A stretch of DNA of 64,000 nt from Macrostomum lignano (GCA_002269645.1 NIVC01002149.1:1-64000), one strand, 5' to 3'; positions 1 to 64,000 are shown, numbered from the stretch's first letter. Translations and numbers: made by a program. The notes: a model not told the origin generated them from the sequence alone.

Positions 1-590
1 CCGCGTGAAGGCGCAGCCATGGGAAGCGCGCGAGCGCGCTCCGGGAGGCGGAACCTCCCGACCATTCCAGCCAGGTAGCAGGCGTGGCCGACCAGGCTCA
101 GTAGCGCGACGCTCAACGACGTTACCAAAATCTCGTCGTCGCTGAAGCACCCCCGCACCATCTTGCAGAGAAGTGCATTGAGGTTGGCCGGAGTCGTTGG
201 TTCTTGATATATCCTTACTGGCCGTGACCCTGGTCCAAGCGACGTTGGACGTAAAGGCGAAACCGATTGGCTGCAGAGGTGTTTTTTAAGGATTGAAGAG
301 CGTTTGAGAGTAACAATAGGATATTTGCGCGATCATAAATGAAGGACTATTAATTTCTTACCGTAGTATAATTTCTTTCCATTGTCGTCGACCAGCATGT
401 TGTCAACTGTGACGGCTGGGTCCACGAGCTGATCTAGATGGACGGCGAGATGCTGCGTGATCTGCTGCTTTAGTTCTTTTGTAATGGCGTCAATCAAACG
501 CGGTTGCGCCATTTTCGAGCGTCTGAGCAGATCATGCCGCAAGTTGGGAGTGAAAACCTGCCGGTCATCTGCCAAAATCGAAGCTACTGA
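1..590 (-). CDS. Partial multi-exon gene of unknown function running off the left edge
   Basis: ORF 333..575 is interrupted by a strong donor (G|GTAAGA, exon end 362). A 52-nt exon 219-270 (CTCTGCAG acceptor, GTAAGG donor) and a 57-nt intron lead to an exon from 161 that stays open to the window edge; phases are compatible. No recognisable homology. Confidence 0.4.
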
Positions 591-644
591 CGTCGCAGCC
601 TCAGTGCAAGTTGCACCGGGTGTGCGTCAACAGTTTTGTTAGGT

Positions 645-1260
645 AATTAGCAATAAAAAAGGTTATTTGAGCCAAGTGTGCCAAGAAGGACAAAGACATA
701 TAACTGTGCCAAATGTCATAGCTGTGGCACAACTGGTACAATTGTAGCAAGTGTGCCAAGTGTGCCAGTCTGTTTTAATAACCAATTAGCTATAAAAAGG
801 ATATTCGTGCCAAGTGTGCCAAGAAGGACAGTCCAAGACAGTTATATAACTGTGTCAAATAGTATAGCTGTGGCACAACTGGTACACTTGTAGTAAGTGC
901 GCCAAGTGTGCCAAATGGTTTCCAAGGGGAATTAGCTATAAAAAGGTTATTTGTGCCAGGTGTGCCAAATAGAACATACAAAGACATTTATAACTGTGCT
1001 AAATGGTATAGCTGTGGCACAACTGGAACAATTGTAGCAAGTGTGCCAAGTGTGCCAATTGGTTTCATTGGCCAATTAGCAGTAAAAATACTATTTGTGT
1101 CAAGTGTGCCAAATAGGACATACATCGACATTTACAAACTGTGCCAAATGGCATAGCTACGGCACAATTGGTACAATTGTATCAAGTGTGCCAAATATGA
1201 CATACAAAGACATTTATAACTCTGTCAAAGGGCATATTTGTGGCACAACTGGCACACTTA
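645..1260. repeat. Diverged tandem repeat, ~143-bp unit, ~4 copies
   Basis: AATTAGC...AAAA recurs at ~645, 785, 930 and 1075; GTGGCACAACTGG and GTGCCAAGTGTGCCA recur in each unit. Confidence 0.8.
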
Positions 1261-2576
1261 CTGTTTTTGAAAGGACAAATATTTTCAGTCGGGAATTATT
1301 TATAAGGCATCATAAAACGAAACGGTTTATAATGGCTCGATAGCTTCAGTTGCTAATGAGGGCGGACACAATGTTAAAGCGCATGAGTTGTGACATTTCC
1401 ATGGAAATACAGTCATAAGTACAAACCAACTGTGTGATTGAATTTAAGACCTCTGAAACACTGCACTCTTCCGTCATAAAGTAGGCCTATACATTTTTAA
1501 AGCCTTTTTGCTTATTTAACATTAGCATCGTAAGACAAAACAGATACAATTTTGGGCATCGTAAGATGAAAGAATGCCATCTTTAGTTTTAAAAGAATTA
1601 TTTTTCTATTTTTGCTGTAGGCCTAACCCATATGTCTAATTTATTTTTTCCTCTTGCAGTTATAGGCCTAGTACTAGTAGGCTAGGCCTTAAAATAAAAG
1701 AATCTTGTTATATATCAATAGTTATTCTTTAGTCTTATTCTCTTAGGTAATAGAAAAAAGTTTGATATAATAGAGATTCAATATTGTGGTCATCTTGGTA
1801 TATGGCTATCTTGGTCTTATAGCAGCTTATCATGCTATTAGGTCTTAATAGCTTAAAATAGCTTTCATAGTATAATCTAGGGGCCTATATAGGCCTAATA
1901 TAACTAAGGCCTAAATCTAAATAATACTTTCTAGTAGTAGCATTGGTGCATTACATAGAACCAATTTATTGAGAATAATGCACTTATCATAGATGGCCAT
2001 TGCCATTTATTTGCTAGTCACTAGCTAAAAATATAACTATGTATGCCATTTCCAAGTATAGTTAAATTTAAAAAAAAACTATATTTTTACTATCTAAATA
2101 GTGTATTTTTATAGCAGTCAGAGTTCAAACTTCAATTTTATGTCTATGGCCGATTTTTCTGCTTTTGCTGATACTCAAGTCCAGAATAAGGAAGAGAGAA
2201 TAGTGAATAATAGTGAGCAATCCTAACCAAAGGTCACAATAAGAGCTCAATGAAATAATAATATGTCTATAGCCATAGACTTAACTTCAATTTCTTGACT
2301 TGATGCTACAAGCTATAAATAATTAAGTATTTGAAAGCTTTAGTATATGCACACGGGAGAGAAAAATGCTCAGTGGCAAAGCTTGGCTGACTGGTGGACT
2401 GCATAGACAATTGCTATTTATAGATTTCACTTTACCATGCTTTGGCTCTGTCTGCACACTGAGTAGTCTATCACTGCTATGTTTTTGACTGCAGTGCCAA
2501 AGCATATATGGCTGATTTTCTGACCCTCTGATCAATAGGCAGAGTAGCTAAAGGTTAGGGTTACAAGGTTGACAGA

Positions 2577-2870
2577 CATACATGCGCAACCCTTGAAAAT
2601 TCGGTCGCCATGCAACTTAGTTTTAAAAAAATGCGATGTAGTTTTTAGCCAAAAATGCGATTTACATGTAAAAAACCCTAAAGCAAAATTATCGCAACTT
2701 TAGGTAAACAGCAGAAGTAACTATAACTGTCTTACTAAGCCAGAATGCCTCGTCAGCTACTTAGTACTACCACTTTGGTATTTTTTGGGTGGGCATTTTT
2801 GCGACCTCCTTGGTTGGTCGCCAAATCGTCGGCCGGATCGGCCAACTCGGCCGACTGTTGCGCATGTATG
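2577..2870. mobile_element. MITE, 294 bp, 14-bp perfect TIR, 8-bp TSD (P/hAT-type)
   Basis: CATACATGCGCAAC (2577-2590) and GTTGCGCATGTATG (2857-2870); TTGACAGA on both flanks (2569-2576, 2871-2878). Confidence 0.85.
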
Positions 2871-2911
2871 TTGACAGATTTTTTAAGATTTCAAAGCTTA
2901 TGGGGGGCATC

Positions 2912-3075
2912 ACTGAGATGTCAAAGGGGAAGTTGATATGTTAAGGCTTGTGGGGGGAATTGCTAACATGTCAAGGCTGACATGTCACTGCTAAGGTATA
3001 TTGCAAAGAGATGCTATATGTAGTTTATTAAAACACTTGTACTAAATTTTTGGCTCCTTAACAGGGGGCGCTGAT
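2912..3075 (+). repeat. Dispersed ~165-bp repeat, copy 1 (copy 2 at 59350-59516)
   Basis: CTGAGATGTCAA...GAAGTTGATATG...TATATTGCAAAGAGA...TGTAGTTTATTAAAA...GGGGGCGCTGATT is shared in the same orientation. Confidence 0.85.
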
Positions 3076-3459
3076 TTTTGAGCTGATGATACAAGCTATA
3101 AATAATTAAATACAAGTATTCAAAAACTAGGGAGAGATATCAGCCAGTGCTCTTTAAAAGTATTGAAGTATTGTGCCATTATAGTATATAGATGCTTGCT
3201 GTCTCGGGGATTGCTTGCTATCTAAAGGATGCTTGCTGTCTGGGGGATTGCTTGCTATTAGGGGATGCTTGTTGTCTGAGGGATGCTTGCTGTCTAGGTG
3301 ATGCCTGTTGTCCGGGTGATGCTTGCTGTACATTATTATTATATGTTATTAAATTACAGTATTAATAAACTTATTACATTCATTCTTTGCTCCCCAACAG
3401 GGAGCATAAATTGCTAGTATAACCTGATGATATATCAATAGTGGTAGCTAAATCTTATA

Positions 3460-4342
3460 CAACAACAACAAGGTACTGCTCCCGCCGGCCACGCAGTAGC
3501 CAGAAAGGGGGGAGCAGTCAGAAAGCGCGTCTCTGGGCCATTGCCCTCAGGAAGTCGCATCCCCCTGCTTGGTCCGGGGCGCCAGCGTCACTCAGAAGTC
3601 GGTCAGGGTATCGCACCGTTTGCCCTTGGCCTCGCCTCCGTGGTCCCTGCAGCTTGAGCAGCAGCACGTCGTGTAGCGGCTCAGGACAGTGGGCCTCTGA
3701 CCGGATGATGTGGCCAGCCAGTCGAAGTCGCCGCCCGCGCAGCAGGTCAGAAGGCCGCGTCAGGCGCGCCCTAGTGTAGAGCGCGGCATTGGTCTCGCTG
3801 CCTGGGCCGCTGCGCACTCCGAAAGCCGCACGCAGCATTGCCGCATGCACAGCGTCCAGCTGCCTCTCCAAGGCGTCCGTCAGGGTCCAGGTCTCGGCGT
3901 TGTACAACAGGACAGTCTCGACGACTGCCTGAAACAGCCGAGCCTTGAGCCCGTCGTCCAGGGCCTCAGATTGGAGCACGGAGTGCTCAGATCGAAATGC
4001 GGCCCAGGCCAGTCCTCGTCGTCTCTTCAGGTCGTCGGCAACGTCCGGCACGGAGCCGCCGAGGTACACAAAGCGCTCGCAGTGGGTACGCATAAATGCA
4101 TGCCCGGCAGCGTCTCGGTAATTGATCTCGGCCGGCAAGTCGGAGGGCACCGTGAACACTACCGTCTTCCGCGCGTTCAGCTTAAGGCCGACCCGCGACT
4201 CTGCCGCCGTCAGGCCATCAAGCAGCCGCTGGGCACCTTCAGCCGTCGATGAAAGTAGCGCGAGGTCGTCCGCGTAGCCGAGAACGGAGAGCCGCTTCTC
4301 CGGGTGCCGCCGACTCGTGCGTCTTCTTAAAAGGAAGCCGTC
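3460..4342 (-). mobile_element. 5'-truncated RTE-clade non-LTR retrotransposon (RT C-terminal part)
   Basis: Open frame 4342>3518 with LGYADDLALL, GLKLNARKT, FVYLGG and RLFQAVVETVLLYNAETW; 3' (TTG)n tail; TSD ATCTTATA at 3452-3459 and 4343-4350. Confidence 0.92.
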
Positions 4343-5282
4343 ATCTTATATTATATCATCTTATATAAATCTTATATTATGCAACAATATCTCCTTGCTG
4401 CATCTAGATGCATGGAGCCCGTTGTAGCTAAGTTAAATAAGTGCCATTTTCAAAGGCTTATGAATTTTTCATTGGCACTAACCTTAAAGGGCCTATTAAC
4501 TTAAGCTTATATAACTGAGCCAAAATAAGCTTTTACATAAATTCTATATCATTCTGCTCATAGTGATACCATGAAGCTAGGTTTGGCAAAAAGTGACAAA
4601 TTATATTTGAGATAATATAAAATAAACTTGTTTGGGTAAAACAAGTGAAGTGTATGTACTTTCCTCAATAGCATCTAGAGGTGGCCTGGCAGGTCTTTGA
4701 ATCCCACCGCTGCCACCAGTGAAGTGTAGGCTTCTTTGATGTCGTCTAGAGATGGCTTGGTAGGTCTTGAAATCCCACCAGTGCCACCAATGAAGTATTT
4801 GCTTGTTGCTTCCCAATCAATCACATCACCAGAGCTGCCTACCTTGAGCTCTCCTGGGAAGCCTTCTGTTACTCTTAGTAAGCATTGGTAGTGCTGCCAC
4901 CTGCTTGCTCGGATCTTGTCCTTCAATGAGGGAGACTCTGGGCTGAGCAAAATAAACGAGACACGAGAACATATATAAGCATATATATAGCTTAGCTTAG
5001 AATGCTTTCTTTCAGGAATATTGCTTCTTTGCTTTTATAAGGTTTTTATGTGTTTTTATTATTTTACTTTAAAATTATTTTGTTTTTTTTAAATGACAAT
5101 ATTGTATTACTTTTTTATTTTAAATTATAACACAAATTTTTATTTATTTTGCTTTTTAATATTGTAGTATACTTTGAGATTAATTTTGTCTCCAGTTCCA
5201 CCCACCAAATATTACTTCTCTTCAGTAGGTATTTGCGCACCTGCTAGTGCATTATTTACCTTTCTCTAAAATTGCAGGCAGC

Positions 5283-8200
5283 ATGACCAGCAGTTCCAAT
5301 GACTCCCAGCAGTTGGGCCAGCTGCTGCAGGAGCCAGGCAGCCAGCAGCAGCAGCAGCAGCAGTCTGACTACTCAGATATCACTGAGCAGTTCAAATCTG
5401 CTGCTTGCCATCTGCAGCTTGGCGAGCTGCTTCAGCATCAGAGCTTCTCGCTTTACGACGCCATGACCGCCATCGAGATGATGGAGCCCAAGATGGACTC
5501 TGGCATGCGTCTGGACCGCGAGATTCTCCATCCGCAGCGGAGCGCCGGCGGTCCACTGATGAAGCTTTCCGATCTCACGGATGCTGAGCTGCTTGGAGTT
5601 ATGGATGAGAGTCTGGCCTGTTTGGCATCCTGGCTTGATGGCGAATCAGCGCTGCAGTCCGTGTTTATCAACCTCTATCTGCAGTGCATCGATAAGTGCG
5701 TTTAACACTGCTGTTTTAGTGCTTGGCATAGCAGATCAGCCATGTCAGTCATTGCTGCAATTAGACAGGGGGGTGTGCAGTAATCACAATGGTCATCATT
5801 GGCAAATATTGACTAATTCCACTGGCCATCAATCACTTAGGGAGATATGACCAAAGCTACTGATCATGGATCAGTGGGTTATCAGTTATCAACCCAGTCT
5901 CACGTCACTGATCCCGGCCCAATCACCTCAATCATGACCCAGTCTCACTGTCACTGATCCCGGCCCAATCACCTCAATCATGACCCAGTCTCACTGTCAC
6001 TGATCCCGGCCCAGTCACCTCAATCATGACCCAGTCTCACTGTCACTGATCCCGGCCCAGTCACCTCAATCATGACCCAGTCTCACTGTCACTGATCCCG
6101 GCCCAGTCACCTCAATCATGAGCCAGTCTCACTGTCACTGATCCCGGCCCAGTCACCTCAATCATGACCCAGTCTCACTGTCACTGATCCCGGCCCAGTC
6201 ACCTCAATCATGAGCCAGTCTCACTGTCACTGATCCCGGCCCAGTCACCTCAATCATGAGCCAGTCTCACTGTCACTGATCCCGGCCCAGTCACCTAAAT
6301 CATGAGCCAGTCTCACTGTCACTGATCCCGGCCCAGTCACCTCAATCATGACCCAGTCTCACTGTCACTGATCCCGGCCCAGTCACCTAAATCATGACCC
6401 AGTCTCACTGTCACTGATCCCGGCCCAGTCACCTCATGTCCTCCTTTTCACCCCACCCCAGAATCGAGTGCCAACCGCTGCGCACCTTCTGCCACGGCCT
6501 GCTGTGCCTGCTGCAGCGGGCCAAGGACGTCATCACCCTGGCCAACACCACGGATGAGGAGGACTTCAACCCGCTGCTTTACGGCTTCGAGGCTGCCGCC
6601 GCCCAGGCCGCCGACGACGAGCGAATCACCTCGGCGTTGAAGGAGGCGGACGACGACATCGGGCGGCAGGTGAAGGCCGGCCAACTGGCCGCCGGACACC
6701 GCCTGGTGCAGCACCGGCTGCGGCTGCTGCGCAGTCTGCTGCTGTTGCTGCGGCAGTTCCACCGGATGCTGCAGGCCATGGGCGGCGGCGGCTCCGCTGA
6801 CCTTCCCGACTCCGCCCTATCGGTAACATCCGCTGCTGCAATCGATACCGCCGAGTTGGTTTCGCCGGCCGCTGCCGAAGCTGCCGCCGAAGTTCGTCGC
6901 CAGCTGGAGTCGGCGTCTTCCGCGTGCGCTTCCGTGGCCGCCAGCCTGGAGGTCGGGCAGCCCGCCGCTGGGCGCGACGATCCGCGGCTGAAGGCGTACG
7001 GCGTCCAAGGCTTCGAGCCGCTGGCCAACCTGCGCCAGCTGCCGCCGTCATTTCCCCGCTGCGTGCGGGTGTTCGAGCGGCCAGCCGCTGTGGCCTACCT
7101 GGCTAGGTGAGCCGGGGCTTCAATCAGGAATTGATTCATTACATTGGCATTGCTATTGGCGGCCCAACAATCAGCTGATCTTCCTTACCCGCAACCCGCA
7201 GGTGTCTGGACTGCCTTCGCCAGTTCCTGACCGACGTGACCCCGGCCGCCTGTCCCAGCTACCAGCAGCTGTACACCCGTCTGGCCCTCGTCTGCGGCCT
7301 GTCCTCGGATGCCCCCTGCTTTGCCCGCTCCTGCCTCCGCCTGCTGTACTGCTGCCCGGCTCAGCAGCAGCAGTTGCACAACTACGGCATCAATCTGGGC
7401 CTCGGCAGCGCCAGGCTGTTTGGCCGGCACTCGCCTGTGGAGTTCCTGCTGGCGTCCGTCAAGCAGTTCTGCCCCATCGCCGCCGGAGCCGATCTCAACG
7501 CGTCCGTGCGACAGTTGCAGGTGATTTCTTTTTTACACTAATTACTGATGCAAATACCTTCATAGCTAATTACTAGATGCTCCTCACAAGTGGTGATGTG
7601 TTCTATTGCCATCCTCCGATCACTCAGGGGATCTGCTTCTTTTACCTACCTAATCCTCCAGGAAACCCGCTCTCCACCCTCCACAATCCTCCAGGAAATC
7701 CGCTCTCTACCCTCCACAATCCTCCAGGAAACCGCTCTCCACCCTCCACAATCCTCCAGGAAACCCACTCTCCACCCTCCCCCAATCCTCCAATTAATCC
7801 GCTCTCCACCCTCCCCAATCCTCCAATTAATCCGCTTTCCACCCTCCTCAATCCTCTATGGAAATCCGCTCCCCCATTCTGTAAACGATTCGCCGGCCCC
7901 CCATCCGCAGGGCCAGTCCCGCCAGCTGGCCGACAGCCTCTGCCTGCAGCTGGGCCGCGCCCTGCTCCATCAGGTGTGCCCGCTGTTCAGCCGGAACCGC
8001 AGCAGGAAGCGCGAGAAATTGGCCGCCTGCTTAGATGCCCTGTGGCCGCTGTACGAGAGCTGCTACTGCCTGGACCGGGCCCTGTTCCCCAATGACGAGT
8101 GCCGCTCCCTGTTCCTCCCCTACCTGACATTCTACCTGTTCCGCTTGAGCCGGCTGTACCTGCTGTCCGGCTTCAGCCTGCAGCTGTACGCCAGGCACGA

Positions 8201-9572
8201 GCTACCGTCGGTTTACTTCATGCTGGGCGACGGCTACATGTACTTCCTGCTGGTGGGAATTGTGCAGGCCGACCTGGCCATCCAGCAGCAGCTGCAGCTC
8301 ACTCACAATCCCTATACTAAGCTGAGCAGGCAGCATCACCGGTATCATCAGCAGGTGCAAACTCTCTACCAGCACCACCTGTCTATGCTGCGCGCCTCCA
8401 ACTACCTGGCCACCGCCACCTTCTACGCGCTGGCCGCGCTGCACTCCGATGGCAAAATGCAGCAGCTGGCCAGCCCGCACCAGGCCGGAGAGTCCAGCTC
8501 ATTCAAGCACCGCTACCAGCCCCTGTTGCAGCGGCCCTTCCTGCCCCGCAGCATCACCTGCTACACCAACTTGCAGACCATGTGGGACTCCAGGACCACC
8601 TTCAACGGCGAGCTGGACGACAGCGAGCTGGACGAAGGCCAGCAGCGGAAGCCGGCCTCCACCCGGCCGATGTGTACGCCGAGGCCACCAGAGAGTTTGA
8701 GAAGGCCCGCGACGCCTTGGTAAAAGTTGTGAACACCGCCTCCAGCAGTGCCGGTTCCAATAGCAAATCCGCACCCAGCTTAGCAACTGTTTGCATCGAA
8801 GACTGGGACGGAGAGGCCATGATAAAGGTGCGCGGCCTGCTGCTGCTAGCGAGGAAATAGAATGAAAGAGATAGTCTGAGAGGGGATAGAGTGAGAGGGA
8901 ATAGAAATGGAAGGGATAGAGTGAGAGGGAATAGAAATGGAAGGTATAGCGTGAGAGGGAATAGAAATGGAAGGGATAGAGTGAGAGGGAATAGAAATGG
9001 AAGGGATAGAGTGAGAGGGAATAGAAATGGAAGGGATAGAGTGAGAGGGAATAGAAATGGAAGGGATAGAGTGAGAGGGAATAGAAATGGAAGGGATAGA
9101 GTGAGAGGGAATAGAAATGGAAGGGATAGAGTGAGAGGGAATAGAAATGGAAGGGATAGAGTGAGAGGGAATAGAAATGGAAGGTATAGAGTGAGAGGGA
9201 ATAGAAATGGAAGGGATAAAGTGAGAGGGAATAGAAATGGAAGGGATAGAGTGAGAGGGAATAGAAATGGAAGGGATAGAGTGAGAGGGAATAGAAATGG
9301 AAGGGATAGAGTGAGAGGGAATAGAAATGGAAGGGATAAAGTGAGAGGGAATAGAAACGGACTGACTGTTGCACTGCCGCTCACAACAGGTGGCCAAGAC
9401 CAACATGGTGGTCACGAAGCTGCTAGCGGCCGGGCACCGAGCGGGCCCCCAGCACCCCGCAGAGCTGGACTTCTCCGTCTGTCCGCACTACCCCGTCATC
9501 AAGCTGCTGGCTCCGACTGCCGCCTCGTCAACTGCCGCAGCTGCTGCTGCTCCTAGTAGCAATGGGAAATGA
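5283..9572 (+). CDS. NAA35: N-alpha-acetyltransferase 35, NatC auxiliary subunit (MAK10)
   Basis: Exons 5283-5695, 6462-7106, 7202-7520, 7911-8827, 9390-9572. Motifs DITEQF..LQLGELL..SLYDAMTAIEMMEPKMDSGM, RNRSRKREKL and the C-terminal VAKTNMVVTKLLAAGH..LDFSVCPHYPVIKL match MAK10. Exon sum is 2477 nt, one short of a multiple of 3 (frameshift near 8662). Confidence 0.93.
5893..6434. repeat. 46-bp minisatellite, ~12 copies, NAA35 intron 1
   Basis: Unit CCCAGTCTCACTGTCACTGATCCCGGCCCAGTCACCTCAATCATGA. Confidence 0.95.
7655..7850. repeat. ~33-bp minisatellite, NAA35 intron 3
   Basis: Unit approximately CCCTCCACAATCCTCCAGGAAACCCGCTCTCCA. Confidence 0.85.
8885..9360. repeat. 30-bp purine-rich minisatellite, ~16 copies, NAA35 intron 4
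   Basis: Unit GTGAGAGGGAATAGAAATGGAAGGGATAGA. Confidence 0.95.
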
Positions 9573-10375
9573 GCAGTTGGTTAATTGAAAACAGGTTATT
9601 AGCACCTTGGAGCTGCCGAGTAGCGGGTTTTCACCTAACGGCAGCTTTGCTGCTCCCGAACAGAGAGCTCGTTTTGTCTCTACTATTGCGTAACACCTGC
9701 TGTATAGATTTTTCTATTGAGTGTCCGTGATTAATTGAATAGCCCAATCGATTATAAATAAACATATTCGAATAGCTGTGCTCAGTAAATTCCTGACTAA
9801 CTGCCGCTGCTCAACCCGGCCCTCTCAGCCCACCCTGTCCCCAGCAGCGCGGCCAATCCAATATTTCGCTCATTCGTACTCACTACCGACTTTTCATTTG
9901 TTAGCCGCTGCTTCTCTTTGATTCTAAATGTCAGTTATCTGTTTGCAGTGTGGAATATATGTATGAGCTGAGCTGTCTCAGACCTGGCACCTGGCTTGTT
10001 GCTTGCTTGTAGCAAATGGCGCCACGCACCTGAATTTCTAAATTAACTTGAATGAACACCCGCCCTTTGCACCACTTGACTTACCTGATGAATCAGTCCA
10101 GTATGCAGGTAGTCGCTGTGCTCCAGTGGCCTCTCGCTGTTTTTTTCTCTCCAGACCGAGCCGTGTATTTATTGATAAGAGAGATAATAACACCGTGTTT
10201 ATCTTTGAGTTTATTGTGCCACCTGATATATCAACACTAACTGCTGTAAGTAGTACTGTTTAGTTCTAACTTCTTTATATTTAAATGAAATGTGAAATTT
10301 TTTGCTTCCGAAAGTGCTTTTTTAAATTTTATTAACCTTCACAAGGAAATGTAACGTTTGAAATCAATGTTAATA

Positions 10376-13300
10376 GAGTGGATTTCTAATCTAGCCCAGT
10401 TAGCTATGAAATAGAGTGGATTTCTAATCTTAGCCCAGTTAGCTATGAAATACAGTGGATTTCTAATCTAGCCCAGTTAGCTATGAAATAGAGTGGATTT
10501 CTAATCTTAGCCCAGTTAGCTATGAAATACAGTGGATTTCTAATCTAGCCCAGTTAGCTATGAAATAGAGTGGATTTCTAATCTTAGCCCAGTTAGCTAT
10601 GGAATACAGTGGATTTCTAATCTTAGCCCAGTTAGCTATGAAATACAGTGGATTTCTAATCTAGCCCAGTTAGCTATGAAATAGAGTGGATTTCTAATCT
10701 TAGCCCAGTTAGCTATGAAATACAGTGGATTTCTAATCTTAGCCCAGTTAGCTATGAAATACAGTGGATTTCTAATCTTAGCCCAGTTAGCTATGAAATA
10801 CAGTGGATTTCTAATCTTAGCCCAGTTAGCTATGAAATACAGTGGATTTCTAATCTTAGCCCAGTTAGCTATGAAATACAGTGGATTTCTAATCTTAGCC
10901 CAGTCAGCTATGAAATACAGTGGATTTCTAATCTTAGCCCAGTTAGCTATGAAATACAGTGGATTTCTAATCTTAGCCCAGTTAGCTATGAAATACAGTG
11001 GATTTCTAATCTTAGCCCAGTCAGCTATGAAATACAGTGGATTTCTAATCTTAGCCCAGTTAGCTATGAAATAGAGTGGATTTCTAATCTTAGCCCAGTT
11101 AGCTATGAAATACAGTGGATTTCTAATCTTAGCCCAGTTAGCTATGAAATACAGTGGATTTCTAATCTTAGCCCAGTTAGCTATGAAATAGAGTGGATTT
11201 CTAATCTTAGCCCAGTTAGCTATGAAATACAGTGGATTTCTAATCTTAGCCCAGTCAGCTATGAAATACAGTGGATTTCTAATCTTAGCCCAGTTAGCTA
11301 TGAAATAGAGTGGATTTCTAATCTTAGCCCAGTTAGCTATGAAATACAGTGGATTTCTAATCTTAGCCCAGTTAGCTATGAAATACAGTGGATTTCTAAT
11401 CTTAGCCCAGTCAGCTATGAAATACAGTGGATTTCTAATCTTAGCCCAGTTAGCTATGAAATACAGTGGATTTCTAATCTTAGCCCAGTTAGCTATGAAA
11501 TACAGTGGATTTCTAATCTTAGCCCAGTCAGCTATGAAATACAGTGGATTTCTAATCTTAGCCCAGTTAGCTATGAAATACAGTGGATTGCTAATCTAGC
11601 TATGGAATACAGTGGATTGCTAATCTAGCTCAGTTAGCTATGAAATACAGTGGATTGCTAATCTAGCCCAGTTAGCTATGGAATACAGTGGATTGCTAAT
11701 CTAGCTCAGTTAGCTATGGAATACAGTGGATTGCTAATCTAGCTCAGTTAGCTATGGAATACAGTGGATTGCTAATCTAGCCCAGTTAGCTATGGAATGC
11801 AGTGGATTGCTAATCTAGCTCAGTTAGCTATGGAATACAGTGGATTGCTAATCTAGCTCAGTTAGCTATGGAATACAGTGGATTGCTAATCTTAGCCCAG
11901 TTAGCTATGGAATACAGTGGATTGCTAATCTAGCTCAGTTAGCTATGGAATACAGTGGATTGCTAATCTAGCCCAGTTAGCTATGAAATACAGTGGATTG
12001 CTAATCTAGCTCAGTTAGCTATGGAATACAGTGGATTGCTAATCTAGCTCAGTTAGCTATGGAATACAGTGGATTGCTAATCTAGCCCAGTTAGCTATGG
12101 AATACAGTGGATTGCTAATCTAGCTCAGTTAGCTATGGAATACAGTGGATTGCTAATCTAGCCCAGTTAGCTATGAAATACAGTGGATTGCTAATCTAGC
12201 TCAGTTAGCTATGGAATACAGTGGATTGCTAATCTAGCTCAGTTAGCTATGGAATACAGTGGATTGCTAATCTAGCCCAGTTAGCTATGGAATACAGTGG
12301 ATTGCTAATCTAGCCCAGTTAGCTATGGAATACAGTGGATTGCTAATCTAGCCCAGTTAGCTATGGAATACAGTGGATTGCTAATCTAGCTCAGTTAGCT
12401 ATGGAATACAGTGGATTGCTAATCTAGCTCAGTTAGCTATGGAATACAGTGGATTGCTAATCTAGCTCAGTTAGCTATGGAATACAGTGGATTGCTAATC
12501 TAGCTCAGTTAGCTATGGAATACAGTGGATTGCTAATCTAGCTCAGTTAGCTATGGAATACAGTGGATTGCTAATCTAGCTCAGTTAGCTATGGAATACA
12601 GTGGATTGCTAATCTAGCTCAGTTAGCTATGGAATACAGTGGATTGCTAATCTAGCTCAGTTAGCTATGGAATACAGTGGATTGCTAATCTAGCTCAGTT
12701 AGCTATGGAATACAGTGGATTGCTAATCTAGCTCAGTTAGCTATGGAATACAGTGGATTGCTAATCTAGCTCAGTTAGCTATGGAATACAGTGGATTGCT
12801 AATCTAGCCCAGTTAGCTATGGAATACAGTGGATTGCTAATCTAGCCCAGTTAGCTATGGAATACAGTGGATTGCTAATCTAGCCCAGTTAGCTATGGAA
12901 TACAGTGGATTGCTAATCTAGCTCAGTTAGCTATGGAATACAGTGGATTGCTAATCTAGCTCAGTTAGCTATGGAATACAGTGGATTGCTAATCTAGCTC
13001 AGTTAGCTATGGAATACAGTGGATTGCTAATCTAGCTCAGTTAGCTATGGAATACAGTGGATTGCTAATCTAGCTCAGTTAGCTATGGAATACAGTGGAT
13101 TGCTAATCTAGCTCAGTTAGCTATGGAATACAGTGGATTGCTAATCTAGCTCAGTTAGCTATGGAATACAGTGGATTGCTAATCTAGCTCAGTTAGCTAT
13201 GGAATACAGTGGATTGCTAATCTAGCTCAGTTAGCTATGGAATACAGTGGATTGCTAATCTAGCTCAGTTAGCTATGGAATACAGTGGATTGCTAATCTA

Positions 13301-14766
13301 GCCCAGTTAGCTATGAAATACAGTGGATTGCTAATCTAGCTCAGTTAGCTATGAAATACAGTGGATTGCTAATCTAGCCCAGTTAGCTATGGAATACAGT
13401 GGATTGCTAATCTAGCTCAGTTAGCTATGGAATACAGTGGATTGCTAATCTAGCCCAGTTAGCTATGGAATACAGTGGATTGCTAATCTAGCCCAGTTAG
13501 CTATGGAATACAGTGGATTGCTAATCTAGCCCAGTTAGCTATGGAATACAGTGGATTGCTAATCTAGCTCAGTTAGCTATGGAATACAGTGGATTGCTAA
13601 TCTAGCTCAGTTAGCTATGGAATACAGTGGATTGCTAATCTAGCCCAGTTAGCTATGAAATACAGTGGATTGCTAATCTAGCTCAGTTAGCTATGAAATA
13701 CAGTGGATTGCTAATCTAGCTCAGTTAGCTATGGAATACAGTGGATTGCTAATCTAGCTCAGTTAGCTATGGAATACAGTGGATTGCTAATCTAGCTCAG
13801 TTAGCTATGGAATACAGTGGATTGCTAATCTAGCTCAGTTAGCTATGGAATACAGTGGATTGCTAATCTAGCTCAGTTAGCTATGGAATACAGTGGATTG
13901 CTAATCTAGCTCAGTTAGCTATGGAATACAGTGGATTGCTAATCTAGCCCAGTTAGCTATGAAATACAGTGGATTGCTAATCTAGCTCAGTTAGCTATGA
14001 AATACAGTGGATTGCTAATCTAGCCCAGTTAGCTATGGAATACAGTGGATTGCTAATCTAGCTCAGTTAGCTATGGAATACAGTGGATTGCTAATCTAGC
14101 TCAGTTAGCTATGGAATACAGTGGATTGCTAATCTAGCTCAGTTAGCTATGGAATACAGTGGATTGCTAATCTAGCCCAGTTAGCTATGAAATACAGTGG
14201 ATTGCTAATCTAGCTCAGTTAGCTATGAAATACAGTGGATTGCTAATCTAGCCCAGTTAGCTATGAAATACAGTGGATTGCTAATCTAGCTCAGTTAGCT
14301 ATGGAATACAGTGGATTGCTAATCTAGCCCAGTTAGCTATGAAATACAGTGGATTGCTAATCTAGCCCAGTTAGCTATGGAATACAGTGGATTGCTAATC
14401 TAGCCCAGTTAGCTATGGAATACAGTGGATTGCTAATCTAGCTCAGTTAGCTATGGAATACAGTGGATTGCTAATCTAGCTCAGTTAGCTATGGAATACA
14501 GTGGATTGCTAATCTAGCCCAGTTAGCTATGGAATACAGTGGATTGCTAATCTAGCTCAGTTAGCTATGGAATACAGTGGATTGCTAATCTAGCTCAGTT
14601 AGCTATGGAATACAGTGGATTGCTAATCTAGCTCAGTTAGCTATGGAATACAGTGGATTGCTAATCTAGCCCAGTTAGCTATGGAATACAGTGGATTGCT
14701 AATCTAGCTCAGTTAGCTATGGAATACAGTGGATTGCTAATCTAGCCCAGTTAGCTATGAAATACA
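10376..14766. repeat. 4.4-kb satellite, 38/39-bp unit, ~115 copies
   Basis: Left part mostly 39-bp GCCCAGTTAGCTATGAAATACAGTGGATTTCTAATCTTA; from ~11585 mostly 38-bp GCTCAGTTAGCTATGGAATACAGTGGATTGCTAATCTA. Confidence 0.97.
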
Positions 14767-15149
14767 GAAGTGAGTGGCTAAAAGAGCCATCACAGTCACG
14801 GGTAACTTAATTTTACGTTAATAGATTTCAGGTCTTTGCATTATTAACCCAAGACAGTCGAATTATTTGTCACTAGTATCAGTTTGTTAGAAGACTAAAG
14901 TACGCAAAACCGATGTCCTTCTGCTGAGTTCTCTGACCGGCACCTTTGAGTTTAACCTGTGCTCGCTGTTAGCTTGGCAATTAGATTTTTAAGCGCCGCA
15001 TCTGCGGACACGAATGTTAGTAAAAGCTTCACGGATATTTCACTCAGTAAAGATTGGCCAATTGTTGAGCGAGTTCCAGTATGCGGCCTCATTTTGCAGG
15101 CTAACTTAACGCCTTTGGCTTGGTTATTTGCTTTTAACTAAATAGATTC

Positions 15150-15780
15150 TCCTCTCATGGTGAGATTCTGGGGCTAGATTATCTCCATGGTGAGATTCTG
15201 GGGCTAGATTATCCCCATGGTTGAAATCCGAGGCTAGATTATCCTCATGGTGAGATTCTGGGGCTAGATTGTCCCCTTGGTGAGATTCTGGGGCTATATT
15301 GTCTCCATGGTGAGAGTCGGGCTAGATTGTCCCCATGATGAGAATCCGGGGCTAGATTATCCCCATGATGAGAATCCGGGGCTCTACTCCATGGTGAGAG
15401 TTTGGGGCTAGATTATCTCCATGGTGAGATTCTGGGGCTAGATTATCCCCATGGTTGAAATCCGAGGCTAGATTATCCCCATGGTGAGAATCCGGGGCTA
15501 GATTATCCCCATGGTGAGAATCCGGGGCTAGATTATCCCCATGGTGAGAATCCGGGGCTAGATTATCCCCATGATGAGAATCCGGGGCTAGATTATCCCC
15601 ATGATGAGAATCCGGGGCTAGATTATCCCCATGATGAGAATCCGGGGCTAGATATCTCCATGGTGAGAATCCGGGGCTAGATTATCCCCATGATGAGAAT
15701 CCGGGGCTAGATATCCCCATGGTGAGAATCCGGGGCTAGATTATCCCCATGATGAGAATCAGGGGCTAGATATCCCCATT
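15150..15780. repeat. ~30-bp minisatellite, ~20 copies, upstream of ATP5MC
   Basis: Unit GATTATCCCCATGGTGAGAATCCGGGGCTA. Confidence 0.92.
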
Positions 15781-15835
15781 TGCGCCTCAATTCCTATTGC
15801 AGCTGTAGCGCAGCGATTTCCATCCGTCTAACTGA

Positions 15836-16222
<387 letters not shown>

Positions 16223-16629
16223 GCTGCCCGGCTGGCGCACAAATAACTAATATTTCACTACTGCAACAATAGAATTGTTTGTCTGTGTAGCCTTTTCTAA
16301 GCCTAGACCGGTTTGTCAATCTGCGGATAGCGTAATCGCTAATGTACTTTTATTACTTTGTTGTGGACCATCTTTGTGAATGATTCTTCGTCATACTGTT
16401 ATGCAAGCGCTGATGCAGGCACCAACCAAAACTCCCTTCAATAGCTGTCAGCCCCGTGTTAGAATTTAAAAATAGCTAGCTTTTAATAAATTATTGGTGA
16501 AAAAGCGAATCAATGATGATCAATGAGAGACCAGTAAGAACTAGTGGCGCTGAAATAATTTCCCAATCTGGCTCTGTGTGCCCTTATTTTGTGCTGTTTC
16601 TGTGGCTGACATTGTCTATAATGAATAGA

Positions 16630-17315
16630 TGGAAGCTGGTAGGAGACGGGGAAGCTGGTAGGTGACAGGGAACCAGGTAGGAGACAGGGAACCAGGTGGG
16701 AGACAGGGAACCAGGTGGGAGACAGGGAACCAGGTGGGAGACAGGAAACCAGGTGGGAGACAGGGAAGCGGGTAGGAGACAGGGAAGCGGGTAGGAGACA
16801 GGGAAGCGGGTAGGAAACAGGGAAGCAGGTGGGAGACAGGGAAGCTGGTAGGAGACAGGAAGCTGGTGGGAGACAGGGAACCAGGTGGGAGTCAGGGAAG
16901 CTGGTAGGAAACGGGGAAGCTGGTAGAAGACAGGGAAGCTGGTAGGAAACATGGAAGCTGGTAGGTGACAGGGAACCAGGTGGGAGACAGGGAACCAGGT
17001 GGGAGACAGGGAAGCTGGTAGGTGACAGGGAAGCTGGTAGGAAACGGGGAAGCTGGTAGAAGACAGGGAAGCTGATTGGAGACACAGGGGAAGCAGGTTG
17101 GAGACACAGGGGAAGCAGGTTGGAAACACAGGGGAAGCAGGTTGGAGACACGGGAAGCAGGTTGGAGACACGGGAAGCAGGTTGGAGACACAGGGGAAGC
17201 AGGCTGGAGACACGGGAAGCAGGTTGGAGACACAAGGGAAGCAGGTTGGAGACACAAGGGAAGCAGGTTGGAGACACAGGGGAAGCAGGTGGAAGACACA
17301 GGGGAAGCTGGTGGC
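16630..17315. repeat. Composite purine-rich minisatellite (19-22-bp units) between ATP5MC and MDH2
   Basis: GGGAGACAGGGAACCAGGT units grading into GGAGACACAGGGGAAGCAGGTT units. Confidence 0.9.
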
Positions 17316-17440
17316 AGATAATAGATGAAGTGGATGGGAGACTCTAAAATAGGTCTAAAACTTTGCAGTTATACCGGTAAACCCGCACTTTTCTTGCCAT
17401 TTCTCTTTTCATGCTTCCCAGCGCCTCATCAACAGCAGCC

Positions 17441-19974
17441 ATGGCCAGCCGCGCTCTCAACCTGTTCACCATCTGCCGCCGCCAGTTCGGCACCACCGGC
17501 TCCCTCGCCTCCAAGGTGGCCGTGCTTGGCGCCAGCGGCGGCATCGGGCAGCCTCTGTCGCTGCTGCTGAAGCAGTCGCCTCTGGTCAGCCAGCTATCTC
17601 TGTACGATATTCAGGTGAGCGGCTGTGCTGAATGTGCGGAGGCCGGCTTGAGTTCCCGTTTCCCCTGCTGAAGGGAGAGCAATTTCTGTGTTGAACTGCT
17701 TTTTACCAGTTTCTCAGTTTCCAAACCACCCTCAGCCTCCCAGAGTGTCAGTTGCTGGGCCAGCCCTCCAGAGTGTCAGTTGCTGGGCCAGCCCTCCAGA
17801 GTGTCAGTTGCTGGGCCAGCCTCCCAGAGTGTCAGTTGCTGGGCCAGCCTCCCAGAGTGTCAGTTGCTTGGCCAGCCTCCCAGAGTGTCAGTTGCTGAGC
17901 CAGCCTCCCAGAGTGTCAGTTGCTGAGCCAGCCTCCCAGAGTGTCAGTTGCTGGGCCAGCCTCCCAGATCCTCAGTTGCTGTGCCAGCCTCCCAGAACCT
18001 CAGTTGCTGGGTCAGCCTCCCAGAGTGTCAGTTGCTGAGCCAGCCTCCCAGAGTGTCAGTTGCTGGGCCAGCCTCCCAGATCCTCAGTTGCTGTGCCAGC
18101 CTCCCAGAACCTCAGTTGCTGAGCCAGCCTCCCAGAGTGTCAGTTGCTGGGTCAGCCTCCCAGAGTGTCAGTTGCTGGGCCAGCCTCCCAGATCCTCAGT
18201 TACTGGGCCAGCCTCCCAGAGCCTCAGTTGCTGGGCCAGCCTCCCAAATCCTCAGTTGCTGGGCCAGCCTCCCAAATCCTCAGTTGCTGGGCCAGCCTCC
18301 CAGCTCCTCAGTTACTGGGCCAGCCTCCCAGAGCCTCAGTTGCTGGGCCAGCCTCCCAGCTCCTCAGTTGCTGGGCCAGCCTCCCAAATCCTCAGTTGCT
18401 GGGCCAGCCTCCCAGCTCCTCAGTTGCTGGGCCAGCCTCCCAGATCCTCAGTTGCTGGGCCAGCCTCCCAGCTCCTCAGTTGCTGGGCCAGCCTCCCAAA
18501 TCCTCAGTTGCTGGGCCAGCCTCCCAGCTCCTCAGTTGCTGGGCCAGCCTCCCAGCTCACCAGCCTTCACACCGAATCGCCCCCGCCACATCCGCAGGGA
18601 GTGAAGGGCGTGGCCGCCGACCTGAGCCACATCTCCACCAAGGCGGAGGTCAGCGGCTTTGACGGTCCGGCCAGCCTGTCGGACTGCCTGAAGGGCAGTC
18701 GAGTTGTTGTCATCCCGGCCGGGGTGCCGCGCAAGCCCGGCATGACCCGGGATGACCTCTTCAACACGAATGCGGGCATCGTAGCCGACTTGATCACCGC
18801 CGTGGCCAAGACCTGCCCGAAGGCCATGATCTGCATTGTGACCAACCCGGTCAACTCCACCGTGCCCATCGCAGCGGAGATCCTCAAGAAGCACAACGCG
18901 TACGATCCCAGGCGCCTGTTTGGAGTCACCACGCTGGACATTGTGCGATCCAACGCCTTCGTGGCCGAGGCCAAGGGGCTGGACGTGTCCAAGGTGAGGC
19001 TCTGTCTGCTGCGTCCTTGAGGGGCACAAGGGAGATGGGATAGAATTTGAAGGAAATGGGGTGGATGAAGGAAATGGGGTAGGTAGAGAGGAAATGGGGT
19101 AGGTAGAGAGGGAAATGGGGTAGGTAGAGAGGGAAATGGGTAGATGAGGGAAATGGGGAAGACGAGCGAAAATGGAGTAGATAAAGGAAAATGGGGTAGA
19201 TGGTGAGGGAATGGGGTAGATAGTGAGGGAAATGGGTAGATAGTGAGGGAAATGGGGTAGGTAGTGAAGGAAATGGGGTAGATGAGGGAAATGGGGAAGA
19301 CGAGCGAAAATGGAGTAGATAAAGGAAAATGGGGTAGATGGTGAGGGAATGGGGTAGATGGTGAGGGAATGGGGTAGATAATGATGGGAACCGGTTAGAC
19401 TCCGAGGGAGATTGGGTAGGCGGTAAAAAGGAAGTAGACTTCAAGAGATACGGGTATGCTCTGGGGTAGACTCCAGGGGAGGCGGTAGAGTGGACACTGA
19501 AGCAGCTGAGCACCACCGCTGCACTCGCAGGTGAGCGTGCCGGTGATCGGCGGGCACAGCGGCGTCACGATCATCCCAGTGATCAGCCAGGCGGTGCCCA
19601 GCGTGAGCTTCAAGGCGCAGGACCGAGAGACGCTGACCACGCGCATTCAGAACGCTGGCACCGAGGTGGTGAACGCCAAGGCCGGCGCCGGCTCCGCCAC
19701 GCTGTCCATGGCGTTCGCCGCCGAGAAATTCGTCGACTCCGTCCTGCAGGCCATCGACGGCAAGCGCGGCGTGATCGAGTGCGCCTTCGTGGAGTCCACG
19801 GTGACGGAGGCGCCGTACTTCTCCACGCCGCTGCTGCTGGGCCGGGACGGAGTGGAGGAGAACCTGGGCCTGGGCAACCTGATCGAGTTCGAGGCCAAGC
19901 TACTGCAGGCCGCCATGCCAGAGCTGCAGCAGAACATCGCCAAGGGCGTGAAGTTCGTGAAGGAGCGCTACTGA
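17441..19974 (+). CDS. MDH2: Mitochondrial malate dehydrogenase, 337 aa
   Basis: Exons 17441-17614, 18598-18993, 19531-19974. Motifs [65 protein letters not shown]. Confidence 0.98.
17735..18556. repeat. 28-bp minisatellite, MDH2 intron 1
   Basis: Unit CAGTTGCTGGGCCAGCCTCCCAGAGTGT with a graded variable 3' part. Confidence 0.95.
19030..19400. repeat. Purine/G-rich degenerate repeat, MDH2 intron 2
   Basis: GAGGGAAATGGGGTAG(A/G)T-type units. Confidence 0.85.
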
Positions 19975-20689
19975 TCGTCCGGGATGAAGTTCAGATCTGC
20001 GACTGCCGATGGATAATATTAGAATATTTATTATGACTATATAGTTATTTACTGACTGACAACTGGGTTATGAATTATTTAGCACTGCTCTCGGTCCAAC
20101 TCGCCTCAGCCATTTGAAGTTTTTATCTAGAATCGGTAGGTTTATATTTAGTTACTGCTTATTGTGTATTAGTCAGTTAGTTCTCTTCGAGTGTCAGCCC
20201 TGCCGCGGCTCTGAGCGCGCGTTTTGCAACATTTTTTATTCATCCCTCTAGCTGGAGTTCGTTTGTTTAGTTCTGCGCTTATTTAGCTTAGATAAAAGTA
20301 CATTTTCCCAGAAAGTTCATGTAGCACTACTTTTCTTACTAGTACTATAGGCAGTAAATTAACTCTTAACTCAATGGACTGAGAAGCTGCCTGCCTTCCC
20401 GATTTCGTCTATCTTTTGATTATTAGCAAAATAATATATAGAATGAGCGACTGAGTGGTATAGAATGAAGTTGCGCGAGGTTAAAATAAATCAAGCAGGT
20501 GCTAAGCTTGACTGGACTGGGTCGAACTGCAGTCTCGTGGCTGGCTCAGCAAGGGTTCAAACTGCTCCTTTCTTATATTATTTTTGCTGCTATTTTCTGA
20601 GGCAAAATTCTATCTGCTGAGGTGAAATTTTCATTAAGCTTGAATTAGCTCAGGCGCAACTTAATTAGGCATCCATTAGTCCATGTGCA

Positions 20690-21365
20690 GTCGCATTAGG
20701 TATTAGCTGGCTCAGTTGCAACTGCATTAGGTATTAGCTGGCTCAGTTGCAACTGCATTAGGTATTAGCTGACTCAGTTGCAACTGCATTAGGTATTAGC
20801 TGGCTCAGTTGCAACTGCATTAGGTATTAGTTAGCCCAGGTGCAGCTGCATTAGGTATTAGCTGGCTCAGTTGCAACTGCATTAGGTATTAGCTGGCTCA
20901 GTTGCAACTGCATTAGGTATTAGCTGGCTCAGTTGCAACTGCATTAGGTATTAGCTGGCTCAGTTGCAACTGCATTAGGTATTAGCTGGCTCAGTTGCAA
21001 CTGCATTAGGTATTAGCTGGCTCAGTTGCAACTGCATTAGGTATTAGCTGGCTCAGTTGCAACTGCATTAGGTATTAGTTAGCCCAGGTGCAGCTGCATT
21101 AGGTATTAGCTGGCTCAGTTGCAACTGCATTAGGTATTAGCTGGCCCAGGTGCAGCTGCATTAGGTATTAGCTGGCTCAGTTCCAACTGCATTAGGTATT
21201 AGCTGGCTCAGTCCCAACTGCATTAGGTATTAGTTAGCCCATGAGCAGCTGAATTAGGTATCAGTTAGCCCATGAGCAGCTGAATTAGGTATCAGTTAGC
21301 ACAGGTGCAACTGCATTAGGTATCAGTTAGCCCAAGTGCAGCTGTAGTAGCTATTAGTTAGTCTT
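20690..21365. repeat. 31-bp minisatellite, ~21 copies, between MDH2 and LFG
   Basis: Unit CATTAGGTATTAGCTGGCTCAGTTGCAACTG, containing the perfect palindrome CAGTTGCAACTG. Confidence 0.93.
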
Positions 21366-21423
21366 GGCGCAGACTATATTAGGCATTAATTAGGCGCCAG
21401 CCGACCCCGCAGCCAGCTCCACA

Positions 21424-22137
21424 ATGTCCTCATACGACTACGAGTCGGACGGTTTCATCAGCAACATGGAGTTCTCCGATGAGTCCGTGCGCAAAGGCTT
21501 CGTCCGCAAGGTGTACGGCCTGCTCAGCCTGCAGCTCGGCATCACCCTGGGCTTTATCGCACTATTCGTGTTTTGCGAGCCGGTGAAGGAGTACTCCAAG
21601 CACAATCCCTGGCTGTACATCGTGGCCCTGGTCGCGACCCTGGTGCTGCTGGTGGTGCTGGCTTGCTGCGAGAACGCCAGGCGGGCCTTCCCGGTCAACC
21701 TGGTGCTGCTGCTGGTGTTCACCCTGTGCGAGAGCTACATGCTGGGCAGCATCTCCTCGCACTTCGACACCGATGCCGTCTTCATCGCGGTCGGCGTCAC
21801 CGCCTTCGTCGTGCTGGCCCTGACGATATTCGCCCTGCAGACCAAGATCGACTTCACCATGCTCAGCGGCATCCTGTTTGTGCTGCTCATCGTGCTGCTC
21901 CTGTTCGGCTTCCTGTGCGCCATCATCCAGTCCCGCTTCGCCACCCTGGCCTACTCCTGCCTGGGAGCCCTGCTGTTCAGCGTCTACCTGGTGGTGGACA
22001 CCCAGCTGATGCTGGGCGGCAAGCACAAGTACGCACTGTCGCCCGAGGAGTACATCTTTGCCGCCCTCAACCTGTACCTGGATATTATCAACCTGTTCCT
22101 CTTCATCCTGGCTATTATCCAGGGCGCCAGAGACTGA
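21424..22137 (+). CDS. Protein lifeguard / TMBIM (Bax inhibitor-1 family), 237 aa
   Basis: VRKGFVRKVYGLLSLQL, FALQTKIDFT, SVYLVVDTQLMLGGKH..LSPEEYIFAALNLYLDIINLF: LFG/TMBIM1-3-type multi-pass membrane protein. An acceptor (CCGCAG) lies 12 nt upstream of the ATG, so an upstream exon is possible. Confidence 0.95.
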   Translation: MSSYDYESDGFISNMEFSDESVRKGFVRKVYGLLSLQLGITLGFIALFVFCEPVKEYSKHNPWLYIVALVATLVLLVVLACCENARRAFPVNLVLLLVFTLCESYMLGSISSHFDTDAVFIAVGVTAFVVLALTIFALQTKIDFTMLSGILFVLLIVLLLFGFLCAIIQSRFATLAYSCLGALLFSVYLVVDTQLMLGGKHKYALSPEEYIFAALNLYLDIINLFLFILAIIQGARD

Positions 22138-22197
22138 GGGCTTGTTTGCTTCGTTGTGGAACCGATTGATTAAGACTGTTGTGCTCTTGTTGGCGTT

Positions 22198-22198
22198 G

Positions 22199-22275
<77 letters not shown>

Positions 22276-22305
22276 GATAGATCTTTAGCCAGATAGATAG
22301 ATAGA
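22198..22305. repeat. (GATA)n microsatellite in the LFG 3' region
   Basis: About 19 perfect GATA units plus a degenerate tail. Confidence 0.95.
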
Positions 22306-22984
22306 TCTGCTTCTGCGTGCTTTTGCTATTCGGAAACCATTATTTGTTCCGTTAATTTTTCTTCATGAAAGCTTGCATTATACAGTATGACAACATGTGC
22401 ATGTGCTGGCTTTTATTGGCAAGCAACGTCCCCGATCCAGTCATATCCAGTTCAGGGACTGTCAGTATTTAGTAGTCCCTGATCCAGTTGCACAGCTCTC
22501 ACGGCTTGTACATTCATACGGTACAGTGTCTACTGAGTTGTGTTGCCCCTTCGCTCCCGCGGCGTCATCGAATTATCGGCTCTGACCTCGAAAGTGTATT
22601 CAAGTTTCTTTTCCTCTTCAATCGCGTTTTCTGGCACAAGTTGCTGGCTTTTACTCGTTATACGTCAAGTCAAATCCTTTAATCTCGTGTTGTTATCCAG
22701 ACTTTGGCTATAAATTCAGCCAATTTCGTGTCATACCGGAATACACAGCGCGTCTCTTCATTGCTCTCGATTTTGTGAGTTTTCTTTAGAGCGGACATAT
22801 CGAATATTCAGTCAATGCCAAAATAAGCAACATTGCTGTTTGTTTTATTTTTTTCATCATTTTGTACTTTGAAAATTGAAGAATTTCAGAACTCAGACTG
22901 CTTTGAGCGCACCAGCTGTTGGCTGCCAAAGAATTTCTGAAACCAATTGTTCCAAAGATTAAACCTGTTTTAGTAGAAATCACT

Positions 22985-24205
22985 TTAGGGATTCGACAGC
23001 TGGGAGAGCTCAAGAATGTCAGTGATTGGGATTCGACACCTGTTGGGAGAGCTCAAGAATGTCAGTGATTGGGATTCGACACCTGTTGGGAGAACTCAAG
23101 AATGTCAGTGATTGGGATTCGACACCTGTTGGGAGAACTCAAGAATGTCAGTGATTGGGATTCGACAGCTGGGAGAGCTCAAGAATGTCAGTGATTGGGA
23201 TTCGACACCTGTTGGGAGAACTCAAGAATGTCAGTGATTGGGATTCGACACCTGTTGGGAGAACTCAAGAATGTCAGTGATTGGGATTCGACACCTGTTG
23301 GGAGAGCTCAAGAATGTCAGTGATTGGGATTCGACACCTTTTGGGAGAGCTCAAGAATGTCAGTGATTGGGATTCGACACCTGCTGGGAGAACTTAAGAA
23401 TGTCAGTGATTGGGATTCGACACCTGCTGGGAGAGCTCAAGAATGTCAGTGATTGGGATTCGACTCCTGTTGGGAGAGCTCAAGAATGTCAGTGATTGGG
23501 ATTCGACACCTGCTGGGAGAGCTCAAGAATGTCAGTGCTTGGGATTCGACACCTGCTGGGAGAGCTCAAGAATGTCAGTGATTGGGATTCGACACCTGCT
23601 GGGAGAGCTCAAGAATGTCAGTGATTGGGATTCGACACCTGCTGGGAGAGCTCAAGAATGTCAGTGATTGGGATTCGACACCTGCTGGGAGAGCTCAAGA
23701 ATGTCAGTGATTGGGATTCGACTCCTGTTGGGAGAGCTCAAGAATGTCAGTGATTGGGATTCGACACCTGTTGGGAGAGCTCAAGAATGTCAGTGATTGG
23801 GATTCGACACCTGTTGGGAGAGCTCAAGAATGTCAGTGATTGGGATTCGACACCTTTTGGGAGAGCTCAAGAATGTCAGTGATTGGGATTCGACTCCTGT
23901 TGGGAGAGCTCAAGAATGTCAGTGATTGGGATTCGACACCTGTTGGGAGAACTCAAGAATGTCAGTGATTGGGATTCGACACCTTTTGGGAGAGCTCAAG
24001 AATGTCAGTGATTGGGATTCGACTCCTGTTGGGAGAGCTCAAGAATGTCAGTGATTGGGATTCGACACCTGCTGGGAGAGCTCAAGAATGTCAGTGATTG
24101 GGATTCGACACCTGTTGGGAGAGCTCAAGAATGTCAGTGATTGGGATTCGACACCTGTTGGGAGAGCTCAAGAATGTCAGTGATTGGGATTCGACTCCTG
24201 TTGGG
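22985..24205. repeat. 43-bp satellite, ~28 copies, between convergent genes
   Basis: Unit GGGATTCGACACCTGTTGGGAGAGCTCAAGAATGTCAGTGATT; no spacers. Confidence 0.96.
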
Positions 24206-24397
24206 AGATCTTACTGGAGAGCTCAAGAGCTCTTACTGGAGATCCTCCTAAAAAGGATCAAAATACGGCACGTGGTCAGTCAGTTCTTACTGGTTGCTAT
24301 TTGAAACCTGAGGGCTGAACTTTTATTTATTAATTTGTTCAACAAATCAAGAAGCCCGGCAACAAGCATGCAGCTACACGGCAGGAGTTCCAGTCAA

Positions 24398-27300
24398 TCA
24401 AGAGATCCTGCGCACGTATCTCGCCATGTACAGGTAGTTGAGCTGCCTGACGTGCTCAATGCAGCGCTGCTCCTCGGCGGTGATCCAGTTCTCCTCGCGC
24501 TGCCTCAGCGTCACAACAGCCAGGGGGAAGCCGACAATGGCGTAGAGAATCAGCGCGCAGCCAGCGATGAAGTAGGCCAGGTAGGCGTCATTGAACTTCT
24601 GTAGGAAGAACAGCTGCTTGGAGATTGACAGCTTGAACTCGTTGGTCTTCCACTGGTTCCTGCTGTCCAGCACCAGGTAGCACTCCCAGGCCCCGGTGTC
24701 CGCGTAGGACAGCGCCAGGGTCCAGTTCCTCTCGTACCAGTCTGCCAGTAGGTGCTCTCGCTTTGGCAGCCCGTTCTGGTACCACCGAACCACCGCCGCC
24801 TCCATTGACGGCAGCTGGGCGTCCATGAAGGTCTCCGCGTTGGTTGCCATGACAACCGTTTGCAGCTCGGGATAACTCTTATCTGTGAGCTGCCGCGTGA
24901 GCAGGGTGAAAGTTCGCATCAGGTAGTGCTCGCCGTCCAGCACCTGCGGGTGTTGGGGGAGCACTGACACAGTACAGCCTTACAGCTGACACAGTATAGC
25001 CTTACAGCTGACACAGTACAGCCTTACAGCTGACACAGTATAGCCTTACAGCTGACACAGTACAGCCTTACAGCTGACACAGTACAGCCTTACAGCTGAC
25101 ACAGTATAGCCTTACAGCTGACACAGTACAGCCTTACAGCTGACACAGTATAGCCTTACAGTTGACACAGTATAGCCTTACAGCTGACACAGTATAGCCT
25201 TACAGCTGACACAGTACAGCCTTACAGCTGACACAGTACAGCCTTACAGCTGACACAGTATAGCCTTACAGCTGACACAGTACAGCCTTACAGCTGACAC
25301 AGTATAGCCTTACAGCTGACACAGTATAGCCTTACAGCTGACACAGTACAGCCTTACAGCTGACACAGTACAGCCTTACAGCTGATACGTTACTGTCTAA
25401 CAACTGAAAGACACGCTGCTATCTAGCATGTGACGCATTGCTCCCAGCTGTGCATCCACTGACGCTGGCTCAATGAGGCAGACCAAACCGGCGGCTCACC
25501 ATGTAGCAGGCGTACAGCCCGACCTTATCCGCATCCACCGGGTCGATGGTCAGCTGGGTGCCGAAGCTCCGCACCTGCGCCATCTCCAGCTTCGTGTGCC
25601 GGCTGACGGCTTTGCTGGCCTCGTCTGAGCCGGTCAGCAGCCCCTTGGCCTCCTCCGACTGCGCCATGAACCACTGCAGCCGGGTCTGCAGGGCGATCAC
25701 GCTCACGTTGTTCCGGCGCCAGTTGATCTGCAGGTGCTGGTAGGGCTTCACGCTGCTCAGTGCCAGGCTGTAGGCTTCGTTAGCGCAGTCCAGCGTAGCC
25801 GGGGCGCCGTAGTTCACGTAGAACAGCTGGTTGGGCGTCTCCGTCAGGTCCTGCGCCAGCATCTCCTTGGCCATGGCCAGGAAGTCGGTGTCAGCCGAGC
25901 AGGGCACCTCGCAGTCCTCCTTCTGTAGGCGGCCGTGGCTGCCGCCGCCGCAGCGGAGGCCTTTGGAGTCCGGCGGTGGTCTGTCGCAGCGGCGAACTCT
26001 GGTGCGGCTGCCCTGCGGAACGGCGTTGGTTGTTTAGAAACAAAGCATTTTGTGATCTGAAATGATTGCGTTTCTTGGCAATTAATTCTCGAAATTTGTG
26101 TACATCCACTCACACAGGATGTACAGCTCTCACACAGGATTAAGTAGAGCTCTCACACAGGATTAAGTAGAGCTCTCACACAGGATTAAGTAGAGCTCTC
26201 ACACAGGATTAAGTAGAGCTCTCACACAGGATTAAGTAGAGCTCTCACACAGGATGTAGAGCTGTGTACAGTACTCACACAGGATGTACAGCTCTCACAC
26301 AGGATTAAGTAGAGCTCTCACACAGGATTAAGTAGAGCTCTCACACAGGATGTAGAGCTGTGTACAGTACTCACACTGGATTTACAGCTCTCACACAGGA
26401 TTAAGTAGAGCTCTCACACAGGATTAAGTAGAGCTCTCACACAGGATGTAGAGCTGTGTACAGTACTCACACTGGATTTACAGCTCTCACGCAGGATTAA
26501 GTAGAGCTCTCACACAGGATTAAGTAGAGCTCTCACACAGGATTAAGTAGAGCTCTCACACAGGATGTAGAGCTGTGTACAGTACTCACACTGGATTTAC
26601 AGCTCTCACACAGGATTAAGTAGAGCTCTCACACAGGATTAAGTAGAGCTCTCACACAGGATGTAGAGCTGTGTACAGTACTCACACTGGATTTACAGCT
26701 CTCACACAGGATTAAGTAGAGCTCTCACACAGGATTAAGTAGAGCTCTCACACAGGATGTAGAGCTGTGTACAGTACTCACACTGGATTTACAGCTCTCA
26801 CGCAGGATTAAGTAGAGCTCTCACACAGGATTAAGTAGAGCTCTCACACAGGATGTAGAGCTGTGTACAGTACTCACACTGGATTTACAGCTCTCACACA
26901 GGATTAAGTAGAGCTCTCACACAGGATTAAGTAGAGCTCTCACACAGGATTAAGTAGAGCTCTCACACAGGATGTCGAGCTGTGTACAGTACTCACACAG
27001 GATTTACAGTCTCACACAGGATGTACAGCTGTCACACGGGATGTATAGCTCTCACACTGGATGTACAGCTCTCACACAGGATGTACAGCTCTCACACTGG
27101 ATGTACAGCTCTCACGCAGGATGTACAGCTCTCACACAGGATGTACAGCTCTCACACTGGATGTACAGCTCTCACACAGGATATACAGCTCTCACACAGG
27201 ATGTACAGCTCTCACACAGGATGTACAGCTGTCACACAGGATGTAAAGCTCTCACACAGGATGTACAGCTCTCACACTGGATGTACAGCTCTCACACAGG

Positions 27301-27946
27301 ATGTACAGCTCTCACACAGGATGTGAAGCTCTCACAGGATGTACAGCTCTCGTACGAGAAACCACTTGATTCAGCTCCAGTTTTCCTCCCCAGAACTCTA
27401 ACTCCAGGGCACGACAGCCGCACCTTGCCGCAGTCCTCTTCCAGCTCGAGCGCGTTGCCCCTTGCCGGCATGGCCACGCCCGACTTCTGGCCGTCGATGT
27501 TGCTCTGCGCATCCGACGCCATGTCGACACGCGCCTGCTCGACCTTCGCGGCGTCGTCCGGGCCGCCGACCACGGGAGCGGCGGCGGAGTCGGCGGCTGC
27601 CTTCTCAGCCGTTTTGACGGCTTCCGCGGTGGCGTTGAACTGGCAGTCGGTCCACTCGCCCCACTCGCCCCAGCCGCCGTTCTGCGGGCAGATTACGTAG
27701 GCCCGGCAGGGCAGGCACTCCTTGCTGGCTTTCTCGCCGCCCTGGCAGAAGTCCAAGTTGATGGCGCCCAGCTTCGGGTCGTTCATGTCGACGCAGTCGC
27801 GGCGGCGGCAGCGGACGCCCTGGCCGCAGGTGGTGCTGCACTGCGTCTCGTGAGCGGACCAGGACTGCCAGGCTGGGCTGATGCCGGCGCGGACCGGCGG
27901 GACCGGCAGCCACACGACGGCGAGGAGGGCAAGGGCGAGGGCGCCG
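24398..27946 (-). CDS. Type I membrane protein: hydrophobic N-segment, 2x thrombospondin type-1, 2x Ig-like, TM, short tail (start exon not located)
   Basis: Exons 27424-27946, 25500-26012, 24398-24943 join in frame. TSP1 motifs WQSWS..CSTTCGQGVRCRRRDC and GGWGEWGEWTDC..GSRTRVRRC; Ig motifs ATLDC..WRRNN..LTIDPVDADKVGLYAC and VRWYQNG..ADTGAWEC; TM AYLAYFIAGCALILYAIVGFPLAVVTL. Confidence 0.85.
24963..25385. repeat. 22-bp minisatellite, ~19 copies (intron)
   Basis: Unit CTGACACAGTACAGCCTTACAG. Confidence 0.95.
26108..27350. repeat. 20/23-bp minisatellite with ~96-119-bp higher-order repeat (intron)
   Basis: CTCTCACACAGGATTAAGTAGAG and CTCTCACACAGGATGTACAG monomers; a CTGTGTACAGTA marker recurs at roughly 96/119-bp spacing. 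Confidence 0.92.
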
Positions 27947-27984
27947 CTGAAAAATTTGACAGCCTTCGCGGCATTTCAATGTTC

Positions 27985-28200
27985 GACTGGGATGGGAGGG
28001 TGGGATTGGGAGACTGGGATGGGAGACTGTGATGGGAGACTCGGATGGGAGACTGGGATGGGAGACTGTGATGGGAGACTCGGATGGGAGACTGGGATGG
28101 GAGACTGTGATGGGAGACTCGGATGGGAGACTCGGATGGGAGACTCGGATGGGAGACTCGGATGGGAGACTGGGATGGGAGACTGGGGATGGGATTCTGG
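27985..28200. repeat. 13-bp G-rich minisatellite
   Basis: GGGAGACT(G/C)(G/T)GAT units. Confidence 0.88.
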
Positions 28201-28785
28201 GGAGATGGGGAGTTGGGAGACGAGAGACAATGAGATCGGAGATTGGGGAGGGAAGGTCAATAATCAGTGTGCATGCAGCTACACCTGCTTTCAAAGTGAT
28301 GGATTTGAAATCAATGAATCGCACACAGCGACCCCAACCTGCTCTGGAGTGGTCGGCGATCCAGCCTGCTGAATTCAGTCAGTTCGAGTACTTAGACAGA
28401 CGAGAGGCAGATAAATATTTAAAAAGTTCAAAATTTTTCTCTGACCTCTGAATTTGTTTTACTTAACTGCATCCGAAGAAAGATTGAGCAGTGGTGGGAC
28501 CTTCTGCCATAGACAATCCAACCCATCTACTCGTATACTTGACTTGTTATTTATGAACTTTATCATGATACAGATATTGGCCCCAAGAAAGTTGACTTGT
28601 CCTTTATACTACTATTATGAGTACATAGTAACGTTAACAGACGCATATTAAAAATTTAAATTTAACTCAGTCAAATTCAGATCTGTAGTTAAAAATCAGC
28701 GAGTTAAAACAGCATGTGGAGCCGGGCCATTGCACTGTTCAGTGTGTGTCGAGGAATCGCGAAAGTCGGTCACACAAATTACGAA

Positions 28786-31700
28786 TTAAAAATTCTCCTT
28801 GTTGAAGTAGAACACAGAGCTCGTGCTGTTGCTGAACTCATTGCACCTGCCGTTCAAATCCTTAGCCAGCTGACCCGGTCCGCAGAAGAATATCCCTATA
28901 GACGTGCTGGAAGCGAAAAATATAAATTTGAAAATCAAACAATGAAAATGTTGAACAGCCTACTTTTGAAGTAGGCGAATAGCGTATTACTCGTATTATG
29001 CTGACAAGTAACGAATTATACTCTACTGTTGGTGAAAATGCTAGACAGTCTACTGCTTTAAGTAGGCAAGCAGTGAATTTTATTGCCTAAAGAGTCCATG
29101 ATAAAAACCAAAGCAGCGCTCACTCCGGATGCTTGGCCGCCAGGCCCCGCAGCTCCAGGTCCCAGTTCGGCCGCCCGTAGTGCGTCCGGGTCCGCAGCCC
29201 CGTCAGACAGTCAGCCTCGTCGCCCTCCCGACTGGCGATCTCGCGGGCTTGGCGAGTCTCCACGCTGCCCGTAAGGTGCACCCGGATGTCTAGCAGCTGG
29301 GCGTAGTCATCGCCATCCATTCGCTGAAGGTCGCGCTCGAGATCCTGCAGCAAGGCGGCGAACCACTCGAACGCACGGCAGTCGGGGCAGATCCAGTAGA
29401 AGTAGAGGCGCTTCAGCTTGCGCAGGGAGCGCGTCTTGCCGGCCTGGTGCCACACATCGCGCAGCACGGAGGCGAAGGGGGTGACGCCGATGCCGCAGCC
29501 AATCAGCACCGAGACCGAGTACTGGGTTACGCCCTGCGGAGGGAAGAGGAGACGGAATTTTCCTGCCCGGATAAAAAAGTGCAGAGTTAGCCGACCAATA
29601 AGGAATCAAAGGGACGGCTTGATGAGGTAGGCGGAATATCTGGGAGGCTTGAGGGATGATTTAAACCAATGGGGAGGCTTCAGAGGGTAGGCGGACCAAT
29701 GGGGATGAGGCTTCAGAGGGTAGGCGGACCAATGGGGATGAGGCTGCAGAGGGTAGGCGGACCAATGGGGATGAGGCTGCAGAGGGTAGGCGGACCAATG
29801 GGGATGAGGCTGCAGAGGGTAGGCGGACGAATGTTTTCGGAGGGTTGAGGTGGTTGAGAGGACCAATTATATGGAAATGCTTTCTGCAGAAATTCGTACC
29901 AGGAAGGAGGGACTTCGACATAAAGGCACAGCAATGCTATGTAGCTACTTAGAGAACTCACATCAGACGCCGTGCCGTACGGTCCATCCAAGTAGATTCT
30001 GAAATAATTCAAGGAATAAGGTGAGACTTGGAAAATAATAAATGACAGGAATGCACTACTTGGCGACACAGACAGCGTTGAAGATGGTTCGAATTTTCAA
30101 CGGTGCCTTCGGATTTCTATGGCAAAATCTGATTTACTTTGCATTCCTTATAAATACAAACCGTTCTTTGGGCTTAATACGCTCGTATCGTGAACAATTC
30201 TAAGAAAGTGACTCACCTCGGCAGCAGGTCCCGCTCGCCTGTGGTGAGGTCGCCTTTGCCGTAGCACTGTGAGTACAGCTGCTCCACTTGCTTGGTCCAG
30301 TCGCCCACGGTGCGAATGTGGACGGAGATGTACGGATCGTCTGGGGCCTGCGATGGTTGAAGATTCCCCAGTTACCTCTCAATGAATGCACCGGCTACAC
30401 TCTGAAGTTCAGGTAAATCTGCTTTCTAGCTTGCTTAACAACTACAGTGAGTTCATGCTTTTCAGTCATTTACTGTCTAAGGTACAGTGTACAGTGCAGG
30501 GTGTACAGTGCAGGTTGTACAGTACAAGGTGTACAATGCAGGGTGTACAGTGCAGATTGTACAGTGTAGGTTGTACAGTGCAGGTTGTACAGTACAAGGT
30601 GTACAATGCAGGGTGTACAGTGCAGATTGTACAGTGCAGATTGTACAGTGCAGATTGTACAGAGTAGGTTGTACAGTACACGGTGTACAATGCAAGGTGT
30701 ACAGTGCAGGTTGTACAGTGCAGATTGTACAGTACAAGGTGTAAAATGCAGGGTGTACAGTGCAGATTGTACAGTGCAGATTGTACAGTGCAGGTTGTAC
30801 AGTGTAGGTTGTACAGTACAAGGTGTAAAATGCAGGGTGTACAGTGCAGGGTGTACAGTCAAAGGTGCACTGTGCACCTGTTAGAGGTGCAAACAGTACA
30901 TGGCTTAATGTACAGGCTGTACAGTATAGGCTGCACTCTAAAACAAAGTACTGTTTTTGAATGATTGAGTTGTACTGCCTTTTTACAAGGACCACTAGAA
31001 GTTACCGTTGTATCAGGACGCAACACTCGTAAATATTGCAAAATTATTTGAAGGCCCGCTTGTTTGCATTGCAGCTGAACTTTAAATGCTCATAACTCCG
31101 GACTGGTTGCACTTAAAAAGATATTTTTTTTGCCAGGTTGCTCAAAATTTTGTTTTCTTTAACATGATGCAAAGTTTGGCGCTATCTACATGTAGGAGCG
31201 GCGGGCGTACAGTAAAGTAACGGCAATACACAATATTTCATTGCATACAAAATGAATAAAGTTTCACGTAAACAAGCGGGCCTTCAAATAATTTTGCAAT
31301 ATTTACGAGTGTTGCGTCCTGATACAACGGTAACTTCTAGTGGTCCTTGCCTTTTTATTGTGTAGGATGTACTTTCAGGGTGTACAAACTTTTTCACAAA
31401 TGTTCACTAATACGAGCAAGAAGAATACACTACTGAAATTGGCAGTAATAAAATTTTAATCACGTACTAGAAAATCGCATGTAAATGGAAAAACTTGAGT
31501 ATCAGCAGAGAGCGCACCGAGGTGAGGGTGAACGGGTGCCACTGCAGCTGGGAGGCCTCCGGCACCAGCAGGAAGACGTACTCGCCTGGCGAGGCGGCGA
31601 ACCCGGGGCAACGAAGGCGCAGCTCCATCACTCGGGAGGGATGCTGGACAGCGCGGACCACCTCCACTCGGCGACAACGGCGAGACACTCGGAGCAGCTT

Positions 31701-34125
31701 CTCGATGGCGTAGATGGCAGCCGGAGCCACCAGCCACATCCACGTCTGGCGAGGCAGTGGGATGGGAATAGGGAGGCTGGGTGTTCACCCTTCATCATGT
31801 TTAGCCTACACGGCAGCTCGGACTCAAGTCAATCTAATATTGGGGTATCGTCTCTCCGATAATAGAATCTCTAGTCTCCAATGATAGAATCTCTAGTCTC
31901 CGATCCCAGAATCTCTAGTCTCCAATCCCAGAATCTCTAGTCTCCAATCCCAGAATCTCTAGTCTCTAATCGCTGAATCTCTAGTCTCCAATCGCTGAAT
32001 CTCTAGTCTCCAATCGCTGAATCTCTAGTCTCCAATCCTAGAATCTCTAGTCTCCAATCCCAGAATCTCTAGTCTCCAATCCCAGAATCTCTAGTCTCCA
32101 ATCGCAGAATCTCTAGTCTCCAATCGCAGAATCTCTAGTCTCAAATCCCAGAATCTCTAGTCTCCAATCCTAGAATCTCTAGTCTCCGATCGCTGAATCT
32201 CTAGTCTCCAATCCCAGAATCTCTAGTCTCCAATCCCAGAATCTCTAGTCTCCAATCCCAGAATCTCTAGTCTCCAATCTCAGAATCTCTTGTCTCAGTC
32301 GCAGAATCTCTAGTCTCAGTCGCAGAATCTCTAGTCTCAGTCGCAGAATCTCTAGTCTCAGTCGCAGAATCCCGGATCTCAGCCCCAAAGCAATGGCAGA
32401 ACCAACCGTGGAGCCGGCAAAGCTGAAGGTGGGCACCGGACACTCCGGCAGGGAGCCGCTGCCCCACAGCTGGAATTTGCTGGCGCAGGCGGCCGGCTTG
32501 TGGGCGGCCAGGTTGGACTGGGGACGGACAACGCCTCTGCGGGTTCGGGGTGGAGGTGAAGACATTTGGCACAGCGGAGACTCACAGCAGCTGAGAAAGG
32601 AAGGCCGTGATGGAGACGATTAAGGATGAAGAGAGCAGGATAATTGGAAAGGGGGAGGGAGCAGATGAGGACAAGGGTGTGAAGGGGAGAGGCATTGAGG
32701 GGAGATGAAGGTGGGGTAGAAAAAAGGACTGAGAGGAATGAAAAGGAAATGAAGGGATGCGGCGATGGGAGTAAAAAGGAAGGGAGGGAAACGAAGTGAG
32801 GGAAACGAAGGGAGGGAAACGAAGGGAGGGAAACGAAGGGAGGGAACCGTGGAGAGGGAAACGAAGGGAGTGAAAAAGAGGGGAGGGAAACGAAGGGAGG
32901 GAAACGAAGGGAGGGAAATGAGGGGAGGGAAACGAAGGGAGGGAAACAAAGGGAGGGAAATGAGGGGAGGGAAACGAAGGGAGGGAAACGAAGGGAGGGA
33001 AATGAGGGGAGGGAAACGAAGGGAGGGAAACAAAGGGAGGGAAATGAGGGGAGGGAAACGAAGGGAGGGAAACGAAGGGAGGGAAACGAAGGGAGGGAAA
33101 CGAAGGGAGGGAAATGAGGGGAGGGAAACGAAGGGAGGGAAACGAAGGGAGGGAAACGAAGGGAGGGAAACGAAGGGAGGGAAACGAAGGGAGGGAAACG
33201 AAGGGGGAGCGAAGGAAGATAAAGTAAAGGGATGGAAGGGAAGATTCAGGAGACAAAGGAAGGGGAGATGCAGGGAGACAAAGGAAGGGGAGATGCAGGG
33301 AGACAATGGAAGGGAGATGCAGGGAGACAAGGGAAGGGAGATGCAGGGAGACAAGGGAAGGGAGATGCAGGGAGATAAGGGAAGGGAGATAAAGAAATCC
33401 GAGTGCAAGTCCAGCAAGCCAACGAGTCCTCGAGTCCCCCGAAGCGACTCACGCCATCCCGTGCACCAGCAGCAGCAGGTAGAACAAGAAGAAGAGCTTG
33501 TGCGTGTACCAGAAGGTCTCGAACCTGGCCCGCTTGACCGCGGTAGCCGCCGACGCCACGATGGCCACCAGCAGGCAGAGCAGCAGCAGGCCGGTCCAGC
33601 CGGGCAGCAGGACGGCCGCCTCCACCAGCGGGTCGGCGCCGGCCCGCTGCACCGGGTTGATTCCCCGGTGGCCGGGCAGCAGGGACAGAGTCCGCAGCAG
33701 GCTGCCGCCCGCGCTCGAGTTGCCGCCGGCGGGCAGGTCGAAGGCGTGGACGAACCGCTCGATGTTGAGGTAGTGGGAGGCGGCGTGCAAAGCGGCGTGA
33801 AAGCAGATGAGCCAGGCCAGCGCGCGGTGGAGGCTGATGTTGTCATCGATGAGGCGGCGGACGTTGCGCTTGCACAGCTGGCGCGGCACGGGTGAGGGGC
33901 GCAGCGGGGGATTTTGCGGGGCCTCAAAAACTGTATGAACTGCTGCTGCTCTCGATTTACTCACTCACTCACTCACGCACTCACTCTCACTCACTCAGTC
34001 AGTCACTCACTCACTCACTCACTCACTCACTCACTCACTCACTCACTCACTCACTCACTCACTCACTCACTCACTCACTCACTCACTCACTCACTCACTC
34101 ACTCACTCACTCACTCACTCACACA

Positions 34126-34164
<39 letters not shown>

Positions 34165-34237
34165 TCACGCACTCACTCTCACTCACTCACTCACTCACTC
34201 ACTCACTCACTCACTCACTCACTCACTCACTCACACA

Positions 34238-34274
<37 letters not shown>

Positions 34275-37200
34275 TCACGCACTCACTCTCACTCACTCAG
34301 TCAGTCACTCACTCACTCACTCACTCACTCACTCACTCACTCACTCACTCACTCACTCACTCACTCACTCACTCACTCACTCACTCACTCACTCACTCAC
34401 TCACTCACTCACTCACTCACTCACTCACTCACTCACTCACTCACTCACTCACTCACTAACTCACTCACTCACTCACTCACTCACACACAAACACACACAC
34501 ACACACACACACACTCACTCACGCACTCACTCTCACTCACTCACTCACTCACTCACTCACTCACTCACTCACTCACTCACTCACTCACTCACTCACTCAC
34601 TCACTCACTCACTCACCCACACTCACTCACTCACTCACTCACTCACTCACTCACCCACACTCATTCACTCACTCACTCACTCACCCACACTCATTCACTC
34701 ACTCACTCACTCACTCACTCACTCACTCACTCACTCACTCACTCACTCACTCACTCACTCACTCACTCACTCACTCACTCACTCACTCACTCACTCACTC
34801 ACTCACTCACTCACTCACTCACCCACACTCATTCACTCACTCACTCACTCACCCACACTCATTCACTCACTCACTCACTCACTCACTCACTCACTCACTC
34901 ACTCACTCAATCCTCGCTCACCAATCAACAGCCGCAGCAACTCACCCGCTTATTAACGCACAGGTACCGCAGGAAATGCAGCAGATTTCTGCACACCGGC
35001 AACGCAACAAGGGCGCAGTTGAAGTTTAAGCAGGCGGCCGAGGCTCTGGCGAAGGCCAGGCTGTGCTGAAGGAAAAAAACAGCAAGGAAGAAATAGCGGA
35101 ATATTGCAGCAAAAATCACGGAAAACTCCATGACTTGACTTTGGAAACTTCCCTCGCCAGCTCAAAACTAGGAAAATTCCAGTGCAAAATCTAGGAAAAT
35201 TTAATTATTAATTTAAAAAAATCCTTCGCTAAATCTAGGAAGATTCCATCGCTAAATCTAGGAAGATTCCATCGCTAAATCTAAGAAAATTCCATCGCTA
35301 AATCTAAGAAAATTCCATCGCTAAATCTAAGAAAATTCCATCGCTAAATCTAAGAAAATTCCATCGCTAAATCTAAGAAAATTCCATCGCTAAATCTAAG
35401 AAAATTCCATCACTAAATCTAGGAAAATTCCATCACTAAATCTATGAGAATTCCAATAATAAATCTAGTAAAATTCCATCGCTCAATCTAGGAAAATTCC
35501 ATTAATAAATTTAGGAAAATTCCATCACTAAATCTAGGAGAATTCCATCACTCAATCTAGGAAAATTCCATCACTAAATCTAGGAAAACTCCATCACTAA
35601 ATCTAGGAAAATTCCATCACTAAATCTAGGAAAATTCCATCACTCAATCTAGGAAAACTCCATCACTAAATCTAGTAAAATTCCATCACTAAATCTAGGA
35701 AAATTCCATCACTAAATCAAGGAAAATTCCATCACTAAATCTAGTAAAATTCCATCACTAAATCTAGGAAAATTCCATCACTAAATCTAGTAAAATTCCA
35801 TCACTAAATCTAGGAAAACTCCATCACTAAATCAAGGAAAATTCCATCAGTAAATCTAGGAAAATTCCATCGCTCAATCTAGGAGAATTCCATCGCTCAA
35901 TCTAGGAGAATTCCATCGCTCAATCTAGGAAAATTCCATCGCTCAATCTAGGAGAATTCCATCGCTCAATCTAGGAAAATTCCATCGCTCAATCTAGGAG
36001 AATTCCATCGCTCAATCTAGGAAAATTCCATCAGTAAATCTAGGAAAATTCCATCGCTCAATCTAGGAGAATTCCATCGCTCAATCTAGGAAAATTCCAT
36101 CGCTCAATCTAGGAAAATTCCATCACTAAATCTAGGAAAATTCCATCAGTAAATCTAGGAAAATTCCATCGCTAAATCTAGGAAAATTCCATCAGTAAAT
36201 CTAGGAAAATTCCATCGCTCAATCTAGGAGAATTCCATCGCTCAATCTAGGAGAATTCCATCGCTCAATCTAGGAAAATTCCATCACTAAATCTAGGAAA
36301 ATTCCATCAGTAAATCTAGGAAAATTCCATCGCTCAATCTAGGAGAATTCCATCGCTCAATCTAGGAAAATTCCATCGCTCAATCTAGGAGAATTCCATC
36401 GCTCAATCTAGGAAAATTCCATCAGTAAATCTAGGAGAATTCCATCGCTCAATCTAGGAGAATTCCATCGCTCAATCTAGGAGAATTCCATCGCTCAATC
36501 TAGGAAAATTCCATCGCTCAATCTAGGAGAATTCCATCGCTCAATCTAGGAAAATTCCATCGCTCAATCTAGGAGAATTCCATCGCTCAATCTAGGAAAA
36601 TTCCATCAGTAAATCTAGGAAAATTCCATCGCTCAATCTAGGAAATTCCATCGCTCAATCTAGGAAAATTCCATCGCTCAATCTAGGAAAATTCCATCAC
36701 TAAATCTAGGAAAATTCCATCAGTAAATCTAGGAAAATTCCATCGCTCAATCTAGGAAAATTCCATCGCTAAATCTAGGAAAATTCCATCGCTCAATCTA
36801 GGAGAATTCCATCGCTCAATCTAGGAGAATTCCATCGCTCAATCTAGGAAAATTCCATCGCTCAATCTAGGAGAATTCCATCGCTCAATCTAGGAAATTC
36901 CATCGCTCAATCTAGGAGAATTCCATCGCTCAATCTAGGAAAATTCCATCGCTCAATCTAGGAGAATTCCATCGCTCAATCTAGGAAAATTCCATCGCTC
37001 AATCTAGGAGAATTCCATCGCTCAATCTAGGAAAATTCCATCGTCAAATCTAGGAAAATTCCATCGCTCAATCTAGGAGAATTCCATCGCTCAATCTAGG
37101 AGAATTCCATCGCTAAATCTAGGAAATTCCATCGCTCAATCTAGGAAATTCCATCGCTCAATCTAGGAGAATTCCATCGCTCAATCTAGGAGAATTCCAT

Positions 37201-38327
37201 CGCTCAATCTAGGAGAATTCCATCGCTCAATCTAGGAAAATTCCATCGCTCAATCTAGGAGAATTCCATCGCTCAATCTAGGAAAATTCCATCGCTCAAT
37301 CTAGGAGAATTCCATCGCTCAATCTAGGAGAATTCCATCGCTCAATCTAGGAAAATTCCATCGCTCAATCGAAAAATTCCATTCGCTCAATCTAGGAAAA
37401 TTCATTACGAAATTTGAGAACTTTAATTAGTGAGCTGCAACGAACTAAGCCCATAAGCCAATAAAACTCACCCCCAGCATCAGTCTATGGTAATAGACGG
37501 CGTCAGATTGCTCGTAATGTGACAGCGTGACAGCAAAGATGATCACATTTACCAGTAGTAAAATAATCTGTTAACAAATTGTCGTGTATTAAAAAAATTC
37601 GGAATTAAACAGATGCGTGTAGATGATATAAATTAATGGTAACTTAAAGGCTTGAGCCAATTTAAAGATGCTTTGAGTTCTAAGATCTCCGCATGTAGTT
37701 TGGGTACCGATTCATAAATTTTTACGAGCGTACATATAATAGATTGGGCCATAGACACTAGTGGCAAGCTGGGTCATAAACAACAATGACACATTGGGCC
37801 ATAGAAACTAATGACACATTCGGCCATAGACACTAGTGACACATTGGGTCATGGACACTAGTGAAACATTGGGCCATAGACACTAGTGACACATTGGGTC
37901 ATGGACACTAGTGACAGATTGGGTCATAGTGACAGATTGGGTCATAGTGACAGATTGGGTCATAGTGACAGATTGGGTCATAGTGACAGATTGGGTCATA
38001 GTGACAGATTGGGTCATAGTGACAGATTGGGTCATAGTGACAAATTGGGTCATAGTGACAGATTTGGTCAGATACTAGAGCCATAGACCGATTGGGTCAT
38101 AGTGACAAATTGGGTCATAGTGACAGATTTGGTCAGACACTAGAGCCATAGACTAAGTCAGAGACACTAGAGAGTGATTAGGTCAGAGACACCTTGATAT
38201 GCAATAGAAATTTTAATTCTGAAAAGCTTACGCAGACAGACAGGATCAGGGCCAATCAGCTCACCAGCACAAGGGTCCTCGGTCCCTCATTGTGACACCA
38301 ACGGATGGCGCCGAATTTGGTTACCAT
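28786..38327 (-). CDS. NADPH oxidase, gp91phox (NOX1/2/3-like) type, 586 aa, no EF-hands
   Basis: Exons 38265-38327, 37472-37567, 34946-35065, 33453-33877, 32407-32536, 31518-31745, 30217-30347, 29962-29998, 29124-29533, 28786-28906 total 1761 nt in frame. [23 protein letters not shown], four heme His (SLH..ALH; YTH..VHG), [42 protein letters not shown], terminal KENF*. Confidence 0.96.
29625..29830. repeat. 33-bp minisatellite, NOX intron 8
   Basis: Unit GAGGGTAGGCGGACCAATGGGGATGAGGCTGCA. Confidence 0.88.
30478..30930. repeat. TGTACAGTGCA-based short-unit repeat, NOX intron 6
   Basis: Recurrent TGTACAGTGCAG(G/A)TT units of ~14-16 bp. Confidence 0.88.
30986..31349. mobile_element. MITE, 364 bp, 80-bp perfect TIR, 8-bp TSD, CAAGG termini (P-superfamily-like)
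   Basis: 30986-31065 is the exact reverse complement of 31270-31349; TSD CCTTTTTA at 30978-30985 and 31350-31357. Confidence 0.93.
31862..32372. repeat. 21/22-bp minisatellite, NOX intron 5
   Basis: GAATCTCTAGTCTCCAATCCCA and GAATCTCTAGTCTCAGTCGCA units. Confidence 0.93.
32775..33390. repeat. Polypurine repeat, NOX intron 4 (pyrimidine-rich on the sense strand)
   Basis: GAAGGGAGGGAAAC units, then GGGAGATGCAGGGAGACAAGGGAA units. Confidence 0.92.
33958..34910. repeat. (CTCA)n/(CA)n compound microsatellite, NOX intron 3
   Basis: About 200 CTCA units with repeated (CA)n and ACGCACTCACTCTC interruptions. Confidence 0.97.
35220..37400. repeat. 23-bp satellite, ~95 copies, NOX intron 2
   Basis: Unit AATCTAGGA(A/G)AATTCCATC(G/A)CT(C/A). 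Confidence 0.96.
37745..38165. repeat. 18-bp minisatellite with degenerate flanks, NOX intron 1
   Basis: GATTGGGTCATAGTGACA units. Confidence 0.88.
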
Positions 38328-38957
38328 GGCGACGCAATTAAGTGTCTAAGTGGTCTGTCTCGGAAGCAGGAAAAATTAACGAACGAGAAAGAAATCATAT
38401 GGGAATCAGGCATTTGTTAATTATATCAAGCTGATTAAAAACTCACGACCAAGACAATAAAGAATTTTTTTGCTTCGACAGCAGTGAGCAGTTGAAACGT
38501 TAGTTTAAAATTTATAAAATTTCACGTGTATTTCGCACTAAAATAATCCACCACTAAGAAATGATTACATGATAAGCATGGTTTGATGAAATGTAATGAA
38601 ACCAACAGCCTCTTTAACAATAACGAAAATACTGAACAGTTAAGCTTGAACTACAGAAATTACATAAAAATATTGGCATGTTAAGAAAGAATGGCATTGT
38701 AGTTTGTTTTGTTAGCATAATAATTTGTGTACCTGCGTGCTTAGGATTAGGAAAGACAATGTTAGCAGAAGTTGAAATTAGACATTCAAAACGCACTAAA
38801 TGGCTTATATTGTAGGAGATTAAAAAATTAACAATAGGCACAGAGGAGATTCGCACATCACTATCAGCTGCATGAAAGGCTCGGCCCCTGCCGCAATTCA
38901 AGGCCAAAGTCGACCCGCGGCCAATTTAAAAAAAGTTTTGTAAATATTTTTTTATAA

Positions 38958-39545
38958 AGATTTCCCGGACCCTAGATTTCCCAGACCCTAGATTTCCCGG
39001 ACCCTAGATTTCCCAGACACTAGATTTCCCAGACCCTAGATTTCCCAGACCCTAGATTTCCCAGACCCTAGATTTCCCAGACCCTAGATTTCCCAGACCC
39101 TAGATTTCCAAGACCCTAGATTTCCAAGACCCTAGATTTCCAAGACCCTAGATTTCCTAGACCCTAGATTTCCCGGACCTGAGATTTCCCGGACCCGAGA
39201 TTTCTTGGACCCGAGATTTCCCAGACTCTAGATTTCCCAGACCCTAGATTTCCTAGACCCTAGATTTCCCGGACCTGAGATTTCCCGGACCCGAGATTTC
39301 CCAGACTCTAGATTTCCTAGACCCTAGATTTCCCGGACCTGAGATTTCCCGGACCCGAGATTTCTTGGACCCGAGATTTCCCAGACTCTAGATTTCCCAG
39401 ACCCTAGATTTCCTAGACCCTAGATTTCCCGGACCTGAGATTTCCCGGACCCGAGATTTCCCAGACTCTAGATTTCCCAGACCCTAGATTTCCCAGACCC
39501 TAGATTTCCTAGACCCTAGATTTCCTAGACCCTAGATTTCCAGGA
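38958..39545. repeat. 16-bp minisatellite, ~36 copies, between PEF and NOX
   Basis: Unit ACCCTAGATTTCCCAG. Confidence 0.94.
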
Positions 39546-39668
39546 CCATAGAGGACCTTAAAACTACTCAAGCATAGGCTTTGTGAGTAAAGTTAATGCT
39601 AGCACCCCTGACTAATGGAACTGCCTTAAATGTAGAAGTGCTGCGTCGCAATGACCTGTTATCCCCGG

Positions 39669-40734
39669 TTAATCGCCGACAACTCGCTGAGTGAGGAACT
39701 CCTCCAAAGATGCAGGGCAGGCAGCGCCGCCGCGTTCGGCGACCTCCTGCAGCAGCCAGAACTGCTCGGCGTGCCGGTGAATCAGCGAGTTCAACAAGAC
39801 GAAGCCGTCCAGGTCGAGCAGCTGCGTCTCGGCGGCGCAGAATTTGTGCATCGCCCGGTGCAAAAAGTTGGCGGACAGCAGGCAGTCCGGGTGGATTTGC
39901 AGCACGGCGCTTCGCAGCTGGCGGCAGTCAATGTGCCCGGAGCCATCATCGTCGGTTTCTAGGAAAACGTGGATCCAGTGACGCACGCGACCGCAGATTT
40001 CCTGATTAGGGTGGGGGCAGGGAATTTCGGGAAATTCGCGGCTTTTACTACTGACAAGGTTAGGAAGTAGTGTTTACAGAAAATTAATTCGTACTGAGTA
40101 ACTAAAACACTGCATGTAGAACCACATGCAGAATGGCCACTCAAAGTCTTTCCAATACAAAGAAAAGAAATATGTGGAAAGACACTTTCTAAGCATATTG
40201 AGCGCCTATTATTAATACAATCTGTCCGTTTTGGCCATAGACAAAAACCCAGAACAGACGCCCAAATGCAAATAGTATTAAGTGTTTAACAATGTAGCTT
40301 TTCTAGGCTAGCGATCCTTATCTGAAGGGTACCGCTACCAATTTGGAACTGAGGGTTGGCGCTACTATGCGGATCTGGGGGGGGGTTGGCGCCATTATGC
40401 GGATCTGAAGGGGTGGCGCCACTATGCGGATCTGAGGGGTGGCACCATTATGCCTTATACCAATTATAAATAGGCTTCATCAAACCTCCGAAGCCCTCAC
40501 TTTGAACTCCTCAAAGCCAACGGAGTCGCTGCCACCCGAAGAGAAGTGCTGAACCAACGTCTGGCATGTGCCAATAGAAAACTGCTGACAGCTGTCCGTC
40601 AGCAGCACCTGCTGCAGTTCAGGGGCGGAAATTCTGCCATTCGAGTTGCTGTCGGCAATTCGAAACCACTCAGTCACATCAGTGCCGTCTGTGGCATCAG
40701 TTGGAGCTGGGCACTCAGTCAGGGTCTGCAGCAT
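39669..40734 (-). CDS. Divergent penta-EF-hand protein (PDCD6/peflin/sorcin family), 188 aa
   Basis: Exons 40501-40734 and 39669-40001. EWFRIADSNSNGRISAPELQQVLL..QFSIGTCQTLV..VGFEEFK|EICGRVRHWIHVFLETDDDGSGHID..LS.NFL..KF..LDLDGFV..SLEEFL follows the PEF layout. Confidence 0.85.
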
Positions 40735-41876
40735 CTCATTTGTTTCTTTTTCCGCCTCCTCATAGTCCGGCTTGTTGGCATTAAATAAAAACGACTGAAA
40801 TAATTTTCTGTCTTGTGACTTTTCAAGAGCTAAAATTGTAGCCTTTCTAATCTCCTAATCTTTATAAACTTTAATTTTAAACTTATATAATTTTTAGCTA
40901 AAAAAGTTTAAAGTATAAAAAGAGCTTGCAAAGCTATACAAATTAATTTTTTGCTCATCAATCCATATAAACTAGACAAGACACAGATACTTTTCATTGT
41001 ATAAAATTTCGTTTTAAGTTTATTCAATAAAAAGCTTAATTTAGTTCAAGCTGTTTAGCTTTGTAATTGCTTTCTGAAAGTGTCCATTGACACTTGATTC
41101 TTATAGAATGTTCAATAGTTAAAAGAGAAGTAAAGTTATATTTTGAAATTTGCATAAAATATAGAGCTTAAAATATTTTAACACTTGCTTTGTGACCTGG
41201 ATCTGAAAATCCGAAAATCCAAAAACTGAACATTGTACTTATTCTATTGTATAACATCTGCACACAATAAATTAATATGGTATACAATTAACCGTCATGC
41301 AAATGTAACTGTGCTGGACAACCTTAATGAATAAGAAAGCAATAAATTATATGGATGGATCCAACAAACACGAGAATGTCAAAAAATGCAATGAAAAATA
41401 GCGGAAAAGTCTATAGCTTCTTAGAAAAAGTTGAACTTAAAATTTTAAAACGCTTGAGCAGTAAATAAAACAAAACGAAATTAAATAAATGCGAAAATCT
41501 TTGTAAAAGCTTTTTAGCTTAACAATTCTTAAATTTTCTTAACGTAAACACAATACAAATTTTTTTTTCATATTTCCATATTCTGCAAACTTTACAAAGC
41601 GTTGACATGGTTTCGTTCTTAACTAGGTATAACAAATCCGATTTAAAGTTTTTGCAAATTTAATTATAAAAAATTTCTGTGTTTTTTAAATTATATATAA
41701 GTTTAGTTTCGTTTGAAACTATTAACACATTTAACACAGATTAAAAATGTCTCTATGGTGATGAAAATCTTTTAAAGTAAAGAATCTGCACATTTTCTGA
41801 CTCTCAACTGGCGGGCGTTTAACTAGTAAAAGTAATTTTTTCTTTGATTTTTTGTTTTCTTGGATCTCATTAGAAA

Positions 41877-44800
41877 ATGTCGGACGGATCAGAAGAGGAG
41901 GAAGAACAGGGCATGAACCTGGGCGTAAGTGATTTTACTGTTCTATTTAGTCCGATTTGTATAAGAATGACTATATATGGACCTCAGAATTCCTGTACAC
42001 TACTCGTACTATGTTATATGTTATCGTTAGTAGCTAAAAATCATTTTGGTATCATAAACAGCATTGAAGTGCTTGAATGCAAAAAAATGAATTTTATGGA
42101 ATATACAAACTATCCAATAGAATATAAACTGTTGAGCTTACTAGAGTTCTGTTTTATGAAACTATAAACAAACTAAAATTATTATGCCATTTCGTATATA
42201 ACCTTGCGGTTAATTTTTTAGGAGTACGAAGGCGAGAGGAACGAACGCGATGAGAGGCACGGCCACGGTAAGGCGACCCTGCCAAATGGGGACACGTATG
42301 TCGGAGAGTACGAGAATGGCAAGCGGCATGGATCTGGACTATACCGGCAAGTGGATTCTTACCCTAATTTTATAGCCCCGGTGCATTTTCACCATATTAA
42401 CAACCGTTGGATATTAATTTAGGTTCAAGAACGGCGCCCGCTACGAAGGTCAGTACCAGAAGAACAAGAAGCATGGCAAAGGTGTGTTCATCTACCCTGA
42501 CGGATCCAGATACGAAGGTGAGCCATTTTAAATGCCCTGCCTAAATTTGATTTACTGCGAGCTTTCACGCATTGCATGGGAATTCATCGATCCACTTTTA
42601 GGCAGCTGGATCGAGGACCAGCGATCCGGCACTGGCAAGTACATGTACGTCAATGGCGATTATTACGAGGGCGAGTGGCACCAGCACCAGCGGCACGGCC
42701 GGGGCACGTACTTCTTCAGCGAGACCGGCTCCAAGTACGTCGGCATGTGGAAGGAGGGCAAGATGGACGGTTACGGAGAGCTGGTACACGCCAACCACAA
42801 ATACGTGGGCCTGTGGCGCAAGGGCTACGTGAGTGCTCGATGGGCGGCCTGGGGAATGTAGATTTCAGTGGCTTCTTCAGGTACCGCTCCCACCGGTACT
42901 TCAGGTATCTCTCTCCCCCACCGGTGCTTCAGGTGCCTCTCTCCCCCACCGGTGCTTCAGGTGCCTCTCTCCCCCATCGGTGCTTCAGGTGCCTCTCTCC
43001 CCCACCGGTACTTCAGGTGCCTCTCTCCCCCACCGGTGCTTCAGGTGCCTCTCCCCCCACCGGTACTTCAGGTCTCTCCCCCCACCGGTACTTCAGGTGC
43101 CTCTCCCCCACCGGTACTTCAGGTGCCTCTCCCCCCACCGGTACTTCAGGTGTCTCTCCCCCACCGGTACTTCAGGTACCTCTCCCCACCGGTACTTCAG
43201 GTCTCTCCCCCCACCGGTACTTCAGGTGTCTCTCCCCCACCGGTACTTCAGGTGCCTCTCCCCCACCGGTACTTCAGGTCTCTCCCCCCATCGGTACTTC
43301 AGGTGCCTCTCCCCCACCGGTACTTCAGATGCCTCTCCCCCCACCGGTACTTCAGGTGCCTCTCCCCCCACCGGTACTTCAGGTATCTCTCCCCCCACCG
43401 GTACTTCAGGTGCCTCCCCCCACCGGTACTTCAGGTACCTCTCCCCCCACTGGTACTTCAGGAGCCTCTCCCACCCACCGTTACTTCGGGTGCCTCTCCC
43501 TCCACCGGTGCTTCAGGTGCCTCTCCCAAATCATCGCACAGACATGGTAGAAACTGAATGCCTTCAAAGCTGCAAAAAACCTCATTCCAGATGGACGGCA
43601 AGGGCAAGTACGTGTTTGATGTGGGCTGCCAGCAGCACGGAGAATACCAAGCTGTTGAACAGGTGCGCATATTGAGTTTCATTTTCCTGGTCCCCTGTTT
43701 CGGGGAGCGCATGATACTCAGCAGTTTGAACTCCCAGTGAATCTTAATCAGAAGACTGTTCAAAACTGCCATTCCCCAAAAAAGCAGATAGGCATGAAGC
43801 CAGATTCAGCTAGCGGAGTCCGCAAGGTACTTTTAAACTGCCAATTCATCACTTTTTCAAGTTTTTAGTTTTTTATACTCATGCTTTTTCACTTCTAGAT
43901 TTGCTCAAGATATTTGTTTCTTATGGTTTTGAACTTTTGGTTTTCTGATGCATCTTGAATTTGGGATAAAACTGTAAAATTGACGCATTCTAACTAAGAT
44001 ACTCAATGTACTTTTAACTGTATGCTTTTTGCACTTCTATGTGCGCCGAGTCTTTCAGCTGTCACAAATTTTTTCGATTAGAGAATGTAACTTCATTGCA
44101 CTTTTAAAGCTGGCTTAGAAATCTGAAGTTCGCAATGTACTTTTAAACAGGCCGCCGACGACAAAGGTGAAGAGGAGGAGGAGGCGGCCATCATCGTGCC
44201 CAAGTGGAAGGCCGGCGCCATCACGAAGATCACCGAGGACGCGCCGCCGCCCATGACCTCGGCTGACCCCACCGGAGCGATGGAGCAGCCGGACGCTGAG
44301 GCGGCGGGAGACGAGGAGGGAGACGGTGAGCTGCGACTTTGAGCTCTTTGATTGCCTGAGTTTCCTGAGTCTGAGACTGACGGTGCGAATCTGGGATAGG
44401 AAGCGATAATTCGTTGTACAGGCTGCTTGTACAGTGCATTCAACATGTACAGGCTGCTTGTACAGTGCATTCAACATGTACAGGCTGCTTGTACAGTGCA
44501 TTCAACATGTACAGGCTACTTGTACAGTGCATTCAACATGTACAGGCTGCTTGTACAGTGCATTCAACATGTACAGGCTACTTGTACAGTGCATTCAACA
44601 TGTACAGTCTACTTGTACAGTGCATTTAACATGTACAGGCTGCTTGTACAGTGCATTCAACATGTACAGGCTGCTTGTACAGTGCATTCAACATGTACAG
44701 GCTGCTTGTACAGTGCATTCAACATGTACAGGCTGCTTGTACAGTGCATTCAACATGTACAGGCTACTTGTACAGTACATTCAACATGTACAGGCTGCTT

Positions 44801-46404
44801 GTACAGTGCATTCAACATGTACAGGCTACTTGTACAGTGCATTCAACATGTACAGTCTACTTGTACAGTGCATTCAACATGTACAGGCTACTTGTACAGT
44901 GCATTCAACATGTACAGGCTGCTTGTACAGTGCATTCAACATGTACAGGCTACTTGTACAGTACATTCAACATGTACAGGCTACTTGTACAGTGCATTCA
45001 GACTACATGTAGAGGTTTTTGCTGGTATATTAAGCTAAATTGACTTTTAGTTGTCTCTGACGTGCTTTCACATGCTTGTATCGGCGCATATCGCTGGGAT
45101 CTCTTGACCCTAACTCTTAAAAGTACTTATGCAGTCTGTAAAAGTAACAGTTTTGGTTTTATTCATAACAAAAAATCGCGTTTTTCCTCCCCTTCTGCCC
45201 ATTGAAAACTCAGAGGTTCCGAGTTCGAACAGCCGGCACTGATTGAGCGGTTTGGGATTCCCACCAGAGCCCCAATGATTTTGTGCATGATTTTTTATTG
45301 ACCGAAAAACTTTTTTTAATTTTCCTCCCAAATTTTGCACTGCATTGATTTCCAAGCTACTATGAGTAGTAGATGCCCCAAATGTACAGACTGAACTCGC
45401 TAATCTGTGTCGGCTTGTTATCGGGCCTCCCACACGCACAGCAGAGGCTGATCAGGCAGAGTAAGTGCTCATTTACTTGTGTAGTCACCCAGCATGCTTC
45501 CTTGCTTATTACTAAGGTAAATGTGCCTTAGCATCTGTTTTCTCTGATGGTAGCGGTGGGCAGTTGACTCTACTTTGCAATCGTCGTTATATAAAACTAT
45601 TTTCGCACTAAATGTACTGCTCGCCAACCGGTTGCATTGATTATTTAAAAAGTACTTACTGACCGAATATCTGCTGCAAGAACTGTCCCACTTATTACTG
45701 TATTTCCGGCACAAACCTTTAAGAAATGCAGACCATTTAAAACGGACACGATGTACTTTTCTGATTTCTGCTTGAACATTTCTAATGTGTTAAACTTTTC
45801 AAAACACCCCTTACTACCTATCGTAAGGCCTTGGCGAAAAAAGGAATCTTAAACTTTTAATTTGAAAGCCAGGCCTCCAACACAACCTCATCCCGACTTG
45901 AAAATTGAAAATTGCCTGGTTCTTAAGATATGCTTATGAGCTCAAGCAGCTATAAGCACTGCGTACTTTTACTGAACTCTTCCACTTTCTCAACTCCCGC
46001 CCTCCGCACAATCCTCGAAACACAACAAAAATTAAAAGCGCACAACTTTACCTTTTTTACTCTACTGATACTGATACTGATACTATACTCTACTGCCCGG
46101 ACGGCAGTAGTCAAATGCGAATATTCAAAATAAAATTTACTTGAGCTGTTAAAAATTTCCAAATTTTTTCTCTACTGCAGAAGAGAAGCCACTTGACGAC
46201 GACGAAGCCGCGACGGCAGCCGCTCCCGCCGCCAACGACGGCGACGCGGACGCCGACGCCGCCGAGGTCGCCGACGCCCCCGACGCCGATGCCGACGCTC
46301 CCGCAGGCGACGACGCCGACGATTCGGCGCCGCCGCCTCCTCCAGACGAAGATGAAGGCGGCGACGCCCCCGCTGAAGATGCGGAGGACGCGGGAGGGGA
46401 CTAA
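41877..46404 (+). CDS. RSPH1: Radial spoke head 1 homolog (MORN repeats, acidic tail), 321 aa
   Basis: Exons 41877-41924, 42222-42346, 42423-42517, 42602-42828, 43591-43662, 44151-44325, 46181-46404 total 966 nt. [64 protein letters not shown]. Confidence 0.95.
42880..43525. repeat. ~26-30-bp minisatellite, RSPH1 intron 4
   Basis: CCACCGGTACTTCAGGTGCCTCTCCC with variable C-run length. Confidence 0.93.
44415..45000. repeat. 31-bp minisatellite, ~19 copies, RSPH1 intron 6
   Basis: Unit TGTACAGGCTGCTTGTACAGTGCATTCAACA. Confidence 0.95.
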
Positions 46405-46914
46405 ATTTGCATATGCTAATTAGATTGACCTTCTCTGTACCCCCAACGTAAGGTATTTCTGGTTTGCGCTTTTGACTTAGCGAGTTCGCCTACTTAAATG
46501 ATCATGTATTAGTAGTATGTTTGAACATTTTAAGAAGCAAAAATATGTATGTGTTTTCTATAAAATTCGCTTTAATCTTTAACAGCCCCCTTTAATATCC
46601 TCCTGCAGAATTAAACGCCCTCTGCCTCACGGCAGCAACTATTTCAGCGCATCCCAACTGAAAAATACACTGGCTGAGCAGTTAAGACCGGATTGATTTG
46701 CAGTCCCAGATTATTGCCGGCAAAGGTTCCTGTCGTTTGAATTATTCACCTTGAATTAACAAATCTGCAGGAGACTTTTGTGGCCCATGGCCTGCAGCTC
46801 AGCTGTCGGGTAGAGAATCGCTCAATGAATTATGCAAGCTCAGAGTGAGCACGTAGGCAGGCTGACAGCATCTGCTGAGTTCCGCGACCTCTCGCTGCGG
46901 AGTATCCTAGTGGA

Positions 46915-47635
46915 CTGGACCATGGAGACCCGGGACTGTTGCCATGGAGACCCGGGACTGTTGCCATGGAGACCCGGGACTGTTGCCATGGAGACCCGGG
47001 ACTGTTGCCATGGAGACCCGGGACTGTTGCCATGGAGACCCGGGACTGTTGCCATGGAGACCCGGGACTGTTGCCATGGAGACCCGGGACTGTTGCCATG
47101 GAGACCCGGGACTGACCATAGAGACCCGGGACTGTTGCCATGGAGACCCGGGACTGTTTCCATGGAGACCCGGGACTGTTGCCATGGAGACCCGGGACTG
47201 TTTCCATGGAGACCCGGGACTGTTGCCATGGAGACCCGGGACTGTAGCCATGGAGACCCGGGACTGTTGCCATGGAGACCCGGGACTGGACCATGGAGAC
47301 CCGGGACTGTAGCCATGGAGACCAGGGACTGTTGCCATGGAGACCCGGGACTGACCATAGAGACCCGGGACTGTTACCATGGAGACCCGGGACTGTTGCC
47401 ATGGAGACCCGGGACTGACCATAGAGACCCGGGACTGTTGCCATGGAGACCAGGGACTGTTGCCATGGAGACCCGGGACTGACCATAGAGACCCGGGACT
47501 GTTACCATGGAGACCCGGGACTGTTGCCATGGAGACCCAGGACTGGGCCATGGAGACCTGGAACTGACCATGAAGACCCGGGGCTGTTGCCATGGAGACC
47601 CGGGGCTGTTGCCATGGAGACCCGGAACTGGTCAC
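46915..47635. repeat. 22-bp minisatellite
   Basis: Unit CATGGAGACCCGGGACTGTTGC. Confidence 0.94.
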
Positions 47636-48109
47636 TGACTGGAGGAGGGTGAGGGACAGGGTGAGGGACAGGGTGAGACAGAGACCCGGGACTGGGCTGG
47701 AGTGGCAGAGGCTGTGCTCGGTCTCTAGGCCAGATGTTTATTTAGAAGTCCATGGCTCGCATCTAGCCCTCCCATCTGCTTCACGCTAACCTTCCATGTA
47801 CGCGGGCGGGCATGCAATATTAACGAGCGGCCGAGCTGAGCCGGGCCCAACATGCAAACGTGCGCCAAGTGGGTTGAGTGAACTGCGAGATGCGCTTGGC
47901 ACTGATCTGAGTCGAGGTCATCGTGACGAGAATTTCAGACAGATATTTCCTGCAGCAGGCGGGCGCATCAATGATGAGCGGGTCAGGTTTCTCGAGATCC
48001 CGTCTGAAATACAGAGAGAGGAGTTTATGTGCGGGACAAGTTTGCTGGTAACCACTTGGACTAGCTGGAATATTTCTAATTTTTTAGAGCATGCACGCTG
48101 GGAGACAGG

Positions 48110-49810
48110 TTGAGGGACAGGGTGAGGAGGGTGAGGGACGAGGTGAGGAGGGTGAGGAGGGTGAGGGACGAGGTGAAGAGGGTGAGGAGGGTGAGGGACG
48201 AGGTGAGGAGGGTGAGGAGGGTGAGGGACGAGGTGAGGAGGGTGAGGAGGGTGAGGGACGAGGTGAGGAGGGTGAGGAGGGTAAGAGACAGGGTAAGGAG
48301 GGTGAGGCACAGGGTGAGGAGGGTGAGGGACAGGGTGAGGGACAGGGTGAGGGACAGGGTGAGGGACAGGGTGAGGGACAGGGTGAGGAGGGTGAGGGAC
48401 AGGGTGAGGAGAGTGAGGGACAGGGTGAGGAGGGTGAGGGACAGGGTGAAGAGGGTGAGGGACAGGGTGAGGAGGGTGAGGGACAGGGTGAGGAGGGTGA
48501 GGGACAGGGTGAGGAGGGTGGGGGACAGGGTGAGGAGGGTGAGGGACAGGATGAGGGACAGGGTGAGGAGGGTGAGGGACAGGATGAGGGACAGGGTGAG
48601 GGACAGGGTGAAGAGGGTGAGGGACAGGGTGAGGGACAGGGTGAGGGACAGGGTGAGGGACAGGGTGAGGGACAGGGTGAGGGACAGGGTGAAGAGGGTG
48701 AGGGACAGGTTGAGGGACAGGGTGAGGGACAGGGTGAGGGACAGGGTGAGGGACAGGGTGAGGGACAGGGTGAAGAGGGTGAGGGACAGGTTGAGGGACA
48801 GGGTGAGGGACAGGGTGAGGAGGGTGAGGGACAGGGTGAGGGACAGGGTGAGGAGGGTGAGGGACAGGATGAGGGACAGGGTGAGGAGGGTGAGGGACAG
48901 GATGAGGGACAGGGTGAGGAGGGTGAGGGACAGGGTGAGGGACAGGGTGAGGAGGGTGAGGGACAGGGTGAGGGACAGGGTGAGGGACAGGGTGAAGAGG
49001 GTGAGGGACAGGGTGAGGGACAGGGTGAGGGACAGGGTGAGGGACAGGGTGAAGAGGTTGAGGGACAGGGTGAGGGACAGGGTGAGGAGGGTGAGGGACA
49101 GGGTGAGGGACAGGGTGAGGAGGGTGAGGGACAGGGTGAGGGACAGGGTGAGGGACAGGGTGAAGAGGGTGAGGGACAGGGTGAGGGACAGGGTGAGGGA
49201 CAGGGTGAAGAGGGTGAGGGACAGGGTGAGGGACAGGGTGAGGGACAGGGTGAAGAGGTTGAGGGACAGGATGAGGGACAGGGTGAGGAGGGTGAGGGAC
49301 AGGGTGAGGGACAGGGTGAGGAGGGTGAGGGACAGGGTGAGGGACAGGGTGAGGGACAGGGTGAAGAGGGTGAGGGACAGGGTGAGGGACAGGGTGAGGG
49401 ACAGGGTGAAGAGGTTGAGGGACAGGGTGAGGGACAGGGTGAGGGACAGGATGAGGAGGGTGAGGGACAGGATGAGGGACAGGGTGAGGAGGGTGAGGGA
49501 GAGGGTGAGGGACAGGGTGAGGGACAGGGTGAGGAGGGTGAGGGACAGGATGAGGGACAGGGTGAGGAGGGTGAGGGACAGGGTGAAGGACAGGGTGAGG
49601 GACAGGGTGAAGGACAGGGTGAGGAGGGTGAGGGACAGGGTGAAGGACAGGGTGAGGAGGGTGAGGGACAGGGTGAAGGACAGGGTGAGGAGGGTGAGGG
49701 ACAGGGTGAAGGACAGGGTGAGGAGGGTGAGGGACAGGGTGAAGGACAGGGTGAGGAGGGTGAGGGACAGGGTGAAGAGGGTGAGGAGGGTGAGGGACAG
49801 GGTAAGGAGG
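48110..49810. repeat. 1.7-kb polypurine repeat of 12-bp and 9-bp units
   Basis: GAGGGACAGGGT and GAGGAGGGT units mixed; a short copy also at ~47640-47680. Confidence 0.96.
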
Positions 49811-50267
49811 GGGGGGATAGCTGATCGACCAATTGAGGAAGCTCAGAGAGAGTTGATAGTGGAAATAGAGACAAGCAGTTAAACTTTGAGTTCAAAATCT
49901 ACTTTAGATTCTGCATTTGAAAAATGTTGCCCAAGTTCACAGTCAAATTTCATAGTTATCAAACTCTGTCAAATTTGCAATTTTTCTAGCCTGCAACTTT
50001 CTGTCTCCATGGCAACCAGCCGTTAGTACCGACCCGCAGCAGCCGCCTCTCTCCCGCCTTCTGCACGGCCAAACAATAAAGCTGTTTACCCGCCCTGTTC
50101 AGTTGTGGAACTGCGCTTGAAGTGTTTGATAGGTCATGTGCAGCCACCAGGCTATCAGTTGCAGACTGAGGGAGGCTCCAGCTTCGTTCGCCTGGCCAAT
50201 GGAGGAGGCCCTTCTCACTGTTGAGGACACCAGCGTGAACCACTTATGCTGCTGATGACCTGCAATA

Positions 50268-50875
50268 TGAGCTGGTCTCTGAGCTGGTCTCTGAGCTGGT
50301 CTCTGAGCTGGTCTCTGAGCTGGTCTCTGAGCTGGTCTCTGAGCTGGTCTCTGAGTTTTGAGCTGGTCTCTGAGCTGGTCTCTGAGCTGGTCTCTGAGTT
50401 TTGAGCTGGTCTCTGAGCTGGTCTCTGAGTTTTGAGCTGGTCTCTGAGCTGGTCTCTGAGCTGTGAGCTGGTCTCTGGGCTGAGATGGTCTCTGAGCTGG
50501 TCTCTGAGCTGTGAGATGGTCTCTGAGCTGTGAGATGGTCTCTGAGCTGTGAGATGGTCTCTGAGCTGTGAGCTGGTCTCTGGGCTGAGATGGTCTCTGA
50601 GCTGGTCTCTGAGCTGTGAGATGGTCTCTGAGCTGTGAGATGGTCTCTGAGCTGTGAGATGGTCTCTGAGCTGTGAGATGGTCTCTGAGCTGTGAGATGG
50701 TCTCTGAGCTGTGAGATGGTCTCTGAGAGCTGTGAGATGGTCTCTGAGCTGTGAGATGGTCTCTGAGAGCTGTGAGATGGTCTCTGAGCTGTGAGATGGT
50801 CTCTGAGAGCTGTGAGATGGTCTCTGAGCTGTGAGATGGTCTCTGAGCTGTGAGCTGGTCTCTGAGCTGGGCTAT
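50268..50875. repeat. 12-21-bp minisatellite
   Basis: GAGCTGGTCTCT grading into GAGCTGTGAGATGGTCTCT. Confidence 0.93.
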
Positions 50876-51443
50876 GAGACGTGCCATTCATTTGGGGTAT
50901 GCTATGACCCCAGTAGTAAATTGCAGAGCTGAAAAGGTAATGAGAATTAAAAGTACATTCAAATATGCTCAGGAGACAAAGTTCTGCAAGCCATTTGCTA
51001 TTGAGCAATCAATAAAAGCTTCTTGGAACTCGCAAGCCAGAATTTGTGGCGCAGCTCCGAGAGCTCCGACGCTATTGGAGCAAAATGATTCGCTTAGCAT
51101 TTGGCTAAAAGTGTGCCCCCGCAATGTCTGTCTTGCTGAGCGATTTTCCAGCACTGAAGAAACTCAGCTGGCCGCTTGCCTGTCTTTTAGAAGATCGTGT
51201 CTCTTTAGAAACGCGTTGCTGAAGAAATTTAAAGTTTTCTGGGACAGTACAAGACTCTTTTTTTCGAGTAGCTTTGGAGCAGAAAAGAATTGGCCGCCTG
51301 GGTAGCGAAGTAAAACCAACAGAAAATTTCCTGCTCACTAATCAGCTCTGGGAAGTTCCAGGTGAGCAGAAGTGAGTCAGTTTTGTGCGGTTTAAAATCA
51401 TGTGTGGGGATCGAGAGTCTGACTGTAAGGCTCTGGAGGCCCA

Positions 51444-52056
51444 TAGTCATCTCTGTCAGGAGTGAGTCCCTGAGGTGAGGGTGTTGGGTGCTCAGAGTCA
51501 TCTCTGTCAGGAGTGAGTCCCTGAGGTGAGGGTGTTGGGTGCTCAGAGTCATCTCTGTCAGGAGTGAGTCCCTGAGGTGAGGGTGTTGGGTGCTCAGAGT
51601 CATCTCTGTCAGGAGTGAGTCCCTGAGGTGAGGGTGTTGGGTGCTCAGAGTCATCTCTGTCAGGAGTGAGTCCCTGAGGTGAGGGTGTTGGGTGCTCAGA
51701 GTCATCTCTGTCAGGAGTGAGTCCCTGAGGTGAGGGTGTTGGGTGCTCAGAGTCATCTCTGTCAGGAGTGAGTCCCTGAGGTGAGGGTGTTGGGTGCTCA
51801 GAGTCATCTCTGTCAGGAGTGAGTCCCTGAGGTGAGGGTGTTGGGTGCTCAGAGTCATCTCTGTCAGGAGTGAGTCCCTGGGGTGAGGGTGTTGGGTGCT
51901 CAGAGTCATCTCTGTCAGGAGTGAGTCCCTGAGGTGAGGGTGTTGGGTGCTCAGAGTCATCTCTGTCAGGAGTGAGTCCCTGAGGTGAGGGTGTTGGGTG
52001 CTCAGAGTCATCTCTGTCAGGAGTGAGTCCCTGGGGTGAGGGTGTTGGGTGCTCAG
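51444..52056. repeat. 51-bp minisatellite, 12 near-identical copies
   Basis: Unit GAGTCATCTCTGTCAGGAGTGAGTCCCTGAGGTGAGGGTGTTGGGTGCTCA. Confidence 0.96.
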
Positions 52057-52689
52057 AATCATGTCATACAGCCTCATCAGACCGTGTCCTCAAATGAGTC
52101 TCAAACTCCTTCAGGCCACGAGTCGTCGAACTCGAGCAGCAGCCAGCAGCAGCAGCCGCCTCATCAGCAGAAGCGCCAGACAGCCAGGTCACAGCCGCTG
52201 CACCCCCCGATCCGGCTGCCACCAGCCGCCATGGCCGCCGCGGCCCTGATGGACGCGGACTGCCGCGAGCTGCTGCGCCGTCACTTCGAGCAGAAAATCA
52301 ACAAGCGGCCGACCGCGACCTCCCTTGGTGCCGCTGGCGGGCAGCGGCGCAAGTACGAGCTGGTGGCCGCCTTCAGCGTCATCTCCGGCGACATCGTCAG
52401 CTACTGGGTGTACCGGGATCGAGTCCCGTTCCAGCTCACGGAGCGGCGCAGGCGGATCATCCGGACATACTACCGGACAGGCGAGTGGAACCTGCTGCTG
52501 TACGTGAACGGCTCCGAGTTCGAGCACTACATGCCGCTGGATTACGTCACGGCTCGGTGCGAGCACGAGCGAAGGTTGAGACGTCGCCATGTGGAGGCGG
52601 CGGCGGCCGAGGCTGCGGCGGAGGCGGCCGGCCGGAAGTCCATCCGGTTTATGCTGGGCCGGGGAACCCCGCCGATGGCAGCTAAATAA
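52057..52689 (+). CDS. Orphan protein, terminal coding exon (or 152-aa ORF from ATG 52231)
   Basis: GC3-rich like the confirmed exons; GCCGCCATGG Kozak context at 52231; in-phase acceptors at 52056, 52071 and 52080; candidate 16-nt upstream exon 51346-51361. No recognised domain. Confidence 0.65.
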   Translation, partial: NHVIQPHQTVSSNESQTPSGHESSNSSSSQQQQPPHQQKRQTARSQPLHPPIRLPPAAMAAAALMDADCRELLRRHFEQKINKRPTATSLGAAGGQRRKYELVAAFSVISGDIVSYWVYRDRVPFQLTERRRRIIRTYYRTGEWNLLLYVNGSEFEHYMPLDYVTARCEHERRLRRRHVEAAAAEAAAEAAGRKSIRFMLGRGTPPMAAK

Positions 52690-52821
52690 CAGGGGCGCTG
52701 AACATGCGTTGTTTCTCATATACACTTAACTAGCTTTGAGTTGGCAATGCTCTTGGCCTGCCAGTTTCCAATATGCTAGATGTGAACCTACTGGTGCCAG
52801 CAGCTAGAAGGCGCTAGTTTG

Positions 52822-53205
52822 ACCAGAGTGTCACCTGTTAGACAGGAGTGTCACCTGTTAGACAGGAGTGTCACCTGTTAGACAGGAGTGTCACCTGTTA
52901 GAAAGGAGTGTCACCTGTTAGAAAGGAGTGTCACCTGTTAGACAGGAGTGTCACCTGTTAGACCAGAGTGTCACCTGTTAGACCAGAGTGTCACCTGTTA
53001 GACCAGAGTGTCACCTGTTAGACCAGAGTGTCACCTGTTAGACCAGAGTGTCACCTGTTAGACCAGAGTGTCACCTGTTAGACAGGAGTGTCACCTGTTA
53101 GACAGGAGTGTCACCTGTTAGAAAGGAGTGTCACCTGTTAGACCAGAGTGTCACCTGTTAGACCAGAGTGTCACCTGTTAGACAGGAGTGTTACCTGTTA
53201 GACAG
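52822..53205. repeat. 20-bp minisatellite, ~19 copies
   Basis: Unit GTGTCACCTGTTAGAC(A/C)(G/A)GA. Confidence 0.94.
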
Positions 53206-54231
53206 TGTTACCACAATTTTATTAAAAGAGCCAAGCTTGGAAGGCGCCATTCTTGATGCAAAATTTATTTCATTTATTGCAAAATTAACGATAAAAAAGG
53301 CAGGAAAATCTGCATTCTTGAATTGAATAACATCGGGTGAGATCTCAGGAAGCTGTTTAACGCAGAAAGTACAGAATAATGTTGAAATATCATCTTGTTC
53401 ATGCTGAGCCGTATTGTTATACATAAAATTATTATTTTGTTTTTATAGGCAAAGATTAATTAGTGATTAACATTTCACTGCTATCATTAATATGAATACC
53501 ATGCGCAAAAAACTTAGATTGACCGTTAAAATCTGTCGACAAAGTTGTGTACTTCGAATCTAGCAATACGAGCGTACTATCAATTGAGAAAACCAATTTG
53601 GATGTAAAAATATCTCTGGGTTGAGTATGAATATTGAATAATACTGCCAGTGTAATCTAGATTAGATATTGCCAAATATGCAACATTGTCTCGGCATTTT
53701 AGAGTCAATTCATCACCCATTCATGTATTTAGCATTTTTTAGTTTTTCCAATGAATAACTAACACACCACTGATTTAGTCTACTATAAGTAGTTTGGGGT
53801 AGGCAAAGTGAAATCTTCACTGAAGGCAGATTTTTGCTGCTGCAAAATGTACGAGTATCAGCAAGGCGCATAGTAATCTTGCTTGTTGGGTGGAACTTTT
53901 GATTATTTTAATTTTTGGTTATAGTTATGATAGAGTTCTTACACTCAGTATACGAATTTCATCGTGGTGTGTCAAGACAAGAAAAATAAACGCTTGTAGA
54001 TTTAAAGTGTATTTTAAACGAGAGAGTCTGGAACATCAACTCTTCCTCAAAAACTTGTTTTGATCTCACTTTGTAATAAATCTCTGTATTAAACACAATA
54101 ATATCAAAGTTGGAATATCATTCAAGGTATTTGCCTGCTCATTCATTTGAGCAGGCAAATTTGTACGCTATAAAAGGCTACAACAGTGACGAATCATTTT
54201 GCCAGGAGTTAGCGGAATGGGTGGCAATGCC

Positions 54232-55349
54232 TCATTTCTTCAGAGCCAGCAGCTTTAGCTGAAAGTCGCTGTGCAGCCAAAGAATGTCGATCATGTCGCT
54301 CCGGGTCTTCCACTGAGAAGAAACAAGGTGCTGAACATTTGGGCTTTTCCATGCAGTGTAACCTCTTTTTGTGAAGAAATCCAGAATCTTCATCCTGTCT
54401 TGCTCCGTTGACAAGCTACCCTGCCACTCCATTTGTACCGCCCAAATTTTGAAATCGTTGAACAGACTGCCTGACGACTCCAAAAAAGTAGCTTCCCCTT
54501 TCTCAATGTCCATCTTCATTACTACATCCTTAGTCTTGATTAGGCGGCTGAGCTTTTCGCTGCGAATCGGCATGATGGGAATCGTGTCATTAAGCCAGTT
54601 TTCCTCTGAACCTTCGTTCATCGAACTCTTTCTACCGGCACCAACGTTGCATTCCTTAGGGAATTTAAGATACCGGAGCTGCTGGTTGTTTCCGATGAAG
54701 TTCCAAATGAGAGTAGCCTTTAGTGATAAAGCTTGTAGGGTAAGATGCAGCCTCAACAGGTTGCGGATGTTGGCATCCAGAGCTAGCGTTGGTAAACCCA
54801 GCTGTGCAGCCTGAACAGTGTACACCCCGATGTTGCTACCGATGTCCAAGAAAGTTACGCCTGGAATCTGCTGGGCAATCTTTAAGATGATCCGGGCTAA
54901 CTCTGGCTCCCAAGCTTTGTTCTTCCGGATTGCATCCGAAATATAATCTTCGCCATTGTAACCCCTGATGGGCGTTTCTGCGCCGCGAATGTTAACCATG
55001 GGGATAATCTCACTTTTCTGTCGCACGATGCCGAGCAGCTTCTCCGGAGGCGGTGTTTTCAACTCGCAAATAGGGAATCCATTCTTTGACCGTTAGTAGG
55101 CCCCCGTGCCTCGGCACAGCTGGTGGCGCAAAATAGGACTTAGAAAATTGATCGACGGAGCTCCTGATAAGCTGGGCACTTTTTCTCCCCTGGATCTAGT
55201 TTGTCTGCCTTGATCTCGGACAGTTTGACAATGCTGTTGTGGCTACGCTCTCGAGACACTGCAATGTATACTACGTAGGTCAGAAGCGCTGCCAGAGCGA
55301 GCCACAGGCAAATGGTGCTCATCCCACCGAGAGTTCGTTGCGCCGTCAT
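54232..55349 (-). CDS. FkbM-family (Methyltransf_21) SAM-dependent methyltransferase with probable N-terminal membrane anchor; N-segment out of frame
   Basis: ORF 54232-55062 has TFLDIGSNIGVYTV (motif I) and VMKMDIEKGE..AVQMEW. ORF 55140-55349 encodes a hydrophobic anchor (ICLWLALAALLTYVVYIAV). The junction contains stops and a frame change. Confidence 0.75.
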
Positions 55350-55805
55350 GTTATTGACAGTGTAAGATGATCCACAGTAGAATGTTTTTGTGCAGTGGTT
55401 TCGTTTGTTGTCAAAAACGGATTTAGCTACCGCAGAAACGGCTCTTACGCCTTCACGCCTTTAGTAGAAAAAAAAATTCTTATGAGCTGGCTCGTTTCTG
55501 ATGTTTGGGATTCTATTCATCAGCGTAGCTTGCGGAATGGCCATAGACTATTTCAGCATATTTTTTACACCCCCGTAGCCTGCGATAGCAGGCGGATTTG
55601 CTTATACTCGTAGCAATAAAGGATAAATATGAGAGCAAAAAACAAAGTGGAGTGGGGTGAATGGACGGGTGGGTGGGTATAAATGACACAGTAAAATTGT
55701 GGGATTCATCAAACCAAGAAAGCTTGAAGCTACATTTTCAAAGTCAAGTGCCAATTAATTAATTAAATCGTCAGCAGCTTTATTATTTAGTGCAATACTT
55801 TCCGA

Positions 55806-56174
55806 GTGTCGGAGAGTGTTTGCATGGCTGCGGCTCAAGTGCATTTTGATCCGAATACCGACTCCGAACTAGAGGAGGAAGGCTGGCTAACAGCGGATGA
55901 GGGTGAAGATGAAGAAGAGGAGGACATGCATCTCCAGCCAAATGAAGACGCCGGAGGCTTGCCAAATGATGCTTGGGTGGCATGGGAAGCTGGGAAGTGC
56001 GAAACGAACTGGTCATACAGCAGAAGCAACAGACAGTTGTGTCGTACAACAGATTTATGGGTGGTGTCTGGGGGACTGTGCGCAGCCCCCTGCTTTGCCG
56101 ACTGGCATGCCGCTCAGGTGGAACTTAAATTTGTTTTTAGTTTTCAAAGCCAAAGGCAGCTCATATTTAATTGA
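55806..56174 (+). mobile_element. Possible internally deleted piggyBac-like remnant
   Basis: Acidic N-segment (DSELEEE..DEGEDEEEED) fused directly to LCAAPCFADWH, resembling the piggyBac C-terminal cysteine-rich domain end. No catalytic core; TTAA termini not found. Confidence 0.4.
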
Positions 56175-57009
56175 TAAACAATATGCGGCATTACTTCGGT
56201 TTTCCGCTCTAAATTATTTTCCGGATTCTTTTAAACCTACAGTCTACCAATGTAAAAGAAACAAGTAAAAAGTCACAGGGTAAAAAGTCAACAGTGACAC
56301 AATGTAATAGTTCAAACTCCAAAGCAGGAAAATGAAGCAGATTTCTGAATTCCGGAAAATAATCAGTAACGCAGGTTTAAAAGCATTAAAGTATTCATTT
56401 CTGAAAATCAAGAAAATAATTTAGAGCGAGAAAACAAAGTTATACCCAATATGCCATCTGGTTATAAACAGGTTATGTTATTGTTTCTGTTTCGCTGTTA
56501 AACATTGTTTATACGTTATAGCAATTTATCTTCTTGATTTTTACTGTTTCTTATTAAAAATGACTACGTCAGATAGAAAAACTCGTTGACCGTGATTCAC
56601 AAATGTTTTCTGTATAGAAAATAGTCATGGCCTGCTCAGCAGGCCAAAGCCGCAAGCTACGGTTATGCAGACTTATTTTTCGAAACAGCATTCAAATGAT
56701 TCGCAAGCCATAGACCATTAGCAATGGCCTGCAGAGCAGGCCACCCGCATCCTCGGGGTTTTAATGCAAATTCGCTCGATGTCTGAATAGACTACTCTCT
56801 ACTGGGCATATGAACGCGCAAGACTATCGATTTTTGCTAAAGATATCAGAGCGAAAGCAAGGAGTATATATATTGACTTTTCTGCTTTGCAAGAGCGCTA
56901 TTTCGTTTTCATTGAAAGCAAGTAAAAAATTGTCTAAATGGCTGCCGGAGGAAGAACGCATGAAGACCGAGTGCTGGCAAATATCGAAGAGTTGAAATAT
57001 ACAAGCGAA

Positions 57010-59190
57010 GATTTCTGTGCGGCGACTTGTACCAGCACTAGTACCTCTGTAAACGAAGATGGCATCCCGATTCGCAATTCGCATGCACCAGTTTCGGAAG
57101 AATTAGTCCATAGCATTGAAGTGGCAATCAATGCTGGAGTTACGAGAAGCTCTCCTTTTCTCTCCCATTTCTTTCGAGAAGCTGTGGAAAATGAAGTGGA
57201 AGGTATACAGCTTGCATTTTACAGACGAGGCATACAATTGCCCAAGGCTACGCCATGACCGAAGTACAAGGCTACGGTAAGATGCTGACGCTGTTCCTGA
57301 CAGAGAGCTGGTGTTGCCACGACTAATCAGGGAGAAGCCACTAGAAATAATTCGGAGTGACGATGCGGCTGATAATACGTACCCACCTGTTCTGTCACGC
57401 TTTGACGTGGAAGACGCTAGCTAGTTCTGCTCCACCAGAACCAACTGCGTCTTGCTCTACATCATTTCTAAGACTGCATGCATCGTCCAGCAAAGTAGCT
57501 GGAAACCTACGACGAAAGCTGTGTCGGCAGGAGAAGACGATCGATAAGCTGCGGCGCAAAATCGAAGACTCACAGGTTGGAAAGTTCTGCAGCAGCAGCA
57601 GCGCCCTCCACCGTCTAGTGCAGAGCTCTATGAAAAAAACAAAGTCTCGCTACCGCAGCATGTGTTGGGCTGTCGAAGACATCTGCTCTGCTATTCAAGT
57701 GCATCACAAAAGTCCTGCCGCGTACCGACTTCTGCGAGATCAATGGAAGATGTCATTTCCATCAGAGACGTCAATTAAGCGGCGCATCAGATTGTTTTTT
57801 CAGGAAGAGGGCGTCTGTGAAGTTACCATGAAGCTGATGAGAAAAAAGTTGCAAGACTGCACAGAGCAAGAGCGAGTGGCCACTCTTTGCTTTGATGGAA
57901 TGAGCTTGTCAGGATGTGTGCGTTACAGCCAGTACAAGGACAAGATAATTGGCTTTGAGACTAATCCTGCTCAAGCGGATGCACCAAAAGTTGTAGACGA
58001 AGCGGTAGTAGGCGTAGTTCGCGGTATTTTGCACAACTGGAAGCAGTCGATTGCATATTACCCTGTGCATCGGAGTCACGGACAGGAAGGTTTTCGTAAC
58101 ACGATTGAAAGTTGTCTGACGGCGTGTCATCATGCAGGAATTATCGTTGTAGCTTTGGTTGCAGACCAAGAGACAAGCCAGTGGAGCTACCAAGCTCTTC
58201 CAAGCCGTTTCTGCACCACCCAGTGACAAACGAACCTGTTTTTGTCATCATTGATATCCCTCACTGCCTGAAAAATTCGCGAAATGCTTTGTTTAAGAAC
58301 GAAATTGTGTTCGACAATTGCAAAACAGCAAAATGGAAGCATGTTACGGACTTCTATCAGGCCGATAGTCGCAACAAGCTTAAATTGGCACCAAGGTTAA
58401 GCGACAGTCACTTCAACCTACAGGTTGGAAACAAAATGAAATTCAGCCATTCAGTCGCCAGTGGAATCCGAACTTCGGTGTATCACAAAATAATAGAATC
58501 CGATGGAGAGCAAACAGCAGAATTTTTAGATAGAATTAATGGCATATTTGACATTCTTAACTCAGCTCACTTATTCGATAAGGGTCTAAAGCGCCCCCTT
58601 TCTCGAGATATTCTTGAAGAGCAGATCACAGAACTGGAGGCAGCTGAAAGCTTCTTACACAGTTGGAAATTTAGACATCACAGCGGAAGGAAGCAAAAGG
58701 CGACCAGTGCTCTGCTGGCGTCACAGCAGCATGCATTACTCAAGCGCCAAATTTACCTGCCGGTTCAAGCGCATCTTTTGCCGAAACCGTGCCGACGACA
58801 CGCACAGATGAGGGACTCCAATGCATTTTGCAGCCGTTTGCTTCTCCTGACACATAAATCGAAGCCATGGAATATGTTGCTGGCTACGTGTTAGCAAAAA
58901 GTAGTGCACTGGATTGCCTGGATTGCAAGGAAACTCTGACCGCTCAAATCCCATCTGGAGTTCACTTGGCCAACAAGCAGTAGAGTGTCGTTCCAACTGG
59001 ATTGACAGCACCATCGGAAGCAGTTCTGGAAAGTTTCATGCTGTTGGAATCTTTATTTGGCTCATTGCCGAAGACTACATTGCTGCAGAATCACGTGAGC
59101 CATTCAATATTGACACGCTTCCGACGCGCAAATGTGACCCTCCCCTCAGTGCGATGCTCAGCAAGCAGAAAGATGAGTAAACGCAATTAA
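57010..59190 (+). pseudogene. Decayed THAP + P-element (THAP9-like) transposase
   Basis: Broken THAP (CAATC..HQFRKN*..KW..VYSLHF..RLR*DADAVP); core TLCFDGMSL, WKQSIAYY, VALVADQ, IDIPHCLKNSRNAL, LAPRLSDSHF..KMK; C-terminal EYVAGY..CLDC. Multiple stops, frameshifts and deletions. Confidence 0.9.
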
Positions 59191-59349
59191 CCTTTGTGTT
59201 TGTATTAAACATTTAATTGTATTTCGTTCTTTTTCACATTCGTTAACTTCAATTTGTTCATAAAATTTGCTTCAACTACCGGGTAAGTAGCTAGCTTAAA
59301 CTATAAAGTGTTATTTTGTTTTCAGAAACGCTTTTTTCGTGCCCAAATG

Positions 59350-59516
59350 CTGAGATGTCAAGGGGGGAAGTTGATATGGTAAGGCTTGTCGGGGGGAATT
59401 GCTGAAATGTCAAGGCTTACAAGGGACTGCTGAAATATATTGCAAAGAGACGCTACATGTAGTTTATTAAAAAAACTTGTACTGCATTTTTGGCTCCCCA
59501 ATGGGGGGCGCTGATT
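59350..59516 (+). repeat. Dispersed ~165-bp repeat, copy 2
   Basis: Aligns by eye with 2912-3075. Confidence 0.85.
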
Positions 59517-59729
59517 GCTAGTCATAATGTAAATATAAAAGTAAAATTTTACTTGGTGCACAAGTATATCCAAAAAACTCTATACAGACGCCCAATTGAA
59601 AGTAGCTTATTCATGAAATAGGCGAGTGACCCATCTAGTGTTTTTATTATCTACGCATGGTAACTGATATATCACATTATGAACCTCTGGACTGCAAATG
59701 GAGCAAATATGCTTTATATGCGTCCAAGT

Positions 59730-60152
59730 CCCGCATCAAGCACTGGCCATAGACAGTCGCTATTACGGCCGCATCAAGCGACTGGAGGCATTGGCCATAG
59801 ACAGTTCGCTATTCCGGCTGCATCAAGCGACTGGAGGCATTGGCCATAGACAGTTCGCTATTCCGGCCGCATCAAGCGACTGGAGGCATTGGCCATAGAC
59901 AGTTCGCTATTCCGGCTGCATCAAGCGACTGGAGGCATTGGCCATAGACAGTTCGCTATTCCGGCCGCATCAAGCGACTGGAGGCATTGGCCATAGACAG
60001 TTTGCTATTCCGGCCGCATCAAGCGACTGGAGGCATTGGCCATAGACAGTTCGCTATTCCGGCCGCATCAAGCGACTGGAGGCATTGGCCATAGACAGTT
60101 CGCTATTCCGGCCGCATCAAGCGACTGGAAGCACTGGCCATAGACAGTTCGC
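59730..60152. repeat. 49-bp minisatellite, ~8-9 copies
   Basis: Unit GCATCAAGCGACTGGAGGCATTGGCCATAGACAGTTCGCTATTCCGGC(C/T). Confidence 0.94.
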
Positions 60153-60400
60153 TTAAAGATTGTCAGAACTTTACAATTTTTGCTGCTTGTGAGTTGCCCT
60201 GTCACTTTTTTAGACTTGCAAAATCTATGAAAGGCCACCCCCTGCAAACCTTACTTGGATTAAGTTCAATGCGCACATCCCCACGAGCCCGTGCGCACAA
60301 AATCATTTGAATCGCAGATGTCCATGAGAAGAGATATTGTCAATTATAATCCTTCTACTTAGCTGTCCATGAGCCTGCGACGCCTACTTAGCACCGATAG

Positions 60401-61563
60401 CTAGCCGCTACTATGCAAGGGTTTGGACTCCTCGTTGCCAGCCGCATGTTTGGACTGCTCGCCCAGAATCAGCACCTGATCGTAGATGCCCGTCTCCTCT
60501 TCCACTTGCGGTCCGCTAGCCGAGAAGAGATGCACAGCCTGAGAGTAGAACATGGCGCTGATGCGGCTGCCCAGGCCTTGGTAATCCTCGCTCCGCTGCT
60601 CAGCTTGCTGCTGCTGCTCTGTGGCCGCTCTGGCCTTGAGCACCTGCTTCTGCTCGGAGGGTCAGGTAGAAGTCGAATCTCGGTTTTGGTGGCTTTGGTT
60701 GCTTTCCGGTAAAATTGGTTTGCAGTCACACAGGTGCAGAGTGATTCAGACAAGACCGGAGCCTCTCCCTGACACACAAGCTGCAGCCCCTGACACACCC
60801 AAACTGCAGTCCCTGACACACCCAAACTGCAGTCCCTGACATACCCAAAAATGAACTTCTGACACACCCAAACTGGAGCCCCTGACACACCCAATCTGCA
60901 GTCCCTGACACACCCAAACGGCAGCCCCTGACACACCCAATCTGCAGACCCTGACACACCCAAACGGCAGCCCCTGACACACCCAATCTGCAGACCCTGA
61001 CACACCCAAACTGCAGCCCCTGACACACCCAATCTGCAGCCCCTGACACACCCAAACTGCAGTCCCTGACACACCCAAACTGCAGTCCCTGACACACCCA
61101 AACTGCAGTCCCTGACATACCCAAAAATGAACTTCTGACACACCCAAACTGGAGCCCCTGACACACCCAATCTGCAGACCCTGACACACCCAAACGGCAG
61201 CCCCTGACACACCCAATCTGCAGACCCTGACACACCCAAACTGCAGCCCCTGACACACCCAATCTGCAGCCCCTGACACACCCAAACTGCAGTCCCTGAC
61301 ACACCCAAACTGCAGTCCCTGACACACCCAAACTGCAGTCCCTGACACACCCAAACTGCAGTCCCTGACACACCTAAGCTGAGCCCCTGAAATCTGACAT
61401 CTCGAATCGCACTCCCTGACTTTCGCACACGAAAGTAAAGGCCAAATCACCTGCATCCTGGCGTAGAGAATGGCCAGAGTGGCAGCGGCAATGAGGATGG
61501 CTGCCAGCGGAATCGCCCCAGCCAGGAGCATCGGGCCGAGGCGCAGTCGGTCCGGGCCCTCCC
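60401..61563 (-). CDS. Last two exons of a single-pass membrane protein with cytoplasmic Tyr motifs (upstream exons probably at ~62030-62150 and ~62490-62710)
   Basis: Exon 61451-61563 (TM MLLAGAIPLAAILIAAATLAILY; CAG|GTGATT donor) splices in frame to exon 60401-60649 or 60643 (tail with EDYQGL and GIYDQV). Confidence 0.6.
60770..61385. repeat. 23-bp minisatellite, ~26 copies (intron)
   Basis: Unit CTGCAG(T/C/A)CCCTGACACACCCAA(A/T). Confidence 0.94.
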
Positions 61564-64000
61564 CTGAAAATTTCCGCCAAGGCAACACTTGGTGATTTGT
61601 TATAATTTTAGCAGCTCGCAGTCAAATTTGAATTGAGGAACAAATTGTCGCCCCGACGCAGTTTAAACAAACTGGGCCGGATTCAGCAAGTTCAACCAAT
61701 TTAGTTAGCTGCATAACTGATGCTTGTTTGTGAATTCCAGTTTGACCACTTCCTTGCCTCCCCGCTGTGTCTACAGACCACTCTGCAGCTAAGTGAAGTA
61801 AGTAAGTCAAAGATGCTTGTTTGAATTGGATTTGTGGCCTGTGTTGATGTTCCTGCCAGTGCTTGCTATCTCCATCCGGCCTTATTTTGCGCTTCTAATG
61901 ATTCATGCGAGCTGACTACAGACACTATACTGGCGTACTTGGGGTACCTGGGGTTTTGGAAATTCACCTTCAGATTTACAGTAAATATCCTTCATTTTTC
62001 ATGGCCACTTCTACTAGCCACTCGCTCACCAGACGAACCGAAGTAGTTGACGTCTTCTCCAAGCCAGAGGTTGGAAAATGCCATGTAGTTTTCGCCAGGC
62101 AGTTGGCTTACCGGCTTTCGCAACAACAGCATGCTGGTCTGCGGATGCGAATTGAGTGTTTGAGCATGCTGGTCTGCGGAGTGTTTGAGTGTTTTTGTGC
62201 GGAAGTCAGAGATTTGAAATATTCAATAAGGGGGTTGTAGGTGTCGGGAACCAGATATTGGCGTCGAAAGTCGTGGTTTTTGGCGTCGGGAAAAGATTGT
62301 GTCGGTGTCAGAAATCGAAGTGTCGGTGTCGGAAATCGGAGGGGGTGTCGGTTTCGGAAATTGCTTAGGGCCTGAAATCGGCGTTTGGCACCAAGAATCA
62401 AGGATGTTGGTGTCAGGAGCAGATGCCTGCGATGGGGCAGTAAAATCATTAGATATACCAAATGCAAAATGATTAGCTTTTGATTCACCACTTGAGCCTT
62501 TGGGCAATTCACAGTAAGTTTTTGGCCAGCAGAATCTCCTAATGATGTGCCACAAAAGGCCCAGCTGGCTTTTGTCCTCTTAAATTCCAATGCAGTTCTG
62601 CTTGAGTTGCAACTGTGCTGTCTGTCTAGCTGGAAATCACTGGGCTGACTCTGCAGCCACACTTCGATGCCGACCGAGCGATTGAAGATCTCCTTAGAAG
62701 ACAGTTCTGCAGGTTGATCGGAGTGGGTGAAGATGACGGAATACTACTCATGACAGAAAGACAGACAAAAGGACAGACAGACAGAAAGACAGACAAAAGG
62801 ACAGAGACAGACAACAGGCAGAAACTCAACTCTTGCCTCTGCTCTGAATGGTCACGGCGGAAATCGCAATTAGTCTGCGCAGTTTTACAACTAGCCAGTG
62901 ATATCCGCTGTCTGTCACGTTGTTGGAATGAAAATAAAAGAAGCCGTCGATTTCTTTGTCTGTCTTGTTGAAACAAAGATAGACTTCATTTTCATTGACA
63001 AAATAGCTGCTGGATTGTTGAGACGACTCGAAAAGACCATAGTCTAGCCTTTTGTTGAAGATTCTGGCGTCTGAAAATTTTTAAATACATGTTCAGTGTG
63101 TATTGCTATTAAGCATTAGCCTAATTAAACGCATCAGATACTGCATGCTTAATTCTGCACGGGTACAACATATATTTAACTTCTTAAATTTCATGCAATT
63201 GATGTCGACTTACATGTACATTTTGGCTGAATAATCGTAAAAAATATAACCAGATAAACAGCTTTCTTAATAATTTCCTGCATTTTGAGTTCGATTTTTC
63301 AATTTTTTTTCGATTGGCGAATGTTGTGTTTTACTATAATATGAACATTTATTTTAATATGGTCCAGTTATAAGATATAAATTTTAACAGGTATAACAAA
63401 AAGTAGAAATACAATGCGTAGTTTAAGTAATTAACTGAACAAAAACAAAAGGTTAATTAAAATATCACGTAATATATAAAAACTTAAAAAGTATTTTTGA
63501 ATGTAAGAAAGGTAGTTAGAAGATATTGAATTTAAAAAAAGAGGTTTCCCAGAAAAAGAAAAGATTTTTTGTTTTCACCGTCATTCACCGCTTGCGATCA
63601 AGCCATACAAGTAACTAACTTCAGATATCACGTGCTATGAATAAATGTGATTTACTTTGCTCTTGACTTTTAGGACTTATCTGGACTGCTTGCATTGGGA
63701 TATTTGTCTTTAAAAACGAATTGAAGTGTAGTGTTGTTTATATATCGTATCTTGTTTGTCTACTAACTACTTATCTAGGCACAGTCCGGTGGTGTTGTGT
63801 AGCTTATTAATTATAGCCCTTTTCCGCGTTCGCACTTACTCATTCATTAACTTGTGATCAAACGGTATTTTGCATCTTAGGCTCCTCAATAGGTTTGCTA
63901 CTGAAGCCATAAAATGGCAACAAAGCTCCAACAAGCTCTTAATCGTCGAAAGACACCTTATGAAATAGAGCGCGATAACTATGAGAAAGCCATGGTATGT

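Follow-up and report, generated by a model that had tools for sequence, protein, structure and literature searches.

Three genes on the minus strand of Macrostomum lignano contig NIVC01002149.1, predicted to encode a penta-EF-hand (PEF) protein, a NOX2-type NADPH oxidase (NOX) and a TSP1/Ig-like membrane protein (TSP) in that order, are best read as an ordinary head-to-tail neighbourhood of functionally unrelated genes, probably within one spliced-leader (SL) trans-spliced transcriptional unit. The PEF protein is best explained as a lineage-specific, divergent paralogue of an expanded peflin family that has a PEF fold and one canonical Ca2+ loop, and this account of locus and protein is one we hold to be reasonably probable. 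We infer that functional coupling between PEF and NOX is absent. The window referred to below is the whole 64,000-nucleotide stretch of the contig that was analysed.

Gene order and the oxidase

The sequence-only reading had put a same-strand PEF gene just upstream of the NOX ATG and a TSP1/Ig gene shortly after the NOX stop, and both placements hold, with spacers of 1341 nt and 843 nt respectively. The locus comprises:

41877..46404, plus strand: MORN-repeat (RSPH1-like) gene, 321 aa, gene call in GCA_002269645.1, divergent neighbour upstream
40501..40734, minus strand: PEF exon 1, ATG at 40734, codons 1-78, EF1 and EF2, donor GTGAGG
39669..40001, minus strand: PEF exon 2, codons 79-188 plus TAA (39671-39669), EF3 to EF5
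38328..39668, minus strand: PEF-NOX spacer, 1341 nt
38958..39552, no strand: 16-bp minisatellite inside the PEF-NOX spacer (TRF: 595 nt, 37 copies, 89% matches)
28786..38327, minus strand: NOX2-type NADPH oxidase gene, 586 aa, 10 exons, ATG at 38327
38327-38265, 37567-37472, 35065-34946, 33877-33453, 32536-32407, minus strand: NOX exons 1-5 of the gene model
31745-31518, 30347-30217, 29998-29962, 29533-29124, 28906-28786, minus strand: NOX exons 6-10 of the gene model
27943..28785, minus strand: NOX-TSP spacer, 843 nt, with a 13-bp repeat array at 27985-28194
24398..27942, minus strand: TSP1/Ig-like single-pass membrane-protein gene, 525 aa, 5'-partial, exact match to PAA60474.1
27942-27424, 26012-25500, 24943-24398, minus strand: TSP exons, exact match to PAA60474.1 ('BOX15_Mlig031512g5, partial')

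The description of the PEF-NOX spacer as largely minisatellite was overstated, for the array is present but makes up 44% of the spacer. Tandem arrays whose period is 10 or more make up 38% of the entire window, intergenic DNA included, so that the minisatellite is no sign of an intron-like spacer. For the TSP1/Ig gene, Pfam TSP_1 scores above threshold (23-24 bits against 21.6) and Ig V-set below it (17.9 against 26). AATAAA occurs twice 67-71 nt beyond the TSP stop. At the other end of the locus the MORN gene has six MORN repeats (E=3.7e-35 for the matching portion of chimeric model P0274).

The oxidase is a complete NOX2-type enzyme, with NOX2 a nearer relative than NOX5 or DUOX. The gene model matches PAA60475.1 with 100% identity and coverage over 586 aa and aligns with human NOX2 over its full length (E=1.4e-145), whereas the matches to DUOX1 (2e-57) and NOX5 (5e-50) are both to the dehydrogenase domain only. 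Ferric_reduct, FAD_binding_8 and NAD_binding_6 are the only Pfam domains, bearing out the claim that the oxidase is without EF-hands; Pfam gave neither an EF-hand nor a peroxidase domain, and its first residue lines up with residue 3 of NOX2. The two pairs of heme histidines of the six-TM ferric-reductase domain, H110/H124 and H219/H232, are spaced as human H101/H115 and H209/H222, with an HPFT FAD motif and a C-terminal FNKENF also present. The best relatives, at 40-46% identity, are named 'NOX2-like / cytochrome b-245 heavy chain-like' and come from nemerteans, annelids, molluscs and deuterostomes. PAA60475.1 is already included in a published NOX phylogeny as 'NOX1234_Macrostomum', a long-branch NOX grouped with a Helobdella sequence in an isolated 'NOX1234' clade (PMC9421330). 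From its family membership we infer classical regulation, in which the enzyme would most likely run like other NOX2-type enzymes, depending on p22phox, on Rac and on organiser and activator subunits from the cytosol, direct Ca2+ sensing not being the control that would be expected. A tblastn search with the human sequence found no p22phox-like ORF within the 64-kb window.

Transcription of the three genes

Transcription of NOX and TSP in one transcriptional unit is indirectly supported by their common prefix (BOX15_Mlig031512g4 and g5), the Mlig_3_7 prefix corresponding to one cluster of RNA-seq-assembled transcriptional units, in which trans-splice and poly(A) sites were afterwards used to delimit the genes (PMC5730564). 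About 15% of M. lignano genes lie in operons, for which an intergenic distance below 1000 nt after repeat adjustment has been the criterion (PMC8629364). With TRF arrays alone subtracted, both spacers fall below this figure, at 1341-595=746 nt between PEF and NOX and 843-210=633 nt between NOX and TSP. The three genes are consecutive on the same strand, with no opposite-strand gene between them, in the window and in two further loci, L002 and L003. In L003 and L002 respectively, the PEF-NOX spacer measures 1215 and 1109 nt and the NOX-TSP spacer 1630 and 2685 nt. A scan for the M. lignano SL-acceptor consensus, YTNCAG, together with an alignment of the three loci, identified the following sites:

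40795..40800, minus strand: TTTCAG, possible SL trans-splice acceptor from the motif scan, 60 nt upstream of the PEF ATG and in frame
38367..38372, minus strand: TTCCTG, mutated SL-acceptor consensus, ending 39 nt upstream of the NOX ATG, substitution at 38368
27947..27952, minus strand: TTTCAG, consensus SL acceptor, 5 nt before the 5'-partial TSP CDS start

The TSP site is conserved, reading TTGCAG in L002 and L003, and TSP would receive the spliced leader there. For NOX, an AG acceptor had been reported shortly before the ATG; AG dinucleotides are indeed found (a CAG and a TAG whose last bases are 38355 and 38346), but the window copy contains no YTNCAG within 400 nt upstream of the NOX ATG. 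Where the window has TTCCTG, L002 and L003 both have TTCCAG. For PEF, the open in-frame stretch SFLFNANKPDYEEAEKETNE extends up to the TTTCAG at 40795..40800, which is a candidate for the SL acceptor of this gene. The M. lignano SL terminates in ATG (PMC8629364), and the PEF N-terminus may be extended by an upstream exon or by an SL-supplied start.

The earlier proposal of a co-transcribed PEF-NOX-TSP unit has indirect support for NOX and TSP, from the prefix and the TSP acceptor, while for PEF it is gene numbering that suggests membership of the unit: the NOX copies bear the numbers g2, g4 and g7, and a 60-aa remnant of PEF is called just upstream of g2 in L003. It is possible, though doubtful, that PEF and NOX are transcribed independently, PEF perhaps sharing a bidirectional promoter with the MORN/RSPH1-like gene, to which it lies head to head with 1142 nt between them, and NOX and TSP alone forming one unit. 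This would be in keeping with prefix evidence limited to NOX and TSP, the lack of a PEF gene call in the window and the lack of a consensus SL acceptor upstream of the window NOX, and with a raw spacer of 1341 nt that exceeds 1000 nt unless repeats are subtracted. Independent transcription is harder to square with the numbering and the position of the PEF remnant, with the TTCCAG acceptor before NOX in both sister loci and with a motif search that found neither AATAAA nor ATTAAA in the PEF-NOX spacer of the window. A single unit holding all three genes is preferred as the more probable. If PEF is truly in the NOX unit both genes would be co-expressed, as any trans-acting sensor would need, although with about 15% of genes in operons linkage alone says little. 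The occurrence of an EF-hand gene beside NOX is a single post-hoc case and may be a matter of chance.

The penta-EF-hand protein and its sister copies

The PEF gene, which carries no annotation in the window, has two exons separated by a 499-nt intron and encodes 188 aa. Exon 1 was recovered in the paralogous loci L002 and L003 by tblastn and blastn, and the exon 2 acceptor, ...CTAATCAG directly before GAA, is in phase 0 and restores the PEF motif F-x-EF...W...F...DxDxSG. The last 60 aa are identical to P0124, the sole annotated fragment, called at L003. The protein belongs to the penta-EF-hand family and is predicted to have its eight-helix, five-EF-hand fold. The best phmmer match in the PDB is a Leishmania ALG-2 homologue (3.5e-17), followed by calpain, ALG-2, grancalcin and sorcin; the match to the calpain small subunit covers residues 50-180, and the domain of about 170 residues aligns through EF1 to EF5 with 25 homologues. 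The AF2 model (pLDDT 89.5, pTM 0.85) has eight helices, including the long H74-94 and H142-167, in keeping with the long helices that link EF2 to EF3 and EF4 to EF5 in PEF proteins, and its best Foldseek matches, all of them PEF structures, are to ALG-2, calpain PEF, grancalcin and sorcin (probability 1.0, TM 0.6-0.77). The hydrophobic core residues that are invariant across homologues are all kept (F24, F52, F64, F77, W87, F91, F145 and F159).

The Ca2+-binding loops are less well preserved, with one of five canonical. As had been claimed, EF1 (DSNSNGRISAPE, residues 28-39) is canonical, following D-x-N-x-N-G-x-I-x-x-x-E, and EF3 (DDDGSGHIDCRQ, residues 95-106) carries Q at position 12, a site that is E in at least 90% of the 25 aligned homologues. 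EF2 (SSGGSDSVGFEE) is degenerate, starting with S and with D at position 6, and EF4 and EF5 are non-canonical. Some Ca2+ sensing through the canonical EF1 may be possible. No Gly/Pro-rich N-terminal tail is present, only 19 residues (MLQTLTECPAPTDATDGTD) preceding EF1. Its closest relative, the peflin of M. lignano, is 36% identical; among 1.84 billion protein representatives nothing closer was found, nor was an orthologue outside M. lignano. Elsewhere in the genome of M. lignano, peflin-type genes lie together in a tandem array.

The window, L002 and L003 are recently duplicated loci (dS 0.02-0.04), all in PEF-NOX-TSP order, and with duplicates this recent the common order carries no weight. 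The PEF ORF is intact in the window, has lost its start in L002 (ATG to ATA) and is interrupted in L003 by the nonsense codons Q3* and W23*, which, like a 1-nt deletion in the TSP of L002, are calls from a PacBio-based assembly. All three NOX copies are intact, with dN/dS of 0.08-0.19. Between the window and L002 the PEF coding sequence differs by 5 synonymous and 4 non-synonymous changes (omega 0.24, binomial P=0.039), and between the window and L003 by 2 substitutions in 567 as against 39 in 2901 in the flanks (P about 0.02-0.05). These show signs that the PEF coding sequence has been under some constraint in the past.

The state of the sister copies raises the question of whether PEF is dying or dead in every copy, its exons being transcribed with the NOX unit as outron or 5' sequence, and the frame of the window copy still being open only because the loci were duplicated recently. 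We regard this as unlikely. Disabling-type changes in two of three copies, degenerate EF loops and the failure to find an orthologue would agree with it, as would the annotation, in which no PEF coding sequence is given in the window or L002 and L003 has the 60-aa remnant only, and the failure to find a full-length protein with this sequence in a collection of 15 billion proteins. A dead gene is difficult to reconcile with synonymous changes above the neutral expectation, with a coding sequence less diverged than its flanks and with retention of the whole hydrophobic core in a confidently predicted fold. The missing annotation would be explicable if the unit was left uncut in the window, with only the longer NOX ORF given a coding sequence, possibly on account of the mutated SL acceptor. 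A divergent paralogue of the peflin family, knocked out in sister copies of the locus and in that sense probably dispensable, remains the preferred reading of PEF.

Proposed calcium control of the oxidase and known systems

The sequence-only reading had suggested that EF-hands acting in trans restore a NOX5-like Ca2+ switch at this locus, with a co-transcribed PEF as the Ca2+ sensor of an EF-hand-less NOX, binding the membrane or its dehydrogenase domain when Ca2+ rises, for example in wound reactive oxygen species (ROS) signalling. The analysis went against this, and we consider it very improbable: a common strand, a repeat-adjusted spacer of 746 nt, a plausible single transcriptional unit, the canonical EF1 in a confidently modelled fold, the signs of past purifying selection on the PEF coding sequence and the precedent of S100A8/A9, a trans-acting EF-hand partner of NOX2 (PMC3393751), are outweighed by one canonical loop in five with E replaced by Q at position 12 of EF3, by PEF copies disabled in L003 and without ATG in L002 beside linked NOX copies that are intact and under purifying selection, by the lack of any PEF orthologue found outside M. 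lignano, by a NOX without the ALG-2-binding motif (PPYP...YP or PxPGF), and by the fact that operon partners, at 15% of genes in operons, need no functional relation. Nor does the proposal gain from other species, with no PEF gene beside the NOX2-like gene in any of three spiralians, one nemertean (Tubulanus) and two annelids (Ridgeia and Owenia), or from the literature, in which no paper tying PEF proteins to NOX regulation was found by title or abstract. A prenyltransferase gene lies upstream of the NOX2-like gene in both Tubulanus and Owenia.

Compared with the SL operons of M. lignano (Wudarski et al. 2017; Ustyantsev and Berezikov 2021), the locus is alike in strand, in adjusted spacers below 1000 nt, in having YTNCAG before TSP and in the NOX/TSP prefix, and differs in the mutated acceptor before NOX in the window. 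The PEF protein resembles other PEF proteins (ALG-2/PDCD6, peflin, sorcin, grancalcin, calpain domains IV and VI) in its whole-domain alignment, fold, core and EF1, but is without the Gly/Pro-rich N-terminal tail typical of stand-alone members. M. lignano peflin P0125 has both this tail and canonical EF1 to EF3 loops, differing from the PEF of the locus in both respects. ALG-2-type sensing uses the EF1 and EF3 loops, while in the locus PEF the bidentate E12 of EF3 is Q.

The oxidase is like NOX2/gp91phox (NOX1-3 clade) in its end-to-end alignment, heme histidines, HPFT motif and lack of EF-hands, and unlike it in being a long-branch member (PMC9421330). With NOX5, DUOX and plant RBOH the locus has in common only the idea of an EF-hand module and a NOX core. 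There the EF-hands, which are calmodulin-like and have functional loops, are part of the oxidase chain itself, fused covalently N-terminal of the membrane domain, and dock on a regulatory site in the dehydrogenase domain, whereas the M. lignano PEF is the product of a separate gene with its own TAA, belongs to a distinct family and has one canonical loop. A parallel in concept is S100A8/A9, a small EF-hand protein distinct from the oxidase that reportedly favours activation of the phagocyte NOX2 complex (PMC3393751). The S100 family of vertebrates has two EF-hands and no kinship with PEF, and its genes are unlinked to CYBB, but with this precedent the concept of a trans-acting Ca2+ sensor for NOX2 is not new.

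Gene order, repeats and sister loci

Macrostomum lignano is a free-living, regenerating flatworm and a hidden polyploid with spliced leader (SL) trans-splicing. All of the features described in the sequence-only reading were found in the window, where a penta-EF-hand gene (PEF), a NOX2-type oxidase gene (NOX) and a TSP1/Ig-like membrane-protein gene (TSP) are arranged as follows:

41877-46404, plus strand: MORN-repeat, RSPH1-like (radial spoke head) gene, head to head with PEF and 1142 nt from its ATG
40734-40501 and 40001-39669, minus strand: PEF, 188 aa, two exons with a 499-nt GT-AG intron, TAA at 39671-39669
38958-39552, no strand: 16-bp array in the PEF-NOX spacer (TRF)
ATG 38327 to stop 28788-28786, minus strand: NOX, hand-assembled model of 10 exons, 586 aa
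27942-27424, 26012-25500 and 24943-24398, minus strand: TSP, three-exon model matching PAA60474.1 exactly

The NOX model is identical (100%, 586/586 residues) to PAA60475.1 'BOX15_Mlig031512g4', and in GenBank the stretch from NOX to the divergent MORN-repeat gene is free of annotated genes. The TSP1/Ig gene does lie close behind the NOX stop, as an annotated gene starting after a gap of 843 nt, its product having a TSP_1 domain that passes the Pfam cut-off, a V-set Ig match that stays below threshold and a hydrophobic C-terminal segment. The next called gene beyond TSP encodes a lactate/malate dehydrogenase (Ldh_1_N, Ldh_1_C; 346 aa), running to ~19974 on the plus strand and extending past 18786.

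The PEF stop and the NOX ATG are separated by 1341 nt, with AG dinucleotides upstream of the ATG at 38355 and 38346. This spacer had been described as largely minisatellite of the kind found in introns. The array is real but makes up 44% of the spacer, and 38% of the 64-kb window, intergenic DNA included, lies in arrays whose period is 10 or longer, such that the 16-bp array is uninformative on whether the spacer is an intron. There are 38 of these arrays (for example 10372-14767, 35160-37403 and 48104-49807). NOX intron 2 holds a 2.2-kb 23-mer array, while a 1.7-kb G-rich 12-mer array lies elsewhere in the window; NOX intron 3 contains a ~1-kb (ACTC)n tract (33959-34921), of period 4 and outside the 38-array count. 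The extreme GC-skew bins in the window are due to the G-rich 12-mer array and the (ACTC)n tract.

The order MORN, PEF, NOX, TSP is identical at two further M. lignano loci, the MORN neighbour being present in both, and the three NOX copies are:

the window, NIVC01002149.1 of assembly GCA_002269645.1 with identical coordinates: g4
L002, sister locus on NIVC01000022.1: g7
L003, sister locus on NIVC01001805.1: g2

With NOX dS of 0.02-0.03 among the copies, the three loci are recent duplicates.

Probable co-transcription of the three genes

In the Mlig_3_7 annotation, 'transcriptional units' were assembled from RNA-seq, clustered at 95% identity with a common prefix per cluster and afterwards split into genes at the SL and poly(A) sites that experiments had mapped (PMC5730564). 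NOX is Mlig031512g4 and TSP is Mlig031512g5; the two genes are unrelated, and their shared prefix would require a transcriptional unit spanning both. In keeping with this, the TSP coding sequence is flagged as partial and starts 5 nt after TTTCAG, which fits the SL-acceptor consensus [T/C]TNCAG and is conserved as an acceptor motif at all three loci. With tandem repeats subtracted, the PEF-NOX spacer (746 nt) and the NOX-TSP spacer (633 nt) are both below the operon threshold of 1000 nt (PMC8629364). Neither spacer contains AATAAA or ATTAAA, and two copies of AATAAA lie 67-71 nt past the TSP stop.

The case for PEF in the NOX-TSP unit is circumstantial but coherent. At L003 a separate 60-aa gene is called on PEF exon 2, directly upstream of g2. 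At both sister loci TTCCAG ends 39 nt before the NOX ATG, while in the alignment the window reads TTCCTG at 38367-38372, and the window copy has no YTNCAG SL-acceptor consensus within 400 nt upstream of that ATG. If the window unit went uncut at TTCCTG, only the longer NOX reading frame would have received a CDS, which would account for the numbering (g1-g3, g4-g5, g6-g7) as well as for the lack of a PEF annotation in the window. Paper texts and supplements yielded no expression or trans-splicing flags for Mlig031512. The proposal of a co-transcribed unit was partly right, resting for NOX and TSP on the prefix, SL acceptor and short spacers and for PEF on the numbering, the L003 call and the TTCCAG sites of the sister loci, and the locus documents what is probably a three-gene transcriptional unit. 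Some 15% of M. lignano genes are in operon-type units (PMC8629364), and the locus is most plausibly read as three unrelated genes within one such unit.

The PEF protein and its apparent decay in the sister loci

A PDB sequence search with PEF returned a Leishmania ALG-2 homologue first (3.5e-17), followed by calpain, ALG-2, grancalcin and sorcin, with calmodulin behind all PEF proteins at ~1e-6. The AlphaFold2 model (25 homologues, pLDDT 89.5) has the eight-helix PEF topology, and every top Foldseek match was a PEF structure. Loop alignment upheld the earlier description of EF1 (28-39) as canonical and of EF3 (95-106) as having Q at position 12, a site that is Glu in at least 90% of aligned homologues. 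EF2 (65-76, SSGGSDSVGFEE) has neither Asp at position 1 nor Gly at position 6, and, like their counterparts in many PEF proteins, EF4 and EF5 are non-canonical. Proteins of the ALG-2/peflin kind are dimeric adaptors on Pro-rich targets. If still produced from the window copy, PEF would most likely be a weak, single-site Ca2+ sensor of this kind.

A word-index homology search of a 15-billion-protein collection gave no match to the PEF protein. In an exhaustive HMMER search the sole identical match was the 60-aa annotated fragment at L003 (P0124), with an M. lignano peflin next at 36% identity. The family is expanded in M. lignano: the UniProt model 'Calmodulin' (P0279, 578 aa) has three PEF domains fused, and peflin-type genes with canonical EF1-EF3 lie in tandem on a different contig:

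L017 (M. lignano NIVC01001013.1) 6275-16890: three EF-hand/peflin-type genes in tandem, same strand

Judged by sequence, PEF is therefore a divergent, lineage-restricted paralogue of this expanded family.

PEF has fared differently from NOX since duplication. NOX is intact at all three loci (dN/dS 0.08-0.19). In the assembly sequence, the L003 PEF coding sequence differs from that of the window at two sites only, both of them stops (CAG to TAG and TGG to TAG):

window 40728 = L003 7718: PEF nonsense site, codon 3
window 40667 = L003 7779: PEF nonsense site, codon 23

That both changes are nonsense is odd and unexpected, because a random substitution in this coding sequence yields a stop with a probability of only 0.032. 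The L002 PEF, again in the assembly sequence, has ATG changed to ATA together with five synonymous and three missense changes. PEF also bears some trace of past constraint, with an omega of 0.24, five of nine changes synonymous (P=0.039), and a coding sequence less diverged from L003 (2 in 567 sites) than its flanks (39 in 2901). The fairest reading is that PEF worked until a short time ago and, against a polyploid background, has since become redundant or dispensable. A 1-nt deletion also shifts the frame of TSP exon 1 at L002 (21397-21914, assembly sequence), which may reflect genuine decay or an indel error of PacBio sequencing; no gene is called at this TSP copy, nor at the apparently intact one at L003. 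The locus thereby illustrates the differing decay of recently duplicated copies in a hidden polyploid.

Proposed PEF-NOX coupling and comparison with known oxidases

The most ambitious proposal was that PEF and NOX form a split, Ca2+-regulated ROS module. In its full form, a three-gene polycistronic unit would supply a PEF that senses Ca2+ through EF1, is recruited to the membrane and tunes NOX in trans, with the sister loci partitioning the functions following genome duplication (PEF intact and NOX acceptor lost in the window, PEF killed and NOX acceptor kept at L003). The pattern among the copies is reciprocal, TTCCAG before NOX being kept where PEF is damaged (L002 and L003) and TTCCTG occurring in the window, the sole copy with an intact PEF reading frame. 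Nor is the idea absurd: S100A8/A9 has been reported to act as an EF-hand partner of NOX2 (PMC3393751). Were it correct, a penta-EF-hand protein would be linked to a NOX enzyme for the first time, and Ca2+-gated ROS production would have been re-invented non-covalently in this lineage; it would also show, in a regeneration model, how separate genes can restore Ca2+ control of ROS. We nonetheless regard it as highly improbable. No ALG-2-binding, Pro-rich target motif was found in the NOX sequence, no paper linking PEF proteins to NOX regulation was found by title or abstract, and nothing beyond position ties PEF to the oxidase. An obligate partnership is argued against by the loss of PEF at loci whose NOX stays under selection, and the functional module is unsupported.

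Comparison with other spiralians likewise gave PEF no place beside the oxidase, as no PEF gene lies within 10 kb of the NOX2-like genes of Tubulanus (nemertean), Ridgeia or Owenia (annelids). The neighbours found were:

L014 (Tubulanus polymorphus OZ123226.1) 4907-7205 and L016 (Owenia) 1-1361: prenyltransferase (DHDDS-like) gene upstream of the NOX2-like gene
L014 18496-21147: gene for a 724-aa protein with C-terminal EF-hands, same strand as the NOX2-like gene and 4.3 kb downstream

The prenyltransferase-NOX2 adjacency is possibly a conserved spiralian microsynteny that is missing in M. lignano. The Tubulanus EF-hand neighbour is a long low-complexity protein with no PEF similarity and probably a coincidence.

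A NOX5-like fusion with the EF-hand exons as 5′ exons of NOX is rejected, since PEF has its TAA at the family-normal C-terminus and NOX has a NOX2-type N-terminus and an annotated protein of 586 aa. Splicing in frame between a weak GTTGTC donor and the TAG acceptor at 38346 could formally occur, though nothing supports it. The 860-aa P0274 (UniRef100_A0A1I8HE14), which contains the PEF C-terminus, is a chimera, an older-assembly 'UBA domain-containing protein' that joins PEF exon 2 and exons of NOX to antisense ORFs and the MORN gene, and so does not speak for a fusion. P0123, tried as a NOX-cluster member, is an unrelated 40-aa metagenome peptide.

Overall, the sequence is real, co-transcription is partly right, the functional module is unsupported and the value is modest. 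What is new is the divergent PEF, by which the M. lignano gene set gains one unannotated paralogue; the annotated NOX and TSP, the published NOX and operon-type units in M. lignano were already known. The locus also warns that gene adjacency is a poor guide to function in an operon- and minisatellite-rich genome.

NOX itself is known and ordinary, because it is NOX2-type by alignment and domains and already in a published phylogeny, where its L003 copy (PAA63898) appears as 'NOX1234_Macrostomum' (PMC9421330). Human NOX2 matches it over the full length (E=1.4e-145), while DUOX1 (2e-57) and NOX5 (5e-50) align over the dehydrogenase domain only, and a Pfam scan of the protein found no EF-hand, in line with the sequence-only reading. 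The deposited model of the M. lignano NOX5-clade protein, PAA54571_1_NOX5_Macrostomum (PMC9421330 supplement), begins at its first transmembrane segment, without an N-terminal EF-hand domain. The best relatives of NOX are NOX2-like proteins of nemerteans, annelids, molluscs, hemichordates and vertebrates (40-46% identity), with no closer flatworm NOX2-type protein among the best 120 matches. No p22phox was found in the window. Both histidine pairs and a C-terminal FNKENF are present in the M. lignano protein, which, from its family membership, would most likely work in the manner of NOX2 with p22phox and cytosolic partners.
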